Shown here: one piece after another, positions 1 to 58,459 of the stretch
How positions within the stretch are numbered: the stretch's first letter is position 1
How the letters are laid out: every line of letters starts with the position of its first letter
Origin: a virus
Taxonomy: Duplodnaviria > Caudoviricetes
Direction: 5' to 3' (one strand)
IMG/VR virus record: IMGVR_UViG_3300021957_000042
Location: 1-58,459 of that record
Length of the DNA: 58,459 nt
The notes under the pieces: generated by a model
What the model saw: the letters and a program-made list of their open reading frames with translations, nothing else
Database searches by the model: none
What the model was told of the DNA's origin: nothing
Program-made: the position numbers and the translations under genes

Positions 1-1
1 A

Positions 2-1162
2 CATGATTTGATTGAGGCACTTGAAATGCCATTTGAAGTTCGTGACTATCAAGCACAGGCTTTTGTTCATGCAGTTCAGAAACAAAGGTCTATTTTAGTT
101 TCTCCAACTGGAAGTGGTAAATCAGCAATCATCTATCTACTGATGCGATTGTTCGAACAATTAGAAAGAAATGTTTTAATGATCGTACCTACTGTGAATC
201 TTGTAAGTCAGATGAAACAGGACTTCATTGACTATTCACCAAACTTTGCGCCTCTTGATGTACAAGAAGTATATGCTGGTAAGACCAAAGAAGTGCAATC
301 TCCGATCATGTTGTCAACTTGGCAAAGTTTACAGAATCTTGAGAAGGATTGGTTCAAGCAATTTGACACTGTAGTCATTGATGAAACTCACCTAGCAACT
401 GGTCAGACATTACAAAAGATTCTCAACTACTGTGAGAATGCGGACTTTCGTGTGGGATTGACTGGTACACTGACAGGTGAGAAGGTACATGAGATGTTAC
501 TCATCAGTACCATTGGTGAACCAAAGAAGATTATTTCAACTAGTGAACTTATCGACAATAAGATGCTCAGTGATTTGAAGGTGAAATGTATCATCTTAGA
601 TCATAAAGATTCCCCACCCAAGATGAATTACAAGGAGGAGATCGACTATCTTATCAGTCACCAGGAAAGAAATGATTTTATTATCAACTTGGCAAAGACA
701 CTGAAAGGTAACACTCTGATTCTGTTCAATTATGTCGAGAATCACGGAATGGTCCTTTATGATCAAGTTGAGAAAGTTATTAAAAATAAAAACATTTTCT
801 TCATGTCCGGTGACACCAAAGCGGAACTTCGGGAGAATATAAGACAACACGTTCGAGATAACCATGCAGACAATATCATTCTGGCAAGTAGTGGTGTCTT
901 CTCAACCGGTGTTAATATCCCAGCACTTCACAATGTAATATTCGCCTCACCAACAAAATCGAAAATTCGTGTCCTTCAATCTGTTGGTAGAATTCTGCGA
1001 AAACATGATTCAAAAGAGGTCGCCACTGTATATGACATTGCTGATCGTATATATCGAAACAAAAAAAATTATGTTTATTCCCACTTTGAAGAAAGATACA
1101 AGTATTATATTGAAGAAGATTTTGACATAAAGTATTATGAACATTTATTAAAATCTGCTTGA
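2..1162 (+). CDS. uvsW: UvsW-like SF2 DNA helicase (5'-partial)
   Basis: RDYQ Q-motif, SPTGSGKS Walker A, DETH box, GLTGT, QSVGRILR motif VI. The frame is open to the window edge and the gene lies next to gp55/gp47 as in T4-like phages. Confidence 0.92.
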   Translation, partial: HDLIEALEMPFEVRDYQAQAFVHAVQKQRSILVSPTGSGKSAIIYLLMRLFEQLERNVLMIVPTVNLVSQMKQDFIDYSPNFAPLDVQEVYAGKTKEVQSPIMLSTWQSLQNLEKDWFKQFDTVVIDETHLATGQTLQKILNYCENADFRVGLTGTLTGEKVHEMLLISTIGEPKKIISTSELIDNKMLSDLKVKCIILDHKDSPPKMNYKEEIDYLISHQERNDFIINLAKTLKGNTLILFNYVENHGMVLYDQVEKVIKNKNIFFMSGDTKAELRENIRQHVRDNHADNIILASSGVFSTGVNIPALHNVIFASPTKSKIRVLQSVGRILRKHDSKEVATVYDIADRIYRNKKNYVYSHFEERYKYYIEEDFDIKYYEHLLKSA

Positions 1163-1187
1163 CATTGACTTTGGACTATGATATAAT
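1159..1187 (+). promoter_or_regulatory. sigma70-type promoter upstream of gp55
   Basis: TTGACA(1159)-17 nt-TATAAT(1182) with extended TG. Confidence 0.75.
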
Positions 1188-1236
1188 AATACCGAGGACG
1201 TTTTATTCTCAAACAAACTACTAAGAGGTATGAATT

Positions 1237-1881
1237 ATGGCTAAAGCAAATTTCGTTGATAAACAAAAATTTTATGAGCATTTACTTCATCGATATAATA
1301 CTGTTCTTGAAGTGAAGAAAAGACAACAAAGATATTATCAACTTGTAAGCGAAACACAAGCAAACGATAATCGAAAGAGTGTAGTAAATCAAAGAATTAA
1401 AGATATGCTACATCGTATACCAATTGATGATTATATTGGTGAGTGCATTTTAAAAATCTGCCAGAATCTAATTCGCAAAAAAGGATTTATTGAATTCAGT
1501 CAGACTCATGCTGAAGATATGATCGGTGATGCAATTGAAAATTGTATTCTCTACATATCATCATTTGATCCTCGTAAGTCAAAAGAACCATTTTCATATT
1601 TCACACAAGTAGCTACCTGGGCATTTGTTCGCAGAATTGAAAAAGAAAAGAGAGAAGTTTATTTCAAATTAAGATCATTACACAATATGGATGGCTTAAT
1701 GGATTCTTCTTTTCAAGAAGAACATGATGATACTTACGATGGTAAAATTATGAGTGATGATTGGTTGATTCATACACGAAATTATGTAAATGAATATGAA
1801 AGCAAAATGGAAAAGAAAAGAAAAAGACAACGCAAGAAAAAAGAAGAGAAACAACAGATTCTAAGTTTAGAAAGGGAATGA
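1237..1881 (+). CDS. gp55: Late-transcription sigma factor gp55
   Basis: YIGECILKI, EDMIGDAIENC, FDPRKSKEPFSYFTQ..WAFVRRIEKEKR motifs; position before gp47. Confidence 0.93.
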   Translation: MAKANFVDKQKFYEHLLHRYNTVLEVKKRQQRYYQLVSETQANDNRKSVVNQRIKDMLHRIPIDDYIGECILKICQNLIRKKGFIEFSQTHAEDMIGDAIENCILYISSFDPRKSKEPFSYFTQVATWAFVRRIEKEKREVYFKLRSLHNMDGLMDSSFQEEHDDTYDGKIMSDDWLIHTRNYVNEYESKMEKKRKRQRKKKEEKQQILSLERE

Positions 1882-1882
1882 T

Positions 1883-2941
1883 ATGCCAAAATGGATTGCA
1901 CTGGTAACAGACCAGCATTTTGGCGCTCGAAGCAATTCTCAAATTTTTCTTGACTATTTCATGAAGTTCTATGATAACATATTCTTTCCCGCACTTGAAG
2001 AATATGGTGTTGAAGAGATCATTGATCTAGGAGATACATTTGACCGCCGAAAATCTGTTGACTTCTATATTTTAAATCAAGTAAAAGAAAGATATTATGA
2101 TAAACTATTGAATAAGAATATCAAAATTCATAGTATTGTTGGAAATCATACGGCATATTATAAAAATACCAATAATGTAAATACACTTGATCTTTTACTG
2201 AGTGATTATGAAAATGTAGTTGTATATCGTGAGCCTACAAAAACAAAAGTAAATGGTCATGAAGTTCTATTGATTCCATGGATCAATGATGAAAATAAAG
2301 CAGATACATTTAAACTGTTACGCAATAAAGAAAAATATTGTTTTGGTCATTTAGAAATTAATGGCTTTGAAATGTATAGTGGATATGCACATTCTGATGG
2401 TGAATTTAATTCAACATTATTTTCACGAATTGAAAATGTATATTCAGGACACTTTCATCATCGAAGTAAGAAGGGTAATATAATGTACTTGGGAAATCCA
2501 TATCACATTACCTGGAATGACTTTGGCGATCAAAGAGGCTTTCACATGTTAGACCTTGAAACATCGGAACTTATATTCATTGAAAATCCTTATACAATGT
2601 TTCAGAGAATTGAATATTCAGACCGTGTAATTAAACTTGACAAAGAACACATCAAGAATACTTATGTTAAAGTAATTGTTCGTGAGAAATCAAGTGCTTC
2701 AAAATTTGAAAAGTTTATTAAACAATTGTCTGATGCAAGTCCTTTAGATATTACTATTGTTGAAGATGATAAAAGTTATGATTCCGAAGGAGAAGATTTC
2801 AATCTTGAAGAAGAACACATATATGATCTTTGTAAAAATGCTGTAAAAAAATACACGGCTGAAAATAATATAACTTATGGTGATAAAATTGAATTGAAAA
2901 TTATGCAATTACTTAAAGAAGCAGAATTGGAAAACGTATGA
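1883..2941 (+). CDS. gp47: Recombination endonuclease subunit gp47 (Mre11/SbcD-like)
   Basis: TDQHFG, LGDTFDRRK, VGNH, GHLE, SGHFH metallophosphoesterase motifs. Confidence 0.95.
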   Translation: MPKWIALVTDQHFGARSNSQIFLDYFMKFYDNIFFPALEEYGVEEIIDLGDTFDRRKSVDFYILNQVKERYYDKLLNKNIKIHSIVGNHTAYYKNTNNVNTLDLLLSDYENVVVYREPTKTKVNGHEVLLIPWINDENKADTFKLLRNKEKYCFGHLEINGFEMYSGYAHSDGEFNSTLFSRIENVYSGHFHHRSKKGNIMYLGNPYHITWNDFGDQRGFHMLDLETSELIFIENPYTMFQRIEYSDRVIKLDKEHIKNTYVKVIVREKSSASKFEKFIKQLSDASPLDITIVEDDKSYDSEGEDFNLEEEHIYDLCKNAVKKYTAENNITYGDKIELKIMQLLKEAELENV

Positions 2942-3369
2942 GAAAAAAGAAAATTGCACCTAGAAAACAAGTTGAAGAAGTTGATGATTCGATACTTGAA
3001 CAATTAAAAGGTCAATCTGATCCAGAAGCAACAGGTAAACTTGGTCCAATTGCTGGTACTGCTAACGCACCTATGAAAAGAAAGGCAGGTGCTCCAGTTG
3101 AAGCACTAAAGCCTAAAAAGAAAAAAGAAATACAAGTACCAATTGCAAAATTAAATCGTACTGTAGAAAAGAAAATTCAAAACTTTGCTGAAGGCATGGG
3201 AATTATAAGTATGCAATATAATTCAGAAAATGATTCAATTTCTTTTGAATTAGAAGAAGAGTTCTATCATACACTTAATACAATATGTTCATGGAAGAAA
3301 ATACAACCTGAAGTATATCTTAGCAAATTACTTACAGAATACTTTCTAATTCAAAAAAAGTATAATTAA
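2938..3369 (+). CDS. hypothetical protein
   Basis: 143-aa ORF with ATGA overlap to gp47. Confidence 0.7.
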
Positions 3370-3380
3370 TAAGGAATATT

Positions 3381-4514
3381 ATGAGAATTGATAATGAATT
3401 GAAACTGGATTACAGTGATGTCTTGTTGCGGCCTAAAAGATCGACTCTTGGTTCTCGCAAAGAAGTTTCTCTTAAAAGAGATTTTCGTAAAGTTAACTGG
3501 TCTGGTCTACCAATCATGGCTGCAAATATGGATGGTGTTGGTACAATTGAAATGGCGACCGAATTAGCCAAACAGAAAATGTTTACATGTCTTAAAAAAA
3601 CATACGACACAACACAACTTATTGAATTTTTTTCAAATAAACTAAATTGTCAACACACGGCAATGAGTATTGGAATCACAGATTATGATTTTCGTAAGTT
3701 CTGTGATGTTTATAGTATATGTCAAAATTTAAAATTCGTTTGTATTGATGTTGCCAATGGTTATAGTGAAAGATTTGTTGACTTTATTAAAAAAATTCGT
3801 GAAGTTGATTCACAAGGAATATATGATGCAAAGGCAAATGATACATTTCGAAGACACAATCCTTTGTTCATCATTGCAGGTAATGTTGTAACTGGTGAAA
3901 TGACAGAACAATTGATTCTGAATGGTGTTGATATTGTTAAAGTTGGAATTGGACCGGGAAGTGCATGTACCACTCGCATTCAAACTGGAGTTGGATATCC
4001 TCAATTAAGTGCCGTAATTGAATGTGCTGATGCTGCACATGGTCTTGGTGGATTGATCATTGCTGATGGTGGTTGTACATGTCCTGGTGATGTTGTCAAG
4101 GCATTTGCTGGTGGTGCAGATTTCGTGATGCTTGGTGGTATGTTAGCTGGTCATGTTGAAGGTGGTGGTCAAATCATTGAAAAACATTATGTCACAAACG
4201 AAATTGAATACACCTCTGAAGATTATCCTCAGTATGAATTAGTTCGTGAGACAAAGAAGTTTGTCGAGTTCTACGGCATGAGCAGCAAGAAGGCAAATGA
4301 CATTCACTTCGGTGGTCTGAAAGACTATCGGGCCGCTGAAGGTCGTGAGGTGCGGGTGCCTTATCGTGGTGAAGTTGCTAATACTGTTCAAGAAATTCTT
4401 GGTGGTCTCAGAAGTGCCTGCACATATGTTGGTGCAGATCAATTAAAAGACTTGACAAAATGCGCCACATTTGTTAAAGTATCGAATCAGTACAACACAA
4501 CTTTCTCTGCATAA
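3381..4514 (+). CDS. guaC: GMP reductase
   Basis: [73 protein letters not shown]. Confidence 0.95.
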
Positions 4515-4525
4515 GGACATTCTAT

Positions 4526-6262
4526 ATGATCATTGAATTTGAAAAAATCTCTTTCAAGAACTTTCTTTCTTTTGGTGACACGCCAACTGAAGTCAACTTG
4601 AAGGATTTTAAAACAACATTGGTGACAGGTGCAAACTTTTCAGGAAAGTCCTCATCAATTCTTGATACGATTACCTTTGCCTTGTTTGGCAGGCCTTTTC
4701 GTAACATCAACAAACCTCAATTGATTAATGTTTACAATAAAAAGAATTGTTTAGTTGAATTAACGTTTACTAAAAACAAAACTCATTATCGAATTGTTCG
4801 TGGTATTAAGCCGAATGTTTTCGAAATCTATCGTGACGGTGAACAATTTGATATTCAATCATCATCAAAAGATCAGCAAGATGAATTTGAGAAAACAATT
4901 CTTAATTTTACATATCAAACATTTCAGCAGATTGTAGTTTTAGGTTCTGCAAATTATATTCCTTTCATGAAGATGAAGCCAAATGATCGTCGACAAGTTG
5001 TCGATGATATTTTGAATCTTCATGTGTTCACACAAATGAATGATTTATTGCGTAATGATATTTCAGAAACGAAATCAGAAATTCAATCAATTGATAATCA
5101 GCTATATTTAAAGTCAGAGTTGCTTCAACAAAAAGAAGATTATCTTGAATCATTAAAAAATATAAATGTTTCATCAGTTGATAAGGAAGAAGTTGATGCA
5201 TTACTTAAAAAAATAAAAGATATTGTTGACCAACAAGAAGCAAAACGAGATGAACTTGATAATCTTGATATTGGTTCATTTATTGAAGAAGATGATTTGC
5301 TAGTTAAGATTCGAAAGTATGAAAAGGTAAAAGAAAAAATTATGTACTCTGTAAACTCACAGAAGAAAACATATGATTTCTTTATTGATAATTATAAATG
5401 TCCAACTTGTGAGCAAGAGATTGAAGAAACATTTCGTGAAGATAAAATCAATTCTCTGAAAAATGCAATGCTTGAAAAGAAAGAAGGTGTTGAACAACTA
5501 GTTGATAAAATCAGCGAACTTCAAACTGAGAAGCATCAAGTTGATCATCACAATAGTCTTGTACAATATAAGATACAGCAACGAGGTGGCCTGTTATCTG
5601 ACATTGAAAAGTTGAAGATTGAACATGGTGCATCAACTGATAAGTATCATTATCTACAGAAACCACAGACATTAGATAATGAAAAGATTCACCGAACAGA
5701 ACAGGAGATACAACAACTTAAAGATCAAATTCAAGAATATCAAGAACAATTAGATGCATTGCATACTGATGCAGAAATTCAAAAAGATTGTTCTTTTTTG
5801 TTAAAAGATTCAGGTATTAAATCACTCATTATGAATAAATACTTAAATCTTTTAAATAAAAATATGGAATTCTATCTTAAAAAGTTTGGTCTTAAATTAA
5901 ACTTTGAGCTTGATAGTTCATTCAATGAAAAGATTACAAATTTTTCAGGACATAGTTTTTCATATTATTCTTTGAGTGAAGGCGAAAAGCTTCGTGTTGA
6001 TTTGTCAATGATGCTATCATGGAGAACACTTGCAATTAAACGTGCAAAGATGAAAACTAATCTATTGATTTTAGATGAAGTAATGGATGGTGCTGCTGAC
6101 TCAAGTCTTCAGCATGAAATTGTTTCAACACTACATGATTTAAAGGATACAAATGTATTTGTGATTTCTCATCGTACAGAAGGTCTCGTTGAAAAGTTTC
6201 AACGTAATTTACATGTTACTCGACATATTGGTTTTTCAAGTATTCAAGAAACTTTAATCTGA
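4526..6262 (+). CDS. gp46: Recombination ATPase gp46 (Rad50/SbcC-like)
   Basis: FKNFLSFG, GKS Walker A, CPTC zinc hook within coiled coil, LSEGEK signature, LILDEV, ISH. Confidence 0.95.
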   Translation: MIIEFEKISFKNFLSFGDTPTEVNLKDFKTTLVTGANFSGKSSSILDTITFALFGRPFRNINKPQLINVYNKKNCLVELTFTKNKTHYRIVRGIKPNVFEIYRDGEQFDIQSSSKDQQDEFEKTILNFTYQTFQQIVVLGSANYIPFMKMKPNDRRQVVDDILNLHVFTQMNDLLRNDISETKSEIQSIDNQLYLKSELLQQKEDYLESLKNINVSSVDKEEVDALLKKIKDIVDQQEAKRDELDNLDIGSFIEEDDLLVKIRKYEKVKEKIMYSVNSQKKTYDFFIDNYKCPTCEQEIEETFREDKINSLKNAMLEKKEGVEQLVDKISELQTEKHQVDHHNSLVQYKIQQRGGLLSDIEKLKIEHGASTDKYHYLQKPQTLDNEKIHRTEQEIQQLKDQIQEYQEQLDALHTDAEIQKDCSFLLKDSGIKSLIMNKYLNLLNKNMEFYLKKFGLKLNFELDSSFNEKITNFSGHSFSYYSLSEGEKLRVDLSMMLSWRTLAIKRAKMKTNLLILDEVMDGAADSSLQHEIVSTLHDLKDTNVFVISHRTEGLVEKFQRNLHVTRHIGFSSIQETLI

Positions 6263-6269
6263 GAATATT

Positions 6270-7127
6270 ATGTTGCTGCATTCTGAACTGACTGTAGGAA
6301 TGGAAATTGAGGCAATTGCTTTCGAATCAAATTACAATGCAATCAAAAATATACTCAAAGGTAACAAAACTGAAACAAATGAATGGTCTTATGCAATCAC
6401 TGGTGATTGCTCAATCGCAATTGATCCAGATATTGATGACCTGTCTGAATTTGAAATCTGCAATTCAGATGGCAGTGTAAGATATGATCGTGAACAGATT
6501 GTTCCATTTGAAATTGATACTGGCTATTTCTCATACACACCAGAGAATCAATTAAAGTTTCGTAAATTATTAGTTAATTTGTATAAGTCAGGTATCATTA
6601 CAAATTCAACATGTTCACTTCATGTGCATTTTAAACCTAAGTTTTTAAATATGCGAACAAATGAAGCAAAAATATATTCAGTAATGTTGTTGGCATATAT
6701 TGTCGAAAGTAAATTATATGAAAAGTATTTAAAGTTTCAGAATCAAGACATGACAAATACGGCATGGTCATCAGTTGATTATATGATTGATGAATATAAT
6801 TTTTATAAAAATGCCAAATCGTTGTACAGTAAATATGAATATCGAAATCGTGGTTTGTTTCATGTTCATGAACAAGGCACTTTAGAGTGGCGTGGGAATC
6901 GTAAAGTTTTTGATTGTAATCCAATTATATTCTGCAATAATCATTCATCACAATATGAACAAGATATTGTCAAACATTCAAAGTTTATGTTTTCATTTCT
7001 AAATGATATGTTTAATGCAATGAATGGTAAAGTTGATCTTGATAAAAAGAATTCATTGTATTGGAAACTTTATGATAATAAAAATTTAATGTATAGTAAA
7101 TTATTAAGGAAGAAAGAAAATGTTTAA
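6270..7127 (+). CDS. Putative amidoligase (COOH-NH2 ligase / Amidoligase_2-like)
   Basis: GMEIE, GDCSI, FEIDT, NSTCSLHVH, GTLEWRG motif series. Confidence 0.7.
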   Translation: MLLHSELTVGMEIEAIAFESNYNAIKNILKGNKTETNEWSYAITGDCSIAIDPDIDDLSEFEICNSDGSVRYDREQIVPFEIDTGYFSYTPENQLKFRKLLVNLYKSGIITNSTCSLHVHFKPKFLNMRTNEAKIYSVMLLAYIVESKLYEKYLKFQNQDMTNTAWSSVDYMIDEYNFYKNAKSLYSKYEYRNRGLFHVHEQGTLEWRGNRKVFDCNPIIFCNNHSSQYEQDIVKHSKFMFSFLNDMFNAMNGKVDLDKKNSLYWKLYDNKNLMYSKLLRKKENV

Positions 7128-7638
7128 GTTTACATTAGTAACTGAAGATTCTAAAGAATATCTATCTCAGGTTTCAAAAGAATATGATTACATGAATAGT
7201 CCATCTTCTCCATATGAGATTGATGAATTCATGCAACAGTATATTCGTGAAGCAAAGGCATTTGGAATTTCCGGTGTTCAGCTATCCTTTCCGTATCGTG
7301 TTTTTGCTATTCATACAGATGAAGGCACAATTACAACAATGTTTAATCCTAAACTAATTGAAGTAATTGATGATACTCAAATTCGTATGGAAGAAGGATG
7401 CCTAAGCTTTCCCGGGTTATTTTTAAATGTTAAACGACCAAGAGGTGTACGAATTGAGTACCAAGATAGATTAAAAAAGCTAAATACTATGGAACTATAT
7501 GATTATTATGCTAGAGGATTTTTGCATGAATTAGATCATTTGAATGGTGTAGTGTTCACTTCTCATGTAGGAAGACTTTCTTTGAAGATGGCAAGAAAAA
7601 AACTTTCTAAAAGAAAGAAGCGGTACAACATACAATAA
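7120..7638 (+). CDS. def: Peptide deformylase
   Basis: GISGVQ, EGCLSFP and HELDHLNG motifs. Confidence 0.92.
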   Translation: MFKFTLVTEDSKEYLSQVSKEYDYMNSPSSPYEIDEFMQQYIREAKAFGISGVQLSFPYRVFAIHTDEGTITTMFNPKLIEVIDDTQIRMEEGCLSFPGLFLNVKRPRGVRIEYQDRLKKLNTMELYDYYARGFLHELDHLNGVVFTSHVGRLSLKMARKKLSKRKKRYNIQ

Positions 7639-7650
7639 AGGATATAAAAA

Positions 7651-8448
7651 ATGGCTGTTGATTTAACTCAAGTCTTAGAAAAACATTTTTCACATATTGG
7701 TGGAAATTGGGCTGCTCGTAGTGGTCCATCACAACAAAAGATTACACATTCATTGTCAAAGCCTCACTATTTAACAACTGAAGAAGCTGGACGATGCATT
7801 GCGACAGAAAGAGGATGGGAATTAATACCACCAGGGCAGACTATGGTAGGTAGGAAATCAACTGAACTACTACAGGCGATTCCTGGTTTAACTGCACTTC
7901 TCGATGTTGATAATATGTCTGCACCACAACAAGCTTTGTTCAATGATGTAGTCAATAATATTGGTCAAGGTTTAGGAGGTTCTGGTTTCACAGCAATAAC
8001 TCAAGCAGTACAATTTACTGGTGCGCAAATTGCAAGACGTACAAAACAACGTTATGTGGTTAATGTAGTGTTCTCAGAAAATATTGTATTTGCCTCAGCT
8101 GGTGGTGGAACAGCAAAGTTTCGAGCAACATTTAATAATGTACCCCAGGGAACAAATGATGGCGGCGTAAATGTGCATCCCACAGATGCAAATTCAAACA
8201 CTGTAGATTATGATGTAAATGTTGCTGCTGGCTCAACTTTGGATGTTGCAAGAGTTCCATTCATGATTGAGTATACAGGCGTAACAGATGGAGTTGATGC
8301 AATTAAGGCATTCGAAGTAAGTAATGTTATAATTGTATCTTCAACTGGCGTAACTGCAGCAGACCGCCAAGGTACTACTATTGATTTAGGTGCAACAGTC
8401 CAAATTGTTAATGGACCTTATGATGTATCTTATGGTACACAATGGTAA
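7651..8448 (+). CDS. hypothetical protein, possibly virion structural
   Basis: G/T/V-rich beta-like C-terminus; AAGGA RBS; CTAAATA late-type motif at 7480. Confidence 0.55.
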   Translation: MAVDLTQVLEKHFSHIGGNWAARSGPSQQKITHSLSKPHYLTTEEAGRCIATERGWELIPPGQTMVGRKSTELLQAIPGLTALLDVDNMSAPQQALFNDVVNNIGQGLGGSGFTAITQAVQFTGAQIARRTKQRYVVNVVFSENIVFASAGGGTAKFRATFNNVPQGTNDGGVNVHPTDANSNTVDYDVNVAAGSTLDVARVPFMIEYTGVTDGVDAIKAFEVSNVIIVSSTGVTAADRQGTTIDLGATVQIVNGPYDVSYGTQW

Positions 8449-8454
8449 TTAATC

Positions 8455-8478
8455 ATGAGACATCAATTGATGTCTCAT
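8455..8478. terminator. Perfect 24-bp palindrome, probable terminator
   Basis: atgagacatcaa|ttgatgtctcat followed by T-rich sequence. Confidence 0.6.
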
Positions 8479-8508
8479 TTGTTTTACTCAATTAGGAGAT
8501 GTTAATCT

Positions 8509-8700
8509 ATGCGTGACCGTGAATATCGTAGAAAACAAGATCAGAAGAAAAGTTATAAAAAGTTTGTAGCAGAAATGAACCGTGGCAAGATCAAAGGTAA
8601 CCGAAAGAAAGGTTCAAAAAACTTAAATAATATTGATTTTGAAAATCTTACGGAAGAAGAACTTGATGAATTATATGATGACATGCAAGACGGGGATTAA
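8509..8700 (+). CDS. hypothetical protein
   Basis: AGGAG RBS; basic N-terminus, acidic C-terminus. Confidence 0.7.
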   Translation: MRDREYRRKQDQKKSYKKFVAEMNRGKIKGNRKKGSKNLNNIDFENLTEEELDELYDDMQDGD

Positions 8701-9167
8701 TGGGAGTTACAGGTCCATCACTTGCTGATATTCGTGCAGTAAAACAACTATATAATGATGAGACACATTCACTTAATATTGAGAAAAATATTTTAAAGCC
8801 ATTAAAAAATATTGTTGATACTCATATTAAAGTATTATATAAAAAATACAATTATAAGTTTTCAGATAAAATTGATAACCGAATAATTGAAGATATCGAA
8901 CATCTTCGTTCGAAAATAATGGTGATTCTTGAACAAAGATGCACCGAAATAGTAAATTTATTTGATTCAGATTATGAAAGATTTTGTAAAGCATATGGCT
9001 GGTGGGCACATCGTGGTGCCCGGGTTCGCCATAATGTTACAAGAGATGAATTGGCATATGAATTAAGTGAAGTTATTCGTAAATTATATTTTGTTTATAT
9101 GGAAAGTAAATTTCCTAAAATATATCAAGCAAAAAGTGTAGAGGAATTTTTATTAAGAGAAGATTGA
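8700..9167 (+). CDS. hypothetical protein
   Basis: TAATG coupling to the upstream ORF. Confidence 0.7.
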   Translation: MGVTGPSLADIRAVKQLYNDETHSLNIEKNILKPLKNIVDTHIKVLYKKYNYKFSDKIDNRIIEDIEHLRSKIMVILEQRCTEIVNLFDSDYERFCKAYGWWAHRGARVRHNVTRDELAYELSEVIRKLYFVYMESKFPKIYQAKSVEEFLLRED

Positions 9168-9168
9168 A

Positions 9169-9384
9169 ATGAGTAAAAAAGGGACTGGCGATGTTATTGC
9201 ATCCACTCCACAGTGGGCTGCTTATTGCGCAAATGAAAAAGGAAAAGGTAAGCCACAATTACCTGACTTCGTTGTAGATAAAAGAACTATTGTTGTTGAT
9301 CCAGTGAGTAAAAAGAAATTCTACAGATGTAGAATGGTCTCAGAATCTGAAATTTACAGAGAAATTAAAAACATGTTGCTATAG
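9169..9384 (+). CDS. hypothetical protein
   Basis: Tightly packed ORF. Confidence 0.65.
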   Translation: MSKKGTGDVIASTPQWAAYCANEKGKGKPQLPDFVVDKRTIVVDPVSKKKFYRCRMVSESEIYREIKNMLL

Positions 9385-9390
9385 GTAAAA

Positions 9391-9564
9391 ATGATTTTTA
9401 AGAAAAAAGGACCTGACGTTTTCATGTTTGAATCTGAAGAAGATTTTAAAAACTTTTGTGCTGATACGAAATCATTGACTACAAGCATGTTTAAAGATTT
9501 TGTTATTCAAAGATATAATAAACGCACAAAAAGAATTGATAAAATAAGTTCGAATAAATTATAA
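9391..9564 (+). CDS. hypothetical 57-aa protein (not in ORF track)
   Basis: MIFKKKGPDVFMFESEEDFKNFC..., AGGT RBS, fills the gap between neighbours. Confidence 0.55.
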   Translation: MIFKKKGPDVFMFESEEDFKNFCADTKSLTTSMFKDFVIQRYNKRTKRIDKISSNKL

Positions 9565-9565
9565 T

Positions 9566-9769
9566 ATGCATCAAAAAATTGAGTTTGATAATTACAAACA
9601 ATATCCCGAACATTTACAAAAGGAATTGTATCTACTTGATATGGAATACTTTTGTATTGAGAAGACACAACTTGCCGGTAAGTTGCCTGAAATCCATATA
9701 CCGGAATATCCTCTAGGACTTGGACTTTACATTGACTTATTAAAAGATAAAAAAAACTTGACATTTTAA
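9566..9769 (+). CDS. hypothetical protein
   Basis: Tightly packed ORF. Confidence 0.55.
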   Translation: MHQKIEFDNYKQYPEHLQKELYLLDMEYFCIEKTQLAGKLPEIHIPEYPLGLGLYIDLLKDKKNLTF

Positions 9770-9789
9770 ATTTTTTCTGATATGATCTG
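9751..9789 (+). promoter_or_regulatory. Early promoter (degenerate copy of the repeated promoter)
   Basis: A-tract, TTGACA(9758)-17 nt-TATGAT(9781), TCTGATATGATCTG core. Confidence 0.75.
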
Positions 9790-9824
9790 TTGAGATTCTT
9801 TTTAAACTCAATCGGAGACAATCT

Positions 9825-12497
9825 ATGCAAGAAATTTATAGTGAGAGCCTAGCTAGGCTCTTCTCTGCTGAAAATATCAAAATTGAAATCAAGAATACGC
9901 CAACAGCATACTTCGATATTGAAAAACGAAGAATGACATTTCCAAAATGGATTCTACAGTTACCTGTTGCATCCCGTGAACTGTTGATGCTTCATGAATC
10001 TTCACATGCTCTACACACACCCGAATTTGGTACTCACGAAAAAGCTAAAGACAACCCAATGGTCTTCAAGAATATTTTAAACATCCTTGAAGATAAAAGA
10101 ATCGAAGATGCCATGAAAGATAAATTTCCTGGCTCAAAATCAACATTTATCCGTGGCTTTTATGAGTTAGTAAATCGTAATTTATTTGGTATTGTGTTTG
10201 ATGAAAATACAACAGACATGTGTTTGCTTGATCGTATGAATCTTCATTTCAAGGGTGACTACTATTTCGATTGTGAGTTTTCAGAAGAAGAACAGTATTG
10301 GGTGGACCGTGCTGCAAAAAATAAGACCTTTGAAGAAGTTCAACAAAATGCTATTGAATTATATGAATGGCTTAAAGACAAACATGCCGAAGAACTGATG
10401 AAAGATGTTAGGTATGTACATGGTGAATATGATCCAGATGCTAAACCTGCTGATGAATATGAAGATTATTTTGATGACAGATCAGACATTACGGACATTC
10501 TATCAGATGAGGAAATTGAACAAGCTAAAGAAATGATTGATGATGGTCAAGAAGAAGAACTTAGAAAGTTTTTAAAGAATAAAATTGAAGAAAATCCAGG
10601 TAGCTTTGAAGATCAAGAATCATCAATGACCGACAATCATTGGGAACGAAATCAAGAACAAATGATGTCAGAAAATAAGCATACTTCAAATCCTGTCAAT
10701 GCTTCATTTCCTAAGCATTTAAAAACTGAAGATTTTATTATCGACAATAAAATGTGTATTTCGGTTTTATCAAAGAATATGCAAAGTATGTCGCCTCATC
10801 AAAGAAGTCTATATGATTTGTTTATGAGTGAATATAAAAAAGAAACGGCTCCAATACAGTCACATATGGTAAGAGAATTCTATCGTATGAAAGCGGCTGA
10901 AGATTATCGCAGAACTCAAGAGTCAAAGACAGGTAATTTAGACCTACATAAATTGGCACATTATAAGTACACTTCGGATGTATTTTTAAATAAGTCAATT
11001 ATAAAAGATGAAAAAAATCATGGCTTTGTTTTGTTACTTGATTGGTCTGGCTCAATGAGCGGAATTATGACAAATGCAATTCTGCAATTGATCAATAATG
11101 TAATGTTCTGCCGAAGTATTCAAGTGCCATTTGTTGCTTATGCATTCACAACGGATGGTGGAAACTGTTGTGATTATCCAATCAATGTAGTTACTCACGC
11201 AACAGAGCCTGGTGATTTAAGAATGCCAATTAAATATAAATTATTAAAGTTAGCCGATTCTTCAAGACAAAATTATGATGAGCAGTTAAGAACGTTGTTC
11301 TATCTTGCTTATTGTTTTCTTGGTACAACACATGCGTACAAAGAAACGGCGTTTGCACGTTATAAAAATAATATTCGTGAAAGACTTGAAAAGGTTTATA
11401 GTCCTGAAGAATATGATGCAAAGCAAAGACAATATGAGGCAGAGACAGAAAACATAGTTGAATTGAGTGATCTATTTGACCTAAGTTCAACGCCACTAAA
11501 TGATTCATTAATTATGATGAACTACCTTTTACCTAAACATCAAAAAGAAATGAATGTTGATGTAATGAATCTAATTGTAATTACAGATGGTGACAGTGAT
11601 GGTCTTCAGGGAATTGCAAATAGTTATGTAGACCGCCATGAAATCGTAACACCGGCGTTTACTGATCGTTTGCGAAAAGAAAAACTGATGGCTGAAAATA
11701 ACACTGCATCAGCAAAAGACGAATTTAGTCTTTTTGAAGACCGGTACTTTGACCGTCATGATACATGGAAAAATGATAGTGGTTCAGATACCGGACCTGT
11801 TTCAGAAACAGATGCCGGTGGATTTCATCGTCTATATGAAAAGAATGGCTGTTACAATCATACCGGCAATCCAAATGTTAATGACCGAGACCTATTTGTT
11901 CGTGGTCTACATAAGTCAACAACATACCGAGTTTATCCAAGAGGGTATGATACTTCAATTTCAAATTATAATCGTGCGAGAACAAGAGAATGGGCTCGAA
12001 TCTTAAAAGCGGAAACTGGTGCAAACGTTGTTTGTATTGAACTAGTCAATCATACAAGAAATTCATTCAAGTATGATGCACCTAAAAATTATGGAGACTT
12101 TACTTTTGAAGAAGTCGAAAAAATGCTCAAAGATTTTCGAACACATGGCTTTATTGCAATTGATAAGAATACTGGTTATGATAAAATTTTTGTAGTGAAC
12201 ATTCAATCAATTGGCAATCCTAAGTATAATTCTTACAATTATTTCTATCTTCCTGATGATGAATCATTATTTAGATCTGAAGATGTTGACCATCTTGTAG
12301 GAGTTGAACAATCTGAAAAAACCGGCAAGTTTACTTCGAAATCATTAGCGAATGCTTTGAGTAAAAACGCATCAGTAAAGAATAAAAGAAAGTTTCTTGC
12401 TACTCGTATTGTTGAACTGGTCTCAGAGCAGCAATACGTTAAGAAAGAAAAATTCGATTTAGTAAAAAAATATGTTGACAATTTAGAAGAAGTGTGA
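9825..12497 (+). CDS. CobT-like protein: HExxH metallopeptidase-like N-domain plus vWA (MIDAS) domain
   Basis: LMLHESSHAL, NILEDKRIE, LLLDWSGSM MIDAS, STPLND, ITDGD; adjacent to the MoxR-type ATPase. Confidence 0.85.
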   Translation: MQEIYSESLARLFSAENIKIEIKNTPTAYFDIEKRRMTFPKWILQLPVASRELLMLHESSHALHTPEFGTHEKAKDNPMVFKNILNILEDKRIEDAMKDKFPGSKSTFIRGFYELVNRNLFGIVFDENTTDMCLLDRMNLHFKGDYYFDCEFSEEEQYWVDRAAKNKTFEEVQQNAIELYEWLKDKHAEELMKDVRYVHGEYDPDAKPADEYEDYFDDRSDITDILSDEEIEQAKEMIDDGQEEELRKFLKNKIEENPGSFEDQESSMTDNHWERNQEQMMSENKHTSNPVNASFPKHLKTEDFIIDNKMCISVLSKNMQSMSPHQRSLYDLFMSEYKKETAPIQSHMVREFYRMKAAEDYRRTQESKTGNLDLHKLAHYKYTSDVFLNKSIIKDEKNHGFVLLLDWSGSMSGIMTNAILQLINNVMFCRSIQVPFVAYAFTTDGGNCCDYPINVVTHATEPGDLRMPIKYKLLKLADSSRQNYDEQLRTLFYLAYCFLGTTHAYKETAFARYKNNIRERLEKVYSPEEYDAKQRQYEAETENIVELSDLFDLSSTPLNDSLIMMNYLLPKHQKEMNVDVMNLIVITDGDSDGLQGIANSYVDRHEIVTPAFTDRLRKEKLMAENNTASAKDEFSLFEDRYFDRHDTWKNDSGSDTGPVSETDAGGFHRLYEKNGCYNHTGNPNVNDRDLFVRGLHKSTTYRVYPRGYDTSISNYNRARTREWARILKAETGANVVCIELVNHTRNSFKYDAPKNYGDFTFEEVEKMLKDFRTHGFIAIDKNTGYDKIFVVNIQSIGNPKYNSYNYFYLPDDESLFRSEDVDHLVGVEQSEKTGKFTSKSLANALSKNASVKNKRKFLATRIVELVSEQQYVKKEKFDLVKKYVDNLEEV

Positions 12498-12503
12498 TAT
12501 AAT
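12475..12503 (+). promoter_or_regulatory. sigma70-type promoter
   Basis: TTGACA(12475)-17 nt-TATAAT(12498). Confidence 0.75.
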
Positions 12504-12548
12504 ACATCAGACCACTCTATCTTTTATTATCCAACAAAGGAGTCCTAT

Positions 12549-14027
12549 ATGATGAACCGAATTGAACAACTTCGTGAAGTGATTGACAAAACTACTGTAA
12601 CTCGTAAAGAGATTGCCGAAGCCGCAGAAAAGCTTGGATTTCCATGCAATACAAAACTTTTGAAACAACTTCAAAAAGTTTCTCATGGCGTATATAATCT
12701 TGAACTTGCATCCAAAAATGAAGATAATGTTGTGACATTTAAACCTAAGAAAACACAATCAGTGGTTGAACTAACAAAAGGTTATATACCTGAACGTGAT
12801 ATATGTTTTGTGCCGTTTGGTGATTTCGGTGTAATTGATGCTGTAGTCAAATCAAAGAAGTTCATGCCTGTTGTAATTACTGGTGATTCTGGTAATGGTA
12901 AAACAAAGATGGTAGAGCAGGCTTGTGCAAAAAACAAGCGTAATTTCTATCGTATGAATATTACGGTTGAGACCGATGAAATGGATATTCTCGGTCACTA
13001 TAATCTGATCAACGGTGAAACAATTTGGGAAGATTCACCTCTTGTAGAAGCAGCAAAAACTGGTGGTGTTGTATTGCTTGATGAAATCTTTGCAGGAAAT
13101 CCAGCCAGAATGCTTGCTCTTCAAGGCATCCTCGAAGGTAAACCATTCTTAGTTAAAAAGACTGGTGAACGAATCATACCTGTTGAAGGCTTCAATATCA
13201 TTGCAACTGATAATACAAAAGGTAATGGTTCAGATACTGGACGTTATATTGGCACAAACATTCAGAACACTGCATTCCTTGAGCGTTTTGTAATGTGCAT
13301 TGAGCATGATTATCCGTCAAAGTCAAAAGAAACACGAATGCTTGAGAAATATATTGAAGCAAAATCAATTCCAGTTGACGATGCTTTGTTTCCTGAGAAG
13401 CTTTGTCAGTGGGCAGAAGTAACCAGAAAGTCCTATAAAGATGAGGCAATTGATGAAATGATCACAACTCGTCGACTGTTTCATATACTCGATATTTATT
13501 CTGTTTTGAAAGATAAAGAAAAAGCAATTTTATACGCAATTGCTCGTTTTGATGATGAAGTTCGTGATGCATTTATCTCACTTTACAAGAAAATTGATGA
13601 TACTATTTTCGATGATAATCATGAACCAATTGATCCAAATAACATGATGTCTACTGAAGATATTATTCAACTTGCCTGGGATGAATTTTCAGACCACTTT
13701 AATCAAGTTTCAATAAGTGAAAGTAAAACTAAGTTGTCGGATCAATTATCAAACAAGGCGTTAGAATATGCATTTCGTGCAATGCAACTTGAAGAGACAA
13801 AGACCTATATTAAACAAACGTATGATCGAACAGATCCTAAAGATGTAGCTAATGGTAAAGAATATTTTAAAATGTTATTCAACTTTATCATTGAAGGATT
13901 CTATGATCATACCGGAGAAGATCATCCTTATTTCAGAAAGAGTAGAACAAATTGGTCTGCCGTTGAAAATCCAGAAGGATTTTATGCAGATGTTGTTTTG
14001 AAAATAAGAGAAGAAATTATTTATTAA
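12549..14027 (+). CDS. cobS: CobS-like MoxR-family AAA+ ATPase
   Basis: ITGDSGNGKT, RMNITVETDE, LLDE, NTKGNGSDTGRYIGTN, AFLERF, TTRRL as in T4-like phage CobS. Confidence 0.88.
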   Translation: MMNRIEQLREVIDKTTVTRKEIAEAAEKLGFPCNTKLLKQLQKVSHGVYNLELASKNEDNVVTFKPKKTQSVVELTKGYIPERDICFVPFGDFGVIDAVVKSKKFMPVVITGDSGNGKTKMVEQACAKNKRNFYRMNITVETDEMDILGHYNLINGETIWEDSPLVEAAKTGGVVLLDEIFAGNPARMLALQGILEGKPFLVKKTGERIIPVEGFNIIATDNTKGNGSDTGRYIGTNIQNTAFLERFVMCIEHDYPSKSKETRMLEKYIEAKSIPVDDALFPEKLCQWAEVTRKSYKDEAIDEMITTRRLFHILDIYSVLKDKEKAILYAIARFDDEVRDAFISLYKKIDDTIFDDNHEPIDPNNMMSTEDIIQLAWDEFSDHFNQVSISESKTKLSDQLSNKALEYAFRAMQLEETKTYIKQTYDRTDPKDVANGKEYFKMLFNFIIEGFYDHTGEDHPYFRKSRTNWSAVENPEGFYADVVLKIREEIIY

Positions 14028-14042
14028 TAAGTTTTAAACTCA

Positions 14043-14079
14043 CTAAATAGTAGAGAATTGAGATGATTCTCTACTATTT
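14043..14079 (+). promoter_or_regulatory. Late-type motif CTAAATA overlapping a 14-bp inverted repeat
   Basis: aaatagtagagaat...attctctactattt. Confidence 0.5.
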
Positions 14080-14105
14080 TAATTATTAATTTTTATGGAG
14101 TTTTT

Positions 14106-15062
14106 ATGGCTGAAGAACAAACACAACCAGCAGTACAAGATGTTGGTGATGAGCAACCTCAAGATACTGGAATGAAACAGCAACTTGAACCAAAAGACTT
14201 TGAAGGTAAAAGTCTAATGGTTTGTATGCCATGTTATGGTGGACAGATGATTGCTGAAACTGCATCCAGATTAATTGACTTAAATACATTGTGTTCTTAC
14301 TTTGGTATTAAACTACAATGTAAGTTTATTATGAATGAAAGTTTAATTCAAAGAGCAAGAAACTATCTAACACATTATTTTGAAGTATCAGATTTCACTC
14401 ATATGATCTTTATTGATGCTGATGTTGTTTTTGATCCTCGTGACGTATTGCATCTACTTCACCTTTCTGATGAAGAACATGAAATCATTGGTGGTCTATA
14501 TCCTAAAAAACATATTCTCTGGCCAAGAGTAAATAAAGCCGCAAGCATTGATGGATTCTTAGATGATCCAAATAAACTTGCTGATTTTGGTGGTGACTTT
14601 GTTTTCAATCCTGTTAATCGTGGTGAAATCGAAATCTTCAAACCAGTTGAAGTTCTTGAAATTGGAACTGGTTTCATGATGATTCGAAAGTCCGCACTTG
14701 AAAGATATAAAACAGAATTCCCACATTATGAATATAAGCCAGATCATAATCACTCAGCCGATTTCAATGGTTCAAAACTCATTACTGCTTATTTTCATTG
14801 TGACTTTGACCGACCAGATACAACAGGTGGTGAAACAAATCGTCTACTATCCGAAGATTACTTCTTCTGTCAAATGTCTCGAAAAGTTGGCACTAAGATT
14901 TGGGCATGTCCTTGGATGCAATTGAGTCATGTAGGCACCTATGTCTATCGTGGTTCTGTTCAAGCACTCGCCGCAATGGAACATGTGTTGTCTACACAAA
15001 CAACACAAAGTGTTCCTTCAATTGATGTAGGACCTCCACCTCCTGCTGCTGAGGCTGCATAA
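14106..15062 (+). CDS. Glycosyltransferase-like protein (GT-A fold)
   Basis: MPCYGG, ESLIQRARN, FIDAD (DxD), GTGFMMI, LSEDYFFC. Confidence 0.75.
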   Translation: MAEEQTQPAVQDVGDEQPQDTGMKQQLEPKDFEGKSLMVCMPCYGGQMIAETASRLIDLNTLCSYFGIKLQCKFIMNESLIQRARNYLTHYFEVSDFTHMIFIDADVVFDPRDVLHLLHLSDEEHEIIGGLYPKKHILWPRVNKAASIDGFLDDPNKLADFGGDFVFNPVNRGEIEIFKPVEVLEIGTGFMMIRKSALERYKTEFPHYEYKPDHNHSADFNGSKLITAYFHCDFDRPDTTGGETNRLLSEDYFFCQMSRKVGTKIWACPWMQLSHVGTYVYRGSVQALAAMEHVLSTQTTQSVPSIDVGPPPPAAEAA

Positions 15063-15067
15063 AAGCC

Positions 15068-15096
15068 TTGACATTGATTTAATATTATGTTATAAT
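15068..15096 (+). promoter_or_regulatory. sigma70-type promoter upstream of gp45
   Basis: TTGACA(15068)-17 nt-TATAAT(15091). Confidence 0.75.
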
Positions 15097-15098
15097 AC

Positions 15099-15125
15099 AG
15101 GGCGCCTTTGCGCCCTTTTATTTTT
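15099..15125 (+). terminator. Intrinsic terminator-like hairpin
   Basis: agggcgc-cttt-gcgccct followed by T-run. Confidence 0.6.
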
Positions 15126-15154
15126 TGATCATTATTATATACGAGGTGATTATT

Positions 15155-15835
15155 ATGGAATTATCAAAAGTTGATTTACATCTACTCTCAAACTTCTCTT
15201 CAATCAATCAATCAATATCCTTTAAAGAAGGTGTAACACAAAGAACAAAGGCAGATTCTGGCAATGTGTTTGCCATTGCCGAATTCAATCTCGATTTACC
15301 TAGAGAGTTTTGCATTTTTGATTTAAATCATTTTATCAATGTGTTCAGCCTTGTTCAATCAACTGGCGATGCTGAACTATATTTTCCTAAAGATGAAGAA
15401 CATTTGATTATTCGTTCTGACAAAACTGAGCAAGGTATTCGTTTTGCTGATCCTGAAATCATTGCAGAATTTGATGATACAAAAGATTATAACATTCGTA
15501 AACCAGATGCAGAATTTGTATTGACTGAAGATATGCTTGCATATGGTATTAAAGCTACCAATGTAAACGGCTATCAGCATCTAGCATTTGTTGGAGATGA
15601 AAAAGAAATCTATATGGTTTCAAATGATTTTTCAAACCCAAGTGCTGAGAAACATAGTAGAAAACTTGACCAAAAAAATAATAGTGAACCATTTGAAGCA
15701 ATCTTTGATATTGCTAAATTAAAAATGATTCCCGATGATTATACAGTAAAGATTAATTTAAAAGGCGGTGCTCAGTTTACATCAAAGAACCGTTCTTATG
15801 ATTTCTTTTCCGTAATTGAAAACCCAAATAGGTAA
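15155..15835 (+). CDS. gp45: DNA polymerase sliding clamp gp45
   Basis: MELS..LLSNFSSINQSI.FKEG, FCIFDLNHFI, LKMIPDDYTVKI; start chosen at the ATG after the GAGGTG RBS. Confidence 0.9.
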   Translation: MELSKVDLHLLSNFSSINQSISFKEGVTQRTKADSGNVFAIAEFNLDLPREFCIFDLNHFINVFSLVQSTGDAELYFPKDEEHLIIRSDKTEQGIRFADPEIIAEFDDTKDYNIRKPDAEFVLTEDMLAYGIKATNVNGYQHLAFVGDEKEIYMVSNDFSNPSAEKHSRKLDQKNNSEPFEAIFDIAKLKMIPDDYTVKINLKGGAQFTSKNRSYDFFSVIENPNR

Positions 15836-15839
15836 TATA

Positions 15840-16145
15840 ATGAAAGTATATTCTATGAAAATGATCACTGGTGAAGAGGTACTCGCTAGAGTAGGTCTTG
15901 ATGATGTAGAGTTTTGGCAATCACAAAGCAAACTAAGTTTGTCTAATCCATCTGTTTTTGTTCAATCACCTCAAGGTGTTGCCTTAATGCCCTGGATAAA
16001 TACTGGTGATAAAGATTCAGTAATCACTGTTGAAACAAGTAAAATTGTGGCAATGGTAAAACCAAACAAGGAAGTTGAAAGTGCTTATTTAGGAGCAGTT
16101 ACAGGTATCGATGTTAGCGCAGAGCAATCACAAATTATACTCTAA
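15840..16145 (+). CDS. Conserved T4-like hypothetical protein (Sm-like fold)
   Basis: KMITGEEVLA, NP, LMPW pattern. Confidence 0.6.
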   Translation: MKVYSMKMITGEEVLARVGLDDVEFWQSQSKLSLSNPSVFVQSPQGVALMPWINTGDKDSVITVETSKIVAMVKPNKEVESAYLGAVTGIDVSAEQSQIIL

Positions 16146-16707
16146 GATTTTAATTGGTATTTCAGCACTTTTATTAATGGGTGCTGAACGTGATCCTTTT
16201 AACATGTATTCAAATAGTTCATATTTTAAATATCATGTAAAGAAGTGTGTAAGTAAAGCAAAGACTGATGGTTATCTTGAATACATTATACCAGAACTTT
16301 ATAAAAATAAATTGCCTTATGAACTGGCATATTTGCCGATCATTGAAAGTTGTTTTGAACCTACTGCGGTTTCAATAAAAGGAGCCAAAGGTCTTTGGCA
16401 AATAAATGATTTGACTGCAAAGCATTTAGGTATGGAAACTCGTATCTTAATTGATGAAAGATATGATTGGCGAAAGTCAACACATGCCGCAATAAATTAT
16501 TTAAAGTTTTTGAAAGCAAGATTTCCATCCTGGATACAAGTTCTTGCCGCCTACAATGTAGGTCCAACTTATATCCGTGATCAAATGAGAGAAAAAAATT
16601 CTGATAAACTTGGTGATTTAAAACTACCAAGAGAAACAGTAAAGTATATTAATCAGTTTGTTGCAATGATTGATATCTTGCGGAATATTAATCGTAATAA
16701 AATATAA
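16111..16707 (+). CDS. Lytic transglycosylase (SLT, MltD-like)
   Basis: IIES catalytic Glu, GAKGLWQI, DERYDWRKSTHAA, LAAYNVGP, LPRET; hydrophobic N-terminus. Confidence 0.88.
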   Translation: MLAQSNHKLYSKILIGISALLLMGAERDPFNMYSNSSYFKYHVKKCVSKAKTDGYLEYIIPELYKNKLPYELAYLPIIESCFEPTAVSIKGAKGLWQINDLTAKHLGMETRILIDERYDWRKSTHAAINYLKFLKARFPSWIQVLAAYNVGPTYIRDQMREKNSDKLGDLKLPRETVKYINQFVAMIDILRNINRNKI

Positions 16708-16717
16708 TGGAGTGAAA

Positions 16718-16996
16718 ATGTCAGAAGAAATTGAAGCAAGTGTGCTACCTTCATTGGAAGAAGACCGTGAGCAAATTCAAAAAGTGATTCGAGAAATTTC
16801 AAATTGTAAAACAAGAATCGAAGGCGAAAATGAATACATCAAGGATGCCTTGTCTGATTTGTCGAAGCAATTTAAAATTCCGAAAGCAAGTTTGGTTAAA
16901 CTTGCTAACATCTACCACAAAAGAAATAGTGCTGAAGAAAGAGCAAAGTCAGAAGAAGTTTTCAATATGTATGATGTAATCTTCAAAACTTCTTGA
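16718..16996 (+). CDS. dsbA: T4 DsbA-like dsDNA-binding protein
   Basis: IREIS..KTRIEGE.EYIKD...KLANIYHK pattern and size. Confidence 0.7.
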   Translation: MSEEIEASVLPSLEEDREQIQKVIREISNCKTRIEGENEYIKDALSDLSKQFKIPKASLVKLANIYHKRNSAEERAKSEEVFNMYDVIFKTS

Positions 16997-17021
16997 TTTT
17001 AATTTATAAACATGTTATAAT
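16993..17021 (+). promoter_or_regulatory. sigma70-type promoter
   Basis: TTGATT-17 nt-TATAAT with extended TG. Confidence 0.55.
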
Positions 17022-17036
17022 GAAAGGAGTCTGCCT

Positions 17037-17237
17037 ATGAAAGGTGGTTCTGCTGCAAAAAGATTTCGTCAGAAGTCTGCTGTGAAACGTCTTGAGAATA
17101 ACATCAAGGAATATACTGACTTGATTTCAAAGACAAAAGATGAAGATGAATTAAAAAAATTTGGCGATAAGGTCAAAAAGCATACACTCACTATTGAGAA
17201 TACAAACAAAAAGATAAGTGAGAAGAAAGCCTATTGA
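17037..17237 (+). CDS. hypothetical basic protein
   Basis: AAGGAG RBS. Confidence 0.65.
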   Translation: MKGGSAAKRFRQKSAVKRLENNIKEYTDLISKTKDEDELKKFGDKVKKHTLTIENTNKKISEKKAY

Positions 17238-17264
17238 TTAACATTTTTATTATGAGGTTATATT

Positions 17265-18206
17265 ATGAGATTCGAATTTCTATGGTCACAAAAATACCGA
17301 CCTGAAACTGTGAACGACCTTGTCTTGCCTGAAGATATCAAAGAAACTCTCAGCGGTTTCATTCAGCAAGGCGACTTGACAAACTTCCTATTTCATTCTC
17401 AATCTGGCGGTACAGGTAAAACCAGTGCTGCTCTCGCCATTGCAAATGAACTAAAACTTGAAGTGATGATGATCAATGCTTCAGAAGAGAGAAGCATTGA
17501 TGTTATCCGTACCAAGATGGCAGATTTCTCTTCTACAAAATCGTTTGATGGTCGCAGAAAGATGATGATTCTTGATGAGGCCGACCATCTTCCTGACCTT
17601 AGTCAAAATGCCTTACGAAACTTTTTTGAAAAGTATTCTTCAAATTGTTGTTTCGTGATGACCGCAAATCAAGCACAAAGAATCATTCCTCCTTTGCAAT
17701 CAAGATGTGCTGTAATTCATTTCAATTTTCCTAAAGAACAAAGACCTGCATTAGCAAAAACGTTCTTCAAGAGAATTTGTGATATTCTTGAAAAAGAAAA
17801 TATATCATATGATAAGAAATTAGTTCAGCATGTTGTGATGCATTTCTTTCCTGATTTTCGCCGATGTATTAATGAGATTCAAAGATATAGTGCAACAGGC
17901 ACATTATCAGAAAAGATTTTGACTTCAATTGAAAATGAAAACATCACCGTCTTGATGACAGCAATCAAAGAAAAGAAGTTTCAAGATATACGAAAATTTG
18001 TTCTTGAAAAGTGGCATGGTACAGAACAGGAATTATATCGTGCAGTCTATGATGAATTGTTGAGAACCGCATCGGCATCTTGTTTGCCAGAGGCAATTTT
18101 AATTCTTTCGAGATATGGCTTTGAATCGACATTTGCAGTTGATAAAGAAATTCATTCAGTTGCCTGTATGATTGAATTGATGATGTTACCTTGTGAATTT
18201 GAGTGA
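17265..18206 (+). CDS. gp44: Clamp loader ATPase subunit gp44
   Basis: LWSQKYRP, GTGKT, INASEE, ILDEAD, PLQSRC, FPDFRR. Confidence 0.95.
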   Translation: MRFEFLWSQKYRPETVNDLVLPEDIKETLSGFIQQGDLTNFLFHSQSGGTGKTSAALAIANELKLEVMMINASEERSIDVIRTKMADFSSTKSFDGRRKMMILDEADHLPDLSQNALRNFFEKYSSNCCFVMTANQAQRIIPPLQSRCAVIHFNFPKEQRPALAKTFFKRICDILEKENISYDKKLVQHVVMHFFPDFRRCINEIQRYSATGTLSEKILTSIENENITVLMTAIKEKKFQDIRKFVLEKWHGTEQELYRAVYDELLRTASASCLPEAILILSRYGFESTFAVDKEIHSVACMIELMMLPCEFE

Positions 18207-18213
18207 GGTAACT

Positions 18214-18648
18214 ATGACAAACTTTTTTGGCTTTGAGGAAAAAGAAGAAGAAATAATTGAACCATACAAAAGGACTAAGCTAGGCCCGTTTGATTATGTG
18301 AAATCAATATGTAATAAAACAGAATATCTAGGAGAAAGGCTTGAGGATTATCCACCGTTTATTGTGAATCGTGCCATGGCGAGTTATGTTGATTGTGTAT
18401 TATACGCAAAAGAATTGAATATGTATCCATCGTTTCACTCCCGAATGGACTATGATTTCTATTATTATGCCATCAGTAAGAAAAAAAGATTTGCACAATG
18501 GTATAAGAATAATGACGAGGTGATTCAAAATCTTATTGATTATTTTAAAATATCAAGAAAAAAGGCAAGTGAAGTAATTGATATTTTAACAGAAGAAGAT
18601 CTAAAAAAGATAAAGAATTCGCTAACTTATGGAATTGTAGAAAAATGA
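18214..18648 (+). CDS. gp62: Clamp loader small subunit gp62
   Basis: PFDYVKSI, YPPFIVNRAM, KKKRFAQW; between gp44 and regA. Confidence 0.9.
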   Translation: MTNFFGFEEKEEEIIEPYKRTKLGPFDYVKSICNKTEYLGERLEDYPPFIVNRAMASYVDCVLYAKELNMYPSFHSRMDYDFYYYAISKKKRFAQWYKNNDEVIQNLIDYFKISRKKASEVIDILTEEDLKKIKNSLTYGIVEK

Positions 18649-18719
18649 AAAAATATAAATATGTATAATCTATTATATGATTTTTTCGTTTTTATATTTA
18701 AATTTAATGGGAGATTTTT

Positions 18720-19136
18720 ATGACTGTTGAAATGGTGGAAGATTTGTTTCGAGGCGTGGGTGCGGAAGTCACTTTGAAAAGCCAAGATGATTTTTTAAAA
18801 GTCCGGGAAACTTTAACTCGTATCGGTATTGCTTCAAAGAAAGAACGTAAACTTTATCAATCATGTCACATATTACATAAACGTGGTAGATATGTGATTC
18901 TTTCTTTCAAGGAACTTTTCAAACTTGACGGAAAAGAAAGTAACTTTACTGAATCTGATCTGGCACGAAGAAATACTATTGCTAAACTCCTACATGACTG
19001 GGGACTTGTTAATTTAATTGATATAAGTAAAGTAGAAGATCCTACTATTCCTATTTCACAGATTAAAATTATTCCGCATAAGGAACGAACTCAGTGGGAA
19101 TTAATAGCTAAATACCAAGTAGGCTCAAAAAATTAA
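18720..19136 (+). CDS. regA: Translational repressor RegA
   Basis: DDFLKVRETLTRIGIAS, LYQSCHILHKRGRY, RRNTIAKLLHDWGL. Confidence 0.96.
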   Translation: MTVEMVEDLFRGVGAEVTLKSQDDFLKVRETLTRIGIASKKERKLYQSCHILHKRGRYVILSFKELFKLDGKESNFTESDLARRNTIAKLLHDWGLVNLIDISKVEDPTIPISQIKIIPHKERTQWELIAKYQVGSKN

Positions 19137-19155
19137 TTAAATAAAAAAAGTTTAG

Positions 19156-19656
19156 ATGGACTTTAATACATTTTCTGAACGCATTGAAATATATGCAAGG
19201 TTTATAAATAAACTTAAATATTATGAAAATATATTATTACAACCAACAACTGTACTGAATGCAACTAAAATTGCAGCCGCCGAAGTATATGTAACAACAT
19301 ACACACCTTGGTCAGTTCAGTGTAACGTATCAACGTTTAAATTAAAAGATGCATTTGTTGAAAGACATGACAAGGCTTTAGATTTAATAGATGAATTGAT
19401 TGGAAATGGATACAATCCTACTGATGCAACTAAACTTACGGATTTGAAAGATGTGAGATACAATAAGTTACTTGTTGTTGAAGCAGAGCAAATCTTTAAG
19501 ATGTATTACATTATGGATTATTATCGACGGATGTGTGACGAAACACATCCTGATAGTTGGTTAAATGATTTGAATTTATTTCAAACAATTAATGACGTAT
19601 CTTATTCAAATTTAAAGACGGATACTACCAAATTTTTTAGTAATCTATTAATATAA
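19156..19656 (+). CDS. hypothetical protein
   Basis: 166-aa ORF. Confidence 0.7.
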   Translation: MDFNTFSERIEIYARFINKLKYYENILLQPTTVLNATKIAAAEVYVTTYTPWSVQCNVSTFKLKDAFVERHDKALDLIDELIGNGYNPTDATKLTDLKDVRYNKLLVVEAEQIFKMYYIMDYYRRMCDETHPDSWLNDLNLFQTINDVSYSNLKTDTTKFFSNLLI

Positions 19657-19671
19657 TATAAAGGTAAAAAC

Positions 19672-20637
19672 ATGCTATCGTTTACTTCGCCGCAAATTAA
19701 AGCAATCTTAATGAAGCCTATTCAAATTAAGGCTTGTATTAATGAAGTTATTACACTAGAAAGCACTAGTGTTATTTCTACAAGTACTTGTATGGATATT
19801 GTTGTTGAATTGTTTGATGATATTCGAACGGGTGATGCAGTTACTTTATTTGCTGAATTAGCAACACTTGAAACTCAACTTCATGAATGGAGTTCTTATC
19901 TATATCGCACAACTGATGAACTAAATGCAGAGATCGGTCTTGCGGGTTCTGACATAAGTCGAGTAAACACACTGAGGTCTGAACTTACAAATGTGTTTAA
20001 TTTGATGAATTCAGGTTATAGTGCTGCCGCAAAGGTAACACAACATACAGATTCATTGTCAAATGATTTTTTTGGTAGTACACCATATTATCAATTAAAT
20101 TATCTAACAGCATATCCTGCTTCAACATTTGATTTTATTTATAATGAAACAATAATTGATACTATTGTTTCTGAAATCGAAACTGCTAAAAACACATTGC
20201 TAAATCAACAATCTGAATTGACAAGATTGAAAGCAACTTATGCAACAACAATTGAACCAACTCCTTTAGTTGGTTCTGCATCTTGGATGCCAGCAACAAT
20301 TTGGATTCGTGCAGAAGACAATAATGTCAATCCACGATTAACATTCTATACTGATGCAAATTTAATTACTGGTATGGGCTCACGTTTCCCAGTTGATTCT
20401 CTACTTGTTCGTTCAGGTAGTGCGTATACGATCAACTATGATGATTCATTAGCAGTAAATACAGCACTTAAAATTGTTGATTCAGGTGCAAATGTTGTTA
20501 GTATTGTTTCTGGATCACAAGGTGTATTCACTGGAGATAAGTTCCGCTCAATGATTGTTCGACAAACTTCTGGTACACCAGCAGATTTATCAACCCAAAA
20601 TAATGCTGGTGTAAATTCGTTTGTTGTTGTTCCCTAA
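19672..20637 (+). CDS. hypothetical protein, possibly structural
   Basis: Coiled-coil N-half, S/T/V-rich beta C-half. Confidence 0.65.
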   Translation: MLSFTSPQIKAILMKPIQIKACINEVITLESTSVISTSTCMDIVVELFDDIRTGDAVTLFAELATLETQLHEWSSYLYRTTDELNAEIGLAGSDISRVNTLRSELTNVFNLMNSGYSAAAKVTQHTDSLSNDFFGSTPYYQLNYLTAYPASTFDFIYNETIIDTIVSEIETAKNTLLNQQSELTRLKATYATTIEPTPLVGSASWMPATIWIRAEDNNVNPRLTFYTDANLITGMGSRFPVDSLLVRSGSAYTINYDDSLAVNTALKIVDSGANVVSIVSGSQGVFTGDKFRSMIVRQTSGTPADLSTQNNAGVNSFVVVP

Positions 20638-20652
20638 TTAAAAGGATATATT

Positions 20653-21150
20653 ATGAAATTAAAAGTTTTTAAACTGAATGAAAAAGCAATAATGCCTTCC
20701 TTTGCAACGGAAGGCTCTGCTTGTTTTGATTTGTGCGCTTGTCTATGTGAAGGATCAGACGAAATACTAGTATATCATAATATTGATAGTGAAAACATTA
20801 TCATTGCAGATAATGTTTTTGTACTTGAGCCAAGAAAACGTGTAATGATTCCAACGGGATTAATATTCGATATACCAAAAGGCTATAGTGTTCGTTTGCA
20901 TCCACGGTCTGGACTTGCATTAAAAAGTGGAATTAATTTAGTCAATCAAGAGGCTGTTATTGATTCCGATTATGTACATGAAGTAAAAATACTCCTCACA
21001 AATACAACAAGTACATCATTTATAGTTGAACATGGTATGCGAATATGCCAAGGTGAACTTGTCAAATCAGTAAATACAGAGTTTTCCGAAACAAAAAAGA
21101 AACCTGTAGAATCTACTCGAAATGGTGGTTTCGGCTCAACAGGTGTTTAA
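20653..21150 (+). CDS. dut: dUTP diphosphatase (trimeric)
   Basis: GSACFDL, PRSGLA, VIDSDY, RICQ, RNGGFGSTG. Confidence 0.95.
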   Translation: MKLKVFKLNEKAIMPSFATEGSACFDLCACLCEGSDEILVYHNIDSENIIIADNVFVLEPRKRVMIPTGLIFDIPKGYSVRLHPRSGLALKSGINLVNQEAVIDSDYVHEVKILLTNTTSTSFIVEHGMRICQGELVKSVNTEFSETKKKPVESTRNGGFGSTGV

Positions 21151-21323
21151 TGTTATTCACACCAAAAGAAGTCCGTGATTACAGATATGATATCTGTCAA
21201 GCATGTCCTAAATTTAAAAGAAAAATAAAAATGTGTGGCGTTTGTAAATGTTTTATGCCTGTAAAGGTTAAAATAGCAAGCACACATTGTCCTGATAATA
21301 AATGGGGACCACATCGAAAATAA
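21150..21323 (+). CDS. Small Cys-rich protein, 57 aa (not in ORF track)
   Basis: RYDICQACP...CGVCKCFM...CPDNKW; TAATG-coupled to dut. Confidence 0.75.
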   Translation: MLFTPKEVRDYRYDICQACPKFKRKIKMCGVCKCFMPVKVKIASTHCPDNKWGPHRK

Positions 21324-21336
21324 ATAAAGGAGCAAA

Positions 21337-21537
21337 GTGAAATCTGTATTTTATGTAATTTATGTAATTGCTGCTTATCTAGTTTTAACTTCTTTATTTT
21401 CTGCTATATTTTCAGTACAGCAAACTAAGCAAACCAGTTTTCATTATGAAACGTTTGTAAAACTTTGCGATAATAATTATGTTGATTTAGCAGATGATGC
21501 AAGAAGAAAATGTGATCAAATATATTCTAATCGATAA
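21337..21537 (+). CDS. Small membrane protein
   Basis: GTG start after AAGGAG; N-terminal TM helix. Confidence 0.6.
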   Translation: MKSVFYVIYVIAAYLVLTSLFSAIFSVQQTKQTSFHYETFVKLCDNNYVDLADDARRKCDQIYSNR

Positions 21538-21540
21538 ATA
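21533..21540 (+). promoter_or_regulatory. Late-type promoter motif GATAAATA
   Basis: Immediately upstream of the endolysin RBS. Confidence 0.5.
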
Positions 21541-21553
21541 ATATAGGAGGAAG

Positions 21554-22012
21554 ATGGCTTTTAAATTATCACAAAGGTCTCTCGGTAGACTTGAAGGTGT
21601 TAAACCAGAATTAGTTGATGTTGTTAAGAGAGCAATTGAATTGACAACTGTAGATTTTGGCGTCACTGAAGGAGTCCGCACAGTTGAGCGGCAAAAGGAA
21701 CTTGTTGAAAAAGGTGCCTCTCAAACAATGAAGTCAAAGCATATCACAGGTGATGCCGTTGATTTGATGGCATACATTGGTGGTAAAGGTTGCTGGGAAT
21801 TAAATGTCTATGATGAAGTTGCTGATGCAATGAAGGCTGCAGCAAAGGAACTTGATGTAAAAATCAAGTGGGGTGCAGCATGGTCAGTTGATTGTCTCAA
21901 TGATTGGGAAGACACTGCAGAGGCTGCAATGAATTCATATGTAGATTTGAGAAGAAGTCAAGGTCGCCGACCATTCATTGATGGACCACATTTCGAACTT
22001 GTAATTTCATAA
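21554..22012 (+). CDS. Endolysin, peptidase M15 (L-Ala-D-Glu peptidase-like)
   Basis: LSQRSL..LEGV, GVRT.ERQ, SKH..GDAVD, DGPHFEL. Confidence 0.9.
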   Translation: MAFKLSQRSLGRLEGVKPELVDVVKRAIELTTVDFGVTEGVRTVERQKELVEKGASQTMKSKHITGDAVDLMAYIGGKGCWELNVYDEVADAMKAAAKELDVKIKWGAAWSVDCLNDWEDTAEAAMNSYVDLRRSQGRRPFIDGPHFELVIS

Positions 22013-22085
22013 ATATTATTATATAATGATCAAGTGATTGTCCTCTCACAGTAGAGAGAGTTTGCCGATCTTTCACAACCAAAAC

Positions 22086-22114
22086 TTGACAAAGAGGAAG
22101 TACAGTGCTATACT
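22086..22114 (+). promoter_or_regulatory. sigma70-type promoter
   Basis: TTGACA(22086)-17 nt-TATACT(22109) with extended TG. Confidence 0.7.
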
Positions 22115-22162
22115 GATCTTACTGGGAGAGATTTTTTCAACCCGTAATTCTGGAGATCATTC

Positions 22163-22360
22163 ATGTACACATCGATTCCGTCCTTTGAAGACACTGAGGT
22201 AAATATTACGAAAGTAATGTATCAGTATCCTAAAGCCTGGGAATTTGATTTCGTTTCATCGGGAAATGAACGAATAATGCGAGGTAGATTTCAATCACCT
22301 CTTGACGGAAATGATTTAATCTGGCGAAATATCGCCAAACTTCAGAAGCATGTATTTTGA
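22163..22360 (+). CDS. hypothetical protein
   Basis: GGAG RBS, follows promoter. Confidence 0.65.
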   Translation: MYTSIPSFEDTEVNITKVMYQYPKAWEFDFVSSGNERIMRGRFQSPLDGNDLIWRNIAKLQKHVF

Positions 22361-22401
22361 AAAAACATTTGTTTTTTGACCAGTAATTTATAGGAGGTCT
22401 C

Positions 22402-22662
22402 ATGTCTCGAACATACCGAAATCCCAATGCTAAATTTAATCTTTTTCGCAAGCCAAAGCATAAAGGTGTTCTTCAAGCCGCTACAGATGAATATGGAATT
22501 CGCCCAGGTGCAAAGCCACCAACTGACAGAGAGGATATATTTGTGAAGGCCCGCCGAGAAGACTTTAACTTTTATAAAAAGGAGCAAAAGTATGACAAAA
22601 TTTTTCGGGATCATCGTAAGGTTAAAGAAAGGAGCTTAGACCGAATTGACATTTCTGCATAA
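22402..22662 (+). CDS. hypothetical basic protein
   Basis: AGGAGG RBS. Confidence 0.7.
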   Translation: MSRTYRNPNAKFNLFRKPKHKGVLQAATDEYGIRPGAKPPTDREDIFVKARREDFNFYKKEQKYDKIFRDHRKVKERSLDRIDISA

Positions 22663-22680
22663 CTTAACAATCTAAAACTG

Positions 22681-22702
22681 TGAGGACATTAAGTTGTCCT
22701 CA
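22681..22702 (+). terminator. Hairpin, probable terminator
   Basis: tgaggaca-ttaagt-tgtcctca. Confidence 0.5.
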
Positions 22703-22721
22703 TTATTAAGGCTATTATATT

Positions 22722-23705
22722 ATGAGTAAAAACAGACAAGGTTCTGCATTCAATCCAGAAACTCAAGTTCGTAAAATAGAATTTAAAGTTGAAACTATAA
22801 CAAAAGATCGTGCAATTGCTTTTGTTTCAAAATATCATTATTCACCTGTGATGCCTGTACAAACAAAATATTTTCTCGGTTTCTTTGATGAAGGTAAGTT
22901 AAAAGGTGTTTTGACATTAGGTTATGGTGTGCAGCCAAGACATACAATTAATAAAATATTACCAACATGTAGTGATGAAATCATGGAACATCACATTGAG
23001 TATAAAGGAAAAAAGTCTAAGAAAATATATCATAATCCACTAGATGAATGGTATTTTGAAATTGGTAAAATGTGTATGTCTGATGATATGCTAAAGAATT
23101 CCGAAACACAAATGCTTTCTGCAACTGTAAAATGGTTGAAACGCCACTCGAAAAAAACTAAGTTTTTGTATACTATGGCTGATGGCATCATGGGTAAGCA
23201 TGGTGGTGTATATCAAAGTTTTAGTATGTACTATGGTGGTATGAAATCAACTGAAATCTATCGTAGCAAAACAGGCGAGAGAATTCATCCTAGAAGTTCA
23301 GCCGCAATGTGTAAAGAAGATGCTAGAATAGAAGGTATTGATAAGAGAACAAGATTATCGATATCATATATGGAAAGTAAAGGTATACAACATGTACATG
23401 GATATATGGTTTGTTATATGATACCTCTCAATCCAGAAGGTAAAAGACTTATAGCTGAAGCAATGCCTTTTGAGAGAACTTCAAGTACATGTAAATGGCA
23501 AAAGGGAAACTATCCTAAATTTGAAGATTTACGATGGTTTATAAGAGTTCGCAAAGAAGGTGATAATGATTATAATCCAAAAACAGAAAAAGTTGAGATT
23601 AATCAACCTGAATTTAATTATGACAATATTGAGTATAATCCTCAATTAAAAAAACGATTGTATAAATCTAACATACCAAATTTAGAAGATATTCTTTCAG
23701 AATAA
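22722..23705 (+). CDS. Mom-like DNA adenine modification enzyme (GNAT fold)
   Basis: KYHYS, LGFF..GKL.GVLTLGYG, EIGKMC..DD..KNSETQML, LYTMADG.MGK.G.VYQ...YYGG resemble the Mu Mom family. Confidence 0.75.
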   Translation: MSKNRQGSAFNPETQVRKIEFKVETITKDRAIAFVSKYHYSPVMPVQTKYFLGFFDEGKLKGVLTLGYGVQPRHTINKILPTCSDEIMEHHIEYKGKKSKKIYHNPLDEWYFEIGKMCMSDDMLKNSETQMLSATVKWLKRHSKKTKFLYTMADGIMGKHGGVYQSFSMYYGGMKSTEIYRSKTGERIHPRSSAAMCKEDARIEGIDKRTRLSISYMESKGIQHVHGYMVCYMIPLNPEGKRLIAEAMPFERTSSTCKWQKGNYPKFEDLRWFIRVRKEGDNDYNPKTEKVEINQPEFNYDNIEYNPQLKKRLYKSNIPNLEDILSE

Positions 23706-23717
23706 AAGGAGGTATAA

Positions 23718-23894
23718 ATGTTTGATATAGTATTTGGTGGCCTTTTATTTTTTGCATTTGGATTGGGAGCAGTTTTGATTCTATTATTTTTTGTCTTTTG
23801 GCCTATGCAAATAAAGAAACGCCATGATTATTGGTGTCATCGTCAGAATATTGAACATGGTGATGACCATGGAAATCAGGAGCCACATGTATAA
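23718..23894 (+). CDS. Small membrane protein, 58 aa (not in ORF track)
   Basis: AGGAGG RBS; MFDIVFGGLLFFAFGLGAVLILLFFVFW TM segment. Confidence 0.7.
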   Translation: MFDIVFGGLLFFAFGLGAVLILLFFVFWPMQIKKRHDYWCHRQNIEHGDDHGNQEPHV

Positions 23895-24072
23895 ACTAAT
23901 TGATTATATAACACATCATCTGCCCGAGACAATTCATATCAATCCTAAAAGAAGAAAGATCCTCTCAAACATTCTGTACTATGGTGCATTAGTCAATGCA
24001 ATTGTTTTTATGTTTTTATATGTGACTTTATATTATGGATATGATGTTTTTGGTCTCAAAGGATTAATCTGA
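23887..24072 (+). CDS. Small membrane protein
   Basis: AGGAG RBS; C-terminal TM segment. Confidence 0.6.
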   Translation: MYKLIDYITHHLPETIHINPKRRKILSNILYYGALVNAIVFMFLYVTLYYGYDVFGLKGLI

Positions 24073-24086
24073 AACTCAAAATCGAC

Positions 24087-24134
24087 GAAAAAAAGTTCTT
24101 GACATTTACATTTCATCTGATATGATCTGATCAT
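24087..24134 (+). promoter_or_regulatory. Repeated early promoter, copy 1
   Basis: GAAAAAAAGTTCTTGACA-16 nt-TATGATCTGATCAT. Confidence 0.85.
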
Positions 24135-24153
24135 TCATTTTTCAAGGAGTTCT

Positions 24154-24582
24154 ATGAAACGTTCAGAGTTGCCAGAAGGAATTGAAATTATTGATAATCG
24201 TGAAAAATGTGTTGTGATTGGCTGCAACAAAGTCGGTCAGCACATGGGACAATACCGCAAAGATGGATCAGTGGTTCGCCGAGCAACCTGTGATATGCAT
24301 CATGGCCTACGCTACAACATTGGTGGCTGGGAATACAAGCAATATCGCAAAGACTATTGTGAGAACAAAGATGGTCGCCTCGGTTTCGAATGTACTGCAA
24401 CAATCATCATGCAATTGATGCTTGACGTAGATCATATCGATGGAAACCCTGAGAACAATTCACAAGAAAACTTGCAAACTCTCTGCAAGAATTGCCACGC
24501 CTACAAGACTTGGGTCAATCAGGACGGTTTGACCGAAGGCCGAAAGACCTTGAAAGAAAAACGTAAACTCTCCAATCAGTGA
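24154..24582 (+). CDS. HNH endonuclease-domain protein
   Basis: LDVDHIDGNPENNSQENLQTLCKNCHAYKT. Confidence 0.85.
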   Translation: MKRSELPEGIEIIDNREKCVVIGCNKVGQHMGQYRKDGSVVRRATCDMHHGLRYNIGGWEYKQYRKDYCENKDGRLGFECTATIIMQLMLDVDHIDGNPENNSQENLQTLCKNCHAYKTWVNQDGLTEGRKTLKEKRKLSNQ

Positions 24583-24590
24583 GGTATATT

Positions 24591-24851
24591 ATGATAGCAA
24601 GAGATCTTGAATTCCAGCTGGAAGAAAGACAACATCTCAAAGTTCTGCATCAATCAATGCAAATGCTCCGTGATGACTTGGCTGAACAACGGATGGCTTT
24701 GCCTGAACGCCACAAAATAAACAGACTTGGAGACCAAATTGCATACGATGAACTAACAATGCAATTGCTTGCCGTGCAAATGGATTTGGATCAACTCGCC
24801 ACCAAACTTGAGAAAACAGGCACAACGAAAATTTTTCCAAAAAGTTCTTGA
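24591..24851 (+). CDS. hypothetical coiled-coil protein
   Basis: GAGG RBS; stop codon lies inside the next promoter repeat. Confidence 0.65.
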   Translation: MIARDLEFQLEERQHLKVLHQSMQMLRDDLAEQRMALPERHKINRLGDQIAYDELTMQLLAVQMDLDQLATKLEKTGTTKIFPKSS

Positions 24852-24883
24852 CATTTTCGATCCATCTGATATGATCTGATCAT
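24839..24883 (+). promoter_or_regulatory. Repeated early promoter, copy 2
   Basis: AAAAAGTTCTTGACA-16 nt-TATGATCTGATCAT. Confidence 0.85.
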
Positions 24884-24912
24884 TCGATGACAGATCACAC
24901 ACAAGGAGCCAA

Positions 24913-25239
24913 ATGATACCTCAAAGAGAAATTCTTCGAATGGCGATTCAAGCAACCGCTCAGGAAATGGCAGTAAGCCGAAGACGGTTAGCCCGAATCT
25001 CTGATGAGACTATGCAAGAGTTTTGTGAGGAAGTTGAAAATCGACTTCGTGAAACTCATCTCTGGGGATTCATGGTTGATTACCCCCAAGTTCTTCCAGA
25101 GCATATTCTTGATATCTTCTTCAACACTGATGAAGAAGATTGGCGAGAACGCCGAGAAATTCACCGCAGACATGAAGAGCAGTGGGAAGACAGAAGCCCA
25201 ATTGAATATTGGGAAAACATCAGGCACCTAAACTTCTAA
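24913..25239 (+). CDS. hypothetical early protein
   Basis: AAGGAG RBS after promoter repeat. Confidence 0.75.
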   Translation: MIPQREILRMAIQATAQEMAVSRRRLARISDETMQEFCEEVENRLRETHLWGFMVDYPQVLPEHILDIFFNTDEEDWRERREIHRRHEEQWEDRSPIEYWENIRHLNF

Positions 25240-25254
25240 TCAACAAAGAATTTC

Positions 25255-25314
25255 AAAAAGTTCTTGACATTTCCTGCTAGTCTGATATGATCTGATCATA
25301 GTGATTGAGACACA
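25255..25314 (+). promoter_or_regulatory. Repeated early promoter, copy 3
   Basis: AAAAAGTTCTTGACATTTCCTGCTAGTCTGATATGATCTGATCATAGTGATTGAGACACA. Confidence 0.85.
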
Positions 25315-25332
25315 ACACACACGGAGCGCACA

Positions 25333-25590
25333 ATGAGCAATCACACTATCACAGTCATCCCTCACAAAATTTGGAAGAACAGCAAGACCAATCAGACCGC
25401 ATCAATTTACGGTGCAGTTCCTGCAGGAGATAACTGGTCTGTAGTTAAAGCCGGATTTACTGTACGCATCAACAACAACGGTTCACTCAGCACCGGATTG
25501 TCATCCCTACCAAACAACGCAACAATTGAAGAGGCAACTGAAGTTGCCAACCGCTATGCTGCTCTAAGTCCAAATTGTGTTGTAATCTAA
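25333..25590 (+). CDS. hypothetical early protein
   Basis: GGAG RBS after promoter repeat. Confidence 0.75.
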   Translation: MSNHTITVIPHKIWKNSKTNQTASIYGAVPAGDNWSVVKAGFTVRINNNGSLSTGLSSLPNNATIEEATEVANRYAALSPNCVVI

Positions 25591-25598
25591 ACTTTTTC

Positions 25599-25660
25599 GA
25601 AAAAAGTTCTTGACTTTCCTGTCCAGTCTGATATGATCTGATCATAGTGATTGAGACACA
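25599..25660 (+). promoter_or_regulatory. Repeated early promoter, copy 4
   Basis: GAAAAAAGTTCTTGACTTTCCTGTCCAGTCTGATATGATCTGATCATAGTGATTGAGACACA. Confidence 0.85.
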
Positions 25661-25682
25661 CCAACCTCAAACGAGAATCGTC

Positions 25683-25922
25683 ATGTTTCTTCGTCAACAA
25701 AAGCTTCTGAAACTCGCCACAATGATGAACCTCACTCCTGCTCAAACCGCTTGGTTGCCAGCAACCTTCGACAAAGCCGCCGAGAAAGTGAACATGAGCC
25801 ACGACCTGTTCTACCGCCACATGGAAACTAGTAAAGAATTGCGAGACTACATCAAAGACGGCATCGTGAGATGTAGCCAAAACATTGCTCTTTCTGTTTA
25901 CAAGACCCCAGCAACCATCTAA
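25683..25922 (+). CDS. hypothetical early protein
   Basis: ATG after GAGA RBS; the track's GTG start falls inside the promoter repeat. Confidence 0.7.
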   Translation: MFLRQQKLLKLATMMNLTPAQTAWLPATFDKAAEKVNMSHDLFYRHMETSKELRDYIKDGIVRCSQNIALSVYKTPATI

Positions 25923-25932
25923 GGAGATGATC

Positions 25933-26145
25933 ATGTCAAAGTCAGAAATGCGACAAGCAATTGAAAATGCCATGGCTCGCTACGACAGACCAGTCGAGAA
26001 AATCGAAAAGGTCCTTGGTGAAAATCTGTTGAACAAATATACTGCCAACTATCGTGCCGGATCCGGTCAATTGAGACTTGGCAAGAACAGCAGCGGCAAG
26101 CATTGCATGTCAGAAACAGGCGGAAAGCAAAAAGCTTTTTATTGA
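25933..26145 (+). CDS. hypothetical early protein
   Basis: AAGGAG RBS. Confidence 0.7.
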   Translation: MSKSEMRQAIENAMARYDRPVEKIEKVLGENLLNKYTANYRAGSGQLRLGKNSSGKHCMSETGGKQKAFY

Positions 26146-26153
26146 AATTTTTC

Positions 26154-26200
26154 GAAAAAAGTTCTTGACATTCCTGACCAGTCTGTTAAGATCTGATCAT
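26154..26200 (+). promoter_or_regulatory. Repeated early promoter, copy 5
   Basis: GAAAAAAGTTCTTGACA-16 nt-TAAGATCTGATCAT. Confidence 0.85.
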
Positions 26201-26241
26201 GTTGAGTGATTGATTAATAACACACACAATGAGGAGCCACT

Positions 26242-27237
26242 ATGGCACTAAAAAGAGTTACCCTTGAGCAGTTCAGCACCGCTATCATCAACCACTACGG
26301 TCGTGAAATCATGAACCGTACCGAAATCAATAGCTTCGCCGCATCTGCCGGTTACTCTCGTCCAAACGGCTGGGATACTGACCAAATTGCCAGAGGCAAA
26401 TACCGCTTCAGCAAGACATCCGCAGCCAAAATCGGTCGTGTAAAGATTGATTATGATAACTTGAGTGATGATTCTCAAGAAGTCTTTGAAGACCTTGCGA
26501 TGTTGACTCGAGCTGTTGCTGCAAAAGCAATCAATTCTGTAATCGTAACCGGCTCAGCCGGCGTCGGCAAAACACATACTGTGACCGATGAGTTGAACCG
26601 CCGTGGTCTTCGCAAAGACCATGACTACGTTATTCTCAAAAGTAAGACTAGCCCACTCGGTTTGTACATGACCTTGTTCTTGCATCAAGACAAAATCATC
26701 ATTTTTGATGATATGGATGATGCGCTCAAGAACGATGATTGTGCCAGCATCCTGAAAGCGGCACTTGACTCCTACGAAGATCGTGAAATCTCCTGGAGTT
26801 CGAAGCGTATGGTAAATGTTGTTGGCGCTACGCCAGATACTCGCCGTCAAGTTGAGAGTGATGCCCGTGATGCTCTGCGCAATGGCGAAACTGATGTACA
26901 ATTGCCAAATCGCTTTATGTTCAAAGGCAATGTTATCTTCATCTCCAACTTGTCTTCTGACAAGTTCGACAAGGCAGTAATGTCTCGTAGTATGAAGATT
27001 GACTTGACCATGAGTGACAAGCAAGTGTTTGCTCGTATGAAGACCATCGTGCAGAAGCTGAAAGGCATCTCACCAAACCTTGCTCGTCGAGCAATGTCTG
27101 TCATCATTGATGACTACAATACCGGCAAAGGTGATGTGCCTAACATGCGCACCGTCATCAACTACGCCAAAGTGCTTTCTGCTCCCGGTGTGACCAATGA
27201 TCCTCGCAAACTCGAGCGATTGTCAAAATACTGCTGA
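26242..27237 (+). CDS. AAA-family P-loop ATPase with N-terminal helical domain
   Basis: TGSAGVGKT Walker A, IIIFDDMD Walker B, ILKAALD, FISN, AVMSRS. Confidence 0.85.
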   Translation: MALKRVTLEQFSTAIINHYGREIMNRTEINSFAASAGYSRPNGWDTDQIARGKYRFSKTSAAKIGRVKIDYDNLSDDSQEVFEDLAMLTRAVAAKAINSVIVTGSAGVGKTHTVTDELNRRGLRKDHDYVILKSKTSPLGLYMTLFLHQDKIIIFDDMDDALKNDDCASILKAALDSYEDREISWSSKRMVNVVGATPDTRRQVESDARDALRNGETDVQLPNRFMFKGNVIFISNLSSDKFDKAVMSRSMKIDLTMSDKQVFARMKTIVQKLKGISPNLARRAMSVIIDDYNTGKGDVPNMRTVINYAKVLSAPGVTNDPRKLERLSKYC

Positions 27238-27250
27238 TAGCAGTTTCATA

Positions 27251-27280
27251 GCCTCGCCCTGCGAGGCTTTTCCCCTTTCT
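27251..27280 (+). terminator. Intrinsic terminator
   Basis: gcctcgc-cct-gcgaggc followed by T-rich tail. Confidence 0.7.
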
Positions 27281-27298
27281 ATTATTTGAGGAACTGAA

Positions 27299-27487
27299 AT
27301 GATTGGATACAAGCTTATTCTAAAAACCAAAACAAATGAGATACATAAGATTGATGGTTGGATTCGGCATGGCAACAAACTTACCAAGAAGCTGGCTGAA
27401 CAACTTGCAAGAGAAGAATTAGCAGATCCACAGTACATGTCAGCAACTGTACTTACTGAAAATGGCACTAAAGTATATTCACGATAA
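27299..27487 (+). CDS. hypothetical protein
   Basis: GAGGA RBS. Confidence 0.65.
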   Translation: MIGYKLILKTKTNEIHKIDGWIRHGNKLTKKLAEQLAREELADPQYMSATVLTENGTKVYSR

Positions 27488-27496
27488 GGAGAAAAT

Positions 27497-27976
27497 ATGG
27501 GACTTGATATGAGTGTCCACGAAATTCGTCCATGGGAAAAACGGGAATTGAATCGATTTATAGTTGCAATTCGAAAAGCTACACCATCAATCAATGTGAA
27601 CAATCTTGATGCGGATGATGAAGTTGATGTTGATGCATTGTTTCTAAAAAATCCAACAATACCTGTACCATATCAAATTGGTCTTGAGTTGTGTTATTGG
27701 CGTAAACATCCAGATCTTCATGGTTGGATGCGAGATTTATTTTATGAAAAAGGTGGTAGTTCAGATTCATCATTCAATGGTGATGTTGTATTTCTCACTG
27801 TTGAAGATGTAGATAATCTAAAAACAGCAGTGCTTAATGGCACTTTACCGACTACTACAGGATTCTTTTTTGGTGACTCCGATGAAGATCGTAAAACAAT
27901 TGACCTAGAATCAATTGACAAGATGCTCGAGGCTCTTGAAAACGGTTCATCAATCTATTACACTTCATCATGGTAA
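27497..27976 (+). CDS. Conserved phage hypothetical protein
   Basis: MGLD, YWRKHPDLHGWM, LPTTTGFFFG, YYTSSW pattern. Confidence 0.75.
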   Translation: MGLDMSVHEIRPWEKRELNRFIVAIRKATPSINVNNLDADDEVDVDALFLKNPTIPVPYQIGLELCYWRKHPDLHGWMRDLFYEKGGSSDSSFNGDVVFLTVEDVDNLKTAVLNGTLPTTTGFFFGDSDEDRKTIDLESIDKMLEALENGSSIYYTSSW

Positions 27977-27998
27977 TCATATACCAATAAGAGGAAAT

Positions 27999-28478
27999 AT
28001 GTATTGGATTGAATTGATTAACTTGATTTACATGTCATTGGTGTTTTTAGCACCATTCATTTTATTAATTTTATTCCTATTATTGTGTAGACGTATGGCA
28101 GAAAAACACTGGGCTCGACAATCAGAAAAAAGCTTATTAGCTACTCGACAGAAACTCATGGCCGAATGCAATGCCTTCAACAAAGGCCTTTCTCCTCGCT
28201 TGAGAAAAAGTTATGAGGAATACGTGGCCTATAAATATGGCATTGTAACACCAGAACCCGATCTTCGTTGGATCTCAATACCAAAAGAAGAGGTTGTGTA
28301 TCGACGTGAAGAACAGCATGTGCCAAGTTTAAATAGTGGTGTTCTTTGTCCTGCAGAAAAGACAGAAAAAGTATATACTGGTGAGGTTGTAACTGGTATT
28401 GCAACAATGCATAAATCAAATCAAATTCCGGTTATCAATAAACAGCAGGCAAAAGACTTGGCATCAATGAGGCGATAA
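27999..28478 (+). CDS. Conserved T4-like hypothetical protein with N-terminal TM
   Basis: C-terminal YTG..VTGIATMHKSN.IPV...ASMRR; GAGGA RBS. Confidence 0.7.
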   Translation: MYWIELINLIYMSLVFLAPFILLILFLLLCRRMAEKHWARQSEKSLLATRQKLMAECNAFNKGLSPRLRKSYEEYVAYKYGIVTPEPDLRWISIPKEEVVYRREEQHVPSLNSGVLCPAEKTEKVYTGEVVTGIATMHKSNQIPVINKQQAKDLASMRR

Positions 28479-29179
28479 TGAGTACACTTAACCTATTTTC
28501 AATTCCTATTGAGATTAAACATTTAGATTCTGATTTAGTTAATGAAATAGACCAAGAAGTTAAAGCATGTCTTGAAATCAATGATAAGTATTGGTCTTCA
28601 GAGGGACAAATTGGAAGAGGTTCTGATTTCATGGCTTATGATGATCCTAAAACTTTAGGTTCAGGAATAACACATTCAGGATCAAATTTAGATGTTAAGA
28701 TGAATTGGGATTTGTTTTCATCGTATGATTTTTCAACTCTTGAATATGTGATTAAAAATGAGTATCTTGAATATATTAATATACATACGCATTTATTAAC
28801 TGATGTTGTCTGGAGTTCAATTGATAAAACTTCAATTAAACTTGAATCATGGTTATTAAAAAATGATAGTGATGCTTCAGGATTACTTGCTCATCAACAT
28901 GAAAATAGATTTTTAAATTGTGTGTATTATCATGAAATGCCAGATTTGAAAGGACAAGATGGTGGTGAACTAGTATTGTATTCAACAAATCCACTGTTAT
29001 CATTTTATACTTTCAACTCACAGCAAAAAGAATTCATCAATGTTTCGAAAGGAACACTTATTGTTTTTCCTTCATTTTTAGTACATGCTGTAAATTCTTT
29101 ACCAAGAAGTGTGCAATCTAAAAGAATTAGCATATCAACTATTTTATCATTTAATGAAATAAGAAAACTATATGACTGA
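28478..29179 (+). CDS. 2OG-Fe(II) oxygenase-like protein
   Basis: HQH..LNCVYY, GGELVL, GTLIVFPSFLVHAV, RISIS. Confidence 0.8.
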   Translation: MSTLNLFSIPIEIKHLDSDLVNEIDQEVKACLEINDKYWSSEGQIGRGSDFMAYDDPKTLGSGITHSGSNLDVKMNWDLFSSYDFSTLEYVIKNEYLEYINIHTHLLTDVVWSSIDKTSIKLESWLLKNDSDASGLLAHQHENRFLNCVYYHEMPDLKGQDGGELVLYSTNPLLSFYTFNSQQKEFINVSKGTLIVFPSFLVHAVNSLPRSVQSKRISISTILSFNEIRKLYD

Positions 29180-29546
29180 AAAAGATCGTGCTGAATTGAG
29201 ATATAGTTGTGAATATAATTACAAATATAAACTATATAAAGAAGTAACAGCAGGTTTTCTATGTTCATTAGGTATTCGTGATATTTTTCAAGGCTTTGGC
29301 AATCCTCAAAAAGATGAAGGAATAATTGGCATTCTTCATTTAAAATGGACTCTTGATTCAAATGATGGAGTTGGATATTTTAAAAGTATATGGTATGATA
29401 CTGTAGAAGATGCAGCAACTGCCGCCTTTAATATTGAAAATAGTAAAAAAATTGATAGTGTAAAGTGTGTACAAATTGTAAAAGATTTTGTTCGTACCAA
29501 ATATGAAGGCGCAAAACCTGTATCTGATGATGTACTTCTAAACTAA
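29172..29546 (+). CDS. hypothetical protein
   Basis: Overlap-coupled ORF. Confidence 0.65.
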   Translation: MTEKDRAELRYSCEYNYKYKLYKEVTAGFLCSLGIRDIFQGFGNPQKDEGIIGILHLKWTLDSNDGVGYFKSIWYDTVEDAATAAFNIENSKKIDSVKCVQIVKDFVRTKYEGAKPVSDDVLLN

Positions 29547-29554
29547 GGAGATGT

Positions 29555-29878
29555 ATGACAACTGAGCATGTATTTGGCGAGAGAAAAGATTTACCCTTCT
29601 ATCATCGTTTCGAAGAAGGTAGTGATGTTTATGAAAAGTATGGTTCTGGCGATCAATATATCAAGCGATTTGATAATGGCTATTCAACATCAGTAATTCG
29701 CCATGCCACTTCTTATGGTGGAATGAAAGGTCTTTGGGAAATGGCATTATACTACAAAGACCAACAAATTTATGTTGAAGAAATTCAGGGTGAAGATGAA
29801 AATACTGTGATTGGTTGGTTGAGCGAAAATGATGTATTAGATATATTCGAAAAAGTTAAGGAATTAAAACCCAGATAG
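29555..29878 (+). CDS. hypothetical protein
   Basis: AAGGAG RBS; FDNGY..SVI...SYGG..GLWEMA phage-type pattern. Confidence 0.75.
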   Translation: MTTEHVFGERKDLPFYHRFEEGSDVYEKYGSGDQYIKRFDNGYSTSVIRHATSYGGMKGLWEMALYYKDQQIYVEEIQGEDENTVIGWLSENDVLDIFEKVKELKPR

Positions 29879-29974
29879 GCGTATGGAGCCCGAAGAATAT
29901 ATTCTAATTGTTAGTGCGGCAGGAGCAATCGTTGCCGCAATCACTATTATAATTTTATTATTTTTATAGGTAAG

Positions 29975-30127
29975 ATGAAATACTCAATTTTGATTTTTTT
30001 TAGTCTTTTTATTTTTGGCTGTGGTTTAATACCTGAAGATGAACGTTATCACTCTAACGAGAGTATTAACAGTGATGATAATGCATCTGTGAACAACCGA
30101 GAGGTATTGGCAATCTTTCGAAAATAG
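29975..30127 (+). CDS. Small lipoprotein, 50 aa (not in ORF track)
   Basis: MKYSILIFFSLFIFGC lipobox; carries NES and DNAS sequons. Confidence 0.6.
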   Translation: MKYSILIFFSLFIFGCGLIPEDERYHSNESINSDDNASVNNREVLAIFRK

Positions 30128-30161
30128 TTCTTGACATTCATAAATTCAACTGCTATGATCT
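30120..30161 (+). promoter_or_regulatory. Early promoter (degenerate repeat copy)
   Basis: GAAAATAGTTCTTGACA-17 nt-TATGATC. Confidence 0.8.
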
Positions 30162-30188
30162 AAGAGTCAATAAATTCTTATGGAGTAA

Positions 30189-31073
30189 ATGATGATGCGA
30201 AAGCAGAACGCCATCGGAATGATGGTGGGACTTGCAATCGGTGATGCAATGGGTTCAGCACTTGAATTCATGCCAATGAGAGACCGTGGCAATTTCATCA
30301 CAGACTATCAGAAAAGTCCTACATTTCCAATTGCCGCAGGACAGTGGACAGATGATACAAGCATGGCACTAGCCCTTGCTGATTCCATCATTGAGAATGA
30401 TGGTGAATGGACTCCACCTGCAGCAATGCAGAACTTTCTTGACTGGTATCAAGCTGGTAGGTTTTCTGCAATTGACCATTGTTTTGATATTGGTAATACT
30501 TGCCGGACTTCGATTGAAAACTGGATGTTAGATACTGCAAATCCTTATCAAGGTAGCACAGATCCAAATACATCTGGCAATGGCGCATTGATGAGAATGG
30601 CACCCGTGATTATATCATCTTGTACATTACAAGAGGCAAGAAGAAAAGCAGAAGAACAAACACTATTAACACATGGAAGTTCAGAATGTATAAAATATTC
30701 CCGTGCATTTGCCTATGAATTGTTCTACTATCGTTATGCTCCGTCACTTGAAGTTGATTTTAAGATTCCTCGTGAGCATGTAAAAACTACTGGCTATGTG
30801 AAAGATAGTTACGAAGCTGCCTGGTGGGCAGTCAAGAATGGTAAGGACTTTGAATCAACAATCATCAAAGCAATCAATCTTGGTGGTGATGCAGATACTA
30901 TTGGTGCAATTGCAGGACAAATTGCCGGTGCCTTGTATGGTGCAAATAACATACCTGATTGGATGAAAAATGGTTTATATGAATATAAAATGATTGAAAA
31001 TACTGCAATCAAACTTTTTAATATTGCAAGAAAGAGAGAAAAGTATGAACGAGAAATCAGACTCATCAATTGA
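30189..31073 (+). CDS. ADP-ribosylglycohydrolase (DraG/ARH family)
   Basis: GLAIGDAMG, WTDDTSMAL, DIGNT, GNGALMR, GGDADTIGAIAGQIAGA. Confidence 0.93.
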   Translation: MMMRKQNAIGMMVGLAIGDAMGSALEFMPMRDRGNFITDYQKSPTFPIAAGQWTDDTSMALALADSIIENDGEWTPPAAMQNFLDWYQAGRFSAIDHCFDIGNTCRTSIENWMLDTANPYQGSTDPNTSGNGALMRMAPVIISSCTLQEARRKAEEQTLLTHGSSECIKYSRAFAYELFYYRYAPSLEVDFKIPREHVKTTGYVKDSYEAAWWAVKNGKDFESTIIKAINLGGDADTIGAIAGQIAGALYGANNIPDWMKNGLYEYKMIENTAIKLFNIARKREKYEREIRLIN

Positions 31074-31692
31074 TGTATTAAAAAAGACCATTCTTGCAAT
31101 GGATGATCTTACATTGGATCAAGCAGAAGACGTTATTGATAAGTTTGCACCACAAGTTTATGGTTTTAAATTTAATCATATACTTTATCCATATGTGATC
31201 AAAGATGGCATATTTGCTTTTGCAGATTATAAATTGTTTGATACACCAAGAACAGTTGAATTAGTAGTCAAACATTTGATTGATACCGGTGCAGAAATGG
31301 TCACCGTTCATATGACAAACAATGATGCGACCTTAGATGTTTTGTCAAAGTATGTTGATATGATCAAGATTGTTGGTGTGTCTGTTCTGACAAGCTGGGC
31401 GAATGTTGATTGTTTGTGGAAATTAGGATTACAACCAGAACAAGTGTACGAACATTCTGTAACTGAAATGGAAACTCGAGGCTTTTGGGGAATGATTTGT
31501 TCAGCCAACGAATTAAAACTTTCAATGGTTGAAAAATCAAATCTTAAAAAGATTTGTCCAGGTATTCGTACAGGTAAAAACACTGATAAAACAGATGCAA
31601 AACAGCAGGTGAGAATTGCAACACCTGAACAAGCTTTCAGTGATGGTGCTGATTTTATTGTTCAAGGTAGAAGTTTTTTCAATAATTATTAA
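31045..31692 (+). CDS. pyrF: Orotidine 5'-phosphate decarboxylase
   Basis: ILAMD, DYKLFDTPRT (DxKxxD), TVH, VSVLTS, CPGIR, QVRIATP, GADFIVQGR. Confidence 0.88.
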   Translation: MNEKSDSSIDVLKKTILAMDDLTLDQAEDVIDKFAPQVYGFKFNHILYPYVIKDGIFAFADYKLFDTPRTVELVVKHLIDTGAEMVTVHMTNNDATLDVLSKYVDMIKIVGVSVLTSWANVDCLWKLGLQPEQVYEHSVTEMETRGFWGMICSANELKLSMVEKSNLKKICPGIRTGKNTDKTDAKQQVRIATPEQAFSDGADFIVQGRSFFNNY

Positions 31693-31703
31693 AAAGGTAT
31701 ATT

Positions 31704-31919
31704 ATGTCAGATAAAACTAAACGCCGAGAAAGTAAAAGAAAACTAGTTGCTCGTACAATGGATCAACAGATTGATAAGATGATTAAAGTATCTACAGAAC
31801 ATAAAGTTCCGGAAACTACAGTTGACCGTAAAATTGAAAACATGCTTGATTTCTTTCAAACAAAACATAATTTGAAAAGCAGAGATAATATCATATTCAA
31901 ACTGATGAATCACGGATGA
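31704..31919 (+). CDS. hypothetical protein
   Basis: AAGG RBS. Confidence 0.65.
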   Translation: MSDKTKRRESKRKLVARTMDQQIDKMIKVSTEHKVPETTVDRKIENMLDFFQTKHNLKSRDNIIFKLMNHG

Positions 31920-31926
31920 AGAATTC

Positions 31927-32001
31927 GTGCCCATAGTTAAACGGATATAACAGTGGATTTCTACTCCTCTATTCCAGGTTCGATTCCTGGTGGGCGCACC
32001 A
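31927..32001 (+). tRNA. tRNA-Arg(UCU)
   Basis: Acceptor GTGCCCA/TGGGCGC, D arm, anticodon loop TTTCTAC, GGTTCGATTCC T arm, encoded CCA. Confidence 0.9.
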
Positions 32002-32026
32002 TGAGATTGCCAACACCGGCAATACA

Positions 32027-32065
32027 CTAGAGCATAGGCTCTTATACCTATGTTTTAGTTTTTTT
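32027..32065 (+). terminator. Intrinsic terminator after tRNA
   Basis: ctagagcatagg...cctatgttttag followed by T-run. Confidence 0.6.
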
Positions 32066-32109
32066 GAAGCTTCCTAAAACGAAGCTAAATCCTTAACCGG
32101 AGAATTAAT

Positions 32110-33399
32110 ATGTCAAACCAATTATCTTTTACCATGCTGCAAGAAATTGCTGAAAGTGATACCCCACATGTTAATATTCGAATGTTACAAGCACAAGGTA
32201 TATTTACCATAGAGGATGCAAGTATTAGCAGAGAACATTATCCAGTCCGAAGAGTTTCACATCATGAATTCTATGATGTGAACGTCCTTGAAGCCAAAAA
32301 CTTAGTACTTACTCAACCGTCCGCATTAGTTGATATGAATAAGATTATAGTGGAGGGTTCGACTGACGTTTCACAAAATCATGTGTGGAGAGGTAAGTTG
32401 AATCCTGAAATTGATAATCTTCATCGAAAACTTGAAAGAGGATGGGAACTTTGGCGACCTCCAATCATTTTGCATAAAACTGATGATGAAAAATATACAG
32501 TTGTTGATGGACGTACACGTTTGATTTATCTTCGTGAAATCGGCCATCAGAATGTTATTGCAGATATCCTTGAAACAAAAGATCATGAATCTGATGTTGA
32601 GACTTCGATTGATGATATGCAGATGAAAGGAAATATTTCCGGACATGATACCCGTGGTAAAGCAAACAAAGAAGATGCTATTACCTTCTTGCAATCACAA
32701 ATGACAAAAGGTAGAATCAAGAAAGATTCTCACGGCAATCCACATTATGCACAAACTGTAAATGTTGCTCAGGATGTTTTTGGTGATTATTTTACCTCAG
32801 ATACATTGAGTGAGATTGTAAACAAAGCAATGTTTACTTGGCCAGGAGCTTCTTTTAATATACGTTGTTTTAAAGATAAGGCAGCAGTAAGGCATTGGGC
32901 TACTTCTGATGGTAGGCATTATAAAGATTTGGCGCCTGATGTGGCTGCAAATGGTGAAGTTGTTCGACGTGGTATTCATTATTTTTATTATGATGTTAGT
33001 CAACCTCGCAATTTTGTTAAATCATTAGCAGATGATCTAGACAAGTACCCATTTGAACAATATGAATATAGAGTATTGTTATTTCAAAAGATACCTGAGT
33101 CCGTGAATACTATTAGTAAATTTAATAAAAATCGAGATGGTTTTATTTCAGACGTTAATGGTATCTTAACTAAAATCTCAAAATGTTGGTTTAATAGTGC
33201 GCCTGTCAATTTGTTTAATAATCCAAATATTGCAATTTATGGCATGGCATCATCAATTGGAGAAGTTCATAATTTAGATGAGCTTATTCTCTTTAATAAT
33301 CATGATGATAATTCAAAGCCAACTTGGTATCAAAAGAATCCACCTAAAGGTGTTTCTGAAGATGCCTTGTTAACTCATTGTTATAATGATGATTGTTGA
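32110..33399 (+). CDS. ParB/Srx-like N-terminal domain protein
   Basis: GW...PPIIL...YTVVDGRTRL pattern. Confidence 0.65.
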   Translation: MSNQLSFTMLQEIAESDTPHVNIRMLQAQGIFTIEDASISREHYPVRRVSHHEFYDVNVLEAKNLVLTQPSALVDMNKIIVEGSTDVSQNHVWRGKLNPEIDNLHRKLERGWELWRPPIILHKTDDEKYTVVDGRTRLIYLREIGHQNVIADILETKDHESDVETSIDDMQMKGNISGHDTRGKANKEDAITFLQSQMTKGRIKKDSHGNPHYAQTVNVAQDVFGDYFTSDTLSEIVNKAMFTWPGASFNIRCFKDKAAVRHWATSDGRHYKDLAPDVAANGEVVRRGIHYFYYDVSQPRNFVKSLADDLDKYPFEQYEYRVLLFQKIPESVNTISKFNKNRDGFISDVNGILTKISKCWFNSAPVNLFNNPNIAIYGMASSIGEVHNLDELILFNNHDDNSKPTWYQKNPPKGVSEDALLTHCYNDDC

Positions 33400-33408
33400 T
33401 TAATTTAT

Positions 33409-33470
33409 TGGCACTCTTTCGAGAGTGCTATAAATACTGTAAAGAAATTTAATTGATTAATTCTTTACGG
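33409..33470 (+). promoter_or_regulatory. UUCG hairpin, late promoter TATAAATA (33429) and second hairpin over the RBS
   Basis: gcactct-ttcg-agagtgc; TATAAATA; ctgtaaagaa...ttctttacgg. Confidence 0.65.
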
Positions 33471-33478
33471 GGTAACAT

Positions 33479-33838
33479 ATGACAGTAGATAAAAGAAAAC
33501 AATTGATGGAAGCAGTTCAATCAATTGAACGATGTGAAAATACAATCGTTCAAGAAATCAAAAGATGTCCAGAAGAAAATTCTGAATTGCAAGATGCTCT
33601 AGGAACTCTTCGTATTCAACTCCTAAAAATTCTATATCCTTTTAACATGCAAAGAGCCAAGTATGGCCTTGAGCGCAGGGCTGATCCAGAAGTCAGTAGC
33701 ATGTCATCAAGAAGGAAATTTCCTCGTAGAGAAAAACCAAGAGACGGTGGTACAGACCGCAGAAGCAGTGTGGATCGCAGGTCTTCTGATATCTATGGTA
33801 TTGGCATGGATCGTCAGTCTCGTCCAATGTTTAGCTGA
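33479..33838 (+). CDS. hypothetical protein with RRxxxR / DRRxxxDRR motifs
   Basis: RRKFPRR, DRRSSVDRR. Confidence 0.7.
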   Translation: MTVDKRKQLMEAVQSIERCENTIVQEIKRCPEENSELQDALGTLRIQLLKILYPFNMQRAKYGLERRADPEVSSMSSRRKFPRREKPRDGGTDRRSSVDRRSSDIYGIGMDRQSRPMFS

Positions 33839-33885
33839 TGAGAGATGCCAACGGATACCCCATTCGAACAGAGAAAGGGAAAATT

Positions 33886-33987
33886 ATGAAGTTTATTGAG
33901 ATGTACAAAGAACAACCTTTGGTCGCCAAGATATTTTATCCCTACTTGGCGTTCATGATTATCACAACAGCAATTGAATTTTTTTGA
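33886..33987 (+). CDS. Small membrane peptide, 33 aa (not in ORF track)
   Basis: MKFIEMYKEQPLVAKIFYPYLAFMIITTAIEFF; AAGGGA RBS. Confidence 0.45.
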   Translation: MKFIEMYKEQPLVAKIFYPYLAFMIITTAIEFF

Positions 33988-34032
33988 AAAAAGTTCTTGA
34001 CTTTCCTGTTTGGTCTGATATGATCTGATCAT
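33986..34032 (+). promoter_or_regulatory. Repeated early promoter, copy 6
   Basis: GAAAAAAGTTCTTGACTTTCCTG...GTCTGATATGATCTGATCAT. Confidence 0.85.
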
Positions 34033-34079
34033 GTTGAGCGAGACCGCTCCCTGACCCAACACTCCTTCGGAGATTCGCA

Positions 34080-35618
34080 ATGACACCTACCAACGAACAA
34101 CAAGCAATCTTGAACGATTTCAACATGACTGATGAGAACATCAAAGTTCTCGCACTTGCAGGAACCGGCAAGACCTCCACTCTGCTTGAGCTTGTTTTGC
34201 AGAATCCCGGATTGACTTTCCTCTACATGGCATTCAACAAAGCAGTGAAAGTTGAAGTTGAAGCCAAAGCCCGCAAGGCAAACATCACCAACCTCAAAGT
34301 CAAGACTCAGAACGGCTTCTGCCTTGAGCTTGCAAGAGGCGCCGGTCTTCAGACTCGCAACATCAAAGGCTACATGTCTGCGAAAGATACTGGAACACGC
34401 CTCGGTCTGGTTGGCCCCGACCGCTACCTTGCATACCCAGCATTTCAGATCATGACACGTTTCATGATTTCCCGTGATACTGAAATGACCATGCATCATA
34501 TTCCAAAAGATGTTGAAGAAAGAATGTACAACAATGTTCGCCGCTACGGCAAGAACATGGATGAGAGTGCAATTCTTCGTGAGACAGTCGAGAGAATGAA
34601 GTCCGCACTCAACATTGCTCGACGCTTGTTTGCTTCTTTCAACTTCAATAGTGATATCATGCTGCATGATGCATATGTCAAGCTTGTTCAAATGCATTAC
34701 AACGAAGTGCCTGTCACAGAAGATGTTGTGTTGCTTGATGAGGCACAAGATATCAATCCTGTGTTCAGTGATATTGCTTCACGTTTCACCGCTCGTACAA
34801 TTGCTGTTGGTGATAACAACCAAGCTATCTACCAGTTTCGTGGTGCAAAAGACTATTTGAAAGAAATGCAAACAGAACAAGTTTTCACCTTGACACAATC
34901 TTTCCGCTTTTTGCCAGAGATTGCCGACAAGGCAAACTTGTTGCTTCAGCATATGACCGACCTTCGCCTGAAAGGTTTCGAAGATGTCAAAGAAGAAGAT
35001 ACTTCAGCGATTCTTTGCCGCAGCAACATGGGATGTTTGACAGAAGCCCTCAACTTGCTCGAAACAGACACCAAGTTTGTTCTTGAGGGTGGTGTTGACA
35101 ACGAAGGTTTCAAAATGATTGCTGACCTCGTTTCTTTAAATGAAGGCCGCACCAGTGATGTTCAGCATCCTGACCTGAGAGGCATCCGGAACATGATTGA
35201 TTTTGAAGCCGAGCTAGAGCAGGAATTACTAAATAAAGAATGGAAAACAGCCATGAAAGTGATTGACAAGATGGGTGGCTTTGACAAAGCACTTGATGTT
35301 ATCCATGAGATCAAAGCAACTCAGAAAAACCTTCCTGATAATGCAGTGGTAATCACCACAATGCACAAGTCAAAAGGCAAAGAATGGAATTCAGTTCGCA
35401 TCTCCGATGATGCTGAGAATGCCTTCTATACTTCTGAAATTGATGCTGCTGGAAGAAGAATTCGTATAGCAATTCCCTTTGAGAAAGCACCAGTGATGGA
35501 ACAGAATTTATTCTATGTTGCAGTGACTCGAGCCAAGCGCAATCTTGAAGTTGGTATCTGCGAAAGATTGTTTGTAGAACCAGCTGCCGCAAACACTGAG
35601 ATTGCCGAAGCAGCATAA
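34080..35618 (+). CDS. UvrD/Rep-family SF1 helicase
   Basis: ALAGTGKT, AFNK, LLDEAQD, VGD..QAIYQFRGA, SFRF, HKSKGKEW, YVAVTRAK. Confidence 0.92.
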   Translation: MTPTNEQQAILNDFNMTDENIKVLALAGTGKTSTLLELVLQNPGLTFLYMAFNKAVKVEVEAKARKANITNLKVKTQNGFCLELARGAGLQTRNIKGYMSAKDTGTRLGLVGPDRYLAYPAFQIMTRFMISRDTEMTMHHIPKDVEERMYNNVRRYGKNMDESAILRETVERMKSALNIARRLFASFNFNSDIMLHDAYVKLVQMHYNEVPVTEDVVLLDEAQDINPVFSDIASRFTARTIAVGDNNQAIYQFRGAKDYLKEMQTEQVFTLTQSFRFLPEIADKANLLLQHMTDLRLKGFEDVKEEDTSAILCRSNMGCLTEALNLLETDTKFVLEGGVDNEGFKMIADLVSLNEGRTSDVQHPDLRGIRNMIDFEAELEQELLNKEWKTAMKVIDKMGGFDKALDVIHEIKATQKNLPDNAVVITTMHKSKGKEWNSVRISDDAENAFYTSEIDAAGRRIRIAIPFEKAPVMEQNLFYVAVTRAKRNLEVGICERLFVEPAAANTEIAEAA

Positions 35619-35626
35619 AATAAACC

Positions 35627-35655
35627 AAAAGAGGGAATTTTTCCCTCTTTTTTTT
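35627..35655 (+). terminator. Intrinsic terminator
   Basis: aaaagagggaa-ttt-ttccctctttt plus T-run. Confidence 0.8.
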
Positions 35656-35658
35656 CTC

Positions 35659-35690
35659 CTCATTCTTAGATAAATATAAATAAGAATGAG
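35659..35690 (+). promoter_or_regulatory. Late promoter TATAAATA (35675) within a 10-bp inverted repeat
   Basis: ctcattctta...taagaatgag. Confidence 0.6.
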
Positions 35691-35717
35691 ATAACTTAAA
35701 TAAAAGGAACTAATAAT

Positions 35718-36236
35718 ATGAAAAAATTCATCATTTCAATTGCAGCACTGTTTGTGATTTCAACACCAGTTTTTGCAGATAGCCATGAAGGTGGATATGA
35801 GGTGCCGTGTATACAATGTGAAGAAAAAGAAGAAGCACCAAAAGGATTATCAGATCTAAAACCAGAATTACTTAAAGAAGAAGAATTAGCATTTGATGCA
35901 TCAAAACTTTCACCAGAAGGTTTCCCAAAAGTTCCATATCCCACAGCAATGATTGGACAATTCATGACCTTTTGTGTGAACATCATGAATCAGAGGTTCT
36001 ATCAGGAGAGGTTACCCCAGCAAGTTGCCTATGCCTCTTCTGCATTTATCTGTTCTTGTGTGATGGATAGTTATCGTGATAAAAATCAACAAGCAGAATT
36101 TCAATATGAGTTTACTCGAAAAACTGCTAAAGAAGTTCCTTTGTTTACAGACTATCTAAAAACTTGTACAACATTGAATAATAAAAATTTGTCAGCATTT
36201 TTTCCAAATAATTCTAGAACACAATTTAACCAATAA
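35718..36236 (+). CDS. Exported hypothetical protein
   Basis: Sec signal peptide MKKFIISIAALFVISTPVFA. Confidence 0.75.
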   Translation: MKKFIISIAALFVISTPVFADSHEGGYEVPCIQCEEKEEAPKGLSDLKPELLKEEELAFDASKLSPEGFPKVPYPTAMIGQFMTFCVNIMNQRFYQERLPQQVAYASSAFICSCVMDSYRDKNQQAEFQYEFTRKTAKEVPLFTDYLKTCTTLNNKNLSAFFPNNSRTQFNQ

Positions 36237-36242
36237 TCTAAA

Positions 36243-37115
36243 ATGACTTCAGTCCGTGTATCAAATATTGAATATCCAACTCGGTTTGCAAAGGATCAAA
36301 TAACATTTAAAGTACCCGACAATAGTCGGGTTTACTTGTTTAATCTAAGAACTCAGTTTATTAGCCAAGTTGCTTTTAAAGTGGGTACACTTGATACAGT
36401 TGGTCCTGTAAGTGGCGCCGTTAATCGTTATAATGCCAGTGTTCAGGCAGATATTGCCTCAGATACCGGTATTCAAAATGTTGACGGAACCATTGAGAAA
36501 AAGGAACAAATTGTAATGCGAGATTACTATATGGGTAGATCTTATGGTGCTGATTTGTATGTGACTGATGGATATTCAGCATCTGAAAAAACCTGGATCA
36601 TTTCAAATGCTATTGAGAACATTCGTTTTTCTCAAAGAATATGTGATGTTCCAGCAGCAGTTAGTTCAGATGAGTGGGGTAACCTTTGGTATCAAGAAGA
36701 CCAAAAACAACTTGAAAAAAGTTCATATACTTTCTTTGCTGATCAAGTTGTATACGATGCACAACTAAAAGACCGTTTTTGGGGCGTAAAAGGTACGGAG
36801 CATAAAATTAAAATCAAGTATGACCGATGGCCAAATAATGTTATGCCTGATATGTCACCAATAACTTTTCCATATACAAAATATTATAATGGTGTAGAGT
36901 ATGCTGTAGATTTTGACAGAAGTGAGTTTCTAGATTATGCTGATTCAAGAAGAGTTTCGAAATTAATTATGAGTGGTAAAACATGGCTACAAAGATTTGC
37001 GGATAAAAAATTCTTAATTTTGTTTAGACCGAATCATATAAATAGTAACCCAAGAATATTATACGGAATACCGGTAGCGGATCTTCGCTATCATGATTCA
37101 GATAAAAAGAGGTAA
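36243..37115 (+). CDS. hypothetical protein
   Basis: 290-aa ORF. Confidence 0.75.
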   Translation: MTSVRVSNIEYPTRFAKDQITFKVPDNSRVYLFNLRTQFISQVAFKVGTLDTVGPVSGAVNRYNASVQADIASDTGIQNVDGTIEKKEQIVMRDYYMGRSYGADLYVTDGYSASEKTWIISNAIENIRFSQRICDVPAAVSSDEWGNLWYQEDQKQLEKSSYTFFADQVVYDAQLKDRFWGVKGTEHKIKIKYDRWPNNVMPDMSPITFPYTKYYNGVEYAVDFDRSEFLDYADSRRVSKLIMSGKTWLQRFADKKFLILFRPNHINSNPRILYGIPVADLRYHDSDKKR

Positions 37116-37132
37116 AAATATAGGAGTTTATA

Positions 37133-37441
37133 ATGACATATAATGAATTTAAAGTAAGTGTAGAAAAACTGACTGAATACAAATGGAATCGTGAAGAAAT
37201 GGAAATTGAAAGCGGTGGTGTTGTTGGTCTGTATGCAGTTTTTGCTAAGTGGAAAGAGAATGAATATTGGGTATTTTCCCGTGCCTTTGAAACATACGAA
37301 GGTTTGAAATTTTTCGTAAGAGCAATTCCAGAAGATATATTTAATCAACAGTACATTAAAATTTTATTTGTTCACTGTAACAATGGTGAAAATTACACTG
37401 ACTTGTTGCTTTCATCCGAAGTTAAAGAGGAGGTACAATGA
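37133..37441 (+). CDS. hypothetical protein
   Basis: AGGAG RBS. Confidence 0.7.
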   Translation: MTYNEFKVSVEKLTEYKWNREEMEIESGGVVGLYAVFAKWKENEYWVFSRAFETYEGLKFFVRAIPEDIFNQQYIKILFVHCNNGENYTDLLLSSEVKEEVQ

Positions 37442-37650
37442 CAGTAATGGAATTGAATTTTAATCTACCAGAATGGGCAAAGTATTGCGCAACTGATGAA
37501 AATGGTGATGTTTGTGTTTTTGAAGATAAACCTTTTCTAATTGATCAAATTGTAGGAGAAGGAATCTATGAAACAAAAACAAATTTTATGTGTATTGCAA
37601 AACATTGTTTAACACCAGATTGGAAGAAATCATTAATTGAAATTTCTTAA
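37438..37650 (+). CDS. hypothetical protein
   Basis: PEWAKY.ATD.NG...DWKKSL phage-type pattern; GAGGAGG RBS. Confidence 0.7.
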   Translation: MTVMELNFNLPEWAKYCATDENGDVCVFEDKPFLIDQIVGEGIYETKTNFMCIAKHCLTPDWKKSLIEIS

Positions 37651-37664
37651 TTGGAGTTTATATT

Positions 37665-38732
37665 ATGAGAAAGCGAAAAAATGTTGCTGTTGTTCGTGAG
37701 CCAGAATCACAAATCATGGATGAATGGAAACTTTGTCATTTCTATAATTGGTATCGTATAAATTATTCTGAAAAAGATGCTAAAGAATTTCTTTTGCAGT
37801 ATGTAACAGAAGACAGTACGAAAAGTATTATTCGAAAACTTTCTTTCATTAAATTAACATATTGCTGGCTTGCAAGAATTCTCACAAATAATAATCAAAT
37901 ACCAGAAAAGTTTGAAAAGGACCTTCAAAGATATTTGAATAGCCTTGATAATGAACTTTGTATTCAGAAATCATATAAATTAAAATTAGCAGAAGCAGAA
38001 TTTACACCACCGCCTGATCGTAAATCAGAAAGAGAGTTTGATAATGCTTTAAGTTATATGAATGATCAAATTGATTTGATGTTTGATACAAAAGGTAAAC
38101 AGACCTTTTCTGGTGATTCAATTGTGTCAGTGTTTAATCTAACAAAAAAACACACAAAGCAACTTTCGGAGATTATTCAAAAGGACCATATATATTGGCT
38201 TGAATTGGCAAAAGAAGAAGAAGATGTTCAAGAAGCATATTCTTTTTTAACTGCAAGGCAGCAAAAAAAGATTATCAATCAAATGAAAGATATTTGTGAT
38301 AGTTTTAATGCAGCCTCTGAAAGAAAAGAACGAAAAGAGAGAAAGAAAAAGGTCCGTACACCTGAAGAAAAAGTCTCTAAATTAAAATTTAAAAGTAAAG
38401 CTTTCGAGTGTAAATCAGTTGATCTAATTAAAATTATTGGAGCAAAATTATTATATGTTGTATCTGATGATAAAAGAGCCCTATATCAACTAACGTCAGA
38501 ACGAGGATTTAATACTCGCTCAAGTTTTATAACAAATGTAGATACAGCAACAAGAATCATTTCATATGGAAAAGGTCTTGAATCTTGTGTTTCACATATC
38601 TGCAATACTACAAATGCAAGAACATTGAAAAAACTTGATAAAGATGTTCACGTTTCACGCAAGGAAAAAGTTGAACTTAAAAACAATGAGTATCGTTCAA
38701 CTGATAAATTTTGTGCAATTAAAGTTTTTTAA
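37665..38732 (+). CDS. Conserved T4-like hypothetical protein
   Basis: YNWY, WLAR, EAYSFL, KIIGA pattern. Confidence 0.75.
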   Translation: MRKRKNVAVVREPESQIMDEWKLCHFYNWYRINYSEKDAKEFLLQYVTEDSTKSIIRKLSFIKLTYCWLARILTNNNQIPEKFEKDLQRYLNSLDNELCIQKSYKLKLAEAEFTPPPDRKSEREFDNALSYMNDQIDLMFDTKGKQTFSGDSIVSVFNLTKKHTKQLSEIIQKDHIYWLELAKEEEDVQEAYSFLTARQQKKIINQMKDICDSFNAASERKERKERKKKVRTPEEKVSKLKFKSKAFECKSVDLIKIIGAKLLYVVSDDKRALYQLTSERGFNTRSSFITNVDTATRIISYGKGLESCVSHICNTTNARTLKKLDKDVHVSRKEKVELKNNEYRSTDKFCAIKVF

Positions 38733-38741
38733 GGTATTACT

Positions 38742-39386
38742 ATGTTAAAACCATTACCAATTATTTTTAAAGAGATATCAGACGCACCGACTCATCTTGA
38801 AAAAGTTCAGACATTAAAGAAAAATCGAAATGCAATGGTTGATTTGTTGCTTGAACTTACTTTTAGTAGAGATGTTATGATTACAGGTTTGCCCGAAGGT
38901 AAACCAGAAACAGTCTCAGGAGAAGCATCATTATATAATGCTCATTTGTTATATGCAAATCGCCGGCAAATTGAAATGTTTATCAATAATAATACGGCAC
39001 ATCTCAATTCAATGAAAAGAGAAAGACTTTTTTTAGATCTTATTGAGAATTTAGATCCATCTGAAGTTGTTTTATTGTGTGAAGTTAAAGATCGAAAGCT
39101 TACAAGTTTTCCTGGAATCACTCGAACAGTTATTGAAAAGATTTATGATTGGCCACTTGAGACAGTTGGTACTCCAGTAGCGCCAGAACCTGCACCAGTT
39201 GAAGAAGTTCGGGCTCCTGTAGCAGAACCTGCCCCGGTTGAAGAACCTGTGACAGCAGAACCAGAGGTTAAAGAAAAACCTGTGAAGAAAACAACAAGAA
39301 GAAAGCCAGCGGCAAAGAAAACACCGGCTAAAAAGCCAGCAACAAGGAGAAAGAAGCCAACTGCAAATACAAGTTCAACTTCTTAA
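38742..39386 (+). CDS. Conserved T4-like hypothetical protein with P/A/E and K-rich tail
   Basis: LPEG.P, KRERLF...ENL...E...L..VKDRKL..FPGIT; histone-H1-like C-terminus. Confidence 0.75.
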   Translation: MLKPLPIIFKEISDAPTHLEKVQTLKKNRNAMVDLLLELTFSRDVMITGLPEGKPETVSGEASLYNAHLLYANRRQIEMFINNNTAHLNSMKRERLFLDLIENLDPSEVVLLCEVKDRKLTSFPGITRTVIEKIYDWPLETVGTPVAPEPAPVEEVRAPVAEPAPVEEPVTAEPEVKEKPVKKTTRRKPAAKKTPAKKPATRRKKPTANTSSTS

Positions 39387-39698
39387 AATATTTTTTTCAA
39401 ACCAATGCAATATTTCAAAAGCAATTTCTGACATTTTATCTTTCAGCCCGATTTCATCAAACTTTGTTACGGCAGATTTTAAATCTTTATTGATTTGCCG
39501 TTTTAAGTCTTCCTCTTGAAATTCTTTCATATTTTCGGCAGTTAACATAATTGTTATTTTGATGATATCAGAATCATTCTCTTTATCTTTGATATAAAAA
39601 TAATAATTTGTTTTATCATTGTCAACTGTATCAATATACCTTTGAATATCTTTTATTTCTTCTCGCAATTGATGCCGAAAAATTCGAAATGTTTTCAT
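39375..39698 (-). CDS. Putative internal virion protein
   Basis: N-terminus MKTFRIFRHQLREE resembles the T4 capsid targeting sequence. Confidence 0.65.
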   Translation of the reverse strand: MKTFRIFRHQLREEIKDIQRYIDTVDNDKTNYYFYIKDKENDSDIIKITIMLTAENMKEFQEEDLKRQINKDLKSAVTKFDEIGLKDKMSEIAFEILHWFEKNILRS

Positions 39699-39699
39699 A

Positions 39700-40797
39700 T
39701 CATCCTAGGTCAAAAAGAATACTATCTGTAGGAAGTTCAAATAAAGTTCTCGGATAAACTTTATAGATCTTTTTACCCGCCTTTGTACTGCTTGCAGCTT
39801 CGATTTTATAACGCATTTGAATCAAAGGTTTATTATTAGTTGTTTCACGAATAATAATTGTTGGATCACCCTCGACTTTTGCGTGTGCTGTGAAATTAAA
39901 CTTACGAATATTTTTTTCAAATTTCTTTTCAAACCTTAAAGATTGTGCTTTCTTTTTATCAATCTTTACAAATTCAATATACTGATGTTCATCTTTTGTC
40001 ATGTGTTTACGAATAAATTTAATCAAATGTTCGACAAGGTCAATTTCACCAGAAGTTGATAACTGATTTATTTTGCTTACAATTTTTGTAAACATTGGTT
40101 TAATTGCATTACGAAGCATACTCTTTTGTTTTTCAAGTTGTGGATCTGCTCTTGTTTCATATTCAATCTTCTCATTAAAGTCACCAATATTTCGAATAAA
40201 CTCTGATTTTAATGAAGCAATATCAATATCAAATCCTTCTCGCCATAATGTATGTTGTTTATCAAATGACACACCACTAACCTGACCGAACTGTTCACCA
40301 CCTTTAGTCTTCAATGAAATTTGATTCTTTGATCGTTTACCATCAAAGACAAGTGCAATATCAACTTTTGTACCTTTTTGATCTTTTGTACCTTCACCTT
40401 TGACTTCAATCTTATTTTTTTTATTGTTCATATAATAAACTTTTGCCTGCAAGTTTAATCGGCGAGTTGTATTCACATACTCAATGCAGGCGTCAAAGAT
40501 ATCAGAAAATTGAGGCCAGTTTTTCTTTGAAGATAGATAAGTAGTTGCCTTTTGAGGTATGCTAATATCTAATTCAATAGTATCAACTGTAACATTATCT
40601 CGATCTTTTCTTGTTTCAGTTTTTTTATGTTGAATCATGATACGGTCTAACGCTTTTTCAACATCACTTTTTGAAACTTTTTGTTCTGGTTTCACCAAGA
40701 ATCTTGCTGCAAGTGCTGATGCAAAGATTGCTTCAGCAACATCACCACGATTATATTCAGGCGACTCTAATAGAAACGTTTTAAAGTTTGTTATCAT
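39700..40797 (-). CDS. Putative internal virion protein with PD-(D/E)xK-like nuclease motif
   Basis: N-terminus MITNFKTFLLE; GDVAE, KVDI...QISLK pattern. Confidence 0.6.
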   Translation of the reverse strand: MITNFKTFLLESPEYNRGDVAEAIFASALAARFLVKPEQKVSKSDVEKALDRIMIQHKKTETRKDRDNVTVDTIELDISIPQKATTYLSSKKNWPQFSDIFDACIEYVNTTRRLNLQAKVYYMNNKKNKIEVKGEGTKDQKGTKVDIALVFDGKRSKNQISLKTKGGEQFGQVSGVSFDKQHTLWREGFDIDIASLKSEFIRNIGDFNEKIEYETRADPQLEKQKSMLRNAIKPMFTKIVSKINQLSTSGEIDLVEHLIKFIRKHMTKDEHQYIEFVKIDKKKAQSLRFEKKFEKNIRKFNFTAHAKVEGDPTIIIRETTNNKPLIQMRYKIEAASSTKAGKKIYKVYPRTLFELPTDSILFDLG

Positions 40798-40832
40798 TTT
40801 TTATTTCTTTCTACAATTATTGAAATGGTATC

Positions 40833-40880
40833 TTACCAGGCTTCTTCTATATATACTCGGAATTCTTTAAATGTTTTCAT
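40833..40880 (-). CDS. 15-aa mini-ORF MKTFKEFRVYIEEAW (capsid targeting sequence only)
   Basis: Translated by hand; ATGA overlap with the stop of the upstream gene. Confidence 0.55.
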   Translation of the reverse strand: MKTFKEFRVYIEEAW

Positions 40881-42466
40881 GTGTCTTTTTGTGAATTAAC
40901 ATATTCTTGTCCCTCTTTTTCTGCTCGTTGTTTTGCGGCACGGAATGCTTGAATCACATTTTCATCTTGTTTGTTCCATTTGTTTTCATACATTCTTAGT
41001 GACTGTCGAATATCAAGCAATGGTGAACCTACACTCTTAGGATCACGATTTCCTTTCTGACGAACTAATTCTTCAAGACCAAAGATGATTGTTTCTGGTG
41101 TAATTTTGCATTCAGGCCCTTTTGATAGATAAACAGTTAAAGTATCAGGTTTTTCTTTGAGCGCAATTTTCATACAATTATTGATTACTTCTTTCATATG
41201 CCCTGTGCGGTAAAAGTCTCTGACTGTATGTGGTTCTAATTTTGCTAATATTTTCAGAACGTCTCCGCTCACTATAATACTTTGATTTCTTAGCTTCTCG
41301 AAGAAACGCCACAGACTAACACTCTCTTGTCCTTGAACGATATCACCGTTCTCAACCTTCTGAAGAAATTTAGCTTTACCTTCATCCGTTTTTTCTTCTT
41401 GGTATTTTACAATAGGTGGTTTTTTATCTTCATATGTTTTGTTCTCAATAATCTCAAGAACTTTGTATCCTCTTCTTGCCAAGAAAACTGCTTGAATTGG
41501 TTCTGCAGGATGAATCACTCTCTTACCACTTCGATCAGCAATTGAATCATAACCAATATTTGCCAATAAAACTGCCCAAGCATTTGCAAATGGATTTGTT
41601 TTGCCCTTTTCTTTCTTATCACCAGATGGTTCATAGATATGTGCGGCAGTCATCTCTGCTTTATCGCCTTTCATCTTTTGAACTTTAGTGAACACCTTGC
41701 TTAACAATTCAGCCGGAACTCTTTGTGGTTTATCAGGATCATAGTTTTGTTCAACATCTTCTTTTGAACCATAAATCCACCATGCTGACATTCTTGGCAT
41801 ATCTTCACCAATTCGGAAGTTTCTTTGATATGCTCCTTTTTCACCAGCAGTTACATTACTAGTAAGTGATTTCTTTTCATGAGCCAAAGCAACTAATGCT
41901 GAACACAATCTTGATGCATTCCAGAATTGCATTCCTGGTAGATCATTTGATGCTCGAGTAAATGCATAACGAATTGTGGCACAAACGATCAAGAAAATTA
42001 AATGCTCATTCTTGACATTCAAAATCTTCATCAGTTTTTGAGTGGTATATTTTGCAATCTTTTCAGTATCACCAGCAAGTTTAGCATTTGAATATTCACC
42101 AGAACCAACATCGTCAATATAATTTTTACCTTTACGCTGAAGTACAGCAATCTTTGGCATATGACCAGCAAATGGCACATTGAATCTTTTCCAACCTTTT
42201 CCTGGAACATAGTGGTGAAACACTTCAACCATCGGATAGGTATAGATACCATTTGGTGTATTATATCTTGACTTTGTATTCAGACCTACTTGAGCAGCAT
42301 TGTAATCATCTTTACCTGTTTCAGTAAAGTCCTTTGCATTTGTAATAAAAGTAATAAAGATATCATCATTATCTTTATATTTCTCTAATGCTTGCACAGG
42401 AAACTGCTTCACATTCTGTTCGGGATTACGTCTAGCCTCGGTAATAAAACTACGAAAAGATTTCAT
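40877..42466 (-). CDS. Putative internal virion protein, unknown enzyme (possible ART-like fold)
   Basis: N-terminus MKSFRSFITEA; TPNGIYTYP, VPFAG, GYDSIAD..IHPAEPIQAVF. Confidence 0.65.
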   Translation of the reverse strand: MKSFRSFITEARRNPEQNVKQFPVQALEKYKDNDDIFITFITNAKDFTETGKDDYNAAQVGLNTKSRYNTPNGIYTYPMVEVFHHYVPGKGWKRFNVPFAGHMPKIAVLQRKGKNYIDDVGSGEYSNAKLAGDTEKIAKYTTQKLMKILNVKNEHLIFLIVCATIRYAFTRASNDLPGMQFWNASRLCSALVALAHEKKSLTSNVTAGEKGAYQRNFRIGEDMPRMSAWWIYGSKEDVEQNYDPDKPQRVPAELLSKVFTKVQKMKGDKAEMTAAHIYEPSGDKKEKGKTNPFANAWAVLLANIGYDSIADRSGKRVIHPAEPIQAVFLARRGYKVLEIIENKTYEDKKPPIVKYQEEKTDEGKAKFLQKVENGDIVQGQESVSLWRFFEKLRNQSIIVSGDVLKILAKLEPHTVRDFYRTGHMKEVINNCMKIALKEKPDTLTVYLSKGPECKITPETIIFGLEELVRQKGNRDPKSVGSPLLDIRQSLRMYENKWNKQDENVIQAFRAAKQRAEKEGQEYVNSQKDT

Positions 42467-42490
42467 TTGATTATTTTGAAAAAATTAAAA

Positions 42491-42530
42491 ACTAAATATT
42501 GATATAAATTATGTTAAAGTATTTATCAAT
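42491..42530. promoter_or_regulatory. Back-to-back late-type motifs between divergent operons
   Basis: CTAAATA on + strand (42492) and GATAAATA on - strand (42520-42527). Confidence 0.5.
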
Positions 42531-42547
42531 TCTTAGTGGAGAAAAGA

Positions 42548-42799
42548 ATGCCAGCTTATGATTACTACTGTGAAAAATGTGACCAATCTTTCGAGCTTTT
42601 CCGAAAAGTTGCAGAAAGAAATAATACTAACAACGAAGAGTGTGATCGCAATGATTGCAATCTACAACTAAAGCCTGCATCACCTTTAATCGGATACGAT
42701 AGTTTTTCCTTAGCCGGAAGAAAGCCTACGGATAGCTTTCGAGACCGATTAAAAGAAATTAAGAAAAATGTACCAGGCGCTCAAATTAACACTATATAA
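42548..42799 (+). CDS. FmdB-like zinc-ribbon protein
   Basis: MPAYDYYCEKCDQSFE; typical upstream neighbour of phoH in T4-like phages. Confidence 0.8.
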   Translation: MPAYDYYCEKCDQSFELFRKVAERNNTNNEECDRNDCNLQLKPASPLIGYDSFSLAGRKPTDSFRDRLKEIKKNVPGAQINTI

Positions 42800-42915
42800 C
42801 TCAACAGGAGGATTTGGTTAACAATACTTATTAATCTCACTCAGGTCTTTTTGATCATTACTGAGTGAGTAAAAGAACCTGAGTAATTCTTATACATAAA
42901 GTTACGGAGTTACTT

Positions 42916-43710
42916 ATGTCAAGAAAGAAAGCACAATCTTCTGAATTCAAGAATAGTTTGAATCTGAAAACAATTGAACCATTGAATAATGCACAGAACT
43001 CATTATTCGAAGCATTTTATGATGGTTACAATATTATATCAATGGGAACAGCCGGCACAGGCAAATCCTTTTTATCGATATTTCTTGGATTAGAGGCAGT
43101 GTTTGACCCGCAATTATCTTTACATAAAGTTCTAATCTGCCGTTCTTGTGTACCCTCAAGAGATATTGGTTTCTTGCCAGGAACAGAAGAAGAAAAGATT
43201 GCAGTTTACAAGCGGCCTTATGTGTCAATTGTAAATGAACTTTTCCGTCGAGATGATGCTTGGGAAATTCTTGAAAAGAAAGGTATTGTTGAATTTTGTT
43301 CAACATCTTTTTTGAGAGGAACGACCATTGACCATACAGTACTATTTGTTGATGAAATTCAAAATCTTGGTTTCAATGAACTTCATAGTGTTGTAACTCG
43401 GTTAGGAAAAAATTCAGCCTTAGTTATGGCTGGTGATTTCTTCCAAATGGATCTAGACCAAGATGAAAGCGGACTCAAAGACTTTTTTGAAATTTCAAAG
43501 AAAATGAATGGTTTTAAAACTATTCATTTTCAAGAAACAGATATTGTTCGTAGTGATTTTATACGAGAATATATTATTGCTAAGAACGCATATGAAAGAG
43601 AAAAAAGTCAACGCAAAATATTCAATGGTCACACCGTACATCGCACATCAATTAATACTGTTCAACTGAAGGGTAAAGAATTTGTTGTTGAACACTCTCC
43701 TGTAAATTAA
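42916..43710 (+). CDS. phoH: PhoH-like ATPase
   Basis: GTAGTGKS, RDIGFLPG, FLRGTT, DEIQN, TRLG, GDFFQMD, DIVRS. Confidence 0.95.
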   Translation: MSRKKAQSSEFKNSLNLKTIEPLNNAQNSLFEAFYDGYNIISMGTAGTGKSFLSIFLGLEAVFDPQLSLHKVLICRSCVPSRDIGFLPGTEEEKIAVYKRPYVSIVNELFRRDDAWEILEKKGIVEFCSTSFLRGTTIDHTVLFVDEIQNLGFNELHSVVTRLGKNSALVMAGDFFQMDLDQDESGLKDFFEISKKMNGFKTIHFQETDIVRSDFIREYIIAKNAYEREKSQRKIFNGHTVHRTSINTVQLKGKEFVVEHSPVN

Positions 43711-43727
43711 CATAAATATTATTATTC

Positions 43728-43753
43728 AGGGATGTTTCGGCATCCCTATTTTT
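43728..43753 (+). terminator. Intrinsic terminator with UUCG loop
   Basis: agggatgt-ttcg-gcatccct plus T-rich tail. Confidence 0.75.
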
Positions 43754-43773
43754 AATATTTAAACTTCGCTTAA

Positions 43774-44172
43774 ATGCAAACCAAAAAAGAATACGAACTT
43801 TACATTCAGAAAACTGTAGCATATATTCAATCAAGAAAAATGCAGGTTGTTGGTGTTGATAAACTGTATGATAATGAAGAAACACCTAACAATCTAGTTG
43901 CACGAATAGCCTTGTTTAAACATTTGCCATTATTATTGGAATTATATACAGATGAATCTTTAGGATTATATGTCAATATGTTTGACTGTGATCCATTAAC
44001 TGCTTCAGTTTTTACTAAAGAACTTATGCCATTGCGCTTAACTCACATTGATGGTTTTGTTGCAATGAAAACAATGAATGGTGAACTACAAACTTTATTG
44101 TTTGGTGAAGATGCATTAGAGCAATATAAAAAAGAAAAAGATAGAGATTTACAATCAACACACTTAAATTAA
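43774..44172 (+). CDS. hypothetical protein
   Basis: 132-aa ORF. Confidence 0.65.
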   Translation: MQTKKEYELYIQKTVAYIQSRKMQVVGVDKLYDNEETPNNLVARIALFKHLPLLLELYTDESLGLYVNMFDCDPLTASVFTKELMPLRLTHIDGFVAMKTMNGELQTLLFGEDALEQYKKEKDRDLQSTHLN

Positions 44173-44176
44173 AAAT

Positions 44177-45562
44177 ATGAAAGCTTTTCACGAATTTCTA
44201 CTTGAAGGTATTAAAAAAGAACAAATCAATCGAGTGTTCGCAAACAAAGATTTTAAGATTGGTCTTGAATTTGAATTTTATAATGAAGATTTTGTACGAG
44301 AAAATAATCGTCCATCAACAAAAGAAGTATTAGTCATGGCTGATTATGTTGAACTAATTAATGAAACCAAAAAACAAAATGTTAAGATTGTCATGAAGAA
44401 TAAAACTTCAAAGGCATCTCCGAATCGAAAGATTATAACACCTGAACAAATTATGGATGATTTCTCAAAAGCTAACCGCTCAGTTTTGTTTGGCTTTTTT
44501 AAAAGAAATGGTATTAATGAAAAAGAATTGGTTGAATTAACATACCGATATATTAATTCTGCATTAGAAAAATCAGAAAAATATATGGCTCATGGTGATT
44601 TTCGAAGAGACATCTTTGAAAAATATGCAGGTGAGAACAAAGTCCTGCAGCAATATATGAATGTGATCATCAAGGCAGTTCAAACAGAAGGTGCTGATAT
44701 TGACAAAGAGATTTTAAAATACTATAAAAAAGACAATGCAATTCCTTCTTTCATACGAGATTACAAAGTAATTGTGAAAGGTAAGAATTCTGATCCGACT
44801 AAGTGGACAATTCTACCAGACTTATCTGTTCTTTCAACTTTAGGTGGTATTGAATTTGTTTCACCAGTTATGACGCCAGAACAAACCTTGAAAGCAACTG
44901 ATGAAATGTTCAAGTATATTCGTAAAGTCGGTAACACACAATCTCACCATACAGAAGATCAAGATGGTAAAGGTGGTGATAAACGAAATGCTCAATGCGG
45001 ACTACATATCAATATCTCAACAACACCTGAAAGAATGAAAGAGTTTGATCCTGTAAAGTTTATCATCTATTCAAATGAAGGACAATTTAATTCTGAAAAG
45101 CTTTTTGGTGATCGTAAAGATGCCGATTATATTGGTAGTGTTCTGTCTGACTTGAGAAAACATTATAAAAGAAAAGTTGGTATGTTAAGTGGTGGTGATG
45201 ACCAGGCATATGTTAATACACTTATAAAAAATAAAATGTTTCATGGTGTCAAATATCTACAAAGCTTAACTCGTTTTATCAATGACAAATATTCAAACGT
45301 GAATCTACAGAACTATTCATTTGATAATGCTTCAAAGAGAAGATCGAAATCAGAACGAATTGAAGTTCGTTATTTTGGTGGTCAGGATTATGAAAAGAAG
45401 TTTGAAACTTTTCGTAGAGTTTTGGGTGAATTATTATATGCACTTGAAGTCGCAACTGATCCAGAGTTGAATAAAAATGATTATCAAAAGAAACTATATA
45501 AGTTATTATCAAGTGGCGCAGACGATAAACCAAAACTATCACTCACGAAAAATAAAAAATAA
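44177..45562 (+). CDS. Putative amidoligase with capsid-targeting-like N-terminus
   Basis: MKAFHEFLLEG; IGLEFEF, PDLSV, GIEFVSP, CGLHINIS, IEVRYFGG. Confidence 0.8.
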   Translation: MKAFHEFLLEGIKKEQINRVFANKDFKIGLEFEFYNEDFVRENNRPSTKEVLVMADYVELINETKKQNVKIVMKNKTSKASPNRKIITPEQIMDDFSKANRSVLFGFFKRNGINEKELVELTYRYINSALEKSEKYMAHGDFRRDIFEKYAGENKVLQQYMNVIIKAVQTEGADIDKEILKYYKKDNAIPSFIRDYKVIVKGKNSDPTKWTILPDLSVLSTLGGIEFVSPVMTPEQTLKATDEMFKYIRKVGNTQSHHTEDQDGKGGDKRNAQCGLHINISTTPERMKEFDPVKFIIYSNEGQFNSEKLFGDRKDADYIGSVLSDLRKHYKRKVGMLSGGDDQAYVNTLIKNKMFHGVKYLQSLTRFINDKYSNVNLQNYSFDNASKRRSKSERIEVRYFGGQDYEKKFETFRRVLGELLYALEVATDPELNKNDYQKKLYKLLSSGADDKPKLSLTKNKK

Positions 45563-45563
45563 T

Positions 45564-45833
45564 ATGAAAAAAGGTCAAAAGCTGACAGAAGAAAATTCAT
45601 GGAAAGTTATCTTTCATAAAAATCCAGATGATCAAGAGGGTTATCTATTTGCTTCAGCTAATGATGCAAACAATAGTGCGAGAGAATTTTGCAAATATTT
45701 TAGTCCTGATAGTAAGGCAAAATTAGCCGCAGTCAATGGTGCTGGCATCCGTTTAGTTTCTGTTGGTTCAGAAGCATATGCAATGATCATTCCTCCAGAA
45801 CTTGCTCTTGCCCGTGAATTCTATAGCTTATAA
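45564..45833 (+). CDS. hypothetical protein
   Basis: ATG immediately after the amidoligase stop. Confidence 0.65.
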   Translation: MKKGQKLTEENSWKVIFHKNPDDQEGYLFASANDANNSAREFCKYFSPDSKAKLAAVNGAGIRLVSVGSEAYAMIIPPELALAREFYSL

Positions 45834-45844
45834 TTAAGGTAAAT

Positions 45845-46276
45845 ATGAACAAATACGTTATTGGATTGTTGCTTATGTTTGCGGCACAATGCCATGCTGT
45901 ACCGCAAACATATGCATCAACAGATGCTTTTGATTATATTGAATATGTTTCCTGTTATGATGGTGATACATGTAAATTTAATATAGCAAATCTTCCCGAT
46001 GTCTTTGGGCAAAAATTGCCCGTCCGCTTACGAGGTATTGATACACCAGAGATTCGTGGAAAATGTAATAAAGAGAAAGAGTTAGCTTATAAAGCAAGAG
46101 ATTTTATTCGATTTTTGCTAAATAAAGCAGAAACAATTGAGCTTCGAAATATATCGAGGGGGAAATATTTTCGCATAGTTGCCGACATATATGCTGATAA
46201 TAAAAATGTATCTGAAATAATGTTATTTAATGGACATGCAAGGCTTTATGAAAGTAAAATCGATTGGTGTTCTTAG
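45845..46276 (+). CDS. Secreted thermonuclease (SNase family)
   Basis: Signal peptide; YDGDT, VRLRGIDTPE, GKYFRIVAD. Confidence 0.9.
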   Translation: MNKYVIGLLLMFAAQCHAVPQTYASTDAFDYIEYVSCYDGDTCKFNIANLPDVFGQKLPVRLRGIDTPEIRGKCNKEKELAYKARDFIRFLLNKAETIELRNISRGKYFRIVADIYADNKNVSEIMLFNGHARLYESKIDWCS

Positions 46277-46955
46277 TGTTTTAGTTCTGTTTCTCAATGG
46301 ATGTTTATCGGGATTTCTAAGACCAGATGATGTAAGTTTAGACCAGAGAGCCTGGTTTGGTTGGGGAGAAGCGTCCGGTGTTTATCAAGAAGACAAATAT
46401 CAAATTGATGAAGGAACAAAAGGTATCACATACGAAGGTATGTATGAATATCAGGTAGATACACAAAAAAGTTCTTTTGAAAGAACAAGAGGTGTCTCAT
46501 TATTGAAAACTGATTTTATTGATACCTACGATGGTGCGGATGGTTCAACTCATAAAAATAATCTCACAATTCTTCATCCATTCACATATCATATTGGTTA
46601 CGGTAGAGGATATAAACTTTTCGACGAAACAAAATTTATAGTTTCTGGTGACCTCTTCGGTGGACTTGGTCTTGATGTTTTCAGCGGAGAAAAATCTTTT
46701 TCTGATGGTAGAGTAGATGAATATCCTCAAACATTTGGTCTTGACCTATTATATGGTATCGGTCTTCTCACGATCCTAGAAATTGAAGATGGATTAACAA
46801 TAGGCTGGCATCGTATGAATATGCAAAATAAAGTTCGTATGGATTTTGGAAATGATGCCGGATTTCTCACTCAATATAATTCAACTGTATTTTTCATTGG
46901 TTGGAAATATTCAGGTAAGTCGTGCATTGATACGGCTTATGTCAAATGCGACTAA
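46248..46955 (+). CDS. Lipoprotein with outer-membrane beta-barrel-like sequence
   Basis: LVLFLNGC lipobox; alternating G/aromatic strands; VFFIGWKY near the C-terminus. Confidence 0.6.
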   Translation: MKVKSIGVLSVLVLFLNGCLSGFLRPDDVSLDQRAWFGWGEASGVYQEDKYQIDEGTKGITYEGMYEYQVDTQKSSFERTRGVSLLKTDFIDTYDGADGSTHKNNLTILHPFTYHIGYGRGYKLFDETKFIVSGDLFGGLGLDVFSGEKSFSDGRVDEYPQTFGLDLLYGIGLLTILEIEDGLTIGWHRMNMQNKVRMDFGNDAGFLTQYNSTVFFIGWKYSGKSCIDTAYVKCD

Positions 46956-47104
46956 TATCATTAAATATTTTTATGTTAGCAATTATAGCTTTTATAGTAG
47001 CAGTTCTTTTTATTACAGATGCAAAGGATGAACAAACCGCTTATGATCGAAAAGTTCAAATTCAAAAAGAGTATAATACTGATCGGAATTCTAAGTATCC
47101 TTAG
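46946..47104 (+). CDS. Small membrane protein, 52 aa (not in ORF track)
   Basis: MRLISLNIFMLAIIAFIVAVLFITD TM segment. Confidence 0.45.
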   Translation: MRLISLNIFMLAIIAFIVAVLFITDAKDEQTAYDRKVQIQKEYNTDRNSKYP

Positions 47105-47513
47105 TTTTGCTCCAACAATTGCAAATAGTTCTTCTCATACAAGAATTGAATTACCAAAACTTCGGTTTGAAACATGTTTGCTTTATCCTGTTTGTTCTTT
47201 TTATATTTTAGATGAAAGTAAAAAGAGGGCAGCGATATCTGGATTTCATCATAATAAAATTGTAATACGAATTGAACCACTTGTACATATGTCTTATTTA
47301 CGACAATGTACAAAAGAGACTTTAGGTATTGGTGATTTTCGACAAGTTATATGGATTGACTTTGCAAAAAAAATGATGGAAGCTGAAAGTATTTCGGCAA
47401 GAGGTAAAAAATTTCGTGGTATGTTATTGGGTGATGTAATCATCGACAGTCATCGTTCACAAGATGTTGTGATTCGTTTAATTGCCGATTTTTGCTCTGC
47501 TGGAGGTGTTTAA
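47043..47513 (+). CDS. Exported degenerate thermonuclease paralog
   Basis: Signal peptide; aligns by eye with the 45845 protein (C-x5-C, QCTKE vs KCNKE, GKKFRG vs GKYFR) but lacks DGDT/IDTPE. Confidence 0.55.
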   Translation: MIEKFKFKKSIILIGILSILSFAPTIANSSSHTRIELPKLRFETCLLYPVCSFYILDESKKRAAISGFHHNKIVIRIEPLVHMSYLRQCTKETLGIGDFRQVIWIDFAKKMMEAESISARGKKFRGMLLGDVIIDSHRSQDVVIRLIADFCSAGGV

Positions 47514-47540
47514 TTTTGAAATTTTAAGAGCAGCTATTTT

Positions 47541-50500
47541 ATGAAGTATTTTTATATTTTATTCTTATCAATTATATCATTTACATTCACCAGTTGTGAA
47601 ATCTGTATCGGCCCAGTATGTGAGGGTCGAATTATCTATGATGACATTGAACTACCAAAAGATGATAATAGTGATTCCGGTGGTGGTTCCGGTAGTTCTG
47701 CGCCAGATCCTGTAACAGATTTATCTGCAACCTCACCTTATTCAAATCAAGTTGATCTCAGTTGGACTGCAATCACAGGTTCTGATAATTATACAATTCA
47801 TTTCAGTACAGATAATTCATCCTTTAGTGCAATAGTTCCTGATGTCACAGGAACTACCTACTCACATACTGGTAGAACCGCATCGACAACTTACTACTAT
47901 TATGTTATAGCAAACAATTCAACCGGTCCAAGTACACAATCAAACACGGCAAGTATCACTACCTCAGGCGCTCCAACTGTTACACTTACCGCAACTGCAT
48001 CCGTTGCTGAAGGAAATTCAGGCACAAAAAGTCAAACAATTACCGCAACACAAAGTGCCACATCAACTACAAACACAACAGTCAATCTCTCCACCTCAGG
48101 TACTGCTTCTGATAATGGCACTGACTACACCTTAGATAATTCAACAATTCTCATTACCGCAGGCTCGACAACAGGTACAACTTCTGTTACAATTGTTGGT
48201 GACCGTATTCAAGAAAACAATGAAACAATTGTTGTTGATATCGATAATGTTACTGGTGGTGATAACGCCACTGAAAGTGGTACACAACAAGAAACAATTA
48301 CGATCACAAATGATGACATTGCGGGCTTCAGTTTCACCATTTCAACAAACAACACGGTCACTGAATCAGGAGCAGGTGATAGTTTTGATGTTGAACTTGA
48401 TACAGAACCCACAGCAAATGTGACGGTCACAATTACCGATAATGATAGTAGTGAGATTTTAGTTTCACCTACCACACTTGTCTTCAGTTCTGGTAATTAT
48501 AGCACAGCACAAACGATCAATCTAACAGCAGTTGAAGATAATGCAACTGATGGTAATCAAACTGTAACAATCACGTTGGCTGGTAGTTCTGTTGATAGTT
48601 TTTACAATGGTGCTGCCGCACAAACAATAGCAACAGTGGTGGATTCAGGTAATGAACCACCAAGTGTTCCTGTTTCGAACTTATCAGCAACTGCTGTTTC
48701 AACAACACAAATTGATCTCAGTTGGTCGGCAAGTGCCAATACAGATAACTATACAGTTTACTTTAGCACAGACAATTCATCCTTCAGTGCGATTTCACCA
48801 GTAGTCACTAGTACATCTTATTCACATACAGGAATAACGCCAGGAACTACTTACTATTATTATCTGATTTCAAACAATGCTTATGGAGTGAGTGGTCAAT
48901 CAAATCGTGCCAATGATACAACGACCAGCATTCTTGTTGACTTATCAGCAGATATCACTTCAGTCACAGAAGGAGATACTGGTTCACAGACAATCACACT
49001 TACAGCAACTCAAAGCCAAACTGCTACAACAAATACCACTGTCACTTTGTCAGCTTCGACTGCTCCGGCTGATGCTGCTATATCAACGGGAACGGCAAAC
49101 ATTGATAAAGATTATGCTTTTGTTTCATCCACAATTACAATTACTGCCGGTTCTCTTACAGGCACAACTACTCTAAATGTATATGGTGATTATCTTGATG
49201 AAGATAATGAAACCATTTATATAAACATGTCAGGTGTTAGTGGTGGTGATGGTGCCTCAGAGAATGGAACACAAACGGCAAACATTTCAATTGTTGATGA
49301 TGATAATACAGAATTCAAATATAGCATTTTAGGAGGTGATAGTGTTGCTACAGAAGGCGGTTCTGGTATCACTTATTATATCACTTTGAATTTATATCTT
49401 GATTCAAGACCAGATGGAAATGTTTTAGTTGATTTCAGTTTAGAAGATTCAACACAACTCAGTTTGTTGGATGGACCAACATTGACGTTTACACCATCAA
49501 ATCATATGAACACACAAGTTGTTCGTGTTGCTGCTGTTGATGATCTATATGATGATGGTAACGTAACTTCGAAAGTTTATATTGATCCCAATGGCGGTAC
49601 TGCCGACACAACTGGCTACGCAAGTTTGTCACAGAAAAGTAAAAATATCACAGCAGAAGATAATGATGCGCCAGGTCCTGTGCTTGATAATGTCACCGCA
49701 GGCATTCAACAAAACTATATTTCTTGGCAAGCATTTGCTGGTGAAGATGGTGGCTATCGTTTGTATTATCGTACAACAGATGATCAACACACAGGTTCAG
49801 ATAGTTATATTACGATTGGTACAGGCATCACAGAATACTATCATAGCGGACTTGATAGTGGCCTAACCTATTATTATCGTGTAACTGCTTTTGTTTCTGC
49901 CGCAGAATCTTCAATGTCAAATTCTCTAAATGGTGTACCAACAACACCTTGGCCTGGTTGTACATCAACAGGACCTTCTGCTTCACCTTCAGATCCAACA
50001 CTTGAAGTTCATTATCCCTTTGAAAACAATGGTGAAGATTTGCTTGATAAAAATGCGAACAATGTGTATGACCTGACAAATGTTCATCCATCAAATACAA
50101 CTTTCAATTATGTTGCTGGTTGTGCTGGTGGTAAGGCACTCTATATTGATAGCACATCAGGTATTTACGCAACCAGTGCGTTTACAAGTTCAGCAGTTGG
50201 TGGGAATCTGAATTCTGGCAACTTCACAATTTCTTTCATGGCAGTTGCTGATGCGGATATGGAAACAAATAGTTCTGCTCTCAACACCGGATTCAAAGAC
50301 CTTCATTCACCTTTTGGAAGTTATGCTACAAAATCTCAATTTGATATTGGTAATTCAGATCAAATAAGATTTAGATCTCCTAGTTCAAACACGGGAGATC
50401 CTTCCGCACTAACTCAAAACACTTGGCATCATATTGTCGCAACATCAAATTCAGGACAAGATGCTGTTTTATATAAAGATGGTGTTGTAGTTGATTCGAC

Positions 50501-52172
50501 AAATACTGGAAATTTTGATGCTGATTTCTTTGGTTTAGCAATTGGTATAAACCGAGATGAAGGTTGGACAAATCGTTTCTGGAAAGGATACATTGATGAT
50601 GTCCGTGTTTATTCAGAAACAAAGTCTGTTGACCAAGTTCGAACCATTTGTATGGAATATGATGGCTGTTCATACATACCAGAAACACCAACACTCACCG
50701 CAACGGCAAGAGCAAGTTCAATCTACCTGTCTTGGAATTTGCCAACTGGAGCAGATAATGTTACAATCTATTGGCGAGAAAGTACTGGCTTTGAAGGTTC
50801 ACCAACCGCACCAACAGCAAGTAATAATGTGATCAATGCTGTTGATAATCAAACATCTTACTTTCTGGCGAACTTAGACGTTACAAATTATCATCATTTT
50901 GTCATTCTTGCAAACAATCGAAATGGTAGCAGTAGTCCAAGCTCAGTAGCAGCAACAGCAAATGTACAACCACTCAATGCTCGTTTTCGATCAACTTCGA
51001 TCAATGGTAACACTTTAGTATACATCAATCGAGATAATGAACTTTGGGTGCGAGGAAACAACTGGTCACCTTCTGAGGGCGGAAATGCTGAAATTTATTT
51101 CTCTCCAAGGAATAGCAATTTTGGTGAGCAAAATTCAGTTCATGCAGATAGTATTTCAAATGCTTCAGTGGTCGGTGCTGGTTCAAATAAGATTTCTGCT
51201 CTTTTAGATAATGGTAGTGTTTATCATTTTCACACAAATAATTCTTCCTTGTTCTGGGATAGTTATAATACTGAGACCACACCTACAAACATACCAGGTG
51301 GCACAACCATTGTTGATATGAGACATAGTTTAAAAGCAGTTTATTATTTGCTAAGTGACGGCACGATTCTTGCGAAAGGCAGAAATCATGTAGGTCAACT
51401 TGGAAATGGTACAACTACAGATGAAACTGGTTCAACAGGTGTGTTTGTTTCCGGGATCAATACAGCAACTCAAATTGCCGTTGGTATACAACATGCCTGT
51501 GCGTTGTTGTCGAATGGACAAGTATGGTGTTGGGGTGATGGAGATAAAGGTGAGCTTGGAGATGGATTAGATAGAGATTCTTCAACGCCTGTTCAAGTTT
51601 CTTTGCCTACGAATACTGCTACAATGATTGATGGTACTTATAATGATACATTTGCCTTGATGTCTGATGGGACTGTTTACGGTTGGGGCGAAAATCGTTC
51701 GGGTAAAATCAAGTGTTCAACCGATAATTCTCAAGTTCTCTCACCTGAACGTGTGTCTGGTCTATCAAACATAATTGATATTGCCGTTGGATATGAAACC
51801 GTTCATCTGTTAGAAGACGATGATAATGATGGACGTGGAACTCTGTACACCTGCGGTCGTGCCAACAAGAATTATGACCAAACTAACAATGCTGCCTTTC
51901 GTTTCTGGAATGATAATAATGGGGACATCAACTATATCTCCAGTTATAACGGTGTCGGAAACGCCATCAAAGCTGACGAATATAATAATCGTTTGATTCA
52001 GATTGATGGAGATCGATATTCACTTCTTCTAATTAGGGATGACCTCACACTGATGGGTATCGGTCAGTCACAACACAAGCAATTTTCTATCACTGATAAT
52101 AATGGCGCCAATCGAATGGTGATTTTTGATGATAATTTGCAACCGATTGAAAGTACAAATCCTATCGATTAG
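47541..52172 (+). CDS. Giant adhesin-like lipoprotein (FN3, Calx-beta/Ig, LamG, RCC1 repeats)
   Basis: FTSC lipobox; DLSW..TYYYYV FN3; EG..DE.NET Calx-beta; WHHIVAT/GYIDDVRVY LamG; HACAL..G.VWCWG RCC1. Confidence 0.85.
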   Translation: MKYFYILFLSIISFTFTSCEICIGPVCEGRIIYDDIELPKDDNSDSGGGSGSSAPDPVTDLSATSPYSNQVDLSWTAITGSDNYTIHFSTDNSSFSAIVPDVTGTTYSHTGRTASTTYYYYVIANNSTGPSTQSNTASITTSGAPTVTLTATASVAEGNSGTKSQTITATQSATSTTNTTVNLSTSGTASDNGTDYTLDNSTILITAGSTTGTTSVTIVGDRIQENNETIVVDIDNVTGGDNATESGTQQETITITNDDIAGFSFTISTNNTVTESGAGDSFDVELDTEPTANVTVTITDNDSSEILVSPTTLVFSSGNYSTAQTINLTAVEDNATDGNQTVTITLAGSSVDSFYNGAAAQTIATVVDSGNEPPSVPVSNLSATAVSTTQIDLSWSASANTDNYTVYFSTDNSSFSAISPVVTSTSYSHTGITPGTTYYYYLISNNAYGVSGQSNRANDTTTSILVDLSADITSVTEGDTGSQTITLTATQSQTATTNTTVTLSASTAPADAAISTGTANIDKDYAFVSSTITITAGSLTGTTTLNVYGDYLDEDNETIYINMSGVSGGDGASENGTQTANISIVDDDNTEFKYSILGGDSVATEGGSGITYYITLNLYLDSRPDGNVLVDFSLEDSTQLSLLDGPTLTFTPSNHMNTQVVRVAAVDDLYDDGNVTSKVYIDPNGGTADTTGYASLSQKSKNITAEDNDAPGPVLDNVTAGIQQNYISWQAFAGEDGGYRLYYRTTDDQHTGSDSYITIGTGITEYYHSGLDSGLTYYYRVTAFVSAAESSMSNSLNGVPTTPWPGCTSTGPSASPSDPTLEVHYPFENNGEDLLDKNANNVYDLTNVHPSNTTFNYVAGCAGGKALYIDSTSGIYATSAFTSSAVGGNLNSGNFTISFMAVADADMETNSSALNTGFKDLHSPFGSYATKSQFDIGNSDQIRFRSPSSNTGDPSALTQNTWHHIVATSNSGQDAVLYKDGVVVDSTNTGNFDADFFGLAIGINRDEGWTNRFWKGYIDDVRVYSETKSVDQVRTICMEYDGCSYIPETPTLTATARASSIYLSWNLPTGADNVTIYWRESTGFEGSPTAPTASNNVINAVDNQTSYFLANLDVTNYHHFVILANNRNGSSSPSSVAATANVQPLNARFRSTSINGNTLVYINRDNELWVRGNNWSPSEGGNAEIYFSPRNSNFGEQNSVHADSISNASVVGAGSNKISALLDNGSVYHFHTNNSSLFWDSYNTETTPTNIPGGTTIVDMRHSLKAVYYLLSDGTILAKGRNHVGQLGNGTTTDETGSTGVFVSGINTATQIAVGIQHACALLSNGQVWCWGDGDKGELGDGLDRDSSTPVQVSLPTNTATMIDGTYNDTFALMSDGTVYGWGENRSGKIKCSTDNSQVLSPERVSGLSNIIDIAVGYETVHLLEDDDNDGRGTLYTCGRANKNYDQTNNAAFRFWNDNNGDINYISSYNGVGNAIKADEYNNRLIQIDGDRYSLLLIRDDLTLMGIGQSQHKQFSITDNNGANRMVIFDDNLQPIESTNPID

Positions 52173-52175
52173 TTA

Positions 52176-52250
52176 TTGACATCTTATTGAATTTATGTTA
52201 CAATATTGAAACGAACAGGGAATATTTTACCCACTAACTAAATATGGGTA
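52176..52250 (+). promoter_or_regulatory. sigma70-type promoter plus late-type CTAAATA in a hairpin loop
   Basis: TTGACA(52176)-17 nt-TACAAT(52199); taccca-ctaaCTAAATA-tgggta. Confidence 0.6.
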
Positions 52251-52288
52251 TGACCTACTTTCACAAATTCATTCAATAGAGGTAACGC

Positions 52289-55200
52289 ATGAGAAGCTTG
52301 ATTGTTCTACTTTCACTCATTATGATCTCCTTTTCATTTATTAGTTGTGACCAACTTCCTGAAGAAGGTACTATTATCTATGACGTAGATTTTCCAAGAG
52401 CGGATTCTTGTGAAGCAACGGGAACTTGTAATTCTGGCGGTGGTGGCGGTGGTGGCGGTACTTATGTACCTCCTGTAATCACACCAGGAATCCCGAGTGT
52501 ACCATCAGGCGTCACAGTTGTCAATCCTACATTCACCGAAACAGAAGGAAACACACATACAGGAACAACAATAGTTCTTGATTCTGCTCCTTCAGGAACA
52601 GTGACAATCAGTTTTACTTCTGGTGATACCTCTGAAATTACAGTCAATAGTCCTTCATTGACATTCACTCCTGCCAATTACAGCACACCTCAAGTAATTG
52701 TCATGACTGCGGTAGAAGACTTCATCAACATTCCCACCGATTCAAATACAACTACTGGCATTGCCTTTAGTATCTCATCAACAAATACATCAGACCTCGT
52801 TCATGGAAGAATTGGAAATTTAGTAGGTTATGTTTTAGATTCAGGCAGAACACTCTTCACAATTGGCGGAGGAACACCAACAATACCTGAAGGTCAAAGT
52901 GATAATTCATCTTATACGTTTGTTCTGAATGATATGCCGAATGGTGTGGTCACCGTCACTCTTACTTCGACAGATACAAACGAAGTTCTCATAGGTTCGC
53001 CATTGGTTTTTACACCAGGGTCGTACAATGTTCCGCAGAATCTTTCCCTGACTGGAGTGGAGGATTACATAGTCGATGGACTTCAAGACACGAATATTAC
53101 AGTGACTTATACCAGTACCGACCCTACGGACATCCAAGATGGTGAAACAAATACTTTTATAGTCAATACAACAGATAGTGGTCAAAGTAGTGTTACTTTA
53201 GATGATGCGAATCCTTCTGTTGCTGAAGGTAGTTCTTATACAGGTACAATTGTTCTTGATGCGGCTCCAGCCGGAACAGTTACAATCACACTGACTTCTG
53301 ATGATGTAGGTGAAGCACAACTTGTACCAGATCCAACAGTCTTGACATTCACGCCCGTCAACTGGAATTCACCTCAGAATTATACTGTGAATGGTATTGA
53401 AGATTTAGAGATTGATGGTCCTGTTGAAACAAACATCAACATTGTGGCAAGTTCAACAGATCCAACAGATTCAATTCATGGCTTGAATACTTCGTTTACA
53501 ATGACCACAACTGATTCTGGCATTGATGGACCATACACAATCAATCCAACAACACCTTCAGTTACAGAAGGTACTACAGATAATATGACATTTGTTCTGA
53601 ATTATCCACCAACAGATACTGTAACAATCACGTTGACTTCAGGTGGCGCAGATGAAGCAGGTATTTCACCCACAACATTGACATTCACACCTGTCAATTG
53701 GAATTCACCTCAAACAGTGATTGTAACAGGTGTTGAAGATTTTGTAGTTGATAATGATCAATTAACTGCAATCACAACAACAATTTCTTCGAATGATTCA
53801 GTTTACGATAATTCAACAGGCTATTTCAATATCACAACAGTAGATAGTGGAAGAGGTCCTACTTCTATCACAAGTGCTGTAGCGGGAGATCAACAAGTCA
53901 CGCTCAACTGGAGTGGTCCAACTGGAATGGATGGCTATGTAATTTATTATACAAATGATGGTTCAACACCAACACTCGCAAGTGATAATGTTTCAGGTAT
54001 TTCTGGTACAGTCACATCTTATGTTCATAGTGGCCTGACCTCTGGCTTGACATACACTTATCGAATTGTTGCCAATTTAGGTTCTGATTCTTCTGGTCTT
54101 TCACCAACAGTCTCGGCAAATCTAAAACCAGCAACTCCTACTGGGCTGACTGCAACAAACCCTGGCAGTGGCACATCCATCAATCTGACTTGGAATGCTT
54201 CCACTGGTGCTGACAACTACACCGTTTACTGGACTGATGATCCAAGCACACCAATCGATCCATCCAATCCTGCTACTTATGATGGCTCCACTACTGTCAC
54301 GGGAACCTCTACAACTGCTACAGGCTTGACAGCCGGAACGCCTTATGACTTCACAATAGTTGCCACAAATAACACTGCTGGCAGTAGTCCTCCTGCTACT
54401 GAAGTCAATGCCACCCCGACTCTGATAATGCCAGCAGCCATCGATAATGTGACTGCCTATCACGGATTCTATGGTGATGCGACAATCTACACGGCTAGTA
54501 ACCCAGATAGATATTCTATTTTCCCTCCTTCATATGCCATAACATGGAATGCTCACCCTGACTTTGTTTATTCTGCCAATGGAGATTATTACAAAGTTTT
54601 TATCTCAGATAATTTGAGTCAACCCATTGATCCAACAGACAGTAGCACTTATATCAGTCAACAATGGGCTACAACGAATCAAACGGTTATTACAACTCGC
54701 CCCTTCATCACAATCGATGGCGTCACTCATAATGATGGCTTCTTGGAGAATACACCTCTAAGAATTGCTGTGGTTTTTGAGGATTATTCAAAAGGACGCA
54801 TTCTATCACCAGTAACAGAGGTCACACCAACAATGGCTTCTGAAGCCTATCGTCAATGGGGTGACCTAAGAATTCATGGTGGCTTCTTTGCGGCTGGTGA
54901 TAACAGCACACTCTATGGCTTTGGACGTTCTAATGGTAGTGACCCTATTCGCATTGAACACAAAGATATGGTCAATGTAGGTGAACGAGCAATCTTTGAT
55001 GGTGCTTGGCTCAACAGTGATGTCTTTCCCCTGATGAGTAATTCTGCTGGCTATGATTATATGTTTTTGACTTGGTACCAACCCGAAAAACCATTTTTTA
55101 ACCACAACTTCTCTACTAACGGAACATACTTTAAGAGATCCCGCACCTCTGATTGGCGGCTTGAATCAAACGCAATTTCAGCAGGTAGCGCAGTGGGAGA

Positions 55201-58120
55201 TTACGATTTCGGAATGGAGTTTCAAGCAGAAGATACGGTAGGACTGATCATTCAGCACAGTAGTAATCGCACAGGAACATTGAATGGCCCAACAGACTAT
55301 GCTGCTGTTAGTTATGCAGATTATGCTGCTGGCAATGGGCTATATTCAGCAGAGCATACAGGTACTTCACACTGGTTAGACAATTCTTCGTATGCTGGGA
55401 TGACGTTGTTCTCAACCAAAAACATGTATCAAATCAATCTTGCCAATGCGGATGCTGCAATCTCAAAAGTGGCGATTCCGTTTAAAAGTCCAGATAATCT
55501 GACAGTCACTCCATCTGGATCAAACATCAATCTCAGTTGGGATAACTCGACTTCTTTCACGAACACTTATGACATCTATCGAAGCACAGACAACAGCACA
55601 TGGAGCTTAGTCACTAGCATTAGTGGATATACAAACACTACTTATACAGACTCTTCTCTAGCTGATGGCACTTACTACTATAAGATTGGAGCGAATGGAA
55701 CTTACTTTACCCCAGACAATTCAACAGTAGCTTCGGGCGTGATTTCTACTACTCCGGCAGCCCCTGTTCTCAATTCTGTCACTGCCGGTGTTCAACAGAA
55801 CACAATTGCTTGGAGTGCTTACACGGGAGCAACTAGTTACAAGTTATACTGGGATACTTCAGCATCTGTATCAACAAGTGATAATCTGATCACCATTAGT
55901 GATAACACTTCAACCAGTTATATTCATTCTGGTAGAACAGCAGGTACTCAGTACTACTATAGACTAATTGCGACAACTTCTGGAGGAGATTCAGGACTTT
56001 CAAATGAACTGAGTGATACACCAACTGCTCTTGTTGGATGTACAAGTTCAGGTGCTGTAGCAGATAATGATCCTGACTTGTTAGTGCATTATGCTTTTGA
56101 AGGAAACTTAGAAGATGTTGAGGATACTAACGGTGATAATCGCTATGACCTGACAAATGAAGAAGGAACAATGCAATTTGCTCAAGGTTGTGCCCAGGGT
56201 CAGGCTGCTTATATTGATTCTGCTTCTGGATATGGAGTGAATAATAACTTCACAAGTACAAATGTTGGTGGAAATTTAGCAAATGACAACTTCAGTATCT
56301 CACTATGGGTAGCGAAAGACGGAGATATGGCAGACTATTCTTCTGCATTCAATACTGGCTTTTACAATGAACACACACCAACAGGAGATCAAGAAAAAAC
56401 TCAAATTGATATTCAGGCAGGTAAGTTTCGAGCAATCTCAAATAGTCCCGGTAATGGTAAAAAGGTTAGATCATCCTTCACACCAAATATGGACCAGTGG
56501 TATCATGTTACACTCACTCATAGTCCACCAAGCACTGTTTCATTATATACTGATGGTACCCTACAAGAAACCAACACGAATATGAATATAGATTTCTACG
56601 GTTTGGTTGTTGGTTTGAATCGAAGCAGAAGTGTAGGAACACTCAACTGGAAAGGATATATAGATGAAGTCAAGGTCTTCAACAGAACCTTTAGTGCGGA
56701 TGATGTTGCTGATGATTGTATGAAATCTGAAGGTTGTCCTTATGTTCCAGCAACAGCACCGACACTCTCAGCAGACGCAAGGGCTCAGGCAATCATGTTG
56801 ACTTGGAATTTGCCCGGTGGAACAGACAACGCAACCATCTATTGGAGAACAAGTGGTGGTTCGTTTGAAGGATCACCAACAGCACCTACAGCCAGTGATA
56901 ATGTGATCAATGTGACAAATGGTCAGACAAGTTACTTGCTGACTGGCTTGACTGGTGGTGATTACTATCACTTTGTGATTTTGGCAAATAATCGAAATGG
57001 TAGCAGTCCTGTCAGTTCTGTATTGGGCAATGTTCAGCCGACAAGTTTTATTGCTAACACCTTTGATTCTGGAAACAACGGAGGTATCTGTAAAATTCAA
57101 AATGATGGCAGTCTAAAATGCAAAGGCCGCAACAACTTAGATCAGTTCAATAATGACAGGATTGACCGACCAAGTGCCACTGACATTTTTGGTATCACGA
57201 ATGCGGAGACTATCACATTCTCTTCAAATAAGATTGGTGTTGTTCAGTCAGATGGGAGCTACCAGCATCGTGGAGACAATGATGGTATGAGTACACGCTC
57301 AAGTCCAGTAACTGGTGTGACGAATCCAGTGCAAGTGGAGCATGGATATAATTTTGTGGCTTACTTGATGAGTGATGGGACAGTCCGCACAAGAGGTGCT
57401 AATTACAATGGACAACTGGGTGATGGCACAACCAACAATGAAACTTCTGGTTCCGTTCAAGTCAGTGGAATCACCACAGCAAATAAGATTTCTGCAGGAC
57501 AGTATCATGCTTGTGCGCTCTTGACGAATGGTCAGATCTGGTGTTGGGGTGATAATTCATTTGGTGAGTTAGGGGATGGAACAACAACACAAAGAGAAAC
57601 TCCTGTTCAAGCAGGATTACCGACAGATACTGCTGTTGGTATTTTTGTAAGCCAAAGAACATCTGCGGCTGTTCTAGCTAACGGCAAGGTCTACATTTGG
57701 GGTTCTAATGTTAACAGCAGAGCAAAGTGCAGTAACAATACAAGTGCCATTTCAAATCCAAGAGAACTCACTGTTATTTCAAATGTGAAGCAGATTGATT
57801 TCGGATTTGGTCACTCTGTAATTCTTACAAATGATGGCAATGTCTATACATGCGGCACAGTCTACTCCACATCAAATGTAGCTGGAAATGCCACTTTCTT
57901 TGCAAGCATGGGTACTGAGGCAAAGACAAATGGAGCTATTCTGATGGATGATTATCAAGGCAGAGTGATTGAAGTCCGAGCAGACAACTACAATTCATAT
58001 ATGTTATTGGATAACGGAAGTCTTGCTTGTATCGGAGACAACAATTACGGGCAATGTAATAACGATGGTGCAACGATGGGAACAGATCAGCTAACACCAA
58101 TCATTATTCCTGATATGTAA
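52289..58120 (+). CDS. Giant adhesin-like lipoprotein paralog (4 Ig/Calx-like repeats, FN3, LamG, RCC1)
   Basis: FISC lipobox; L.FTP.N/S.N/S.PQ repeats; shares C-terminal architecture with the 47541 protein. Confidence 0.85.
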   Translation: MRSLIVLLSLIMISFSFISCDQLPEEGTIIYDVDFPRADSCEATGTCNSGGGGGGGGTYVPPVITPGIPSVPSGVTVVNPTFTETEGNTHTGTTIVLDSAPSGTVTISFTSGDTSEITVNSPSLTFTPANYSTPQVIVMTAVEDFINIPTDSNTTTGIAFSISSTNTSDLVHGRIGNLVGYVLDSGRTLFTIGGGTPTIPEGQSDNSSYTFVLNDMPNGVVTVTLTSTDTNEVLIGSPLVFTPGSYNVPQNLSLTGVEDYIVDGLQDTNITVTYTSTDPTDIQDGETNTFIVNTTDSGQSSVTLDDANPSVAEGSSYTGTIVLDAAPAGTVTITLTSDDVGEAQLVPDPTVLTFTPVNWNSPQNYTVNGIEDLEIDGPVETNINIVASSTDPTDSIHGLNTSFTMTTTDSGIDGPYTINPTTPSVTEGTTDNMTFVLNYPPTDTVTITLTSGGADEAGISPTTLTFTPVNWNSPQTVIVTGVEDFVVDNDQLTAITTTISSNDSVYDNSTGYFNITTVDSGRGPTSITSAVAGDQQVTLNWSGPTGMDGYVIYYTNDGSTPTLASDNVSGISGTVTSYVHSGLTSGLTYTYRIVANLGSDSSGLSPTVSANLKPATPTGLTATNPGSGTSINLTWNASTGADNYTVYWTDDPSTPIDPSNPATYDGSTTVTGTSTTATGLTAGTPYDFTIVATNNTAGSSPPATEVNATPTLIMPAAIDNVTAYHGFYGDATIYTASNPDRYSIFPPSYAITWNAHPDFVYSANGDYYKVFISDNLSQPIDPTDSSTYISQQWATTNQTVITTRPFITIDGVTHNDGFLENTPLRIAVVFEDYSKGRILSPVTEVTPTMASEAYRQWGDLRIHGGFFAAGDNSTLYGFGRSNGSDPIRIEHKDMVNVGERAIFDGAWLNSDVFPLMSNSAGYDYMFLTWYQPEKPFFNHNFSTNGTYFKRSRTSDWRLESNAISAGSAVGDYDFGMEFQAEDTVGLIIQHSSNRTGTLNGPTDYAAVSYADYAAGNGLYSAEHTGTSHWLDNSSYAGMTLFSTKNMYQINLANADAAISKVAIPFKSPDNLTVTPSGSNINLSWDNSTSFTNTYDIYRSTDNSTWSLVTSISGYTNTTYTDSSLADGTYYYKIGANGTYFTPDNSTVASGVISTTPAAPVLNSVTAGVQQNTIAWSAYTGATSYKLYWDTSASVSTSDNLITISDNTSTSYIHSGRTAGTQYYYRLIATTSGGDSGLSNELSDTPTALVGCTSSGAVADNDPDLLVHYAFEGNLEDVEDTNGDNRYDLTNEEGTMQFAQGCAQGQAAYIDSASGYGVNNNFTSTNVGGNLANDNFSISLWVAKDGDMADYSSAFNTGFYNEHTPTGDQEKTQIDIQAGKFRAISNSPGNGKKVRSSFTPNMDQWYHVTLTHSPPSTVSLYTDGTLQETNTNMNIDFYGLVVGLNRSRSVGTLNWKGYIDEVKVFNRTFSADDVADDCMKSEGCPYVPATAPTLSADARAQAIMLTWNLPGGTDNATIYWRTSGGSFEGSPTAPTASDNVINVTNGQTSYLLTGLTGGDYYHFVILANNRNGSSPVSSVLGNVQPTSFIANTFDSGNNGGICKIQNDGSLKCKGRNNLDQFNNDRIDRPSATDIFGITNAETITFSSNKIGVVQSDGSYQHRGDNDGMSTRSSPVTGVTNPVQVEHGYNFVAYLMSDGTVRTRGANYNGQLGDGTTNNETSGSVQVSGITTANKISAGQYHACALLTNGQIWCWGDNSFGELGDGTTTQRETPVQAGLPTDTAVGIFVSQRTSAAVLANGKVYIWGSNVNSRAKCSNNTSAISNPRELTVISNVKQIDFGFGHSVILTNDGNVYTCGTVYSTSNVAGNATFFASMGTEAKTNGAILMDDYQGRVIEVRADNYNSYMLLDNGSLACIGDNNYGQCNNDGATMGTDQLTPIIIPDM

Positions 58121-58164
58121 AACAAAAATTTATTATCTTATATTAATTATTCGAGGAGAGTAAG

Positions 58165-58459
58165 ATGAAAGTCCTGAAACTCTTATGTTTTTTAGCATTA
58201 TTATCATTTCTTGTTGGTTGTTTTGAATGTACAAATCCATTATCATTTGAAAAATGTGAAGAGGTGACATCAACAAGTTCAACAACAACATCATCTACAC
58301 CAACCACAGGTTACACATTCTCAGCAAGCTCAGTGAACGTGGCTGAGAATAGTGGTACTGGAACGTACACGGTGAAGCTGAATACAGCACCGACAGCCAC
58401 AGTCACCTTTGCGATCACATCAGATAACACTAGCCATATTACTGTCTCTCCGAGCAGTA
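58165..58459 (+). CDS. Third lipoprotein with Ig/Calx-like repeat (3'-partial)
   Basis: GAGGAG RBS; MKVLKLLCFLALLSFLVGC lipobox; VAENSGTGTYTVKLNTAPTATVT. Confidence 0.8.
   Translation, partial: MKVLKLLCFLALLSFLVGCFECTNPLSFEKCEEVTSTSSTTTSSTPTTGYTFSASSVNVAENSGTGTYTVKLNTAPTATVTFAITSDNTSHITVSPSS

Follow-up and report, generated by a model that had tools for sequence, protein, structure and literature searches.

What is a reading frame of 15 codons, encoding little beyond a leader, doing between two genes whose products bear leaders of the same type? The mini-ORF that raises this question lies in a window of 58,459 bases, which comprises a whole IMG/VR record, is estimated to be 32% complete and has a G+C content of 35.6%. 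The window encodes a T4 replication and late-transcription set (UvsW-like and Dda-like helicases, a gp55-like late sigma factor, SbcCD-like gp46/47, sliding clamp, clamp loader and a RegA-like repressor) as well as PhoH and a CobS-like protein, and is read as an uncultured marine T4-like phage. Fibre or surface proteins may be encoded by two very large plus-strand ORFs (1543 aa, 47541..52172, and 1943 aa, 52289..58120), which contain fn3, Laminin_G_3, Calx-beta and RCC1-repeat domains. A gp21-type protease was sought with PF03420 in the window, which is 32% complete, and in four related fragments, each time with no match; as none of 14 control genomes was matched either, the search is uninformative.

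A first-pass annotation had described the mini-ORF as a capsid-targeting tag that stands between two tagged genes and is coupled to the upstream one by an ATGA overlap. It had proposed that the frame may be the scar of a deleted cargo, an empty slot showing that cargos are swapped behind tags, or a free peptide, and had named an assembly error and a full-length gene in relatives as the points to check. The arrangement itself was confirmed in the sequence (minus strand, 40880..40833), and the features of the locus are as follows.

40877..42466, minus strand: 529-aa gene of no known family, leader MKSFRSFITE and then A, conserved core from ARRNPEQN (sequence and family alignment)
40877..40880, minus strand: ATGA overlap of the TGA stop of the 529-aa gene with the ATG of the mini-ORF (sequence; the same overlap in L001, L002 and L003)
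40833..40880, minus strand: 15-codon mini-ORF, MKTFKEFRVYIEEAW-stop (sequence); 14 of its 15 residues match P0013 and P0014, which continue; unchanged in contigs of four runs
within 40833..40880, minus strand: leader of the mini-ORF, MKTFKEFRVYIEE, and then A
40794..40832, minus strand: in-frame stretch past the TAA of the mini-ORF, D T I S I I V E R N K K and then TGA (translation)
39700..40797, minus strand: 365-aa gene (phrog_33928), leader MITNFKTFLLE and then S, core from NRGDVAEAI
39375..39698, minus strand: 107-aa gene, leader MKTFRIFRHQLRE and then E; the homologue in L008 has the same leader
44177..45562, plus strand: 461-aa gene, leader MKAFHEFLLE and then G

Read along the minus strand from 40880 to 40833, the codons of the mini-ORF are ATG AAA ACA TTT AAA GAA TTC CGA GTA TAT ATA GAA GAA GCC TGG TAA. 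They specify a 13-residue leader with an I-E-E end, followed by A-W and directly by TAA. The mini-ORF sits between the 529-aa gene, which lies upstream, and the 365-aa gene, from which a spacer of 35 nt separates it; the 107-aa ORF begins one base past the stop of the 365-aa ORF.

The leader type, M-K-x-F-x-x-F ... L/I-x-E, is common to the mini-ORF and four other genes. The motif M[KI][TSA]N?F..F.{0,4}[LI].E occurs in 5 of the 1418 ATG-started frames of at least 13 codons in the window, namely in the 15-, 107-, 365-, 529- and 461-aa ORFs, all within 39375..45562, and in none of 200 first-order Markov shuffles of the window; as the motif was written after these starts had been seen, the count is descriptive. 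The simpler motif MK[TSA]F..F matched four times, compared to a shuffle mean of 0.11. The first-pass annotation had singled out the mini-ORF as the closest T4-like start in the window, and this was borne out: over the first seven residues it shares 5 with the T4 tag, which reads MKTYQEFIAE (bioRxiv 10.1101/2021.01.19.427310), compared to 4 for MKAFHEF, 4 for MKTFRIF and 3 for MKSFRSF. An MKTFxEF start is found in at least 123 IMG/VR stretches, and most of the 80 that were fetched lie at ORF starts without an upstream in-frame ATG. In environmental viral contigs (L014-L093) such starts are often followed by (I/L/V/M)-x-E, and several read MKTFQEFI(A/L)EA.., which is very close to the T4 tag.

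The boundary between leader and core is well conserved in the protein families of the locus. Among 37 sequences of the 529-aa family, E stands directly before the ARRNP core in 37 and L/I at the third-last leader position in 35, and the leader is exactly 10 residues long in 27. The small-protein family has I/V/L/M at the third-last position in all 19 leaders of at least 3 residues, and a conserved (A/K)W after the E. By analogy to T4, the leader is presumably a capsid-targeting propeptide, and the L/I-x-E boundary directly before the core in 35/37 homologues of the 529-aa protein supports this reading. The core of the 365-aa family (NRGD.AEAI) occurs behind at least five different T4-like leaders and also without a leader (P0029-P0042 and cyanophage S-RIM8). 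In P0038, P0041 and S-RIM8 it follows after only 2-8 residues with no leader motif, the untagged S-RIM8 homologue starting MAAEKIDANRGD. Tags and cargos are thus modular, and this part of the proposal that cargos are swapped behind tags holds; the part in which the mini-ORF is a slot for exchange does not, as the slot has not been refilled, because the 365-aa gene brings its own leader and start.

Homologues of the 365-aa protein with 26-30% identity are present in Synechococcus myoviruses, and an IMG/VR scan gave no close relatives; as a lead only, the ESM Atlas places RE_HaeIII on 24% of the members of one cluster related to this protein. For the 529-aa protein it gives, again as a lead only, ART-PolyVal with a score of 0.77. 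The predicted structure of the 529-aa protein (m351318ae1782, mean pLDDT 82) had no PDB match at E ≤0.001 in Foldseek, and in a wide VIA search the only row over its N-terminal domain (residues 32-345) was a cyanophage A4 pre-ejectosome chain, whose Z of 7.1 is inside the tool's stated noise range. The 461-aa protein has a weak Amidoligase_2 match (21.9 bits compared to a cut-off of 22).

What stands at the position of the mini-ORF in related phages? Three IMG/VR contigs, L001, L002 and L003, hold 529/540-aa homologues (70-74% identity), each followed by a 65- or 76-codon ORF that starts MKTF(S/T)(D/E)F and has an ATGA overlap with the upstream stop. These ORFs are the positional orthologues of the mini-ORF, and in them its reading frame is kept and extended. 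In L003, the ATGA-coupled ORF has 65 codons (MKTFTEFYSDIQNLKTPAGEASEHSEGQIEE followed by KWSEKRKRAINCDRPRGFSERASCQGRKKRQSGK; 5131..5328) and precedes convergent flank genes. In L001 and L002, the small tagged gene has 76 codons and a different, new arginine-rich tail. Here, the final seven codons of the small gene (KKRQSGK-stop) are immediately preceded by an inserted GIY-YIG/NUMOD3 endonuclease gene (4746..5453 in L001, the same in L002), whose ORF runs into these codons and ends with them; L001 is collinear with L003 from this point onwards.

More distant relatives differ at this position. L006 (56% identity), which serves as outgroup, has no small ORF here, and because the outgroup lacks the small gene, the gene may not be ancestral. 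In L007 (27% identity), the next gene after the 529-aa homologue overlaps it by one base, is long and begins MNKFTQLYTQLLVE. L008, which is more closely related (88% identity on the 355-aa flank), has the same gene order, and its contig ends inside the 365-aa homologue, short of the mini-ORF position. A metagenome scan for relatives returned three loci, one of which is the same contig as L003. Among GenBank phages, neither megablast with 39300..42600 nor tblastn with the 529-aa protein gave a match.

Intact homologues of the small protein were obtained by searching 5.8 billion proteins with the 65-aa protein as query. P0013 (58 aa), P0014 (43 aa) and P0043 (43 aa) start MKTFKEFRIYIEEAW, and 14 of these 15 residues equal the mini-ORF (V9 for I9); P0015 (58 aa) starts MKTFKQFRIYIEEAW and agrees in 13 of 15. 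P0013 reads MKTFKEFRIYIEEAWSEKRKREINCDRPRGFSERASCQGREKRKREREKRREKHARLY, P0014 has the same start and ends in ...ASCQGRNKK, and P0043, which was found on three contigs, is one residue apart from P0014 (Y for C). The tails of P0013 and P0015 are of the same kind as that of the small gene in L001/L002. Beyond the leader, all four proteins continue as SEKRKR..C..PRGFSERA(S)(C/Y)QGR.., a basic cargo of 28-43 residues, and I-E-E stands ahead of the conserved (A/K)W in P0003-P0015. P0044 (852 aa), which is listed in the cluster of P0014, showed no likeness to it by eye and was set aside. Together, the 65-76-codon genes of L001-L003 and the cargos of these four proteins support the first-pass proposal that the mini-ORF is the scar of a deleted cargo.

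The missing part is a basic module of about 35 residues with two conserved cysteines (..KWSEKYKRSINC..PRGFSQRAHCQGRKK..). In an alignment of 20 sequences (A4), the invariant residues are E13, W15, S16, I23, C25, P28, G30, F31, S32, R34, A35, C37, G39 and K42 (P0013 numbering). Of these, the mini-ORF keeps only E13 and W15; the core residues S16-G39 of the module are absent, and the frame in the window ends at W15. No PRGFS-type or CxxP(R/K)G motif turned up when all six frames of the 58 kb were searched by regular expressions. The module itself is common: the A4 profile matches 2822 representative proteins among 1.84 billion at E ≤0.001 and 1862 at ≤1e-10, in which it lies at the N-terminus, internally or at the C-terminus of proteins 53 to 1123 residues long. 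In P0013-P0028 and the profile matches it is often found directly behind a T4-like leader. None of 10 module-family members scored above the curated cut-off of a Pfam model, and no PHROG model covered the module in 10 members; P0026 has a weak PHROG match (E 0.0018), outside the module, to a family of unknown function. Among 24 larger carriers that were scanned, 11 have a Pfam match at E ≤1e-4; some carry two such domains, and several matches fall under the curated cut-off. The domains are DUF5661 (three proteins), DUF5872 (two) and, in one protein each, DUF6321, ART-PolyVal, NT5C, nucleotidyltransferase domains, ParB_N, methyltransferase, ASCH, Pterin_4a and a TAT signal. A viral contig without other evident likeness to the window locus, L143, has a small gene (4001..4156) starting MKTFKEFREE followed by WSNKYKKSIDCSNPRGFSQRAHC.., and the leader-plus-module unit is therefore not limited to this phage lineage.

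Is the cargo merely silenced by the stop, or is it gone? In local alignment, the 42 nt past W15 matched the cargo DNA within the shuffled null (score 13 compared to a mean of 12.8 for L003, and 11 compared to 13.2 for L001). Because this DNA scores no better than shuffle, a nonsense mutation alone, with the rest of the gene left in place, does not account for the stop; the cargo has been lost. Past the TAA, the frame stays open for 12 further codons (DTISIIVERNKK) and closes with a TGA, which forms an ATGA overlap with the start of the 365-aa gene. This stretch may be a remnant of the 3' end of the old gene, or plain spacer. P0014 has RNKK-stop as its C-terminus, the same four residues with which the frame past the TAA ends, and this four-residue match hints at a precursor of the P0014 type, a phage in which a 43-aa gene would have been stop-start coupled to the 365-aa gene. 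Pattern scans with EFRVYIEE, FRIYIEEAW and CQGRNKK-stop in IMG/VR and with FR[IV]YIEEAW in species genomes returned 0 stretches each. It is solely the comparison of the proteins that suggests where the break lies and in which order the events occurred.

We also looked at the junction for signals. The mini-ORF contains TATATATA (40848..40855, minus strand, about 50 nt upstream of the start of the 365-aa gene), one base off TATAAATA, which we take to be the T4 late-promoter consensus. Exact TATAAATA matches number seven in the window compared to 4.36 expected, and none is near the mini-ORF; the ORFs that start at 18720, 33479 and 35718 have exact sites 35-58 nt ahead of them. Scans of 39200..42700 for sigma-70-like promoters and terminators remained at shuffle level, and repeats between the leaders were no better than many other short repeats of the region.

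From these results, we consider it likely that a small, tagged internal-protein gene of a T4-like marine phage has left the mini-ORF as its 5' stump, which lies in a multi-leader locus and is stripped of the cargo part, and that the locus turns over fast, with the small gene hit by an endonuclease in L001/L002 and absent in L006. As related marine phages still have the whole gene, the stump would be a case of common gene decay at a locus that changes fast, and no novel type of element. The direction of change was probably loss in the window phage and not gain elsewhere. In relatives, the gene would comprise the leader (MKTF.EF ... I-E-E), then (A/K)W, then a basic two-cysteine module of about 30 residues (SEKRKR.I.C..PRGFSERA.CQGR..). 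In the window phage, everything past codon 15 would have been lost or replaced, TAA following directly, and the next gene, of 365 aa, would use its own leader and start. By analogy to T4, the prohead scaffolding core would bind the leader, and the prohead protease would remove it after L/I-x-E. If still translated by way of the ATGA overlap, as it may be, the 15-mer of the stump would at most be bound and cut as any tag, into a 13-mer and the dipeptide AW; because the cut would leave nothing else, such a product would deliver nothing, and the stump presumably has no function of its own.

Three other explanations have to be weighed against this one. Contigs assembled from metagenomes can hold errors, and DNA as AT-rich as this (35.6% G+C) commonly has short ORFs, so that a false stop or a random short frame might be suspected. 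The locus is well represented in public data: 18 of the 24 listed runs, which belong to 15 coded studies (P1-P15) from 2014-2025, hold at least 98% of the sampled 31-mers of 40300..41500. In Logan contigs of four runs, from three studies, the mini-ORF has neither a changed letter nor an indel. The contig of run X1 (39788-42600) has four differences, all outside the mini-ORF, and those of X12 (39300-41483), X19 (40789-40958) and X20 (40842-41177) have none; X1 and X12 may be the source sample, while X19 and X20 are not flagged as such. Across these contigs the mini-ORF shows no sequence variation, and the first-pass concern about an assembly error can be laid to rest: the stop is confirmed as genuine and not an assembly artefact, and the stump allele is widespread and stable. 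Identity in independently assembled contigs from four runs and three studies, with no indel in 39386-42600, a leader motif that appears in 0/200 shuffles, and a 14/15 match to the N-termini of real proteins that other samples yielded leave an artefact or a chance frame hardly credible. A translational relay, in which the peptide is irrelevant and ribosomes ending the 529-aa gene restart on the stump via ATGA to be released 35 nt before the 365-aa start, feeding the downstream tagged genes, would fit the ATGA overlap kept in the window and in L001, L002 and L003. It would also fit the head-to-tail arrangement of four minus-strand ORFs (529, 15, 365 and 107 aa) with gaps of at most 35 nt, and the region upstream of the 365-aa start, which offers only a purine-rich stretch and no clear GGAG. 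However, the in-frame TAA stops 35 nt short of the next ATG and thereby breaks the stop-start overlap in which the frame would otherwise end. Moreover, the RNA of 40765..40905 has no structure that translation from upstream would have to melt, its minimum free energy of -9 kcal/mol (z = +1.17) being equalled or bettered by 177 of 200 shuffles, and the A/G-rich stretch ahead of the mini-ORF ATG is 3 nt shorter than in relatives and lacks their GG. We therefore regard a relay as improbable.

The remaining alternative grants the peptide a role: made late, the free 15-mer would compete for sites on the scaffolding core or occupy the prohead protease, and so tune cargo loading. If this were true, the mini-ORF would act as a natural 'empty tag' that regulates head contents by setting the copy number at which the neighbouring tagged proteins enter the head. 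In sequence, a functional peptide would not differ from the stump, which keeps a complete leader (F4, F7, I11-x-E13), two residues past the predicted cut and an ATGA start; the allele is fixed in a population seen in 18 runs from 2014-2025; and in T4, according to section 2.6 of PMC9026906, a 10-residue tag alone suffices for targeting. However, the same leader normally bears a cargo in the intact homologues, EFRVYIEE occurred in no other IMG/VR contig in the pattern scan, and invariant persistence is equally expected of a neutral scar. For the one leader variant MKTFxEF, 80 of at least 123 stretches were fetched, and 3 of them held an ORF of at most 21 codons. None of the 3 stands where a gene of a tagged array begins: the first falls inside a 625-aa ORF in another frame, the second is on the strand opposite to a 146-aa ORF, and the third comes from a stretch that has no long ORFs. 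On balance, a free regulatory tag appears very improbable.

Read as the stump of a decayed gene, the mini-ORF matters little by itself, and its value is that of a marker. It marks an uncultured, widespread marine T4-like phage with a locus of genes bearing T4-like L/I-x-E leaders, and it marks that this locus breaks at or near the boundary of leader and cargo. We know of no virion proteome for these marine phages. Together with the 365-aa and 529-aa families, the stump could offer a route, from sequence only, to candidate head-packaged, injected proteins of marine phages. Such candidates could include anti-defence proteins, as T4 Ip proteins are described to be in PMC12373910.

How does the locus compare to known systems? 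Keyword searches, which are not proof of absence, returned no account of an ORF reduced to its tag, or of an array of tagged genes, in marine T4-like phages, and no internal-protein terms were found in PMC2993671 and PMC3037559. The nearest counterpart is the internal-protein hotspot of T-even phages. In T4, as laid out in sections 2.5-2.6 of PMC9026906, IPIII needs no more than its first 10 residues to be packaged; within the tag, residues 4 and 7 act in targeting and residues 8 and 10 in processing (section 2.6), and, in the same source, the prohead protease gp21 cleaves after L/I-X-E. The T-even hotspot is described as encoding unrelated injected proteins that have the leader alone in common (PMC9026906 sections 2.5-2.6 and 3.1; PMC12373910; PMC3012670 section 6), and T4 Ip1-3 are described there as blocking type IV restriction enzymes (PMC12373910; PMC3012670 section 6). 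The window locus likewise has a short leader with aromatic residues at positions 4 and 7 and an L/I-x-E end, and it is a variable cluster of unrelated cargos that share only the leader. In contrast, the mini-ORF (MKTFKEF) combines F4 with F7 where the T4 tag has Y4 and F7, which is a resemblance in sequence only. Its cut motif, I11-E12-E13, comes three residues later than in T4, at 11-13 and not 8-10. Past the cleavage site it has lost the cargo and has only A-W before the TAA, and its phage is an uncultured marine T4-like virus. Because it is without cargo, one defining feature, the mini-ORF would be a decayed member of the T-even internal-protein kind.

The kind of change also has parallels. 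In the hyperplastic regions of T4-type phages, according to PMC2839356 and PMC4122927, whole genes are replaced between conserved flanks from one close relative to another, partial genes can stay behind, and the swaps are linked to promoter-stem-loop cassettes; unlike such scars, the mini-ORF junction has neither promoter-like or terminator-like enrichment nor a stable RNA structure. The disruption of the small gene at its 3' end by GIY-YIG/NUMOD3 in L001/L002 resembles insertions of Seg-like free-standing GIY-YIG homing endonucleases in T4-type phages, whereas the window has no endonuclease at the mini-ORF, where the tagged 365- and 107-aa genes follow instead. From the insertion in L001/L002, we therefore take the small gene to have been struck repeatedly by mobile DNA.

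Follow-up and report, generated by a model that had tools for sequence, protein, structure and literature searches.

A D-N-x-S/T motif enriched in giant exported lipoproteins of a marine T4-like phage and its possible reading as an extended N-glycosylation sequon

Background

Cytoplasmic N-glycosyltransferase systems are of the HMW1C/NGT type (family GT41), and general O-glycosylation in Bacteroidota is anchored on Asp, with the motif D-(S/T)-(A/I/L/V/M/T). Among viruses, the chlorovirus capsid and mycobacteriophage virions contain proteins with glycans at unusual sites, attached to these virion proteins by virus-encoded cytoplasmic transferases. In Campylobacter, PglB recognizes D/E-X-N-X-S/T, an N-x-S/T core with an acidic residue upstream, in which Thr is favoured over Ser and Pro is disfavoured at x, and it acts on lipoproteins and other proteins that Sec exports to the periplasm and the surface. 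We know of no oligosaccharyltransferase that demands Asp at position -1. The Campylobacter sequon needs D/E at -2, whereas the enzymes of Desulfovibrio (Desulfobacterota) are relaxed: library screens are reported to have found tolerance at -2, -1 and +1 and no demand for Asp at -1 (PMC4894442, PMC12229607), and a native RDNAT site is glycosylated by Desulfovibrio PglB homologues (PMC12229607).

Here, we analysed a stretch of 58,459 nucleotides of viral DNA (referred to as the window) that encodes giant exported lipoproteins in which Asp-Asn is followed by x-Ser/Thr far more often than expected, and weighed whether this D-N-x-S/T motif is a modification signal, a structural element or an artefact.

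Results

The window and its exported gene block

The window derives from a marine T4-like myovirus, of whose genome it covers about 32%; the structural genes lie outside it. PHROG matches recovered the replication and late-transcription core genes that mark T4-like myoviruses, namely a gp41-type helicase, a gp55-type late sigma factor, the gp47/gp46 nuclease, the gp45 clamp, the gp44/gp62 clamp loader and RegA; among the 55 ORFs compared with PHROG, a sigma factor, a peptide deformylase and peptidoglycan hydrolases are also encoded. The genes and sites relevant here are as follows (site positions are the first nucleotide of 12).

29975..30127, + strand: 50-aa lipoprotein candidate (by sequence), lipobox IFGC, one DNAS at 30077-30088
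45845..47513, + strand: upstream exported genes of the same block, encoding a signal-peptide-bearing SNase-type nuclease, a lipoprotein of 241 aa (LNGC) and an exported or membrane protein of 164 aa
47541..52172, + strand: P1, 1543-aa lipoprotein (translation, Pfam), 15 D-N-x-S/T sites at 47784, 47811, 48111, 48135, 48243, 48261, 48438, 48537, 48744, 48771, 49203, 49686, 50754, 50844 and 51207
52289..58120, + strand: P2, 1943-aa lipoprotein (translation, Pfam), 17 D-N-x-S/T sites at 52901, 53579, 53807, 53984, 54212, 54443, 54608, 54899, 55379, 55493, 55541, 55589, 55715, 55901, 56285, 56825 and 58010
58165..58459, + strand: third lipoprotein, 98 aa up to the window end, lipobox LVGC, one DNTS at 58423-58434

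P1 consists of a lipobox (FTSC) followed by FN3, Calx-beta, Big-like, FN3, Calx-like, FN3, LamG, FN3 and RCC1 domains, and P2 of a lipobox (FISC) and four Calx-like repeats, then FN3 domains, a domain without a family (about 220 aa), and LamG, FN3 and RCC1. Pfam matches over cut-off were fn3 (54.4 and 82.8 bits, cut-off 25), Calx-beta (43.2, cut-off 27), Laminin_G_3 (56.9 and 62.8, cut-off 27.6) and RCC1 (71.9 and 52.3, cut-off 21.7), and all four families are matched in P1. The invariant lipobox Cys is present in FTSC, FISC, LVGC and IFGC and is retained by the orthologues in canonical boxes (VSGC, LAGC, QTGC, LISC), as judged from the sequences alone. The gene order of the upstream exported block recurs in a related locus, L004.

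The motif is enriched in the giant lipoproteins

The sequence-only reading had counted by eye about 15 and 17 D-N-x-S/T motifs in the two large proteins, corresponding to about two thirds of their DN dipeptides. Exact counting gave the same figures, with DN[^P][ST] at 15 of 24 DN dipeptides in P1 (62.5%) and at 17 of 26 in P2 (65%), and both the DNTS of the third lipoprotein and the DNAS of the 50-aa lipoprotein were located, the latter being one site in 50 residues and of no statistical weight.

The proteins are rich in S/T/N/D, and P1 contains an internal duplication in which the sites at residues 82/91 recur at 402/411, both of which would fit an artefact of composition, low complexity or duplication. 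Yet whole-protein residue shuffles gave an expectation of 2.6 ± 1.6 sites per protein and none of 3000 attained the observed count in P1 or P2, nor did any of 2000 shuffles at each of three block sizes (30, 60 and 120 residues) within which residues were permuted. A binomial test conditioned on the DN count and on the x[ST] rate after non-D Asn returned P = 2.4e-4 (P1) and 1.2e-5 (P2), and DN.T was the most over-represented of all gapped tripeptides when these were scanned without bias (21 versus 2.9 expected, z 10.6). When paralogous-domain sites were collapsed by our own reading of the site contexts, about 12 (P1) and 15 (P2) independent sites remained against 2.6 expected, and the reversed motif [ST]xND occurred at expectation (2 versus 2.5 in either protein). 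Since no shuffle reached the counts, so many sites survived collapsing and the reverse motif was unremarkable, an artefact is not supported and we consider it extremely improbable.

Within the window the bias is limited to the exported giant proteins: the remaining 75 ORFs (15,178 aa) have 49 DN and 6 DNx[ST] versus 6.3 expected, and the three exported proteins encoded upstream (45845..47513) have none. Composition-preserving shuffles and a comparison of exported with other proteins had both been proposed in the sequence-only reading, and the enrichment withstood the one and was confined by the other. In the three giant lipoproteins together with their relatives, it amounts to about six times chance.

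Asp at -1 and a hydroxyl residue at +2 define the motif

The enrichment is specific to the complete motif. N-x-S/T without the Asp stood at expectation (29 versus 29.6 in P1, 32 versus 33.2 in P2), as did DNx[not S/T] (9 versus 7.6 and 9 versus 8.0) and each of ND, NN, DD, SN, TN and GN before x[ST]. The general archaeal and eukaryotic sequon (N-x-S/T with any residue at -1) is therefore not enriched, and neither is the Campylobacter form [DE]xN[^P][ST] (6 versus 3.6 expected in P1, 3 versus 3.5 in P2); at position -2 of 216 non-redundant sites, D and E occur at 0.6 and 0.8 times background. All four D/N codon pairs are in use (GATAAT 19, GATAAC 6, GACAAC 4, GACAAT 3), which places selection at the amino-acid level and led us to reject an origin of the motif as a DNA word.

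Counts over 322 non-redundant DN contexts from 66 proteins revealed T at +2 in 149 and S in 67 (67% S/T versus 25% background), or 3.55 and 1.7 times background, with a T:S ratio of 2.2 against 1.07. Position x is broadly variable and mildly hydrophobic, and Pro is found there in 2 of 216 sites, where 7.4 were expected, and in 5 of 106 non-sites. The sites show the pattern of STT3/PglB/AglB-type enzymes, an N-x-S/T core that avoids Pro at x and in which Thr is no rarer than Ser. A calcium-binding function was rejected because +2 is depleted in D (0.22x), N (0.56x) and E (0.63x).

Since selection is strongest, next to D-N itself, on the hydroxyl residue, the motif might instead signal a different modification, either O-glycosylation or phospho-form addition on the +2 Ser/Thr or another modification of the Asn, by an enzyme unrelated to STT3/PglB. 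The Asp-anchored O-glycosylation of Bacteroidota is a precedent, and in three related loci (L027, L028 and L031, which come from near-identical genomes and count as one locus) the LamG lipoprotein gene adjoins a gene for a Sulfatase-family (LtaS/EptA-like) membrane protein of 619 aa. This adjacency is confined to a single lineage, however, D[ST][AILVMT], the motif of the Bacteroidota, shows no enrichment (7 versus 12.0 expected in P1, 7 versus 13.3 in P2), and the Asn is strictly required, for which an O-linking enzyme would have no known reason. We regard such a signal as quite improbable.

The bias extends across a lipoprotein class

Related phage contigs and bacterial chromosome fragments show the same bias, with observed/expected ratios (O/E) of 6-13 across the FN3/LamG/Calx/RCC1 lipoprotein class; all close relatives have ratios in this range, and in all of them D-less sequons are at expectation. 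DN was followed by x[ST] in 20 of 30 cases in P0005, 19 of 32 in P0007, 12 of 14 in P0034, 17 of 31 in P0133, 22 of 25 in P0151, 54 of 64 in P0272 (4.3 expected), 16 of 16 in L039 and 10 of 10 in L025. A full-length orthologue of the third lipoprotein in L004 (825 aa, RCC1) has x[ST] after 16 of 17 DN versus 1.3 expected. In the bacterial loci, non-family ORFs adjoining the family genes have almost no motifs, and the small sample of other exported proteins found there (PhnD, a BamB-like lipoprotein and a FecR-like protein) lacks the motif.

An IMG/VR scan with P0001 yielded one relative, L002, and scans with P0007, P0003 and P0272 none. In INPHARED, P1 matched nothing but an RCC1 protein of Synechococcus phage S-SRM01, the GTDB genome scan with P0127 gave nothing but an RCC1 match in Myxococcota, and the ESM Atlas returned only generic LamG clusters with scores of at most 0.80.

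Conservation differs between the P1 and P2 lineages

Between P2 and P0007 (73% identity), 16 of 17 motifs are retained, with x and S/T free to vary, versus 14 of 29 D-less sequons (Fisher P 2e-4), 7 of 15 D[^N]x[ST] and 5 of 9 DN without S/T. The comparisons of P2 with P0133 and P0151 follow the same trend, and these alignments indicate that the whole motif is under purifying selection in the P2 lineage. P1 and P0005 share 9 of 15 motifs, no better than the 19 of 28 D-less sequons, and have 6 and 11 lineage-specific sites versus at most 2.6 and 3.0 expected in total, a pattern that suggests turnover of motifs with their density maintained.

A loop motif as the structural alternative

The motif could also be purely structural, an intrinsically favourable turn before a beta-strand of the FN3, LamG, Calx and RCC1 folds that carries no modification and that this class of proteins, rich in Asn, Asp and Thr, would have taken up at many loops. 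It can have this function, as unrelated bacteria keep DNx[ST] only at fixed positions of tandem repeats. The fold motifs of unrelated bacteria and archaea include 'LLDNGS' and 'LGDNTT' in RCC1, 'W-DN[AS][ST]-NE.GF' and 'RS.DN.TW' in FN3 and 'DND[ST]' in linkers, and all outliers of the generic sets (5 of 5 in the RCC1 set, 12 of 12 non-family proteins in the FN3/Calx set) were of this fixed-position kind. In these fold motifs, the same four residues stand in the B-C and C-C' loops of FN3, in the RCC1 hairpin and in cadherin-like interdomain linkers. Across the family, +3 (V/I 2.4x) and +5 (L/F/I 1.5-2.5x) are hydrophobic, which together with the character of x shows that the motif regularly leads into a strand; a LamG column retains 'N-F-[ST]' even where D is replaced by G; and conservation between P1 and P0005 does not exceed that of controls. 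In a structure model with a mean pLDDT of 59, D-N at all 8 sites of the modelled part either starts a strand or lies in coil or, at 1 site, in a short helical turn, and 5 of the 8 are within 10-residue blocks of pLDDT ≥ 70; the sites are accordingly predicted, by this model, to be accessible. P2 residues 851-1066 (pLDDT about 24) are unmodelled, which leaves two sites without a placement.

Against this alternative, generic proteins of the same folds reach an O/E of only 1.3-1.6 (171 versus 106.0 in 114 RCC1 proteins, 312 versus 239.2 in 107 FN3/Calx proteins), compared with 6-13 in the family. Structural Asx motifs usually tolerate exchange of D and N, but ND, NN and DD are not enriched here. 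The sites are spread over many non-equivalent positions: 30 non-redundant LamG domains hold 88 sites across 21 alignment columns, and at least six distinct positions are used in FN3. Fold motifs in unrelated bacteria occupy one position per repeat with x restricted to D/E, A/S or G, whereas the family uses many positions per domain with x free and Thr preferred. Neither this preference nor the depletion of Pro is expected from a structural role, and the lineage-specific gains exceed chance. The caveat of the sequence-only reading that the motif might be only a turn of FN3/Calx domains applies in part, to about 6 of the 32 sites, which stand in the fold-motif contexts of unrelated bacteria. On balance, a purely structural motif seems unlikely, although less so than a signal for a different modification.

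Search for an enzyme

STT3/PglB (PF02516) was not found in the window, and no protein glycosyltransferase was recognizable there. GT41 was likewise missing from Pfam searches of the three lipoproteins and 37 further ORFs and from PHROG searches of 55 ORFs of the window. One ORF (14106-15062) has a sub-threshold GT8 match (E 3.7e-4, 20.6 bits versus a cut-off of 24.3) and was rejected as a candidate, with nothing further in PDB or NCBIfam. Full-text literature searches found neither a link of SAR324 bacteria to N-glycosylation or pglB nor a description of a D-N-x-S/T acceptor motif. The glycosylation-related matches that were examined concern the DNXTZNX[T/S] motif within STT3 itself.

Host

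The host is probably a SAR324-type marine bacterium. The sequence-only reading had pointed to similar DNxT-rich proteins in marine SAR324 bacteria as a hint at the host, and the source labels agree: P0151 (79% identical to P2), P0268, P0269 and P0277 are labelled SAR324 cluster bacterium, labels that rest on short binned contigs of 1.2-7.6 kb. NCBI files SAR324 under the old 'delta' proteobacteria, and the named neighbours of a GAPDH that adjoins a family gene in L008 are '[bacterium]', '[Pseudomonadota bacterium]' and '[Deltaproteobacteria bacterium]' (89% identity), which is compatible with SAR324 without proving it. The clamp loader protein gp44 is at most 43.5% identical to that of any cultured phage and so indicates no host by similarity. 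A sequencing-run look-up found the stretch in marine, seawater and estuary metagenomes, with at least half of the sampled words in 18 runs and 20 holder runs in total from 9 studies; none of these was a single-cell genome or an RNA run, so the look-up indicated neither host nor expression. An archaeal host was rejected given the sigma factor, peptide deformylase and peptidoglycan hydrolases of the phage; the motif in two Poseidoniaceae/Euryarchaeota RCC1 proteins occupies only the fixed RCC1 hairpin position.

Discussion

Our best reading of D-N-x-S/T is a lineage-specific modification signal which, as a sequon, would combine an N-x-S/T core with an obligatory Asp at -1. From its statistics we infer, tentatively and with slightly less than even chances, an extended N-glycosylation-type sequon that would be read by a host enzyme. 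The glycosylation reading first made from the sequence is borne out in the specificity for Asp at -1, the independence from composition, the restriction to exported proteins and the lack of a single structural position, and it falls short in P1, where conservation does not exceed that of controls.

Compared with Campylobacter PglB, the phage proteins share the core, the upstream acidic residue, the preferences at x and +2 and the kind of substrate, but the acidic residue stands at -1 rather than -2, no PglB was found in the window, and the sites, about 1 in every 100 aa along 1500-3500 aa, are much denser than in native Campylobacter substrates. The Bacteroidota system likewise has a short Asp-anchored motif that is enriched in the exported proteins of one lineage and visible by statistics alone; the present motif differs in needing Asn and a one-residue spacer. 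As in chloroviruses and mycobacteriophages, the putative glycan-bearing protein would be virus-encoded, yet it is an exported lipoprotein rather than a virion protein, and the window yielded no transferase of the phage. Desulfovibrio belongs to the old 'delta' proteobacteria, where SAR324 is also filed, and its PglB homologues accept RDNAT (PMC12229607); they are reported to make no demand for Asp at -1 (PMC4894442, PMC12229607), whereas here D-less sequons lack enrichment.

In the proposed mechanism, the phage lipoproteins would be exported by Sec and then lipidated, and a host enzyme of the oligosaccharyltransferase type would glycosylate the Asn of each D-N-x-S/T as the chain emerges unfolded into the periplasm. 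The glycosylated sites would come to lie in surface loops or at first beta-strand residues, and the infected cell would display heavily glycosylated giant proteins that mimic host surface lipoproteins of the same class. It is possible, if far from assured, that SAR324-type bacteria have a general N-glycosylation system with a D-N-x-S/T sequon and that widespread T4-like phages coat the infected cell in sugar through giant lipoproteins packed with it.

Should the motif be structural after all, it would illustrate clearly how four folds can recruit a single loop motif of four residues, and do so at dozens of non-equivalent positions. If it is a sequon, it would represent a new acceptor specificity for bacterial protein glycosylation, D-N-x-S/T being undescribed for any oligosaccharyltransferase, and the new pair of sequon and enzyme would be useful for glycoengineering. 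N-glycosylation would then extend to a globally abundant uncultured marine lineage, and a bacteriophage would for the first time be seen to use the N-linked glycosylation of its host. A phage that coats its exported proteins with host glycans would also bear on superinfection exclusion, receptor masking and particle adhesion in the ocean.

The exported lipoproteins and their phage setting

The window's linear IMG/VR virus record has a CheckV completeness of 32%. PHROG and Pfam scans recovered a T4-like replication and late-transcription module (gp41-type helicase, gp55-type late sigma factor, gp47/gp46 nuclease, gp45 clamp, gp44/gp62 clamp loader, and RegA) and accessory genes of marine phages, namely PhoH, a CobS-like ATPase, peptide deformylase, a 2OG-Fe(II) oxygenase, GMP-reductase-like and OMP-decarboxylase-like proteins, a Mom-family protein, and an endolysin. 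A 10-kb stretch of the window was found in marine, seawater, and estuary metagenomes, in 20 runs from 9 studies, 18 of which hold at least half of its sampled words. The final 12.6 kb encode a block of exported proteins: an SNase-type nuclease, a lipoprotein of 241 aa, a membrane or exported protein of 164 aa, and three large lipoproteins. The nuclease and the large lipoproteins are listed here with other features of the window.

22722–23705, Mom-family DNA-modification protein (PF25680, E = 2.6e-42)
24154–27237 and 34080–35618, high-GC3 islands (0.36–0.55 vs. a backbone of ~0.2) with an HNH endonuclease, small unknown ORFs, an AAA-like protein, and a helicase (phrog_1967); probably recent insertions
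31927–32001, single tRNA-Arg(TCT) gene
39375–42466, minus strand, the sole minus-strand block; three ORFs (107, 365, and 529 aa) without a Pfam or NCBIfam family, the 529-aa one with a counterpart at the equivalent place in metagenome locus L004
45845–46276, SNase-type nuclease with N-terminal signal peptide, encoded just upstream of the lipoproteins; same order in L004
47541–52172, plus strand, lipoprotein P1 (1543 aa)
47598–47640, P1-type module following the lipid-modified Cys
52289–58120, plus strand, lipoprotein P2 (1943 aa)
52346–52400, P2-type module following the lipid-modified Cys
54839–55486, P2 domain of ~220 aa (residues about 851–1066) without a Pfam match, conserved in the homologues P0007, P0133, P0151, and P0065
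58165–58459, plus strand, third lipoprotein, cut by the window end

P1 and P2 contain FN3, Calx-beta-like, Laminin_G_3 (LamG), and RCC1 domains and are 42% identical across their C-terminal 835 residues. Their GC3 (0.24–0.31) matches the phage backbone, so that their higher total GC reflects amino-acid composition rather than recent transfer.

A motif specific to the lipoproteins

The sequence-only reading had proposed that D-N-x-S/T in these proteins is an N-glycosylation sequon with Asp at −1, and its by-eye counts proved exact: DN is followed by x-S/T in 15 of 24 cases in P1 and in 17 of 26 in P2. The enrichment outlasts correction for composition, as residue shuffles give 2.6 ± 1.6 motifs per protein, and it is confined to the lipoproteins, the other 75 ORFs of the window holding 6 motifs where 6.3 are expected. 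An artefact is hardly credible, since the observed counts were reached by none of 3000 global shuffles and by none of 2000 local shuffles in blocks of 30, 60, or 120 residues each. An unbiased scan of all gapped tripeptides puts DN.T at the top in P1 and P2 combined (21 vs. 2.9 expected) and again in their orthologues P0005 and P0007 (27 vs. 3.4). Sequons lacking the Asp are at expectation (29 vs. 29.6 in P1, 32 vs. 33.2 in P2). The same is true of DN without Ser/Thr at +2, of ND/NN/DD/SN/TN/GN-x-S/T, of the reversed motif, and of the Campylobacter form D/E-x-N-x-S/T. That some other modification reads the same motif appears improbable to us; the Bacteroidota O-glycosylation motif, for one, is not enriched in P1 and P2 and is, if anything, depleted.

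The same bias marks all proteins of shared architecture, with D-less sequons at expectation. DN is followed by x-S/T in 20/30 cases in P0005, 19/32 in P0007, 12/14 in P0034, 17/31 in P0133, 22/25 in P0151, 23/31 in P0161, and 54/64 in P0272, where 4.3 motifs are expected. An alignment of the LamG-FN3-RCC1 part, used to scan metagenomes, yielded 51 loci, among which the marine loci L005–L049 encode LamG-bearing lipoproteins of 250–2400 aa with nearly every DN followed by x-S/T (16/16 in L039, 10/10 in L025, 12/13 in L030, 16/19 in L034, 19/24 in L038). No ORF with at least three motifs was found in the four distant loci L050–L053 or in L001. Locus L004, syntenic with window positions 40.8–58.4 kb, supplies the complete third lipoprotein (825 aa, RCC1, motif in 16 of 17 DN), and L044, another T4-like fragment (gp45, gp44), encodes a 375-aa LamG lipoprotein with 5/7. 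The 22 kb of L004 belong to a 346,126-bp record, about twice the genome size implied by 32% completeness for 58 kb; its length could reflect a concatemer or a relative with a far larger genome.

Structural motif or acceptor site

The sequence-only reading had allowed that the motif might be only a structural turn of FN3/Calx domains, and on this point the evidence is mixed. Among control proteins from homology searches, 114 generic RCC1 proteins hold 171 motifs (106.0 expected), and the FN3/Calx set of 128 proteins holds 312 (239.2 expected) in the 107 without individual significance; the same folds elsewhere thus reach an observed/expected ratio of only 1.3–1.6. All control outliers were inspected. 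In the five of the RCC1 set the motif is limited to two fixed RCC1 positions, 'LLDNGS..CWG' and 'GQLGDNTT', and in the 12 non-family outliers of the FN3/Calx set each tandem repeat has it at a single fixed place (FN3 'W-DN[AS][ST]-NE.GF', FN3 'RS.DN.TW', or an interdomain 'DND[ST]' linker), which makes it a structurally acceptable, recurrent loop motif. About 6 of the 32 window sites lie in such contexts (P1 91, 411, and 1223; P2 1085, 1101, and 1908), and their removal leaves 12 sites in P1 and 14 in P2 against 2.6 expected. A purely structural loop motif, favored by these fixed positions and opposed by the low ratios of the generic folds, seems to us less likely than a sequon. One FN3 subfamily of unrelated bacteria (P0222, P0225, P0243, P0252) has an invariant B-C loop, 'W-(T/V)-DN[AS][ST]-NE.GF.IE', in 9–17 repeats per protein; it may merit separate study as a structural motif or a modification site.

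The anatomy of the motif was taken from 66 family proteins (55,501 aa), ORFs from loci being picked by composition (S+T+N+G+D at least 42%) and not by motif, with 819 DN contexts reduced to 322 non-redundant ones. Thr (149) and Ser (67) together occupy 67% of +2 positions against a background of 25%, at a Thr:Ser ratio of 2.2 (background 1.07). Many different residues stand at x; Pro is there in 2 of 216 sites, where 7.4 are expected, and follows DN in 5 of the 106 non-sites. V/I/L/F are enriched at +3 and +5. A Ca-binding loop is disfavored by the depletion of D, N, and E at +2. D-N of the motif is written with each of the four possible codon pairs, so that the target of selection is the protein sequence. 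The 88 sites of 30 non-redundant LamG domains are spread over 21 alignment columns, of which 7 are recurrent, and subfamilies differ in the subset used. An AlphaFold2 model of P2 residues 600–1255 (mean pLDDT 59.1) places D-N of all 8 modelled sites in coil, a short helical turn (one site), or the first residue of a strand, 5 sites lying in blocks with pLDDT of at least 70 and 3 in blocks of 43–77; two further sites of this region fall in the ~220-aa domain (pLDDT ~24) and were not modelled.

Of the 17 motifs in P2, P0007 (73% identity) retains 16, with exchanges at x and S/T (DNSS/DNTT, DNMT/DNTT, DNST/DNVT, DNLS/DNAS, and others), against 14/29 for D-less sequons (Fisher P = 2e-4), 7/15 for D[^N]x[ST], and 5/9 for DN without S/T; comparisons of P2 with P0133 and P0151 agree. 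P0005 (69% identity) retains only 9 of the 15 motifs of P1, a rate that does not exceed that of D-less sequons (19/28), and lineage-specific sites (6 and 11, vs. at most 2.6 and 3.0 expected in total) keep the density high. We read these alignments as suggesting conservation in the P2 lineage and turnover with maintained density in the P1 lineage, although the P1 result is also the outcome expected of a weakly constrained motif and to that extent favors a structural origin.

A putative sequon and its possible enzyme

We tentatively interpret the motif as a putative sequon read by an oligosaccharyltransferase-type enzyme. It has several traits in common with the acceptor sites known for such enzymes: the N-x-S/T core, a preference for Thr, depletion of Pro at x and otherwise free choice there, a required acidic residue upstream, occurrence only in surface proteins exported by Sec, placement in many non-equivalent loops, and lineage specificity. 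The window motif has Asp at −1, whereas Campylobacter PglB requires D/E at −2 and Desulfovibrio enzymes are relaxed (PMC4894442, PMC12229607), glycosylating a native RDNAT site (PMC12229607). A literature search found no enzyme with a −1 Asp rule; the DNXT strings that it turned up denote a motif inside STT3 itself. No oligosaccharyltransferase was found in the window, itself a record that is 32% complete, and a weak GT8-like ORF considered as a candidate gained no further support.

Bacterial relatives, host, and possible function

Family members also occur in bacterial chromosome contexts, adjoining phosphonate ABC transporter, PhoU-like, MFS, PHO4, and GAPDH genes (L011, L010, L008) or genes for alanine racemase, ribosomal proteins L25, S6, and L9, Pth, YchF, and DnaB (L031, L027, L028). 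In the latter context, in a single lineage, a gene for a 619-aa membrane protein of the Sulfatase (LtaS/EptA-like) family (L031:2387–4246, L027:1706–3565, L028:7453–9312) divergently adjoins the gene of a DNx[ST]-rich LamG lipoprotein, and its product is a possible candidate modifying enzyme.

The mention of similar proteins in marine SAR324 bacteria in the sequence-only reading was borne out by the source label 'SAR324 cluster bacterium', found on P0151, which matches P2 at 79% identity over half of the query, and on P0268, P0269, and P0277, but the labelled contigs are short (1.2–7.6 kb, one of 30 kb), and some could therefore come from phage DNA that was binned with the host. P0281 bears the label Deltaproteobacteria bacterium, the group under which NCBI files SAR324, and for the GAPDH encoded next to the L008 family gene, the named relatives carry only the labels '[bacterium]', '[Pseudomonadota bacterium]', and '[Deltaproteobacteria bacterium]' (89% identity). 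The bacterial protein class likely belongs to SAR324-type bacteria. Among cultured phages (cyanophages, Methylophilales phage Melnitz, Pelagibacter phage HTVC008M), none has a clamp loader more than 43.5% identical to the window's, so that similarity does not point to a host. That the phage infects SAR324-type bacteria is a reasonable inference, which we hold with moderate confidence.

Directly after the lipid-modified Cys, P1-type proteins carry 'C-x-x-IC-IG-x-(V/I)C-(E/D)G' and P2-type proteins 'C-D-x-x-EGTI(V/I)YDVDF', modules common to phage and bacterial proteins (P0005, P0007, P0034, P0133, P0272, L002, L011:8181–8582, L015) that could be a putative sorting or anchoring signal. Judging from this shared sequence, the phage versions probably reach the cell surface by the same route as the host's own proteins. 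Expressed in the course of infection, these giant and perhaps glycosylated FN3/LamG/RCC1 lipoproteins could there mask receptors, a putative role in superinfection exclusion, or could alternatively alter the adhesion of the infected cell.
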